DNA of 44,539 nucleotides from Selaginella moellendorffii (Eukaryota > Plantae > Lycopodiophyta), in NCBI RefSeq assembly GCF_000143415.4, contig NW_003314279.1, positions 2,073,232-2,117,770 on the forward strand, read 5' to 3'. A program made the position numbers and the translations under genes. Positions 1 through 44,539 of this stretch are shown in pieces. A model generated the notes under the pieces. That model made no database searches. It was not told the DNA's origin and was given only the letters and a program-made list of their open reading frames with translations. Within the stretch, counting starts at the first letter, position 1; every line of letters begins with the position of its first letter.

Positions 1-765
1 GCGTTGAGGTAGTTGCCACTCGCCCACTCCTTCCTGAGCAAGATCAAGTCATTGTGGAGCGCAATGTGGTGCGTCCCAATCTCCTCAACCTTGCGTATGA
101 GAGGATGATCCAGCACGCCACGCTCCTCCAGCCTAAGTTGCAGTAAACCATCAATCAGAGCAAAGCAAGGAGCCACACCAGATGTGATCTCTCTCAGCCA
201 GAGGTACGTATCCAGGTTGGGAATGATTTGCTTGCGAAGCCAGCTCGATTCAATCTCAAACATGTCGAGCACCTTGGTCATAGCATCCACGAATCGGCCT
301 GATTCATCCACTATATGGAGGGACAGTTCTTCCAAAACCTCAGCTAACATCTTCATTTGCCTCAGCAACTCCGGATTTTTCACTGGAAGTGTGGCCTCGT
401 CAAATCTTCCCTTGAAAACCATCTTGTATGCGGTTGCCACATATCTTATGTCTGACGAGGAGATCTCCGGGCTATCCAGAATGTCATCTGCAAGAAAGAA
501 CCAAGCGATGAACTTTGCAACCGGAACAATCTTCTCGTATGGAATGGTCGGGTAAACATAAGCCGCGAGCAATCCAAGCCTGCTTTCTTGAACAAACACA
601 GCTTTCTCGCTTCCAGGTTGCAACTTCAGAAACTCCGCGCACCACGCATTGATCTGAGCGTCGGCCTTTGCATCGTACAGCGGATTCAGCACTGGAGAGG
701 CAAGAGTTTACACACTGGTGGAATGGAATAGCTTTTCTCCACTGCGAAAATGCTCGCAATGGATG
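1..765 (-). pseudogene. MTPSL: Microbial terpene synthase-like (MTPSL) pseudogene, copy 1; its 3' end runs off the window
   Basis: The reverse complement is nearly identical to 8736-9511. About 19 bp containing the ATG are missing (aggaa-g-catccattgcg vs aggaactcttctttcATGgctcttccatccattgcg). There is a 1-bp deletion near 704 (aaactcttgcc vs aaactccttgcc). The NSE motif reads NDLILLRKE (Ser>Leu, codon at 39-41). Confidence 0.88.
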
Positions 766-918
766 CTTCCTAAGTGAATTTTAAACACTGAAAGAAGGCT
801 GTTATAAATAAAATTAGAAGCAAATTCAAACTAAACAGTTGAATGGTTGTTGATTTCTGCTAACAACCCTAGGAAACATCCCACACAATATTCCGGATTT
901 GTGATTACAAATCTCTTT

Positions 919-1920
919 TTACTGGCCTTTGTTACCCAGTAATTCGTCTGCGAGCGCGTTTGCCTCTTCATGCCTCCCTTCTCTCGCTAGCTCCTGGATC
1001 ACCGCCTCGTAAGCCTCGGCATTTGGCCTGCCTTTCCTTGAGAGCGTCATCTCTTCCAAAACTTCCATGGCTTTGCTGAGCTCTTTCCCCTGGCACAGCC
1101 CCCTGATCAAGGCCACATAGATATCGTGGCGAGGAGGCGTGCCACTCTGCTTGATGGCCTCGAGAAGCTCCAGAGCTGCGCTCATTCTCCCGGTCCTACA
1201 CAGCCCATCCATCATCACCCTGTATGCGAACATATCCGCCTTGCAGTTCTCGTCGCGCTCCAGTCTCTCGAGCATCTTGCGAGCCTCTTCCAGGTCCCCA
1301 GTCCCACAGAAGCCAGCTCCTGAACGTTCGGCTGGACGTCGTTGTTAATGCCAACCATCTCCTCCAGCAGCTTGTAAGCCACCGTCGGCTTCCCAGCTCT
1401 GCAGAACGCGTCAATGAGAGCAGTGTAAGTCACCACGTTGGGTTGGCATCCCCGCTTGGCCATTCGCTTGAGAACTCTGTGCGCCTCCACCATTCTTTTG
1501 ACTTTGCAGAAGCTGTCGACCAGGCTTGTGTACGTATACACGTCCGGAGAGCAGTCACTGGCAATTATCTCTTCCAGAAGCCTCTCGGCGTCATCCACCA
1601 GTCCAGCATTACAGTATCCTTCCACTAGTGTCGAGAAAGTGACGATGTCAGGGAGGGCTGCCTGCTTGAGCATGTCGTTGAATAACGTGCGAGCCATGTC
1701 GATCTCATCCAGCTTACAAACCCGCCGATCAAGCAGCTGTATACGTGATAACATTCAGGTTGCAAAACTTGGCCTTCATTTCTCCAAACAGCCTGTTCAC
1801 TTCTGGCGCTCTTCCCATCTTGCAAAGTCCGTCAATAAGTATGTTGTAGGTGATGATATCTGGAAGGCACCCTGTTGCTGTCATCTCTTTGGCTGAATGC
1901 CCCAGACTATCATTCTCATG
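919..1920 (-). pseudogene. P-class PPR pseudogene, copy 1 (frameshifted, internally deleted)
   Basis: ORFs 919-1275 and 1215-1754 carry 35-aa PPR motifs (PDVYTYTSLVDSFCK, PNVVTYTALIDAFCRAG) in different frames. Colinear with 18903-19997, with an ~75-bp deletion near the 5' end. Confidence 0.85.
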
Positions 1921-3950
1921 ATAATCTATGGAGGATGAAGCTAGGGTTGTGTTGTTTGCAAGTGGTTGTCGTTGGATTCATTGTGGTCACTAGAGCCAAA
2001 GTTCTAGCTGGAGTTCTAACACTTCACAATGTTGTGTATTAACTTTGCATTCCTCGCACCACCAATGATGCCACCAAGTTTCAGTCTGCATCTTAAGCAA
2101 TTGTAGCTCTTTCATAAGCTTCTCTTGATATTAAGTCTACTGCTGCACTAGTGTTCAATGCTCCTTAAGCTCACTGAGTGCCAACTCAATGATATGTGCT
2201 AGCTTAGCAACAACACACATCTGGGTTTGGAAGCTTGGCTAAGAGTGGATGTCATGGTGCATGGCAACTTTAAAGAGCATGTCTTTCCCCACCTCTAATG
2301 CATAACTAAATGCTAGTTTGCAAGTTTCATGTTGGCATTTGAGGACTTTGCATTGCACTTCGAGCTTGAGTCCTTGGATGAATACTGACACCATGGGTTT
2401 CTCATTTATTATGAGCGTCTATAGCAAACATGCACACCAATGCATTTTAAATTGGATAGTATAGTTATTGATACTCATTTGCAGCATTTGCCAGAATTAA
2501 AATAGTTCATGTAGAGTTGTTGGTTAGTTTTCTCCATTCCAAATTACTTGAGGAACTTGTTAATCATTGTAGACAATAACCATCATTCATTTGGAAGCAA
2601 AAAAGATGCCCAATATTTTGCTCTTGCTTTCAAGGATCTCTGATCTTGTTATATCTTAAGTAAGTTTGAAATTGATTAATGTGATTATGAGCTAAAATAC
2701 TTGATCTAAAATAGAACTTTGGGAGGTCCATTGCCTTATAAAGGATATGAATAGTGGCCACAATTGATTATGCTCCTTTTTGGAATCTATTATAGACGAT
2801 GAAGATTCATTTACCAACAACGCTATCTAGTAATTAAGTTGGTATATAAGTCATAAGAAGAATTTTCCTCTAAGTTATGTGTGTGTATAAAAGAGTTTAT
2901 ATAGCAACAACTTGACCAATGGGTATGAATAGGCATCAAACTTCTAAAATGTGCCAAATGCCAAAACTAGGTATATGCTATAATGCTGGTTTAGAGCTTG
3001 GAGAGCTCAATCACAAGGTTTTATACTTGCTAGACATTCAAGGATTTTAAAATCATCTTTATAACACTTTATAACCTCTTATGCACTCACTATATACTAG
3101 ATGTTGTTCTCCATTCAAGTAAAAGTTTCTCAATCAATAGAGATGATTAAACACGAGGCATGAAATAGCTATATATACTCTAACCATAAGATGATGCAAA
3201 AGATAATTGTACACTACTCTAAAAATTATGAAACTAAACTCCAAAAACATGTATAACAATCTTGTAAAAAAAATAAACCTAAAAATCTCACTCCACTCAA
3301 AACACTCACTAAAACTAGCAAACATATATCAAGATCAAAAAATATAAAGATCTTGCAACTGCCAACTCCTAGGACTTGTCAAAAAGCTCTATCCAAGATT
3401 TATTTAGCTATGTAAGAAAGATCCATCTACATTATTTAGAATTGTGTGAGAATGCCCTAAACTTTTTTTACATTCTAAATAAAAGAACCCAAGTGAAAAG
3501 CTCTATAAATTACTTAATCTTGGACTAAAACTCATATGTAAGGATTTTAGAGAAAGCTTACAAGTAGATTTATCTATCAAGCCAAAGAAAGATTAAAATA
3601 GTTGAAGATCTATTGTGTATTAAACTCTTGAAGTGATTGTTGCACATGTCATGAATAAAACTTATTTGCATGTTGTGTTCCGAGAATAGAATTGAGAAAT
3701 TTGTAATACTAAAATAAAGTGCTTAACAAGATCTACAAACTTATGAGCTCCATTGCCTAAATCAATAAATAACCAAGGCATAAAGAGGAGAAAACAACTA
3801 TTCTTAGTTTAAAAAGGAAGAAAATTCAAGAAATCCTTAAAATTTAAGCATAGCTAGAATTTTTCCAGTTGGGCACATTTATTCTTACCCTATCACCATA
3901 ATGCAAATCTCTTGAGAATTTGTCTTAAAACCCAAAAAAACGAGCTTAAA
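1921..3950 (-). mobile_element. Decayed LTR-retrotransposon fragment (gag-like relic), inverted copy of 16560-18902
   Basis: The reverse complement aligns by eye with 16560-18902 over ~2 kb, mostly with transitions. It abuts the PPR 5' end at the same junction as in copy B. Confidence 0.65.
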
Positions 3951-4837
3951 AACCAAAGAATAAAGGGGAGGATTGACACCTTAGTAGAGTCACTAAATGT
4001 TAAGAGGGGAGCCTCTCAATAGTAAGGGTCTTCTATGCTTTGGAACTCAAATTAAATTATATCTCTTCTATAAACTTAGCAATGGGAATATTTTAAGGAA
4101 TCTTATTTAAAGGTTATATATATCTTAACTAGTAGGGATCTAGCTCCATTGGGAGTAGTAGAAAATATTTTCAATTTGAAAAGATGTAGTTATAATTGTA
4201 ATTGTTCAAACTATTTCTTTTTCTTGCTTTCTTTTAGCATGTTTATTTTTATAGGTTGCTACCAAGACTTGCAGCTTTGATTCCAATCTATGTATTCTAC
4301 ATCTTTACCAGGTTTGCAAGTCCTTCATGCCTTTTTAGTCATTTCTTTATGGCACTAACTAGGTTTTCTCACAACAAGTTTGAGCCACAAAATCACAGAT
4401 ATCATGCAATAATGGCTTTAGTAACAGTTTGGTGACCTTTCTATGGAAATTCATATTCACAGTTAAGTTCTTAAGCACAATTCTCAGGAATGGAGCTTTA
4501 CCTTAACTTCACAGAAATTGTTCAATGAAAAAGTAACACTACTGAAAAACATTATAAACTAAATGATGAGGAATCGAGTGAGAAAAGAAAAAGTACATAT
4601 ACCTCGAGTAGTCATCAGGGAAAGAGCAATAGGAGTGGCATAAGACTGGATTAGTGTTGTATAGCATTTAAAAGGCTACAAAATAGAGGTGAGACACCAA
4701 ACACCAAGAAAAAAAAATTGAAAAAATGATCAAAAGAATCATAGAACATAAGTAAGGTAAGCTAGAAACCTTCTTAAAGATCTACCTGTGTATCTTAAAA
4801 TAATAAGGTCCATCACCAATCATTCCCTCTACATTTA

Positions 4838-5415
4838 GAAGTCCCAATTGTAGAGCCGATTTCATGTTATAGGTAAGTCGGAATCACAGCAGCAACAATA
4901 GCATCACCAGCAAGATGCACTCAAGGCTGCACAAGAATTCTCCACCAGTATTTTGGGAATGGTCACATGTATATAGTGGTGATACTAGCATTGGTGAGTA
5001 GGTTGGTGCGAGGGACAAGGACAAAGATCTCACAAGGAATAAGGAAAAGGATCTTGTGGGGTTAGCCACCGCCCATGAGCAGTGGAAGATGTTTTTCAAA
5101 TACATCATGATGGCTTAATTCTTCACTTATGTTGGAGACATTTGTATGATTCTGGCACTTGCAGGTACCAAAATACTTCTGTGTTTGCAGCATTTACAGA
5201 TATCCTTTCTTCGTGATTACAGAGTGGGACCTTTATTTTTTTCAAAAAAGTCAATGGATATTTTGGGATATAGGAAATCATCATGCTTTTTATGTTTTGC
5301 TATTAGAGCTAAAGTAAGTTCTTTGATTGGGGTGTGTTTTTGTGTCACAGCTTTAAATGGGAGTATATTAATGGCTGTCTGGAAGTCCCAATTGTAGAGC
5401 CAATTTCATGTTATA
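4838..5415 (+). repeat. 34-bp direct repeat pair (4838-4871 and 5382-5415)
   Basis: gaagtcccaattgtagagcc(g/a)atttcatgttata occurs twice with one mismatch. Confidence 0.8.
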
Positions 5416-7284
5416 ATTTAGTATTTAAAAATCTCTGATACCTCAAACTTAACAGACCTTAGCACCATGTTGAAACTTGACTTATTTCGGTTTACAAAGT
5501 TCTTTTAGAAAAAAAAAGAGTGTTTTTATCTATACAAAACTACTGTTTACAGTGTTTAATGTTTGGTTTTTGAGAAGCTTGATCTCTTCTCCTGTTGGTT
5601 TTGGTATTTCATAGATATAGCATGTTCACTCTCAAGATGACAAACAAGCTTTGTGATGGCTTTTTATATTTTAGATAGCACATGCCTTGCCTACTCAAGC
5701 TCCAACTCATGTTGTTGGTCCCACAACTAAGGCAAGCAATGGCCAATGCATCTCTGGAGCTTCCTTGGGAGCTTGGTTGCAGATCCACTCCACTAGGAGA
5801 ATCAAATGAGCAGATGCGACTGTGTAGTGTGCAGCGATCTAACAAGGTTTTTGGTTTTTTTTTTCCTCCAAGCTCTAATCAACCGAATCATATTTGCCAT
5901 TACTGCTCCTCGTTTCTGTGCTCTCTTCCCATAAGGGCCATCTTTGGTGACACGACCTTTACCAGTCCATTTAAAATCCATGATAGTCATAGCCATAAAA
6001 TTTTGTGTGGCCGTCCCATTTGATTGTGCTTTTTCTTTCTTCCCTTCTCATAATAAATGATCACCACTAAACAACTTGTAAGAATCCAAGATCCATTCTC
6101 AAGGTGACAAGAAGTGGATGAATTGGTGTAAAAAAAAAGAGAGGAAAGAGTGTGTTCTAGGAATTAATATGATGGTAAACCTTATTGTTTCAGGTATTTT
6201 TTGCAAAAAGAATATAAGGAGTTTAAACTGGATAGAAACGATTTTAGTGATTTAGTGTTTGACATTTTGTTTCAATTGTTTTAGTTTTTTGTTATGGAGA
6301 ACAAGTGTTTTGAGAAAGAGATACATATTATACAAAATCTAGGTAACATCTGAAAGATGATAGTGGTTGGATTTGTATATTTAGGTTTATAATTTAGGAG
6401 ATTATTTTATGACTTAGAACATTGTTCCCTAGTAAAGCTTTTTTAAAGAGTCATGTGTTTGTTATTAATTAATAAATTATACTACTTATTGTAGACTATT
6501 GTCTATTAGCCTGCCTATTCACTTGCCTAAAAATCTGCTCTTGGCATAGACTACAATGTGTTTCTTTATAAATTTTTTTGAATATGGTTCTGAATATGGT
6601 TAACAACTAATTTGGTCTTAAGGGATGACAAAACCAGTGAATAAAAATGAAAGTATACTATATTTACAAACTGATACAATTGTAATAGATGCACATAAAA
6701 GAGCAATGCATGTACAAATCTGTTTGAGGTCTCCTGATTTAATGCAGAATAATCATGATGGTCAATGTGAGACACATTAACTAAGAGCTATGGATAGAAT
6801 GTGTGTATTTTGTAATGTTTTTCTTTTTAAGAGTGAATTGAAGTCTCAATATTGTCATGGTGGTCGCATTTCTTTGACAAACAATTTAGAGTTTCCTGTA
6901 TTGATAAAAGATTTACTTGAAGGCAAAAATCATCATACAAACTTTTATTAGAAACTACAATAGTGCCCTTGCTTTTGCATCTATCTGTTAATATACTACC
7001 ATTAAAAGCTGTGACACAAAAACACACCCCAACCAAAGAACTTACTTTAACTCTAATAGCAAAACATAAAATGCATAATGATTTCCTATATCCCAAAATA
7101 TCCACTGACTTTTCTGAAAAAAATAGAGGTCCCACTCTGTAATCACAAAGAAAGGATGGTTGTAAACGCTACAAACACAAAATTATTTTGGTACCTATAA
7201 GTGCCAGAATCATACAAATGTCTCCACCTGTGAGAAAGAAACCTAACATAAGTGAAGAATCTAGCCACCATTGTGTATTTGAAA
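5094..7284. repeat. ~280-bp imperfect inverted repeat (arms 5094-5371 and 6988-7284)
   Basis: The arms are reverse complements. They give the near-identical spurious ORFs 5146-5397(+) and 6827-7135(-). Confidence 0.85.
6790..6990 (+). mobile_element. Helitron RepHel N-terminal relic (the element probably extends towards ~7836)
   Basis: From 6790 it translates to MDRMCVFCNVFLFKSELKSQYCHGGRISLTNNLEFPVLIKDLLEGKNHHTNF, then after a frameshift FIRNYNSALAFAS. This matches the Helitron pattern CxxC..E..CCxxG...LL.G...IRxYNxAFAFxS. Stops and a frameshift indicate decay. Confidence 0.6.
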
Positions 7285-7836
7285 CAAAAGGTTTGTGTAC
7301 CAAATTGAGGAAAATGGTATTTTCAAGGGGCTCGCTCTCCTTGTTTCATTCCCAACACTGTGCAATGACAACATCAAACCCTTAGATATATGAAACGTTT
7401 TAAGAGTGTTATGTTATATCTAAGCCATCCATCTTAAAAATCCAAGAATATCTAACCCCCGATGCCAATAGCACTTTTAAATAAAGAAGTACTAGCAAAA
7501 GTCCTAGCTACACTGGGATCATTGTGTTTATTCCTGATGTTTTAGTAATTTCAAAGAGTTGTGATTGTAATTGTAATTTTTAACATAATCATAATAATAA
7601 CATACATAGTTAAACATAATATAATATTTATAATAAAAATTCCTTCTACAATTGACTCTATCACATAATAAATATAACTCATAACATTATATCATAATTA
7701 AAACTCTAATTGTTAAGTGAAGTTTTGGATCTTTTATAAATGGAATTGCTCACTGTGGGATCAATGTAATATTGAATCAGTCAAATACTCTTTGTTTCAT
7801 AGAATGAAACATTTATAGAACAAGTCATCACATTCC

Positions 7837-8562
7837 CGACACTAGTGGAAGGATACTGTAATGCTGGACTGGTGGATGACGCCGAGAGGCTTCTGGAAGA
7901 GATGGTTGCCAGTGACTGCTCTCCGGACGTGTATACGTACACAAGCCTGGTCAACGGCTTCTGCAAAGTCAAAAGAATGGTGGAGGCGCACAGAGTTCTC
8001 AAGCGAATGGCCAAGGGGGGATGCCAGCCCAACGTGGTGACTTACACTGCTCTCATCGACGCGTTCTGCAGAGCTGGGAAGCCGATGGTGGCTTACAAGC
8101 TGCTGGAGGAGATGGTTGGCAACGGCGTCCAGCCGAACTTTATCACGTACAGGAGCTTGATCGGTGGCTTCTGTGGGACTGGGGACCTGGAAGAGGCTCA
8201 CAAGATGCTCAAGAGACTGGAGCGCAACGAGAACTGCAAGGCGGATATGTTCGCATACCGGGTGATGATGGACGGGCTGTGTAGAACCGGGAGAATGAGC
8301 GCAGCTCTGGAGCTTCTCGAGGCCATCAAGCAGAGTGGCACGCCTCCTCGCCACGATATCTATGTGGCGTTGATCAGGGGGCTGTGCCAGCGGAAAGAGC
8401 TCGGCAAAGCCATGGAAGTTTTGGAAGAGATGACACTCTCAGAGGAAAGGCAGGCCAAATGCCAAGGCTTACGAGGCAGTGATCCAGGAGCTAGCGAGAG
8501 AAGGGAGACACGAAAAGGCAAATGCACTCTCAGACGAATTACTTGGTAACAAAGGCCAGTAA
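7837..8562 (+). pseudogene. P-class PPR pseudogene, copy A (5'-truncated, frameshift near 8441)
   Basis: About 6 PPR motifs in ORF 7845-8549, which opens at a GTG. Homology to the other copies begins abruptly at ~7837. A 1-bp insertion near 8441 shifts off the conserved ...LLGNKGQ* end (TAA 8560-8562). Confidence 0.82.
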
Positions 8563-8735
8563 AACGAGATTTGTAATCACAAATCCGGAACATTGTGTGA
8601 ACACTATCTGGGATGTTTCCTAAGGTTTTTCGCAGAAATCAACAACCATTCAACTATTTAGTTTGAATTTACTTCTAGTTTTATTTATAAGGGCTCTTTT
8701 TCAGTGTTTGAAATTCACTTAGGAACTCTTCTTTC

Positions 8736-9782
8736 ATGGCTCTTCCATCCATTGCGAGCATTTTCGCAGCAGAGAAAAGCTATTCCATTCCACCAGTGTG
8801 TAAACTCCTTGCCTCTCCAGTGTTGAATCCGCTGTACGATGCAAAGGCCGACGCTCAGATCGATGCGTGGTGCGCGGAGTTTCTGAAGTTGCAACCTGGA
8901 AGCGAGAAAGCTGTGTTTGTTCAAGAAAGCAGGCTTGGATTGCTCGCGGCTTATGTTTACCCCAGCATTCCATACGAGAAGATTGTTCCGGTTGCAAAGT
9001 TCTTCGCTTGGTTCTTTCTTGCAGATGACATTCTGGATAGCCCGGAGATCTCCTCGTCAGACATAAGATATGTGGCAACCGCATACAAGATGGTTTTCAA
9101 GGGAAGATTTGACGAGGCCACGCTTCCAGTGAAAAATCCGGAGCTGCTGAGGCAAATGAAGATGTTATCTGAGGTTTTGGAAGAACTGTCCCTCCATATA
9201 GTGGATGAATCAGGCCGATTCGTGGATGCTATGACCAAGGTGCTCGACATGTTTGAGATTGAATCGAGCTGGCTTCGCAAGCAAATCATTCCCAACCTGG
9301 ATACGTACCTCTGGCTGAGAGAGATCACATCTGGTGTGGCTCCTTGCTTTGCTCTGATTGATGGTTTACTGCAACTTAGGCTGGAGGAGCGTGGCGTGCT
9401 GGATCATCCTCTCATACGCAAGGTTGAGGAGATTGGGACGCACCACATTGCGCTCCACAATGACTTGATCTCTCTCAGGAAGGAGTGGGCGAGTGGAAAC
9501 TACCTCAACGCCGTGCCCATTCTTGCCAGCAATTGTAAGTGTGGCTTGAACGAGGCAATCGGCAAGGTTGCGAGCATGGTGGAGGATTTGGAGAAGGATT
9601 TCGCCCAGACAAAGCATGAGATCATTTCAAGTGGGCTTGCCATGAAGCAAGGAGTCATGGACTATGTGAACGGCATAGAGGTGTGGATGGCCGGAAACGT
9701 AGAATGGGGATGGACGAGCGCTAGATACCATGGAATTGGGTGGATCCCTCCTGCAGAAAAATCAGGGACCTTCCAACTCTAG
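8736..9782 (+). CDS. MTPSL: Microbial terpene synthase-like protein (class I, probably a sesquiterpene synthase), copy A, 348 aa, intronless
   Basis: DDILD (aa 97-101), R195 in YLWLREITSG, NDLISLRKE NSE/DTE motif (242-250) and WxxxxxRY (324-331). Alpha-domain-only size typical of MTPSL and bacterial/fungal terpene synthases. Confidence 0.95.
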   Translation: MALPSIASIFAAEKSYSIPPVCKLLASPVLNPLYDAKADAQIDAWCAEFLKLQPGSEKAVFVQESRLGLLAAYVYPSIPYEKIVPVAKFFAWFFLADDILDSPEISSSDIRYVATAYKMVFKGRFDEATLPVKNPELLRQMKMLSEVLEELSLHIVDESGRFVDAMTKVLDMFEIESSWLRKQIIPNLDTYLWLREITSGVAPCFALIDGLLQLRLEERGVLDHPLIRKVEEIGTHHIALHNDLISLRKEWASGNYLNAVPILASNCKCGLNEAIGKVASMVEDLEKDFAQTKHEIISSGLAMKQGVMDYVNGIEVWMAGNVEWGWTSARYHGIGWIPPAEKSGTFQL

Positions 9783-9799
9783 ATTGTTGCTCAGTTCTA

Positions 9800-11070
9800 T
9801 CAAATAAGCAAATTGAAAAGCACCGTAGATGTGGTATCAACATCAAACACGCAGCTCAGATCTTCTATGGTATGGGCAAGAGGGACAAGTTCACCTGGGA
9901 TCTTTTGCTGGTTGCCTGCTGCAAAAACGGGCACTTTGATGAAGCGCACTGTGATGGGCATCTTGATTCTGCCAAGGTAGTTGTTAGCAAAATGCCTGCT
10001 TGCAACTTGGTCTCGTGGACGACGATGCTGGGGGCTTTATCTCAGCTCGCGGATGTAGAAAGCACTTTTGAAGAGATGATTACGTATGGAAGAGAATCAA
10101 AGAGGCAGCTGGCTTCCTCAAGGCGTTGGCTTTGGGTGTAGGCGACGAGCAGCGTTGTGACGGAGACAAGATCGTGATGCGGCATCTGATCCTGAAAGAA
10201 GCGCTCCGACTCTTTCAGGAGGCCGCAGTGGACGTAGCCGGAAAGGATTGCCGTGCAAGTCGAGAGATTCCTCACAAGCTGGAAGAGCTCCAGAGAAGAC
10301 TCCAGATGCCAGTGACGGGAGACACGATGTCGTCTCGTGCACTTGCGCAATTGCAGCATTGCTGTGTGTTGGAACGCCATAGCCACGGGATTAACCCAGT
10401 GCNNNNNNNNNNNNNNNNNNNNNNNNNNNNNNNNNNNNNNNNNNNNNNNNNNNNNNNNNNNNNNNNNNNNNNNNNNNNNNNNNNNNNNNNNNNNNNNNNN
10501 NNNNNNNNNNNNNNNNNNNNNNNNNNNNNNNNNNNNNNNNNNNNNNNNNNNNNNNNNNNNNNNNNNNNNNNNNNNNNNNNNNNNNNNNNNNNNNNNNNNN
10601 NNNNNNNNNNNNNNGTTCCAAACGATGCCCCTGCGCAGCGTTGAATCCTTCAGTGCAATGCTGACCGCATATGCGCAAGCCGGCAGCCCCAGCGACGTGT
10701 GTGATTCCTTCTAAGAGATGAAGCTAGTGGAGATGCCCGACGATTCCTGCTTCATGATTGCGAGCAGCCAAGTTGGCGAGCCCCCAATGTCTACTTCAAC
10801 TCCATGCGTCTGGATTACGGGGTGGCGGCGAGAAAGCAACACTACTGCTGCATCGTGGACATGCTGGGGCGAGCGGGATACCTGCATGCGGCGGAAGAGC
10901 TTGTGCAAACCATGCCTTTTCTTCCCAACTCGTGGGACTGGACGTCCATGCTAAGTTCTTCCAGAGGCGATAGAATCTGGAAAAACGGTGCTCGAGTGAC
11001 GAAACGAGCTTTGCTTTCGAGCCCCAGCGATGGAGCTGTTCTTGTGCTGCTCGCAAACTCACGCTCTTGA
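9800..11070 (+). pseudogene. PLS-class PPR pseudogene, copy A (start lost, internal inversion, assembly gap, in-frame stop)
   Basis: PLS fragments (GKRDKFTWDLLLVACCKNGHFDEA; HYCCIVDMLGRAGYLHAAEELVQTMPFLPN). Homologous to 21248-22444, with 10081-10322 inverted. Confidence 0.82.
10403..10614. other. Assembly gap (212 N)
   Basis: Run of N. Confidence 0.99.
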
Positions 11071-11100
11071 TTCTTACTACTTTTTTCGAAACTTTACCTT

Positions 11101-11129
11101 TATAAAACGGGTTATCGAATTTAGGGTTC
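11101..11129 (+). promoter_or_regulatory. Putative TATA box (TATAAAA, 11101-11107) and telo-box-like TTTAGGGTT just upstream of PPCS
   Basis: TATAAAA starts 39 nt before the ATG at 11140. Motif match only. Confidence 0.35.
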
Positions 11130-11139
11130 ATCGGTCATA

Positions 11140-12519
11140 ATGGAGGAAGAAGCTCAATCGTTCTTCGATTCGGCCCCGCCTCTCCGATGCCGCGACGATG
11201 TGGTCGCGAGCGTGAATCGCTTCTTGGATATCTGGAAGGCGGCATCGGCCATCGGCCAGGTTTTATCCTTACTACTAGCATTTCTCGTATTTTGGAGCTG
11301 AATCGCGTGATTCTAGACGACGCGCATTGCCATTGTTACATCCGGGGGCACGACCGTGCCCTTGGAGCGACGATGCGTTAGGGTCATTGACAATTTCAGC
11401 TCGGGGAGTCGAGGAGCAGCCTCCACAGAGTGCGTTATTCTTTCTACTCATTCTTCTTTTATGATTCTTTTTTTTTTGCAAGGTACTTCCTTGCAAGTGA
11501 CTATGCTGTGATTTTCCTTCATCGGAGGCAAGCAGCACTCTTTTTTTCTTTTGCAAATGGTGATGCTACTTTCGTGAAATACTTTTTAGAGGATCTATGC
11601 AGCCATTTTGCCGCTCGCTGCCGGATAATCCCATACAAGAATGTCTCGAACCTGTGGATGGATCCATCCGGGGTAAGCGAAATCTGCCTTTTATTTCTTC
11701 GAGAGTTTAACTCCCGCTTCGCAGCACGAGAAAAATGGTTTGATGCTGTGACTCGGGCAGTCACAGGACATCATTCTGTAAGCTCAGTTCTTGTTTCTCT
11801 TCTTGAGTTCTTAAGAATCAAAACAGGCGGTGCTCCAGAAGAAGCTCTTGAAGCTCGAGTTCACTACGCTCTTTGAGTACCTCCAAGTAAGAAACGTGCC
11901 GCGCAAACTCTGGTTTGTATGACGGTTTTTCGTGGCAGATTTTAGAGATTGTTGGAGCTGCCATGAAACCAGTTGGCAGGCATGCTATGTTTTACTTTGC
12001 AGCGGCTGTCTCCGACTTCTACGTCCCCTGGAACTCCATGGTAAGAACTTCTCGTCTTCTCTCGTTTTGTTTTCGGTGGAAATCTCAAAAATAATCTTCT
12101 CTATCCAGATGGAGCACAAGATCCAGTCGGATGACGGCTCGATGACAATGCAGCTCGCTCCGGTTCCAAAGATGCTTGGATTGTTACGAAAGCATTGGGC
12201 TCCGGAGGCCTTTTGCGTCTCGTTCAAGGTTTTTCATTTCCTTCTTCTCTATAGCAGCTCAATCGAGCAAAGTTTTCTCTCGTATCAGCTGGAAACGGAC
12301 GTGGACATACTCCTCAAGAAAGCACGCTCGTCGCTTTGCAAGTATGGCATGCACGCGGTGGTCGCCAACGAGCTCGAAACGAGGAAGAACAAGGTCGTGG
12401 TTGTGACGAGAAAAGTAGAGATGGTTTTGGAAAAGGGTGACTGCTCCGACATAGAGTTGCCGCTGGTGAATTGTCTGGTCGCCCAGCAGACCATGTATCT
12501 CCAGCAGCAACAAGCATGA
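11140..12519 (+). CDS. PPCS: Phosphopantothenate-cysteine ligase (CoA biosynthesis), 9 exons, 308 aa
   Basis: Manual splice: 11140-11259, 11317-11429, 11483-11527, 11590-11672, 11725-11777, 11827-11886, 11939-12040, 12109-12228, 12289-12519. This gives 927 nt of open frame. Family motifs present: [71 protein letters not shown]. Confidence 0.92.
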
Positions 12520-13495
12520 ATTTGGCAGCCGCTCGTCCCATCAAGTCCTCCACAAGCCAAGTCCACTCACTCGCGAGTTCTTCCTTGTCTCAAACACTTC
12601 CCGGCTCCCAGGTCTTCCTCTCCAATCTCCTCATATAAATGTATGGAAGATGCGGCCGACGCTCTCTTGGTTTTTGAGGGGTCTTGTTTGATCTCTTGTT
12701 CTTGGCATATGCCCAAAACGGACATCCGGACGACCTTGGCGATGCCATGGGTCAGAGACATTGTGGCCAATTGTGGCATATGCATCTTGTTAAAGAGCTT
12801 AAAATAGATGCTCAAAGAATCTTGTAGGGGGCATATTGGCGCCAAGTTCAGCGCGAGGGATGTTTGAAGTGATGCCCGAGCCAGATCTTGTGTGGAGCGT
12901 GATCTCGTGTCCTTGGCCAGAGTCTGCGGCATCTGATGAGCAGTAGCTGGGCATAGGCGGACAAGCTAATCCCCTGCTAGTGCTTCTTACAAATGCTCAG
13001 CTAATTTCTTATGCCGAGCGGGGCAATTGGATCCGCTAAGCTTTCCTTTGATGCTATGCCGGGAAGGGATCAAGTATCCTAGAATGCTAAAAATTTTGTG
13101 CCAGGCATTTGTCACTGTCGAAACTGATGCTTGATAGTGTTCCTTATCATATTGGAATGCAATGTTATCAGCAGCATCTTCAGTTTTCCGAATCAGTTTC
13201 TTTCATCAAATGCCAGACGTGTCTTGGAATGCAATGTTTTTCCTCATGCTTGTTTGGGATGTTATTTCCTTCAACACCATATTGGGCAGTATGCAGCTTG
13301 GAGGGAAACAAGGTATCGTTTTTCAAGTAACGGAAACACTAAGGATACTATCCCTGACACCCTTTGGTCAGTTGGATCCAATACTTACAGTGGCTCTTTT
13401 GGACCATCTATTGCTGGACTCACTACAACGAGGGAATGTGTTAATCTTCTTAAAGCGTTCATATGTGTGGAGCTAAAGAAGTTGTACTTGCTATG
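12516..13495 (+). pseudogene. PLS-class PPR pseudogene, deletion-collapsed paralogue of 39021-40961
   Basis: A colinear patchwork of blocks matching 39021-40850 (e.g. caaacacttcccggctcccaggtcttcctctccaatctcctcat; atgccgggaagggatcaagtatcct; tgggatgttatttccttcaacaccatattgg), separated by many deletions and frameshifts. Confidence 0.85.
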
Positions 13496-14869
13496 TAAAC
13501 AATTGTGAAGTACTAATGAGGAATAAGCCTTTGTTGTTTCAATGGTTTAGATTTTTGGTTATATATTTCTTACGGTTTGAATTACATCATAAGATCTAAA
13601 TTTTAACGAATAAAATTCACTTTTATGGCCTGCGATGGAGGAAAGAGTGCCCAGCATGGTGATCAGGATTTTTCGATTTACTAGGTTGGTAGCCAAGTGC
13701 TTCGATCAAGCTAGCTTGCCCTATCGTTCATATCTTTCTGTGGCGGAAACAAGCTATGGCACCAGTGTATATGCCGAGTCCGCTGCTCCAAGCAACCTCT
13801 AAACGTCTCAGATTCTCTGCCAAGTTTTACTCCTTCCTGGTTTTGCTGGCTGCTTATAGTGCATTTCATGCTTTGGCTGGCTGGATCTAGGACTTTATTC
13901 TTAGCAACATAGAAGTGTCCACTGCTTTGTGGTTGTAGACGTTTACAACGAGCATGCCGAAAATCTATTTGAGCTTTGCCTTATCTATAATCTGACCTGA
14001 CGCTTGTACTTAGCAGGCTTTTATTCCAGTGTCAAGCAAGCATATGGCTCTAGAGAATGAAACTCCAGCTAGAATCATCCAACTCCAGCTTCATCCACTG
14101 GATCAGCTTGCTGGTGGCAGCATTCACGTAGCCCAAGCCAAATGATCTGGATGACGTTCCACGCATGTTCTATTAATCCCATTGTTTGCTCTTAACATTC
14201 CCCAAAGACATCAGTGGATTCATTGATTACAATGATACGTTATGTGACTTTATCTTTCTTTTTTCACATTCCTGCAAAGCAGTTTCTTCAGTCCAAGGAC
14301 ACCCATCAGTGAGTGCTCAATGTGAAACTTTCTTTGCTGCCTCTGACCTTGTGCTTTCAAGGTCCAAGTAAGGAGTCTCCTAATGAACTCATTGTGTTTT
14401 TTATTGACTCTCTTGCAGGTTTGTGCCAGCTTGATCAGATGCTTGAGCACTATCAATTCAAAGTGCCTGCACCTGTAACCTGTTTTTTACCTGACGTTGC
14501 TCAAGTGTTTTCAGATTGATTAGTGTTTTATAGATGTCGTAGATACTCACATAGGCTGTCAAGTGATGTCTACTAGGTGTGGTGACAAGATTTGGTGACA
14601 CTTCCAAGAAATTTTTGAGACTTTAGTAATCTAACGTACTTAATATAAGTTATGTCCGATTAAGAAAATGATGAATCCTATCAAAACAAATGGGAAGTGT
14701 TAAATTTTATTTATAATGATAACTCTGAAATAAGAAGAACAGAAAATCAATCAAGCTGCACTAATGCGAAGCTCAATCATGTATTGTGATTTGACTAAAT
14801 TAAATATTAAATCAGATTAAAATAAGCTATATAAAAATAAAAAATGAGGTTTAGATCAACATTTGATTT

Positions 14870-15420
14870 CTATCAAACCTCAAAAATATCATTTTAAAAG
14901 TAGCAAATTCCTGATATATCACATATACTTGCTCCAATTGATTTGGGAGCAATTGAGTTTATAGTAGTTTTAAGGGAATTTAAGCAATTTATACAACTAT
15001 AACTTGGAGGAAGGGAAGAATAACAAATTACCATAAATAATTCCTTTATGCTCATGATTAGGATATATTCATGATATATTGTTATTGATCAAAAGACTAT
15101 AAACAATAGGTAAATTTCTTTCAAATAGGTGATACTATTATATCTAACTATGCCTGGCTCTGGTGCATCAAAAGGGCAAAAATTTGAATGTAATTCTTGT
15201 ATCTTTAGTATTGTTAGAGCTAAAAACTTAGAATTTTCATTTCTAACTACTGAAAATAGAAAAGATAAACTACTATGTTGAGGAATGTATTCATAAATAT
15301 GAAAGGTGAAGTTATATAGTGATAATTTTAATAGTAAATATTTAATTTTTTATCTAGCTGGTGAAGAAATTAATAAAAACTGCAGTTGGCTTGGTTAAAT
15401 AACAATAAGAATAAGACCTT
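14870..15420 (+). repeat. AT-rich segment duplicated at ~41138-41630 (distal end of the segmental duplication)
   Basis: Shared colinear blocks such as tatcaaacctcaaaaatatcat, caattgattt, gaatttaagcaattt, catgattagga and agaaattaataa. Confidence 0.7.
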
Positions 15421-16559
15421 GAAATATATATATATATATAAAATTGTTATCTATAATTTTAAGGTTTAATTGGGCTTTTTTTCAGCAGAACTGTATGAAA
15501 TAAATTATCAGAGAAATATACAAAAAAATTTAAATATAAAAGAAACAAAACTTTACCATCATTTCAGTTATTAATAAAACTATTTGTAAATCTCTATCAT
15601 TTATCATTTATATTCATTTATCTACAAAATTATTGTAATTAATAGATATAAGACACCAATCCTTAAGTCCTAAAATGGAGCCAAAAGGTGTGCTACATAG
15701 TAATGGCTGAGGCAAAAGTCTAATAAATATAAAATATTTGGAGTAAAAACTTTAACTTGAAAAGTTAAAAGTGGGAATGGAAATCTTAAAGAAGTGCTTG
15801 AGGAACAAATACTAAACAAGCAATGAATGGGTTTCTAAAAAGGATAAAAGAATGACTAATGTGTCTTGATATATAAAAGTGTCAAAATTGAAGTGCTAAA
15901 CTCTAATACTCAAAATAGAACAATGTCAAAACTATCTCACTTGACCAAAAAATATAATGTTTAAAGTGTTAGACTTATATAAGGCTAAATATATTCAAGC
16001 ATAAATATATCTAGAGGTGGGATGAAAGCCCAAAGCAATCATTTCATAGATTTTTGGGGGATTTGGGAAATTTCTATGGAATAGTAAAAGGGGATTACTC
16101 TAGGAAAACCTTGTGTGACTAAGGAACATTATACCTATATAGTGGGTGATAATATAAATATTAGAAAGTCTAAAGCTAGATTAAACATTGATGGATAAGT
16201 AGAGTGACTTGATGAAATATTTAAAAGTTAGCTCTAATTCCTTTGAAAGATTAAATTCAATACTCCTAATCTATGTATGGGTGGCACTATTTACTTAGAT
16301 ACTTTATATGGTTTATCAAAACCTCAATCTAGCCACGTAGTTGGAGGTGGGGAGAATATTCATAATATTCACACTTAATTTTAGTGTTTTGAAATGTCAT
16401 TTAAAAGTCCTTCACTGTATAAAGAAAGAGGAATATATAAGGAACCAACTCCTTGTAGGTTAAAAGATCTTTGAAACTATAATTGAAATGATAAATAGTT
16501 CATTAGATGAAATTAAGTCCAAGATTGAAATCGAATTTAAGACTGAGTCCAAGATTTGA

Positions 16560-18902
16560 GATTTAATCTCGTTTTTTTTTTATTTTAGGGTGAATTCTCA
16601 AAAGATTTGCATTATGGTGATAGAGTGTCCGCCAAGAGACACTTATTATCATGCTTCTTGTGTTGGGTCCTATTGGATGTTTATAGAAAATGTCTAGATT
16701 TTCTAGTTAGGTAGATGCATCATTGCTACTAGCATTAGTGCTTAAGAATGAGTGTGCCCAACTATAAAATTCTAGGTCCCATGTCTAAATTTTAAGAATT
16801 TTTTGAATTTTCTTCTTTTTTAAACTAAGAATAATTATTTTCTCCTCTTTGCACCTTGGTTGTTGATTGAATTAAGCAATGGAGCTAATGGGTTTGTAAA
16901 TCTTGTTGAGCACTTTATTTTAATATCACAAATTTCTTAATTCCGTTCATGCAAATAAGTTGTATTCATGATATGTGTAATAGTCATTTTAAAAGTTTGA
17001 TATATAAAAGATCTTCAACTATTTTAATCTTTCTTTGGCTTGTCAGATAAATTTATTTATAAGCTTTCTCTAGAATGTGAGTTTTAGTCCAAGATCAAGC
17101 AATTTATAGAGCTTTTTACTTGGGTTCTTTTATTTAGAGTGTAAAAAAAGTTTAGGGCATTCTCACGCAATTTTGAGTAATATAGATAGATCGTTCTTAC
17201 ATGGCTAAATAAATCTTGGATAAAGCTTTTTGGCGAGCCTTAGAACAAAATTTTAAGAGTTAACAACTGTAAGATTTTTATATTTTTTCATCCAGATATG
17301 TGTTTGCTAATTTTAGTGAGTTGTTTTAAGTATATTTGAGTGAGATTTTTAGGTTTATCTTTCATACAAGACTGTTATAAATGTTTTTAGAGTTTTGTTT
17401 CATGATTTTTAGAGTAGTATACAAAAATTTTAAGTGTCTTTTCTTTTTAGCTTTATGTTATTTATTAGGAATTCAAGGCTTCATCTCTTAAAACATTTGG
17501 TGTTTTTAAAGTTTAAAACTTTTTCCTTATATATTTATCCCTTGCATCATGTTATGGTTTATTTTAGTGCCCTAGAGTATATATAGCTATTTCATGTCTT
17601 ATTTTAATAATCTCTTTTGATGAGAAGCTTTTACTTGAATGGAAAACAACATTTAGTATATAGTGAGTGCATAAGAGGTTATAAGTGTTATAAAGAGTGA
17701 TTTTAAAATCCTTGAATGTCTAGCAAACATAAACCTTTGTGATTGAGCTCTCTAAGCTCTAGACTAGCATCAAAGCAAGTACCTAATTTCAGTATTTAGC
17801 GCATTTTAGAAGTATGATGCTTATTTATACTTGTTGGTCAAGTGTTATTGCTATATAAACTCCTCTTTACACACATATAACTTAGAGGAATTCTTAAGGC
17901 TTTTATGTCAGCTTAACTACTAAATGGTGTTCTAAGTAAGTAAGTCTTCATTGTTTATAATAGATTCCAAAGAGGAGCACAATCAAAACATTATACCAAT
18001 AGTGGAAACTATTTATATTCTTTATAGGGCAATAGACTTTTCAAAGTTCTATCTTGGATCAAGTGTTTTGACTCGTAATAACATTGATCAATTTCAAACT
18101 TACTTACGATACAACAAAATCACTAAAGATGCTTTGTCCCAAAAATTATTCTTGAGATCCTTGAAAGCAAGAGCAGCACATTGGGCATCTTTCTTGCTTC
18201 CAAATGAATGATGATCATTTTCTATAATGATTGATAAGTTTTTCAAATAATTTGGAATTGAGAAAATTGACTAACAACTCTATATGAACTGTTTTAATTT
18301 TGGCAAATGCTACAAAAGAGTATTAGTAACTACACTATCCAATTTAAGAAGCATTGGTGTGCATGCTTGCTATAGAGGCTGATAGCAAATGAGAAGTCCA
18401 TGGTGTTGGCATTCATCCAAGGACTCAAACTTGAAATACAATGTAAAGTCCTCAAGTGCCAATATGAAACTTGCAAAATAACATTTGGCCATGCATTAGG
18501 GGTGGAAAAGGACATACTCTTTGAGCTTGGCATGCATCACAACATTCACTCTCAGCCAAGCTTCCAAGCCCAAATATGTGCTATTGTCGAACTAGCATAT
18601 GTCGTTAAGGACAAAATGCCCATAGTGATTGAGTTAACACTCAATGAGCTTAAGGAGCATTGAGCACTTGTGCAGCAGTAAACCCAATAACAAAAGAAGC
18701 TTGTGGAGGAGCTACAATCTTTTTTAGGATGTAAATTGAAACTCGGCGGTATTACTGGTGGTGTGAGGAATGCAAAGTTAATACACACAACATTGTGAGG
18801 TGTTAGAACTCCATCTAGAACTTTGGCTTTAGTGACCACATTGAGTCCAACAACAACCACTTGCAAACAACAATGCCCTAGTTTCATCTTCCACAGATAG
18901 TC
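16560..18902 (+). mobile_element. Decayed LTR-retrotransposon fragment with gag-like relic
   Basis: Residual peptides IDQFQTYLRYNKITKDALSQKLFLRSLKARAAHW (17951-18211) and MVLAFIQGLKLEIQ (18400-) resemble retrotransposon gag. Possible decayed tRNA-Met PBS (tagcatcaaagc, ~17765). Three copies in the window. Confidence 0.62.
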
Positions 18903-19997
18903 ATGAGAGTGATAGTCCGGGGCATTGAGCCAAACATGGTGACTTACAACAGCTTGAGCCATGGCTTTTACATGGCCAACAGGGTAGACCCCACACTTTT
19001 GCTGATGGAAGAGATGAGAGCAACAAAGTGCCTTCCGGATATCATCACCTACAACACACTTATTGACGGACTTTGCAAGACGGGAAGGGTGCCAGAAGCG
19101 AACAGGCTGTTTGGAGACATGAAGGCCAAGTTTTGCAACCTGGATGTTATCATGTACAGCTGCTTGATCGGCGGGTTTTGTAAGCTGGAGAGGATCAACA
19201 TGGCTTGCACGTTGTTCGACGACACGCTCAAGCAGGCAATCCTCCCCGATGTCGTCACTTTCTCGACACTAGTGGAAGGATACTGTAATGCTGGACTGGT
19301 GGATGATGCCGAGAGGCTTCTGGAAGAGATGGTTGCCAGTGACTGCTCTCCGGACGTGTATACTTACACAAGCCTGGTCGACGGCTTCTGCAAAGTCGGA
19401 AGAATGGTGGAGGCGCGCAGAGTTCTCAAGCGAATGGCCAAGCGGGGATGCCAGCCCAACGTGGTGTGGTGACACCGCTCTCACCGCTCTACACCGCTCT
19501 CATTGACGCGTTCTGCAGAGCTGGGAAGCCGACGGTGGCTTACAAGCTGCTGGAGGAGATGGTTGGCAACGGCCGAACGTTATCACGTACAGGAGCTTGA
19601 TCGGTGGCTTCTGTGGGACTGGGGACCTGGAAGAGGCTCGCAAGATGCTCGAGAGACTGGAGCGCGACGAGAACTGCAAGGCGGATATGTTCGCGTACCA
19701 GGTGATGATGGACGGGCTGTGTACCACAGGGAGAATGAGCGCAGCTCTGGAGCTTCTCGAGGCTATCAAGCAGAGTGGCACGCCTCCTCGCCACGATATC
19801 TATGTGGCCTTGATCAGGGGGCTGTGCCAGGGGAAAGAGCTCGGCAAGGCCCTGGAAGTTTTGGAAGAGATGACGCTCTCGAGGAAAAGCAGGCCAAATG
19901 CCGAGGCTTAGCGGTGATCCAGGAGCTAGCGAGAGAAGGGAGACACGAAGAGGCAAACGCGCTCGCGGACGAATTACTTGGTAACAAAGGCCAGTAA
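18903..19997 (+). pseudogene. P-class PPR pseudogene, copy B (frameshifted)
   Basis: ORFs 18903-19472 and 19597-19911 contain 35-aa PPR motifs. A slippage duplication at 19460-19502 (gtggtgtggtgacaccgctctcaccgctctacaccgctctc) and further indels break the frame. Confidence 0.85.
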
Positions 19998-20112
19998 AAA
20001 GAGATTTGTAATCACATATCCTGAATATTGTGTAAATACTATAGATGTTCTCCTGGGATGTTTCCCAAGGCTTTCGCAGAAATAGAGTTTAGTTTGAATT
20101 TGCTTCTAATTT

Positions 20113-20121
20113 TATATATAA
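20113..20121 (+). promoter_or_regulatory. Putative TATA box of MTPSL copy B
   Basis: TATATATAA starts 45 nt upstream of the ATG. The equivalent TATTTATAA lies upstream of copies A and 1. Confidence 0.4.
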
Positions 20122-20157
20122 GGCCCTCTTTCAGAGTTCACTTAGGACTCTTCTTTC

Positions 20158-21204
20158 ATGGCTGTTTCATCCATTGCGAGCATTTTCGCAGCAGAGAAAA
20201 GCTATTCCATTCCACCAGTGTGTCAACTCCTTGTCTCTCCAGTGCTGAATCCTCTGTACGATGCAAAGGCCGAGTCTCAGATCGATGCGTGGTGCGCGGA
20301 GTTTCTGAAGTTGCAACCTGGAAGCGAGAAAGCTGTGTTTGTTCAAGAAAGCAGGCTTGGATTGCTCGCGGCTTATGTTTACCCGACCATTCCATACGAG
20401 AAGATTGTTCCGGTTGGAAAGTTCTTCGCTTCGTTCTTTCTTGCAGATGACATTCTGGATAGCCCGGAGATCTCCTCGTCGGACATGAGGAATGTGGCAA
20501 CTGCATACAAGATGGTTTTAAAGGGAAGATTTGACGAGGCCACGCTTCCAGTGAAAAATCCGGAGCTGCTGAGGCAAATGAAGATGTTATCTGAGGTCTT
20601 GGAAGAATTGTCCCTCCATGTAGTGGATGAATCAGGCCGATTCGTGGATGCTATGACCAGGGTGCTCGACATGTTTGAGATTGAATCGAGCTGGCTTCGC
20701 AAGCAAATCATTCCCAACCTGGATACGTACCTCTGGCTGAGAGAGATCACATCTGGTGTGGCTCCTTGCTTTGCTCTGATTGATGGTTTACTGCAACTTA
20801 GGCTGGAGGAGCGTGGCGTGCTGGATCATCCTCTCATACGCAAGGTTGAGGAGATTGGGACGCACCACATTGCGCTCCACAATGACTTGATGTCGCTCAG
20901 GAAGGAGTGGGCGACAGGAAACTACCTCAACGCCGTGCCCATTCTCGCCAGCAATCGTAAGTGTGGCTTGAACGAGGCAATCGGCAAGGTTGCGAGCATG
21001 CTGAAGGATTTGGAGAAGGATTTCGCTCGGACAAAGCATGAGATCATTTCAAGTGGGCTTGCCATGAAGCAAGGAGTCATGGACTATGTGAACGGGATAG
21101 AGGTGTGGATGGCCGGAAACGTAGAATGGGGATGGACGAGCGCTAGATACCATGGAATTGGGTGGATCCCTCCTCCAGAAAAATCAGGGACCTTCCAACT
21201 CTAG
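20158..21204 (+). CDS. MTPSL: Microbial terpene synthase-like protein, copy B, 348 aa, intronless
   Basis: DDILD, NDLMSLRKE and WGWTSARY motifs, with 327/348 aa identical to copy A. From memory it resembles SmMTPSL17 of S. moellendorffii, which needs BLAST confirmation. Confidence 0.95.
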   Translation: MAVSSIASIFAAEKSYSIPPVCQLLVSPVLNPLYDAKAESQIDAWCAEFLKLQPGSEKAVFVQESRLGLLAAYVYPTIPYEKIVPVGKFFASFFLADDILDSPEISSSDMRNVATAYKMVLKGRFDEATLPVKNPELLRQMKMLSEVLEELSLHVVDESGRFVDAMTRVLDMFEIESSWLRKQIIPNLDTYLWLREITSGVAPCFALIDGLLQLRLEERGVLDHPLIRKVEEIGTHHIALHNDLMSLRKEWATGNYLNAVPILASNRKCGLNEAIGKVASMLKDLEKDFARTKHEIISSGLAMKQGVMDYVNGIEVWMAGNVEWGWTSARYHGIGWIPPPEKSGTFQL

Positions 21205-21247
21205 ATTGTTGCTCAGTTCCATCAAATAGTAAAAAATAATTTGTCTC

Positions 21248-22444
21248 ATGGAGTGTTTTAGAAATTCATATCTAAGCAGTGTTTTCGTCATGAACAAGCA
21301 AATTGAAATGCACGGTAGATGTGGTAACATCAAACACGCAGCTCAAATCTTCCATGGTATGGCCAAGAGGGACAAGTTCAGCTGGGATCTTTTGCTGGTT
21401 GCCTTCTGCAAAAACGGGCATTTTGATGAAGCGCGAAGGCTCTTCAGCTGCATGCCGTGCTGGAGCCTCGTGTCATTTACTACTATGATTTCTGTTGACT
21501 CCAAGAGAGGCAAAATGCAAGGAATACAATCTGTTACTATAAACACGGTGCTTTTTGCATTTGCCGAAAATGGGCATCTTGATTCTGCCAAGGTAGTCTT
21601 TAGCAAAACGCCTGCTCACAACTTGGTCTCGTGGACGATGATGCTGGGGGCTTTATCTCAGCTCGCGGATGTAGAAAGCACTTTTAAAGAGATGCCGGAG
21701 CACGATGTCGTCTCGTGCACTTGCGCAATTGCAGCATTCTCCCGTCACGGGCATCTGGAGCTCTTCCACGCCATGCGTGTGAGGAATTTCTCGACTTGCA
21801 CGGCAATCGTTTCCGGCTTCTTGAAAGAGTCGGAGCGCTTCTTTCACGATCAGATGCCACAGCACGATCTTGTCTCCGTCACAACGCTGCTCGTCGCCTA
21901 CACCCAAAGCCAACGCCTTGAGGAAGCCAGCTGCCTCTTTGATTCTCTTCCATACGTAGATGCCGTGTGTTAGAACGCCATAGCCATGGACGAAACCACG
22001 AAAATCCTCGAGAAAATGCCGGCATGGAATCTTGCAACCTGGAAGACTCTGCTAACATCACACTCCTTGCAAGGGAATCTTACCGGGGCTAGAAGAGTCT
22101 TTCAAGAAATGCCAGACAAGAACTTGGTGTCCTGGAACGCCATGCTCTCGGCATATGCCCAAAAAGGGCATCTTTCTCTTGCAAAGAAGGTGTTCCAAAC
22201 GTGGAAGCAACACTACTGCTGCATCGTGGACATGCTGGGGCGAGCGGGATACCTGGATGCGACGGAAGAGCTTGTGCAAACCATGCCTTTTCTTCCCAAC
22301 TCGTGGGACTGGACGTCCATGCTAAGTTCTTCCAGAGGCGATAGAATCTGGAAAAACGGTGCTCGAGTGACGAAACGAGCTTTGCTTTCAAGCCCCAGCG
22401 ATGGAGCTGCTCTTGTGCTGCTCGCAAACTCACGCTCCTCTTGA
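21248..22444 (+). pseudogene. PLS-class PPR, copy B, with one premature stop and in-frame deletions
   Basis: ORFs 21248-21973 and 21986-22444 are in the same frame, separated by TAG at 21971-21973 where copy A has TGG. PLS/S motifs and a C-terminal HYCCIVDMLGRAG...MPFLPN. Confidence 0.82.
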
Positions 22445-22485
22445 TTCTTACTACATTTCCGAAACTTTACCTTTATAAAATGGGC

Positions 22486-23301
22486 AAGAAGCTCAATCGT
22501 TCTTCGATTCGGCCCCGCCTCTCCGATGCCGTGACGATGTGGTCGCGAGCGTGAATCGCTTCTTGGATATCTGGAAGGCGGCATCGGCCATCGGCCAGGT
22601 TTTATCCTTAACTAGCATGTAGCTGAATCTCGTGATTCTAGACGACGCGCATTGCCATTGTTACATCTGGGGGCACGACCGTGCCCTTGGAGCGACGATG
22701 CGTTAGGGTCATTGACAATTTCAGCTTGGGGAGTCGAGGAGCAGCCCGTTATTCTTTCTATTCATTCTTCTTTTATGATTATTTTATTTTATTTTATTTT
22801 TTGCAGCAAGTTGCTGTGATTTTCCTTCATCGGAGGCAAGCAGCACTCTGTTTTTTCTTTTGCAAATGGTGATGCTACTTTCGTGAAATTCTTTTTAGAG
22901 GATCTATGCAGCCATTTTGCCGCTCGCTGCCGGATAATCCCTGGGTAAGCGAAATCTGCCTTTTATTTCTTCGAGAGTTTAACTCCCGCTTCGCAGCACG
23001 AGAAAAATGGTTTGATGCTGTGAGCCGGGCAGTCACAGGACATCATTCTGAGTTCTTGTTTCTCTTCTTGAGTTCTTAAGAATCAAAACAGGCGGTGCTC
23101 CTGAAGAAGCTCTTGAAGCTCGAGTTCATTATGCTCTTCGAGTACCTCCAAGTAAGAAACGTGCCGTGCAAACGCTGGTTTCTATGATGGTTTTGAATGG
23201 CAGATTTAGAGATTGTTGGAGCTGCCATGAAACCAGTTGGCAGGCATGCTATGTTTTACTTTGCAGCGGCTGTCTCCGGCTTCTACGTCCCCTGGAACTC
23301 C
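22486..23301 (+). pseudogene. PPCS: PPCS pseudogene, copy B (exons 1-7)
   Basis: Colinear with 11148-12037. The original ATG region is deleted, the exon 2 donor is deleted (gcagcc^cgttattc), exons 3 and 4 have deletions, and AAVSDFY has become AAVSGFY. It ends in an assembly gap. Confidence 0.88.
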
Positions 23302-23589
23302 NNNNNNNNNNNNNNNNNNNNNNNNNNNNNNNNNNNNNNNNNNNNNNNNNNNNNNNNNNNNNNNNNNNNNNNNNNNNNNNNNNNNNNNNNNNNNNNNNNN
23401 NNNNNNNNNNNNNNNNNNNNNNNNNNNNNNNNNNNNNNNNNNNNNNNNNNNNNNNNNNNNNNNNNNNNNNNNNNNNNNNNNNNNNNNNNNNNNNNNNNNN
23501 NNNNNNNNNNNNNNNNNNNNNNNNNNNNNNNNNNNNNNNNNNNNNNNNNNNNNNNNNNNNNNNNNNNNNNNNNNNNNNNNNNNNNNNNN
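23302..23589. other. Assembly gap (288 N)
   Basis: Run of N. Confidence 0.99.
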
Positions 23590-24840
23590 TCAGATAGATT
23601 TTTTTTAGACTTTTTTTAAAGTCCTTGCATGTGACTTTTAGTCCAAGATCAAGCAATTTATAAAGCTTTTGGGTTGGGTTCTTTTATTTAGAGTGTAAGA
23701 AAAGTTTAGGGCATTCTCACGCAATTCTAAGTTATGCATTTAGATTTTTATTACATGGCTAGATAAATCTTAGATAAAGTTTTTCAACAAGTGCTAAAAC
23801 AAGATTTTAGGAATTGGCAGCTACAAGATCTTTATATTTTTTTATTCAAATATGTGTTTGTTAGTTTTAGTGAGTCTTTTGAGTGTATTTAAGTGAGATT
23901 TTTAGGTGTAGTTTTTTACAAAGATTTTATACATGTTTTTAGAGTTTGGTTTCATGATTTTTAGAGTAGTGTACAAAAATTTAAGGGTCCTTTTTAAAAA
24001 CTTTTTGTTGGTTTATGCTTATAAGGAATTTTTAAAAGTTTGAAAGATTTTCTTTATATATTTATCTCTTGTATCATCTTATAGTTTATTTTAGTGCCCT
24101 AGAGTATATATAGCTATTTGATGTCTCATATTTAATCATCTCTTTTTGATTAAAAAACTTTTACTTGAATGGAGAACAATATCTAATATATAGTGAGTGT
24201 ATAAGAGACTATAAAGTGTTATAAAGAGTGATTTTAAAATCCTTGAGTGTCTAGCAAGAATAAAACCTTGTGATTGAGCTCTCCAACCTCTAGACTAACA
24301 TCATAGTATATACTTAGCTTTCACATTTGGCACATTTTAGAAGTTTAATGTCTATTCATATGCATTGTTCAAGTGTTGTTACTATATAAACTCCTCTTAG
24401 GACACACATAGAGGAATTCTCAAGGCTTATATGCTACCTTAACTACTAGACAATGTTGTTGGTAAATGAGTCTTTATCATTTATAATAGATTCCAAGGAG
24501 GAGCACAATTAAAACATTACACCAATGGTGGTAATTATTCATATTCTTTATGGAGCAATGGATCTTCTAAAGTTCTATCTTGGATTAAGTATTTTGGCTT
24601 GCAATCACATTAATCAATTTCAAACTTACTTAAGATACAGCAAGATCATTGAAGATGCTTTGTCCCAAGAATTATTCTTGAGATCCTTGAAAACAAGAGT
24701 GGTATATTAGACATCTTTCTTGTTTCCAAATGAATCTTGTCTACAATGATTGACAAGTTCGTCAAACAATTTAGAATGGAGAAAATTGATTAACAACTCT
24801 ACATATAAATTGTTTTAATTTTGGCAAATGCTGCAAAAGA
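23590..24840 (+). mobile_element. Third copy of the decayed gag-like retroelement fragment
   Basis: Aligns with ~17040-18320. ORF 24525-24710 (INQFQTYLRYSKIIEDALSQELFLRSLK) is homologous to 17951-18211. Confidence 0.65.
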
Positions 24841-26846
24841 AACACCTCAGCAATGATTCAAAGCTTGTTTTAAGCTTTGACACCTTTCTAGGCTTTTTGG
24901 AGGCCTCTCCCAAGGTCCTTAACAGTCATATGAAGTAGTCAAATGAGACACATATATCAAATGTAGATATATGTATATCACTACATACAAGGTGGCAATA
25001 GTGGCAAATTCATTCCTACAGTAACTCAATTTTCCCTTCTAGCACTTAAAGGTGATACTAACCCACTGAAACCACAAGATCCAGCTGAAGCATCACTCAA
25101 CACAATTGTGGCCTCTTTCACAGATATCACTATAAAAGCTCTCAACCTCATGACACGAACAGAGTTCACTCGAGGCTATAGCAATCCACCTTAATGCATT
25201 AAAATGACATCCAACTTTAGAGGGTGACATAGCCAGCTTCACTAGCATCTTTGGGCCTCCTTCAAAACACTTTTTGCCCACCTTAGTATATTATAGCACA
25301 ATGATATTAAACAGCTTTTAGCATCACTACCAACTTTTCTAATATTGAGTTCTTTTCTCTTTTCTTTATTTCTTTACTTTCACTCTTTGATAAATGGATT
25401 GTCCATCTCATTTTGCATAGCAAGGAATTGTAATGGATATATCCAAAATGGATTCCCTTCTAACTCGATTTCTACTTGCCTTTCAAGACTTATATCCTTG
25501 CAGTGGCAAACTCAAGCTTGGATTTCAATCTTGAGGTGGCATCAATTTCAATCATCTGGAAGGTCATTCTTTCCCTCCTATAGTTTTTAGACTCTTCTTT
25601 ACATCAAATTAATCCACACCTCATCACCATCACTCTAGTCTACTCATAGCCACTATTTAGTCCATTTTCCATTTGCTACAGCTTTATCCATCACTTGCTA
25701 TATTTGTCTAAATCACTTATCTTACCATAAACACCTCCATTTTGGGACATTTTTACATAACATTATCTACTATACTCATATGTAGTAGATACAATAAGAA
25801 GCAACCCTCCTGACCCATGTAACTCAAGGTATGGAATGAACTTAATCGATAAAACACACTCTTGGCAAATACTAGACACTAAAAGTTAATTTTGACTAGC
25901 CAAAAGTCCTTAACTGTAGTACGAAGCTAAACATAGGCAAACAGTATTTCCTAAACTCATATAGATACAATAAGATACAATGATCTAAAATTGCCACTAG
26001 TTGCAAACATTTTCTTTTGCAATGATTGCTATATAAGCTACTAATGATCATCCACATATTGCAAGATTCCTTCCATTACCAGTCTATTCAAGTTTGCTAA
26101 CCATTCCACCCATCATTTGTCACTATGATTGCAATCTTTCTGTTCCACCATATATCCCAAACTAAGCAACACATTCATTTCTCTTCCACTTTCTTTGGAA
26201 CTTTGGTAGCAAACTTAAATTGTGTTTGAGGAACTTTTGAGAGGTTTGGAGACTTTAGAGGCTAGAGTCTAGGTTATTGCTTTGTTTCCTCTTGGATTCT
26301 TACTCCTTTTTCTGTGTTTTTCTTAATTATTCATTATTTTTTCTTCTTTCCACAATTTTTCTTAGGTTGAGTTCTTAGTTCTATAATCAAAATTTCCCTA
26401 TGTGGTTTCTTGATCCTAGAACACTAAAACTTCTTTTCCCACTTTTATTTTCTTTGTTTTATCTTTGGTTTTCTTTCTTATATAGTTGATAGAAGATATT
26501 ACATTAGAGCTTTCAACAGCAATTTAGTTGTGAGTTTTTGCATGTGATAGAGTCTGATATGATTCCCTGTGGTCACCTATTAGGATATGCATATCCTTTA
26601 AACAAGATTCTCTAAAATATTCCACTATTAAAATTGTCTGAGGGCATTAAAAAAATTTTGGGAGAGGGGGTATATACCCCTTTCTCCCCCATTACTAAGT
26701 TTAGAGGAAGTTCATTTAAAGATATGGTTGAGCTTTATTTTCAAAGCATGAGAAAGTGTTCTCTCCACCGTTGAAAGGTCTCAACAATGATACAAATAGT
26801 CTTGAACTATTAGTAAAATGATGAGAATAGACATTATATTAGTATA

Positions 26847-27989
26847 TGTAGCGCACGTGGTTTTGACCTTTTATCCTATGGTGATTTACCATAGGATAAC
26901 ACCACGAAGCGGAACCTAAACCCTCTTTGTGCCACGTGACAGATGCCACGTGTCACATGCCACGTGTCCATGCCACGTGTCCACAGGAACCCGAGGTTCA
27001 GGGCCTTGGGCCACTGAACGAAGGAACGGTGCCAAACTCCCAAGCGTGACACCAAGGAGTGATGGAACCGGACCACGGAGCAACTCCCGAGCATATAGCC
27101 CAAGGAACAAAGGGACAGAGGCCCGGAGCGACTTGGAACAGTCCTAGAGCAACTAACATCCCAATGCCAGGACCAGCACGCAAAACGGAGCCAAACGGAG
27201 TCTGGCGCTATTTCGGCATACCGGTGGCCTAACGTGAGAGTATGGGTACTCCACCAGCTAGCATGGTATGGAACTTGGGCTTAGACCCAAGCCGGACGCA
27301 GAACAAGGACAGGCACGCAAGCGGGAGCTAGACTATGCCTCAGGTTGGTCGGCCATGCTCGACCTACCCACTATCCCTACTATACATTTGGAACCCCCCA
27401 TAGCCCCCCCCCTTGAGGAACACACGCTTTGGGCTTTCACCCCAAGCCTCCCTTAGTATTAGGAGTTAGTCTCTGGGACAAGCTCGAAACTTACTAAATA
27501 TGGAATGTCCCTAGATTGCGAATTTGGACATGGGACAAACACCATTGTGTTCAGGACGATCTCTACATTCCGTAGATATGCCAAATGAGCAAATCTGGAC
27601 ACTTTCCATAAATAACATTTGGGACCAAAATGAGACTAACACAAAAGGCATGATAGCGAGGGTGTTTGGCAGACACGGTAAGCTATCATCTAGCGAATAT
27701 TGAGGGACCAAGCTCAATATCGCGGGGGTTCCCAACACTAGCAAGTGCAAGTCAACGAATGAGTTTCTTTAACCAGGTCAAGTATGCTTGACTAATAGCA
27801 CTTAGGAATTCCGTCCTTATGCCCATCTGGTCAAGTGCACACGCGAGGACCAGTTTCTCAACTAGCTTAGGCAGAGACTAATAACGGGTCCAGCAATACC
27901 GACCTCCTGCCGTCGTGGCAGTAAGGTAAGAGTGTCCGTAAGGACTGGCCGACAGGTAACTTTCGATACCCAAAGTCACATTCGCGACA
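26847..27989 (-). repeat. 3' LTR (1143 bp)
   Basis: TGTAGCGCAC...TTCGCGACA on the + strand, ~99% identical to 32284-33421. Confidence 0.93.
26930..26982. promoter_or_regulatory. Tandem G-box/ABRE cluster in the LTR (4x GCCACGTG; 3x in the other LTR at ~32375-32412)
   Basis: tgccacgtgacagatgccacgtgtcacatgccacgtgtccatgccacgtgtcc, with 13-14 bp spacing. Function is untested. Confidence 0.55.
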
Positions 27990-30900
27990 CTCTCCCCCCC
28001 TTGGGAAAATCGACGTCCTCGTCGATGCATACTCGAGTCTAGAATACTGCCAAGGAAACAACTCCAGAAAAAGTTCACGGTACTCACACTATATGAGAAA
28101 TGCACCAACTTAAATGAGTTAAGGGGCAACCTCTTTGTCTAACGCGGATGCGCTACCAGCTCAGACACCTTCCGGCCGTCGCCGACAAGGAAATGACCAA
28201 CGGAGTCAGCCACCCTTGCTGCTCTGGGAGTCACCCAGCTTACAAAAGTGTGATATGCCCTGCCCGCAGGGACATAGAGAGAGAAGCCAGAGGCCCCAAC
28301 CCTCCTGAGCAAAGAAACCAAACCCGTCGGTAAGGTTTAGATAGACTACTGTAAACAGGCAGTTAGAGTTGTTTACACGGTCACGCCCTTTCAACAAAAT
28401 AAGGAACATCGACAGAGAAGCGGGTGATGTGACCAGTCGACAGTAGCTACCCCATGACTAGAGATTTCAACATGCACATGAAGTGTCGAAGCCAGTCTGT
28501 CTATACTGGCCCAAACTCAAATATCAATATATAGGGACTATATCAAAGTCATAAACAATGATATTTTAGTGATGTAATTATCAGTGAATAAAGCTTAGAT
28601 GAGAACACAAATGTAGTCCAAATAAGTTATCATCCGATAAACTAGTATTATAGTATAGGAACCACCAAGATCATTATAATTGGTAAACATAGGAATCACC
28701 ATCCAACAAAATTCAATAGCAAGTAGATCATGAAGGAAACTCAATGATGAAACTTAACTATCAAAAATGGCAGATAGTATGCCAAACAACTCACAAAACA
28801 CAACTCAAAGAACACAAAGTATTATTGAGTAACAAGCACAATGCTCGCGAATGTTGCACCCGAAGGCCATAACATCCGAATCTATGAGAACTAACTCGAG
28901 CAATAATCAACAGATCAAAATGAATGTTGCAAAGCAAACAAACACTTGTTCATATCAACTATTGCACTAGCAAATCTGAATAGATCTCAATCAACAATAC
29001 CAAGGAACCAGAGTTGCTCAAACAAGTGTTAGCAACATCTTACTGATGTCTCAAACCCAAGAGACCAATCCAGAGCAAACCACAAAGAACATGTGGTATT
29101 GCAAAAAGTCATAAACCATCAAAGAGAACAACTAACCATCATGAAAGATCATCAATCATCCCATCAATAAAGAGATGCATAATTGCCATTGAAGAAAGAA
29201 TCCACCATCCGGAACAATGGCAAATCTTTTTAGATCAACGATAATCAAGCAAAAGCTTCGACAAGGATAATCAACTTTCCTAGATGATAGTCAATCATCA
29301 CCAATGATTGCTAGATGCAAAAGCCAATTTCAACATCGAAGCTAATGAGCCAAAATGCCTTCCCCAACAACTTCTAACAAATGGAACAATGAGCATAAAA
29401 CTCAAAGAACCAAAGCTCGAAGAAGCCTATAGCTAAGTCTTGCTTTAATAATGATCACGAGTCTCGCATGAACTAACGTCAATGCTAAAGAGAAATCATG
29501 GTATAACCCACGACATCCGCTTTAACACATCCATAAGCTATACTTCATAATGCAAAGCTAATGAAGAGCAGATTTGCATCACTCAAAAGCCAAGCACAAT
29601 GGAGCTATGCTCAACAAATGATCATCTAATCGATCCTCCATGAATCCATCTATACCAAGACGTAGCTCACATCGTAACAAGCACAAGGGGAATCATCAAT
29701 GATCAATATATTCGAATTCAAACCCAATAAGGATTCAAACTTTCCTATATTGATCACTAACTCTTTTTCTTGTAGAGTTAGCATAGTCCACGACTAAATC
29801 ACTTTTCAAGGAAAAGCTAAAACTCAACCCTCTACTAAATAATCTCGTCTAGAAGACAACTAACTCAACTTGCCACTCAGTTTGTTTGAACGTCAACACA
29901 GTTGCTAACTAGCAAATGCATGAATGCCAATAACACAAAGCTAAAGCCAAATCACCAACACTTTTCATCAAGACTAATGAAACTCAATATCAATCCTTGG
30001 AAGGATATCTCATTTCACTCAGATCTCAATATCAACAATGTCAATGACAAAGCATCACTTCAATGCCATCAACACCAAAACAAAGCTAGAAGAAAGCATG
30101 AGTGAATCACCACTCAAAACTCTCCAGCAACCAAGCTAACCAAAGTCGAAGATACTTTAGTCAGTATCCGAGACCAATCCTCCAACAAAACTCAGTTACA
30201 GATAACACTTCATTAAAGAGTGATTCACCACGTCCAAGACTCAATGAAATCTAACACTACGGACGAAATGTAACCAAATGATATCAACAGAGGTAGAGTC
30301 GACATGCCAATATGAAAAACTTATGTAAGTCTAATGACACGATCCTCCGCAACACCATCCGGTAAAACAAGCCCATCACTGCTAAATCATCATCGAGCAA
30401 AGCAAGTATCAACAGTCTTTTTGACAAAGTCTACAAGTAATCACTAGTCGCAAAGCAACTAACAATCACACTTTAACTTGCCTTCACAAGACCCGAACAC
30501 TAACTCTTGTCATCAAGTTATATACTTGTCCAACATGAACGTGATACCTCAGGTACAAGATAAAAGTTCATAGACAAGCACAAATTAAATGACCACTCGA
30601 ATCCAACTCAACCGCAATAAGCTCACTAATGCATTTAGTCAATAGCTCTGAGCATGCCTTGAAGAGGCTAGCTATGTGATCAACAGTCAGTCGAAACTAA
30701 GGTGAAGACCATGAGATGGACTCATATCGGTACACAACCTCCTCATAGACAAAGCTATAGTATGGGTACCAACATCTCAACCTCAAACAACTAAGTTGGA
30801 CATCACCATCCTCAGCCAAGGTGCAGGGCTACCAAGACTAAGTCAAGATCAGTGAGAGCTCACTACTCTCATAAAGTCTTAGCGAAATGCAAGGTGCAAC

Positions 30901-32283
30901 CTGCCACCGAGCATAATGCTACAAAAGAAAGGCACAAGGGTCACCCTTCTTAGAAAAGCGCAACGGCCACTTTTCTATACTAACTCTAGACTCTATCCAA
31001 CTCAATTGCTTTTAGCCTCAAAAGTCAGCATCCCTTTCGGGTCGCATCATACAAACTACTTACTAAGGTTTAAGCCAACTGAAGCCAACTCCAACCCCTT
31101 CACTAGTTTGTATTAGCTTACGAAAACAGAATGGTTTTCGGCAAAGTGATCAACAGATCAGCCATTGGAGAAGTCCAAGAAAATTTGTGGAAAATTTCCA
31201 TCCTAGAGAAAGAATGACTCTCAGTCCCGGATTGCAAACTTTCAAGACTCAACCAACTTCCTCCTACAAACAACTTCACATAAGTTCACCTCAATACAGA
31301 TTCTTATGATTCATAATATGCTTAAGCATCGAACATCTTTGCCCATATAACCGACATCCAACACTGACATCCGCAAAATGCAAAATGAACATCCAAGGCT
31401 TGATCACGAAGACCACATCTTCGGATATCCATATTGCACTAACACCCTTCTTCAATCACCTTCAAGATCCAATGTGAAGCCAAAACACTAACAAGAAAAA
31501 TGACATAGAAAAATCAAGGTCCAAGGAAAATTCCTCATCACTTGAAATAACAATGCCACTTCCACTAACACAAGTGCTAGTGACGTCAATGCCCCAACTC
31601 CACATCTTCTCCATCCAACAATCTACTCCAAGTGCTAACGGATCAACCGACAAGGTATAGCAAATGAATGCTACAACCCTTTTCCAACACCTTAGTGGGC
31701 AAACTTAAGAAAACAAGGTACCAACTTAAGCTTAGCATAATGGACCACTATTGAGAATCCAGTCAAAGCTACTACAATGCTACTTCGTGTAAGTAAACTA
31801 GCTTCTCCATCAACCACTTTGGGGTTGATCATCATTTACCCAAGCAACTTCGTAAACGCATTACTCTTTATCACATGGATATGATATAAGCATCACAATG
31901 ACTTGATCATCAATTGAGTAACGCAATGAGCAATGCCTATGTCATTACTTCAAACGTTTATGTGAGTATCAAATGCCAACTCGATTCGACAAAATGCAAC
32001 ATAAATGCCACACTCCACCAATAGAGGTTTACGACACCCAACACCACTAACTTTTGTTCACAACACGAACAAGCTCATGCCACTCTCTTTCCGACCAAAC
32101 TCAACACTAATCCAACACCAAGCTACTCAAGAAGCAATAGCAAGGTTCCCCGGAAAAGAATTAAGCATTGCAACCCAAACGTGTACCCACTCGGATCATC
32201 GTTTTCATCTCTGCGTATGCAACAAGACTAGTTGCCCAATCTCATTGAATAGTACTCGCTGAGACTCATCCTTTGATACCAAA

Positions 32284-33421
32284 TGTAGCGCACGTGGTTT
32301 TGACCCTTTATCCTATGGTGATTTACCATAGGATAACACCACGAAGCGGAACCTAAACCCTCTTTGTGACAGATGCCACGTGTCACATGCCACGTGTCCA
32401 TGCCACGTGTCCACAGGAACCCGAGGTTCAGGGCCTTGGGCCACTGAACGAAGGAACGGTGCCAAACTCCCAAGCGTGACGCCAAGGAGTGATGGAACCG
32501 GACCACGGAGCAACTCCCGAGCATATAGCCCAAGGAACAAAGGGACAGAGGCCCGGAGCGACTTGGAACAGTCCTAGAGCAACTAACATCCCAATGCCAG
32601 GACCAGCACGCAAAACGGAGCCAAACGGAGTCTGGCGCTATTTCGGCATACCGGTGGCCTAACATGAGAGTATGGGTACTCCACCAGCTAGCATGGTATG
32701 GAACTTGGGCTTAGACCCAAGCCGGACGCAGAACAAGGACAGGCACGCAAGCAGGAGCTAGACTATGCCTCAGGTTGGTCGGCCATGCCCGACCTACCCA
32801 CTATCCCTACTATACATTTGGAACCCCCCATAGCCCCCCCCCCTTTGAGGAACACACGCTTTGGGCTTTCACCCCAAGCCTCCCTTAGTATTAGGAGTTA
32901 GTCTCTGGGACAAGCTCGAAATTTACTAAATATGGAATGTCCCTAGATTGCGAATTTGGACATGGGACAAACACCATTGTGTTCAGGACGATCTCTACAT
33001 TCCGTAGATATGCCAAATGAGCAAATCTGGACACTTTCCATAAATAGCATTTGGGACCAAAATGAGACTAACACAAAGGGCATGATAGCGAGGGTGTTTG
33101 GCAGACACGGTAAGCTATCATCTAGCGAATATTGAGGGACCAAGCTCAATATCGCGGGGGTTCCCAACACTAGCAAGTGCAAGTCAACGAATGAGTTTCT
33201 TTAACCAGGTCAAGTATGCTTGACTAATAGCACTTAGGAATTCCGTCCTTATGCCCATCTGGTCAAGTGCACACGCGAGGACCAGTTTCTCAACTAGCTT
33301 AGGCAGAGACTAATAACGGGTCCAGCAATACCGACCTCCTGCCGTCGTGGCAGTAAGGTAAGAGTGTCCGTAAGGACTGGCCGACAGGTAACTTTCGATA
33401 CCCAAAGTCACATTCGCGACA
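32284..33421 (-). repeat. 5' LTR (1138 bp)
   Basis: Same termini as the other LTR and adjacent to the PBS. Confidence 0.93.
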
Positions 33422-36184
33422 GTATAAAAGGTTAATATCTTGGTGGCACTTTTGGATAGCAAAAATAGGAATTAGATATATAGAGTACTTGGACCAAAGT
33501 GCAAAGTTAGTGTGGCCTTGAGGCCATTTTTGGGTTGTAAGTTGCATAAAGGTTGTGATTGAGACTCCTTCAAGTGCAAAAGTGTAGTTAAGTGACTAAG
33601 TAGAATGAAAAATTTAAATAGAATCATATAGAATGCTTAACCATTACCAAACTATGTTAATTATATTAGTAAATAAATATATAATTAAGTTAATTCATTA
33701 TTAAATGACTTTATATAATATAAATACTATCCACATAGAATATATGTATAAAGGTTAAGGATATTTAAGCAGTAGGAGTAGCAAAGTAGAGCTTTAAGGG
33801 TAGTGAGGAACTTCATACTCAAGAGTTTCTCAAGGGATAATGCAATCAACTATATTTTAGGGATTGTTATCATAGCCTAAAATTGTATTTTGTAACTCAT
33901 TAAATTTTTTTTGTCAAGATCTATTTAGCTATAGAAATAAATATTTTTTCTTAAAATTACGTGAAGCTATAAATTTCTCTCACTTTAAATAAAAGATTGC
34001 AAGAGAAAAATGTTGTGAATTGCTTGATCTTGGGTAAAATAATATTTTCTAGTGAAATCACCAACTCCCAATAGTGGATATATACTTAAACTTAAGAACT
34101 TTCATCCTTCTTAATATCCATAAAAAGGTGAATATACCCCTTTCTTAAAATATCCCTTATTCCTCTAGAATATTCATGTAATAAAATATTTTAAGGAATT
34201 CACTACCTTTGGTATAACAATCTAGCACATTCAAATGTTAGTAAAACTATATTCATCTAGTGGTGATGTAAGTTTGGTAAATAACCTTATGGAAGGGTAA
34301 GGTGATTTAGATGATTTTGATCTTAAAAACTTTTCATTTATGAATGTTTTGCTTAATTTCCTGATAAGGAGGAAGAGCTATGTGTTGCATGTGTAGTGTT
34401 AAAGCTTTTTCTACATAAGGAAATATCATTAAGTCATAATAATTAAAATAAAACATTTCAAATGAAATCCATCTACTTAGAATCTCCAAGTAGCCAAAGG
34501 GAGGTGCTTTGCGTAGCCCCCACTGTGCGGCAATGAACCTAGTGGCACGTAAAATCAGAAGAATACTTTAGTAATCAACCATATTACAAAGAAATAATTT
34601 TAGCAAACATTTTAAAATTTAATAATAGACTATTAAATGGTGTGGGTGAAAGGTCAAGTGTTGCACTTCCAACAATTGTAACTATAAATGCATTTTATAC
34701 TTCCTCCTCAACAAGAAGAGTTTAGCTCTTTTGGGTTCAATGTAAACTTCAATCTTGATTGTGAACTAATGCCACAAAGTTATATTTTATATTATTTTTA
34801 ATAAGTTTTTTATTATTGGAGGATTTCTAGGTCCTACAAAAATTGAATATACTAAGGGTACATGGGCATTGAAGGAAGTGGGCTTTAACACTTTGTGGCA
34901 AGTTTGTATTAAGAATCCAAAGTTGATAAATGTGGCTACTTATGAGAATTTTACTTTCTCTATGTTTATTTTAATATTTGTGAGTAGAATGTAAGATGAA
35001 TTAATTGGAAAAATGAGTTTTGGAATTAAAGCCACTAACTTTTGGTAGACTTATTTATATGTGGTTATATTGGGTTTTTTGGATAACAATTTATAATGTT
35101 ATATAACAATATGAGTGATTCAAGAAATTCAATATCAAGAAAGTAAATATCTAGTAGATCTAAACACCTTTTATAAATAGCTAAAACAACCAAATTGACA
35201 CCAATATATAATAGCAAGAGTGTCTAGTGGATATGATAAGCTATTATATAGTGATATTGAGGGACTAGTGCTCAATATATAAAAGATTTTATCAAGCTAA
35301 TGCAAGACAAAACAAATAAGAACTAAAAATTTGGCTAGGTATACTCAATAAGAAATACATATGAGTTCTTATTATATGTTTATTTGGCTCAAATGTTAAA
35401 TCTAATTTAGTAACATTTGAAAAAAAACAACTAACAAAAGGAATTGGCAATATTGATTTTTTGCCATTGTGGCAATAAAGATAGAATATTTGAAAGATTT
35501 AATATATGATACCTAGGGTCATATTTGCAATACTACAAAAGACTTAGTAAATTGTTTTTCCATTGTTATACTTTAATCATTTCCCAATACTATGCAATCC
35601 ATTCAAAAAAAAGTTTTCAAAGATACATTTGAGACTGGAATTGGGGACCTAGAACTCACTCCAAACATTTCAAAACCAACATTTAGAATACAATATAATT
35701 AAAGCAGTTCTTTAATACTTTATAACTTTTATATAAATGTAGTGAGATATGCAATTCAATGCAGCCAAAATAACTAAATATGTGAGGGAGTTATATTGCA
35801 AAAAGTACTAATAACTTCTTTTTTTAAGTGCCGTTAAATACTATTGAGGACAAATCTATATATGTCTAAGAAACACAAAACAATTATGCAAAACTAAAGT
35901 GTTTGAGAAAATTTCTAGAGGTTAGAAATTTATTAAATATAGCTATCTAAGTTTGTTATTTCATACAACCTTCCAAGTCTATTTTACAATTACAAAATAG
36001 GAGTGATCACAATGATCTTGTAGAGAAAATATAAAAGGATCTAAATAATTATTTCTCTTAGGCAAAATGATCAATTTTTCCTAACAATACAACTTCAAAT
36101 ATCAAAGAAAGAGATGGTAGATCAACACAAATATATAGTTAGTCTAATTTGTTATTGTATGATATATATTTGTAATGCACATAG

Positions 36185-37570
36185 TTTTGACTCTATACCA
36201 TATAGTAATTTACCATAAGATAACCATATAGCAGAATTTTAACCCTTGGACACATATGCCAAGGGTAATATGAGTTTTAGGGCCTTGGGCTACTAAAAAA
36301 TTGAACATATAGTTGTAAGCTATAAATTTTTATTTTTCAATTTGCTAGCTTACTTTGTTTATTTGACCACCTTTGCCTTGACTTTAGTTAGGTTCTTTTG
36401 CTAAGGTTCATGTCTATCATACTAATTCCAACTTGATTCTACTTAGGTTCAACTATTTATTATATGAGCATGGGGGGTTAACCAACTCTTTACAGATTCC
36501 TAAAATTTCTTTTAATCCCCCTCCTTAAGTTAAATTGAACTTTAGGTTCATCTACAATCTTTGTAAGCACAAGCAACCAGGCACACTAAACCTCCAGATT
36601 CTTAACATCCTATAGTATAGTAAAACTTATTTATAAGACCTTTTAAATCCCAAGCGTTAGGTGCATTCTTTTAGTTTGGGAACCTAAAGGGAAACATTAT
36701 GGTTTAATGACTTGATATAGATACCTTAACTCCCCACCTCTGTCCTAAATGGAAAGCCCAAACCTTTAAGAAAAAGCAAAGACTAATGAACCTCATGATA
36801 CTCAAGTGGGACACCACTCTACCAGTGTTAGGAGCACTACAATTAGTTTGCTTTTCAGGAGTGGGAACTACTTTTGAGCACTTTCTTAAGAAGCCTCTTT
36901 AGCATTCCTTAAATCTATGCTTATTAACCCCTAATCCCAACCCTAACTTGATTTGGAAGCACTGCTGGAGAATTCCTTCAAGATTGCATCCTAACCTCAC
37001 TATCCCTATTATACTTTTGGAACCCTTTACATGTTTAAGAGATGATTGCTTTGAGCTTTCACCCTATGATCTGTATTAATATTTAAACTTAGCCCCTGGA
37101 CTTGGTTTTGGACTCAATCTTGAATTCGATCTCGGATCTCAAACTCAATCTCATCAAATGAACTCTTTATTATTTTGGTCTTGATTTTGGGGATCTTTTT
37201 AGCCTACAACACTTCAGTAAATTGGTGCCAAAAAGCAAAGGAATAAAAGCATATAAAAACTCATAAACATATAACTAAAGAGTAAAAAAAAAAGAGTATA
37301 GAGTGATATTGAAATAGTTCTAGAGCACATAACATCCTAACGTGAATACCTGTATGTAAACGGAGCTAAATAAAATCTAGGGTTATTTCAATATATCAAT
37401 AGTCTAATGCAAGGATATGGGTAATCCATTAGCTAGTGTGTTATAAAGTTTGGGCTTACACCCAAGTCAAATGAAAAACAAAAAGAAACATACTCAATAA
37501 GGAAATAAATAATGCCCAACCTACCTTTTATCCCTACTATATATTTTATACCTTCTATCCCTACTATCTA
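36185..37570. mobile_element. Old, heavily mutated LTR relic(s) related to the 26847-33421 LTR
   Basis: Blocks at ~36200-36295, ~37000-37025 and ~37310-37470 align to the LTR (e.g. ctagagcac-ataacatcc, aaacggagc, tatgggta-tcca--agctag, ttgggctta-acccaag) with many C>T and G>A changes. Confidence 0.65.
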
Positions 37571-38196
37571 AGGATACCTATAAGTTGTGTTATGTAATTG
37601 CACATACAATTAAGTAGTATTTTCCTTTTGAGCCTAATGTTTGTACATTTAGAGATTTTGCTAGATCATAAGATGGGCTATAAAGTACCTAAAAGAACTA
37701 ATTTAACAAGCTATAAGTGTGGCAGTTACTTCTCATGTATGTAGTGTAATTGAAAATTATTTATTTTGATCATAAAATGTTATAAGTTTGACAACAAATG
37801 CTACTCTTCAGATTGTTACCTTGATAATAAAGAAGATCCCAAAGAGGTAAAAATGTTTTAAGATGTATATGTCATTGATTCATTATATTAAGGATTCTAT
37901 GCCAAAATTATTAGCTAATAACAATCCAATATAATTGTATAATTTTAAAATATAAGATTACTATTAGATTAAAATTTAGACTATAATGTGCAAGTATATT
38001 TAAGAATACTCTAAGTTTTGATTAATAAAATTAATTACAGAATCTAAATATTTTTTCTATCAAATTTTATAAAAAAAATTTGAAATAATAATTAGATTTT
38101 AAGAATTTGACTCTATATGGTAGTAGATTTACTTTGTTTTAATATAGCACTAATAAAAGCTGAAATTTCCCTCTATGTACCTTCACGACTATATAG

Positions 38197-38330
38197 TGGT
38201 TAGTTCTTTTTTGATTCATCATCCCTCTCAGGGTATGTTATGCCTCTCCAAACAGTAGTTGATTGGTTAGTTCTTTTTTGATTCATCATCCCTCTCAGGA
38301 TATGTTATGCCTCTCCAAACAGTAGTTGAT
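38197..38330 (+). repeat. Tandem duplication, 2 x 67 bp
   Basis: tggttagttcttttttgattcatcatccctctcagg(g/a)tatgttatgcctctccaaacagtagttgat occurs twice with one mismatch. Confidence 0.92.
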
Positions 38331-38964
38331 TGATTGTAATGCCAAAAGTTTGCACCTCTAATTGCGTTTTTTGCTTAGATGAAATAAAATAATAAAGAAT
38401 AAAATCTAAACATTAAAATCTTAAATGTTAATTAAAATAAAAAGATATTTTTATTTTTTAAATTATGTTTATTTAGGCTGAAAAGGACCAATAAGTAAAT
38501 AATTTTAAATTTTATTTTATCTAAATTTAAAATATCTTGTTTAAAATAAGGTTGTAATTTAAGCTTAGAATTTTGCACTGGTGTTTTATTATATTACAAC
38601 TTTCAGTGCAGGTAAAGGAAATTGAGTTGCTAACATAACTTAATTATCTTGGAGCTCTTTCGCCCCATGATGGAGATAAGTCTTGTTTTCTTGAGCTTAC
38701 CATCTTTGAAAAAGAAGCTTTGGGAGTTTTTCTAGGACTTTTCCAACACCACCTCCATAATCCATCACGCTAATGCATGGGCTGTATTGCAAGGCTCTCC
38801 TCTGCAAGGCCAATGAGATGATCAACAGCAATGCTAAGATGGGCATTCTCAAGGACTACATGATGCCTTTGTATGTACTTGATGTATAATGTTAGTGTTA
38901 TGCTTGCATAGCACCCACCCAAATTCAGGAGCTGCAAAAAAAAAGAATCTATTGCATGAGTGAT

Positions 38965-39024
38965 CCGCTGGTGAATTGTCCGGTCAGCCAGCAGACCATG
39001 TATCTCCAGCAGCAACAAGCATGA
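38965..39024 (+). pseudogene. PPCS: Detached 3' tail of PPCS copy B (last ~19 codons)
   Basis: ccgctggtgaattgtccggtcagccagcagaccatgtatctccagcagcaacaagcatga matches 12460-12519. Confidence 0.85.
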
Positions 39025-40961
39025 ATCCGGCAGCTGCACGAGAGCTTTGCCTCGATCTAGAGAAGTGCGTTCTTCTCATCAAATCCTCCACAACAATCGC
39101 CCAGGCCAAGTCCACTCACTTGCGAGTTCTTCCTTGTCTCAAACACTTTCCCGGCTCCCAGGTCTTCCTCTCCAATCTCCTCATACAAATGTACGGAAGA
39201 TGTGGCAGCATCTCCGATGCTTGCTTGGTCTTTGAGGGAATCCAAGATAAGAATTCCTTCTCGTGGGATCTTTTACTCTCGGCATATGCCCAAAACGGGC
39301 ATATTCAAAAGGCAAAGTACGTTTTTGATGAGATGCCACAAAGGTCCCCGGCATCATGGACGGCCATGTTGGTGTCATACGCACGGAGTGGCCACCTTGG
39401 TGATGCCGAGGATATGTACAAATACATGCCCTTTAAAGACATTGTGGCCAAAACCTCTATTCTTGTGGCATATGCCCAATTGGGGCATCTTGCTAAAGCG
39501 CTTAAAATCTTTAGCGAGATGCCTCGCGCTGATCAAATTTGCTGGAATGCAATGCTTTCGGCCCACACCCTAAACGGGAATCTCATGGACGCTAGAAGAT
39601 TTTTTAAGTCAATGCCTGCAAGGAATCTATCATCGTGGACGACTATGCTCTTGGCATATTCTCAAGCTGGGCATCTGGTTGGCGCCAGTTACATATTTGA
39701 TTCTATGCCCTACAGGGACATGGTGTGCTGGAACGCGATGTTCACGGCATTCTCCATCCACGGATGTCTGGAAGAGGCGCGAGGAATGTTTGAAGTGATG
39801 CCTGAGCGAGATCTTGTGTCGTTCAATGGGATGCTGTGTGGATTCGTCTACAATTTTGCCAGGGATTTGGAGCACGAGATGGTGGAGGAATCGAGAAAAC
39901 TTTTTGATTCAATGCCGGAGCGTGATCTCGTGTCTTGGACGAACATGATCTGCCTGTATGGCCAGAGTGGAGATCTGGAAAAGGCGCAAGAAGTATTTAA
40001 TTCCATGCCGGATTTTGACGTCGTTTCAAGGACAGCGCTTCTTGTCGCCTTTACCCAAAATGGCGATCTCGCTGCTGCTAGAAACGCATTCGACCAGATG
40101 CCGCAGCGGGATATCATCGCCTGGAATGCTATGCTTCTTGCAAATGCTCAGCATGGAAAGTTTGTGGAGGCTAGAGCCTTTTTCGCCGCCATGCCAGTGA
40201 GAGATCTTGTTTCGTGGAACACAATGCTCATTGCCTATGCCGAGCGCGGCGATTTGGAATCCGCTAAACTTTGCTTTGATTCTATGCCGGGAAGGGATCA
40301 AGTATCCTGGAATGCTCTAATTTCCGCGTATGCCGAAGCCGGCCATTTGTCACTGTCGACATTGATGTTTGATAGTGCGCCTTATCACGATCTAATCTCT
40401 TGGAATGCAAGGTTAACAGCATTCACGCACCATCTACAGTTTACGGAATCAGTTAAGATCTTTCACCAAATGCCAGACCGAAACATGGTGTCCTGGAATG
40501 CAATGCTCTTGGCATTTGCCAGAACTGGGCATGCGGTAAAGGCCTTAGCGTTTTTCCATGCCATGCCTGCTTGGGATGTTATTTCCTTCAACACCATATT
40601 GGACATGAATTGGAGTATGCAGCTCTTGGCTGCGATGCTTTTGGAGGGATTCTTTGCTGATGATGTGACGTTCACATCAGTTTTGTTGGGTTGTAGTCAT
40701 CAAGGTGGAATAGTAAATGCAGGGTCAGTCTTTTTGTCTATGATAGTTGACCATGGACTTACTGTAAGGAGGGAACAATATGGATGTGTGGTTGATCTTC
40801 TTTGCAGAAGTGTTCATTTGTGTGGAGCTAAAGAAGTTCTACTTGCCATGCCATTTACACTAGACAGCTGTGATCGGGTCTGTATGCTGGAAGCATCAAA
40901 CAATAAGATTTATTCTCCTTATTTCTCATTAAAAAGAAAAATCAGAAACAAGTACAATTAA
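39021..40961 (+). CDS. PLS-class PPR protein with ~15 tandem 31-aa S/SS-type motifs, a partial E domain and no DYW; 646 aa, intronless
   Basis: An uninterrupted ORF whose first ATG is at 39021 (the ORF track opens at a TTG at 38976). Repeats MPxRDxVSWNAMLxAYAQxG and ends with TFTSVLLGCSHQG...YGCVVDLLCRS...MPF. Confidence 0.9.
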   Translation: MNPAAARELCLDLEKCVLLIKSSTTIAQAKSTHLRVLPCLKHFPGSQVFLSNLLIQMYGRCGSISDACLVFEGIQDKNSFSWDLLLSAYAQNGHIQKAKYVFDEMPQRSPASWTAMLVSYARSGHLGDAEDMYKYMPFKDIVAKTSILVAYAQLGHLAKALKIFSEMPRADQICWNAMLSAHTLNGNLMDARRFFKSMPARNLSSWTTMLLAYSQAGHLVGASYIFDSMPYRDMVCWNAMFTAFSIHGCLEEARGMFEVMPERDLVSFNGMLCGFVYNFARDLEHEMVEESRKLFDSMPERDLVSWTNMICLYGQSGDLEKAQEVFNSMPDFDVVSRTALLVAFTQNGDLAAARNAFDQMPQRDIIAWNAMLLANAQHGKFVEARAFFAAMPVRDLVSWNTMLIAYAERGDLESAKLCFDSMPGRDQVSWNALISAYAEAGHLSLSTLMFDSAPYHDLISWNARLTAFTHHLQFTESVKIFHQMPDRNMVSWNAMLLAFARTGHAVKALAFFHAMPAWDVISFNTILDMNWSMQLLAAMLLEGFFADDVTFTSVLLGCSHQGGIVNAGSVFLSMIVDHGLTVRREQYGCVVDLLCRSVHLCGAKEVLLAMPFTLDSCDRVCMLEASNNKIYSPYFSLKRKIRNKYN

Positions 40962-43900
40962 ATTAATAAACATAAAATTGAAGGTTTAAACCAGTTTATT
41001 ATTTCTGGCTTTTATCAAACCTCAAAAATAGATAGTAAAATCCGTGTAGAGTTCTTTTCAAATTACAAACTTAAATTTATCTTGAATTTGATATTGTATG
41101 CATGTATGTACTGTGTAGAATTATTGTCTATAACCATTATCAAACCTCAAAAATATCATATTGAAGGAAGAAAATCCAAAGTTTTTGCATACAATTGATT
41201 TGAGAGAATTTAAATTTATAGCAGCTTTGAGAGAATTTAAGCAATTTGTACAATTATAATCTGGAAGAAGAGAAGGGAAAAAAATTGAGAAGCTATAAAT
41301 TCACACATGATTAGGAAATGTTGATGATATATTCTTATTGATCAAGCTATAAAGAATGGCTAAGTCTCTCACAGATTGACTATTAGTTTTAAATTTAATA
41401 TAGTTATATCTGACTACGGCATTAAAAGGCAAAAGTCAAATAATGATGCTTTCTAATTTTATTTTTTGCAAAATATATCAAATATAAAAAATTAATAGCC
41501 AAGAATATATTCACTAATGTATTAAGGTTATATTCTTGATTTTAAGGAGGTTGTCTTGGGATAATTATAACATGAAATAGTTAGCTGATAAAGAAATTAA
41601 TAAGAGTTAAAGTTGGCTGGTGAATAAGAATTGAAGTTGGCTATTGAAGTGATCAATAGGAATTAAATCCTTGATATCTTTTATTGATTATTTACTAAAA
41701 TACAAGTATATTTTAGATGGTAGTGAATATACCTAAAATATACTTGGTATTCTAACATCTAACGGTTTTATTCATTTAGATTAATCTTTATTTATAATTT
41801 ATAAACATGTTTATAAATTATAAGCATTCTATAATATATTATAGTTTATTATAACATCTATGGTTGATATTAAATAATATTAATCTTATTTTACAAATTA
41901 TAAATATATTTATAATTATAAAATTCCATTTGATCAATTAGATTAATAAGTAAGAATAATAGTACTATTAAAAAAGTCATTGTATGCAACATGCAGGAAA
42001 TTATTTTAAAATTTTATAAAGAAAATAAGATATTATTGAAAGGATTATACCTGTACAATAATGATTGTTAGCAGAGGTATTTTTTATTTCAATATAATAA
42101 AACTACTAACATATAAAGGCCTCACACTTTATTTAATAAGTCAACTATAGTCAATATTTAAAACTTACCTAGTTATCCCCAAGAATGAGTTCTGATTATG
42201 CTTGTCTTGGTGTCATTTGTTTAATCTCAAATATATCTTTATGAATATCATTCATACATGTATCCTCTTTCCTTGATAACACATATTATGCCAATAAAAA
42301 ACATTAGATGAATTATCACCCCTAATTGAAGTCATATGAGAGAAGGGAAATCTAATACATTGTAAATAAAAACAAAAGATTAAACATACAAGTTTTTACT
42401 TATACAGTTCAAGATGGGATATAATATACATATTGTTGTAGCTATAGCAATGAATATATGATTGCATGTTGGAGCATTATATATTTACACATATGTGGAT
42501 TAATTTTTTTGTTTTGAGTTGTATGCAAAAATATTATACATACAATCACTTTTCGATTGCCATCTCTGCCAAGCATATGTGTAATATATAATGTTGTCTT
42601 TGCCACCAAATGTTTGTAATAAATTTGGTAGATATACATCCAACAAGTTTGAGTAAGTGAATATAACTTATTGTAAGCTGAGGTAAATATATTGGCCATG
42701 ATCTTCTTAAAGTCAATGCTCAATGTTATATGGTGGATATTGTGCTGTGTTGAAAGCCTATTTGGAGAGCACTAGTCACCACTGTTGTCTTGACAAAGAG
42801 AATGCAATGCACAATATTCTTGATGGCAAACTCAAGAGTCTTTCAGTACATAGTACCAACCTCCACCACCCCAAAATCTTTATATATTCTTATAGACCTT
42901 TGTTTTGCCTTCTGTTACTGAGTAAAATTTGTTAGTCATCTGTCCTTCCACCACACTTCATATAGTGTTGAGTGGCTCCCATATGCATAGCACATAGAGG
43001 TGAAGGTCCTCAAACACCACCCACTATTGTGTGCTAAAATGAAATGCATCTATACCATTGCAAACCACATAAAGCAAAGCAACTACATAGGCAATCTGAT
43101 TGCATCTTTGCTACTAGGATATGAAACATCATGATCCCAACCACATACACCTATATGAAATTTTTATATGTGTGCAGATGCCTTTCATGTTTGGATTGAT
43201 GATTGAGTGGCTATATGAGTTGACCAAAAATTGGCCCCAAGAGCATGTGTGTGCTAACTTCACCCTCCCTCATACTTGTTGAAGTATGAATGCAAAACAA
43301 GCTGTACTTAGCCCCAAGCAGCTTTCATAGCTTGTCTCATTGACCCTCCAAAGTCTTGCATATTGTCATCTAACACCATCTGGCTACCAATAAACCGGCC
43401 ATACACAAAGTAAAGAGGGGAAAGCCATCTTGTTCCTCTAAACATGGATGCAAAGCCTGTATATTAAGGCAAATTTATACACACTTGCAACACTCTAAAT
43501 TTGAAAAAAATATATATTACATGCTCACCTAGCAAATATGAAAAACTATGTATTGCATGCTCACTTGGCAAGTTTTGAGGAGTTTGGGGTATCTAGAGCT
43601 GTGAATTGCATTTAGGAGTGGTTGAAGAGCCCATATGGCCTCATTATGGTAGTGGGCTCATTAAGCTTTATATTCATGCTCTATTACTTTGAGCAATTCC
43701 TATGGTATCGAATGCACTTTTTGTCACAATGGAAACATCCTCTTCACCCACTTTTGTGCCACATTAAATAGTTATGAAAAATATCAAAGTCCACCACTAA
43801 ACTCCTGTGAGAGATTTGCTACTTGATTGTTATGCAAATTGATAACTCTATAAATTCCTCAACTTTTGTGTCCAAGGACAAAAGAATACCCTCCCAAATG

Positions 43901-44539
43901 TCTATATTGGGTAGTGTCCAAACCTACAATACAAAATACACACATTTCCCCACTATGGCATCTAGTCTTAAAAAGGTTGCTTTATTCTCCAATTATAGTA
44001 GAAGGTAATAGTGGCATAAGTGTGCATCCTCGCCTATATCCATAATGTATTTATGTGCAATCTTAATAGCCACTAAGGCCCCTAGCAAGTTTATCAAGTT
44101 TACATACATGCATGTTTGGCATCACAAAGTTGTAACCCTACACAGTATATCTGTGTGTTATTGATTAGCCGTAAAAAATCAATGTTATTATTTTCACATA
44201 GACAGAGGAAGTCTATCATATGGCCAATCTGTACCCTATCCTTTCATCCAATGCCACCACACTCTCTTCATCCTCTATTGAAACTGCCTCCTTTGTGGTT
44301 ATAGCATTTATATTTACATCCGATATTGCATTAGTAACTACATCTATCTCCACGAGGACTTCGTTAAAAGTATGGGTTGAGAAGTGGGGCAACTTTGTAG
44401 TTGGCCCCAGTTGATGCAAGTTTAGAACTAACTTGGGTTCGTGTACCTCTAGAACCACCAAGTCTTAATGGTCATCAAATAGAATGACTACCTCTTGGCT
44501 TGGAGGATTATAAATTAAACAGCACCTTGCTGGCACGAT

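What the first reader, a model, noticed from the sequence alone, without database searches (positions are those of the whole stretch)
12460..12560. Bacterial-style ATGA stop/start overlap between PPCS and a PLS-PPR gene in a plant nuclear genome
Seen: the PPCS stop (TGA 12517-12519) overlaps the start (ATG 12516-12518) of the downstream PPR. The same caagcATGAat junction survives in copy B (39021-39024), where that ATG is the first Met of an intact 646-aa PPR. There is no intergenic space for a PPCS 3' UTR or a PPR promoter. Known: 4-nt ATGA overlaps mark translational coupling in prokaryotic operons and termination-reinitiation in some viruses, and are very unusual for plant nuclear genes. 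Inference: either a bicistronic PPCS-PPR mRNA, or a PPR promoter embedded in PPCS exons.
Basis: partly seen in the sequence, partly recalled or inferred. Interest (0 to 1): 0.85.

Follow-up and report, generated by a model that had tools for sequence, protein, structure and literature searches.

The report
PPCS stop overlapping a PPR start
The four-letter ATGA overlap between a coenzyme-A gene (PPCS) and a PPR gene in this Selaginella locus is real, but in every copy one partner is dead, so it is most likely a relic of a duplicated gene cassette and not a working two-protein mRNA.

Summary
PPCS (9 exons, 11140-12519, introns confirmed by spliced RNA contigs) ends with a TGA that overlaps an ATG exactly where PPR homology begins. 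The same junction stands at 39021-39024.

No copy has both genes intact:
- Copy A has an intact PPCS, but its PPR stops after 40 codons and carries large deletions. RNA contigs run from the PPCS exons through the stop into this remnant, so the remnant serves as PPCS 3'UTR.
- Copy B has a 646-codon PPR ORF but only about 55 nt of PPCS tail. The upstream PPCS-2 breaks off in exon 8.
- The other haplotype's copy B has a 2-nt frameshift. Between the two alleles dN/dS is about 0.6, from 19 changes.
- A third cassette, 240 kb away, has a frameshifted PPCS end and the same dead PPR.

All junctions descend from one MTPSL-PPR-PPCS-PPR cassette, so their conservation is shared ancestry. The likeliest history is an ancestral abutting pair, duplication, then reciprocal decay. 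A working bicistron today is very unlikely. An ancestral shared transcription unit remains possible and untested.

Two unchecked notes of this scan report other ATGA overlaps involving PPR genes elsewhere in this genome.

The parts
11140..12519 (+). PPCS-A, phosphopantothenoylcysteine synthetase. It has 9 exons: 11140-11259, 11317-11429, 11483-11527, 11590-11672, 11725-11777, 11827-11886, 11939-12040, 12109-12228, 12289-12519. The product is 308 aa and intact.
   Evidence: Spliced RNA contigs give all 8 introns. The joined ORF is 927 nt. Pfam DFP match. PDB PPCS matches. Alignment with plant PPCS.
12516..12519 (+). ATGA junction A: the PPCS stop TGA overlaps the ATG of the PPR remnant.
12516..13495 (+). 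PPR2-A, a decayed PLS-type PPR pseudogene. It has a 40-codon ORF (12516-12638), then stops, small indels and two large internal deletions relative to copy B.
12520..13571 (+). Transcribed stretch downstream of the PPCS stop, read as the PPCS 3'UTR. It is contiguous with spliced PPCS exons to 12727 in one contig. Further contigs reach 13283-13571 in two of four runs.
   Evidence: tables 2 and 8.
22479..23301 (+). PPCS-2, a truncated second copy (exons 1-7 in the window, then an assembly gap at 23302-23589). In the gap-free allele it breaks off at the start of exon 8 and runs into AT-rich repeat DNA.
38965..39024 (+). Relic of the PPCS last exon in copy B (about 55 nt plus stop, 3 mismatches to copy A). 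With the ATG at 38956 it forms a 22-codon upstream ORF that ends at the TGA overlapping the PPR ATG.
39021..39024 (+). ATGA junction B.
39021..40961 (+). PPR2-B, a 646-codon PLS-type PPR ORF. It has no E or DYW domain and ends in AT-rich sequence. It is transcribed. It is frameshifted in the other haplotype.
   Evidence: loose ends match B at 40606.
14797..15458 (+). Downstream flank of copy A that is homologous to 40932-41685 after copy B. It shows the duplication was of DNA beyond the transcribed part.

Best explanation
The window is Selaginella moellendorffii. It carries repeated copies of a compact, co-directional cassette: microbial-type terpene synthase (MTPSL), then PPR1, then PPCS, then PPR2. 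In the ancestor of these copies, PPR2 began at an ATG formed with the PPCS stop (..GCA TGA / ATG AAT..).

After duplication the two neighbours decayed reciprocally. Cassette A, and the related cassette C elsewhere on the scaffold, kept PPCS and lost PPR2. The PPR2 remnant there is now simply the 3'UTR of the PPCS mRNA. In the second cassette, PPCS was broken in exon 8 and separated from its last 55 nt by about 15.6 kb of repeat-rich DNA. PPR2-B kept a long ORF and is transcribed from sequence upstream of the relic.

The ATGA overlap today couples nothing. It is an inherited junction.

Shown: the junctions, the gene structures, the decay states, transcription across junction A, and transcription of B. 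Inferred: the intact ancestral pair, the order of events, and that B is the continuation of cassette 2.
For: Species and allele. The window is 97% identical to GL377583.1.

Cassette copies.
- Self-comparison shows the MTPSL-PPR1-PPCS unit at 7824-12037 repeated at 19251-23301, and PPR2 pieces with downstream flank at 12460-15458 matching 38965-41685.
- A third cassette, L002, has the same gene order, the same junction and the same dead PPR2.

Gene states.
- PPCS-A is intact and spliced in RNA.
- PPR2-A stops after 40 codons and has large deletions.
- PPCS-2 is truncated in exon 8 in the gap-free allele.
- PPR2-B has a 646-codon ORF with 7 PPR stretches and a full-length N-terminus relative to its family.
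- The other allele of PPR2-B is frameshifted, with dN/dS 0.6 from 13 non-synonymous and 6 synonymous changes.

Transcription.
- RNA contigs bridge junction A with more than 200 nt on each side, and depth is similar on both sides.
- The same RNA runs, from several studies, hold 0.45-0.69 of the sampled words of the B stretch.

Genome context. CDS-to-CDS spacings of 59-240 bp at other PPR loci show that this genome is generally very compact.
Against: PPR2-B stayed open over 1.9 kb while PPR2-A collected many indels. PPR2 was therefore under selection for some time, possibly while still abutting an intact PPCS. The ancestral overlap may then have been a working arrangement and not an accident.

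NCBI's model P0002 joins PPCS-2 exons to PPR2-B. If RNA supports it, PPR2-B still depends on the PPCS-2 promoter.

I could not map 5' ends of B transcripts. Assembled contigs cannot prove that a single molecule spans junction A.

Whether B continues cassette 2 or is a separate partial duplicate is not settled.
Confidence: 0.75

Rival explanations
1. Working bicistronic PPCS-PPR mRNA today. Ribosomes terminate at the PPCS UGA and reinitiate at the overlapping AUG, as in prokaryotic coupling or viral termination-reinitiation.
For: Contigs bridge junction A. The ATGA is kept in all copies and alleles.
Against: No copy has both ORFs. The PPR after the intact PPCS is a 40-codon stump, and the open PPR has no PPCS. 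No UGGGA-type TURBS core is seen in the 100 nt before the junction (read). The first ORF is 308 codons long. The conservation of the junction is by descent.
Confidence: 0.03
2. Shared transcription unit, ancestrally and perhaps still. PPR2 was expressed from the PPCS promoter or from a start site inside the PPCS 3' exons. PPR2-B is still driven by the PPCS-2 promoter through a spliced chimeric transcript whose PPCS pseudo-exons serve as leader.
For: NCBI model P0002 links PPR1-2 and PPCS-2 exons, using the natural exon-7 donor, to an exon at 38794-38880 and on to PPR2-B. A B-like RNA contig extends at least 255 nt upstream of the junction. PPCS-A transcripts show no clear end between the stop and the PPR remnant. 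PPCS itself starts within about 70 bp of the PPR1 stop, so promoters inside neighbouring genes do occur here.
Against: P0002 is a computed model that reads PPCS exons partly out of frame and may be ab initio. The X1 contig is unspliced across the model's last intron. There are no 5'-end data.
Confidence: 0.15
3. In copy B the PPCS relic has been co-opted as a regulatory upstream ORF. It is 22 codons (38956-39024), and its stop overlaps the PPR AUG, giving reinitiation-dependent translation of the PPR.
For: The uORF exists in both haplotypes. Reinitiation after short uORFs is well established in eukaryotes (general knowledge).
Against: A transcribed variant has a 10-nt deletion that shifts this uORF out of frame (loose end at 12483). 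Other upstream AUGs lie in the leader. The PPR itself is frameshifted in one haplotype. The uORF's ATG is new sequence at the breakpoint, and there is no sign of selection on it.
Confidence: 0.06
4. Assembly or annotation artefact: the junction does not exist in the plant.
For: The window has two N gaps, and the public models in this region are chimeric.
Against: The junction is present in a second haplotype, in a third cassette and in RNA contigs from four studies. The gaps lie elsewhere.
Confidence: 0.01

Closest known systems
Tandem or segmental gene duplicates with reciprocal loss, and a pseudogene remnant used as the 3'UTR of the neighbouring gene
   Same: The duplicated cassette keeps one member of the pair in each copy. 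The dead PPR is transcribed as the tail of the PPCS mRNA.
   Different: The two genes abut with a 4-nt stop/start overlap, which is rare for plant nuclear genes. The cassette also carries a microbial-type terpene synthase and a second PPR at spacings of 35-70 bp.
Prokaryotic translational coupling at ATGA overlaps
   Same: The same four letters, with the stop of gene 1 inside the start of gene 2, in the same orientation.
   Different: This is a nuclear, intron-containing first gene. No copy has both ORFs intact. There is no evidence of coupled translation.
Viral termination-reinitiation (calicivirus TURBS, influenza B M2/BM2 UAAUG) and green-algal polycistronic nuclear genes (PMC7896298, PMC11291117)
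   Same: Overlapping or closely spaced ORFs on one capped mRNA in a eukaryote.
   Different: No TURBS-like motif was seen. According to the abstract of PMC11291117, algal polycistrons are translated by leaky scanning. From my own knowledge this needs a first ORF with few AUGs, whereas PPCS has 308 codons and many internal AUGs. The second ORF here is dead where the first is alive.
PLS-class PPR genes of S. moellendorffii (a large intronless family)
   Same: PPR2-B has PPR/PPR_2 repeats and the family's usual short N-terminus.
   Different: It has no E or DYW domain. The nearest family members outside the cassette are only about 37% identical. One allele is frameshifted.

Membership tests
Phosphopantothenoylcysteine synthetase (PPCS, Pfam DFP PF04127) | Sequence similarity to PPCS along its whole length, with the native C-terminus | tested here: met
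   The 308-aa spliced product aligns end to end with plant PPCS. There are also PDB 1p9o and 7edz matches and a DFP match. NCBI names the alleles phosphopantothenate-cysteine ligase.
PLS-class PPR protein | Tandem PPR motifs | tested here: met
   PF01535 at E 6.6e-83 with 7 stretches, and PF13041 at E 7.6e-64.
PLS-class PPR protein | C-terminal E and DYW editing domains, as in most Selaginella PLS members | tested here: not met
   There is no PF20431 or PF14432 match. The ORF leaves the family pattern after the ..LLAMPF motif and ends in AT-rich sequence.
Bicistronic mRNA with translational coupling or termination-reinitiation | Both ORFs intact at one locus | tested here: not met
   In A and C the PPR is dead. 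In B the PPCS is absent.
Bicistronic mRNA with translational coupling or termination-reinitiation | One RNA molecule spans both ORFs | tested here: inconclusive
   Assembled contigs bridge junction A, but contigs cannot prove single molecules. No long reads were available.
Bicistronic mRNA with translational coupling or termination-reinitiation | The second ORF is translated from the overlapping AUG | not testable with these tools
   This needs Ribo-seq, a reporter assay or proteomics.
Calicivirus-type TURBS reinitiation | A UGGGA core complementary to 18S rRNA within about 100 nt upstream of the junction | tested here: not met
   No TGGGA occurs in 12417-12515 or 38920-39020 when reading. This is a simple string check only.
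Transcribed pseudogene remnant in a 3'UTR | Disrupted ORF homologous to a coding gene | tested here: met
Transcribed pseudogene remnant in a 3'UTR | Covered by RNA contiguous with the upstream gene's last exon | tested here: met
   record 21 of X4 covers 11786-12727 spliced, and the depth tables reach 13571.

The most novel reading that the evidence does not exclude
PPR2 was, and in copy B perhaps still is, expressed as the downstream part of the PPCS transcription unit. Together with two other unchecked ATGA overlaps involving PPR genes noted in this genome (tRNase Z stop on a PPR start; a PPR coupled to a PP2C gene), this could mean that Selaginella PPR genes recurrently ride on neighbouring genes' transcripts. 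That would be a nuclear operon-like way of expressing part of its very large PPR family.
Probability: 0.1. Interest if true: 0.75.

Novelty: new member of a known kind. Interest (0 to 1): 0.3.

Why it matters
As it stands the finding is mostly a cautionary case. A bacterial-looking stop/start overlap in a plant nuclear genome turns out to be a junction inherited through cassette duplication, with one partner dead in every copy.

It still documents three things:
- How tightly genes are packed in S. moellendorffii.
- How a PPR pseudogene can become the 3'UTR of an essential coenzyme-A gene.
- How two abutting genes can be split between duplicates by reciprocal decay.

If the ancestral pair shared a transcript, and if the other ATGA overlaps involving PPR genes in this genome are real, it would bear on how a family of many hundreds of PPR genes is expressed and spread.

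Tried and rejected
- Laying reads on copy B was not possible.
- Exact-sequence look-ups found nothing for the 646-aa PPR2-B, the 325-aa frameshifted allele, PPCS P0123, P0049 or P0126.
- A search with the first 208 codons around junction B, meant to catch RNA-contig ORFs, found nothing.
- PPCS relatives from public assemblies were about 55% identical and of unknown species. The one transcript contig fetched (L006) has a 310-nt 3'UTR with no PPR. This says nothing about other Selaginella species.
- The bacterial promoter/terminator scan upstream of B is irrelevant for a plant nuclear gene and was disregarded.
- Literature searches found no report of a PPCS-PPR or other PPR bicistron in Selaginella. 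One search failed on syntax.
- The idea that PPR1 and PPR2 are halves of one PPR split by a PPCS insertion was rejected. PPR1 ends with an E-like part and PPR2 starts with a complete N-terminus.
- The idea that the assembly gap at 23302-23589 hides the rest of PPCS-2 was rejected, because the gap-free allele shows the break.

Full report
**What is in the sequence**

The junction string caagcATGAat is present at 12511-12521 and at 39016-39026.

The window is Selaginella moellendorffii:
- It is about 97% identical to GL377583.1 positions 2294360-2325508 (locus L001) of assembly GCA_000143415.2. It therefore looks like the other haplotype or another assembly of the same region.
- The nearest proteins are all named from that species.

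**The PPCS gene**

Contigs from four public runs, each from a different study, are spliced, so they come from RNA. They show eight introns between 11260 and 12288.
- After allowing for equivalent cut positions, seven introns are GT-AG and one is GC-AG.
- Joining the nine exons from ATG 11140 gives a 927-nt ORF of 308 aa ending at TGA 12517-12519.
- The product aligns along its whole length with PPCS of Physcomitrium, Ceratodon, a liverwort, Diphasiastrum and seed plants.
- The last residues (..[21 protein letters not shown]) align with their C-termini, and the proteins end within a few residues of each other. The stop is therefore the native PPCS stop.
- The last exon also matches human and yeast PPCS structures.

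**The PPR after it (copy A)**

tblastn with the copy-B protein places residue 1 exactly on 12516. From that ATG the frame is open for only 40 codons, with TAA at 12636-12638. More stops follow.

Relative to copy B the remnant has several small indels in the first 300 nt. Its homology to copy B is also broken into pieces: A 12725 jumps to 12851 where B goes 39302 to 39777, and A 12893 jumps to 13000 where B goes 39819 to 40226.

The GL377583.1 allele carries the same lesions. This is a pseudogene.

**Copy B**

The ORF from ATG 39021 runs 646 codons. It has strong PPR matches but no E or DYW domain.

Its N-terminus is as long as those of other annotated S. moellendorffii PPR proteins, which start 5-20 residues before the same first motif. 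The ATG is therefore a plausible native start.

Upstream, homology to PPCS begins only at about 38965, some 55 nt before the stop, with 3 mismatches to copy A. Before that lies AT-rich DNA without PPCS similarity.

The GL377583.1 allele differs by 20 substitutions and a 2-nt deletion at nt 906-907 that splits the ORF. There are 13 non-synonymous and 6 synonymous changes, giving dN/dS of about 0.6. With so few changes this cannot be told apart from neutrality.

**The larger picture: a repeated cassette**

Self-comparison and protein matches show the order microbial-type terpene synthase (MTPSL, 348 aa), PPR1, PPCS, PPR2.
- The order occurs at 7824-15458 (cassette A).
- MTPSL, PPR1 and PPCS exons 1-7 occur again at 19251-23301 (cassette 2).
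- A further inverted MTPSL lies at 1-1889.

The window has an assembly gap at 23302-23589. The gap-free allele shows that PPCS-2 really breaks off at the start of exon 8 and runs into AT-rich repeat DNA.

Copy B lies 15.6 kb further on, on the same strand. The DNA between them includes:
- a repeat also found at 17075-18319;
- an LTR retrotransposon (26846-33421) that is missing from the other haplotype.

The simplest reading is that copy B (PPCS tail plus PPR2-B) is the continuation of cassette 2, whose PPCS was torn apart by insertions and a deletion of about 330 nt. A separate partial duplication is not excluded.

Homology between A and B continues past the PPR (14797-15458 against 40932-41685). 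The duplication was therefore of DNA, not of an mRNA.

A third cassette lies 240 kb away on the same scaffold (L002) and is 94% identical to A. It has the same order, the same junction string and the same dead PPR2. It also lacks a few bases (7-8) just before the PPCS stop. NCBI's model P0121 therefore reads from PPCS into the PPR frame and ends at the dead PPR's TAA.

**Consequences for the observation**

The junction is kept in A, B, C and their alleles because all descend from one junction. It is no better conserved than neighbouring sequence, which is about 94-95% identical. Nowhere are both genes intact.

**Transcription**

In copy A, one 794-nt contig (X4) covers exons 6-9 spliced and continues unbroken to 12727, 208 nt past the stop.
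- Its mismatching tail fits the other allele's sequence at that point.
- Contigs of X1 and X4 go on to 13283-13571.
- X2 and X3 mostly stop near 12727.
- There is no depth step at the junction.

The PPR remnant therefore behaves as the PPCS 3'UTR.

Little RNA covers 10650-11147. PPCS therefore starts close to its ATG, inside or just after the PPR1 remnant.

Copy B is also transcribed:
- The same RNA runs hold 0.45-0.69 of its sampled words.
- A loose end in X4 matches 40606 in the other allele's form.
- An X1 contig runs from B-type sequence at least 255 nt upstream into the junction. It carries a 10-nt deletion relative to the window.

I could not map the 5' ends of B transcripts.

**How it most likely works**

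Today the overlap does nothing in particular.
- In A and C, ribosomes finish PPCS and the rest of the mRNA is UTR.
- In B, the PPCS relic with a new ATG (38956) makes a 22-codon upstream ORF ending at the overlap. It is shifted in a transcribed variant and shows no sign of being selected.

The history I infer is in three steps:
1. An intact PPCS abutted an intact PPR2.
2. The cassette was duplicated.
3. The pair decayed reciprocally.

PPR2-B stayed open while PPR2-A decayed. This suggests that PPR2 was once functional, and perhaps still is in this haplotype.

How PPR2 was expressed while it abutted PPCS is unknown. A start site within the 3' part of PPCS is the more likely option, because PPCS itself starts within 70 bp of PPR1. 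NCBI's chimeric model P0002, which joins PPCS-2 exons to PPR2-B, keeps open a shared transcription unit. Coupled translation after a 308-codon ORF is unlikely.

**Context and comparison**

At three other PPR loci sampled, CDS-to-CDS spacings are 59-946 bp and the upstream neighbours are divergent. The genome is compact, but head-to-tail abutment is not the rule.

Two unchecked notes of this scan report other ATGA overlaps involving PPR genes in this genome. I could not test them.

I found no paper describing such a pair in Selaginella. Polycistronic nuclear genes are described for green algae (PMC7896298, PMC11291117). A Populus preprint also reports transcripts spanning several loci (10.1101/2025.07.17.665350). 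I saw only the abstracts of these papers.

**Verdict**

The functional interpretation is not supported for the present loci. The ancestral version remains open. Interest is modest.

Noticed in passing
window 7824-12519, 19251-23301; L002 3208-7258: The cassette is extremely compact and co-directional. MTPSL stop 21204 to PPR1 ATG 21248 is 44 bp. PPR1 stop 22444 to the PPCS-2 ATG at about 22479 is about 35 bp. PPR1-A stop 11070 to PPCS-A ATG 11140 is 70 bp. PPR1 of cassette 2 has a single in-frame stop at 21971-21973. This is the subject of scan note s1-388280.
   Followed up: partly
window 26846-33421: LTR retrotransposon with 1.1-kb LTRs that are 98.5% identical (26846-27989 and 32283-33421). 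It is absent from the GL377583.1 allele, where L001 14682-14687 looks like the empty site. This is a young, polymorphic insertion.
   Followed up: partly
L002 6001-7258 (GL377583.1 2053124-2066381): The third cassette's PPCS lacks a few bases (7-8) just before the stop. The NCBI models (P0121, P0124) therefore read from PPCS into the PPR frame and end at the dead PPR's TAA, giving a natural PPCS-PPR-stump fusion ORF.
   Followed up: partly
L001 10001-21149; window 21371-39997: NCBI protein P0002 ('PPR At1g09410, mitochondrial') is a chimeric model. It stitches together PPR1, out-of-frame PPCS-2 exons, a small exon (window 38794-38880) and PPR2-B up to the allele's frameshift.
   Followed up: partly
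window 12530-12555: RNA contigs of two runs lack these 26 nt. The ends are non-canonical, so this is not an intron. It is presumably another allele or cassette copy and shows ongoing deletion in the PPR remnant.
   Followed up: no
window 11528-11589: PPCS intron 3 is a GC-AG intron, spliced in all four RNA runs.
   Followed up: no
window 10403-10614 and 23302-23589: There are two runs of N (assembly gaps). The first lies inside PPR1-A. The second lies right after PPCS-2 exon 7 and corresponds to about 297 bp in the gap-free allele.
   Followed up: yes
window 17075-18319, 23590-24840, 2641-3887 (inverted): A repeat about 1.2 kb long and about 81% alike between copies flanks the cassettes. It lies upstream of MTPSL copies and just after the PPCS-2 break. 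It may be a transposable element involved in the rearrangements.
   Followed up: no
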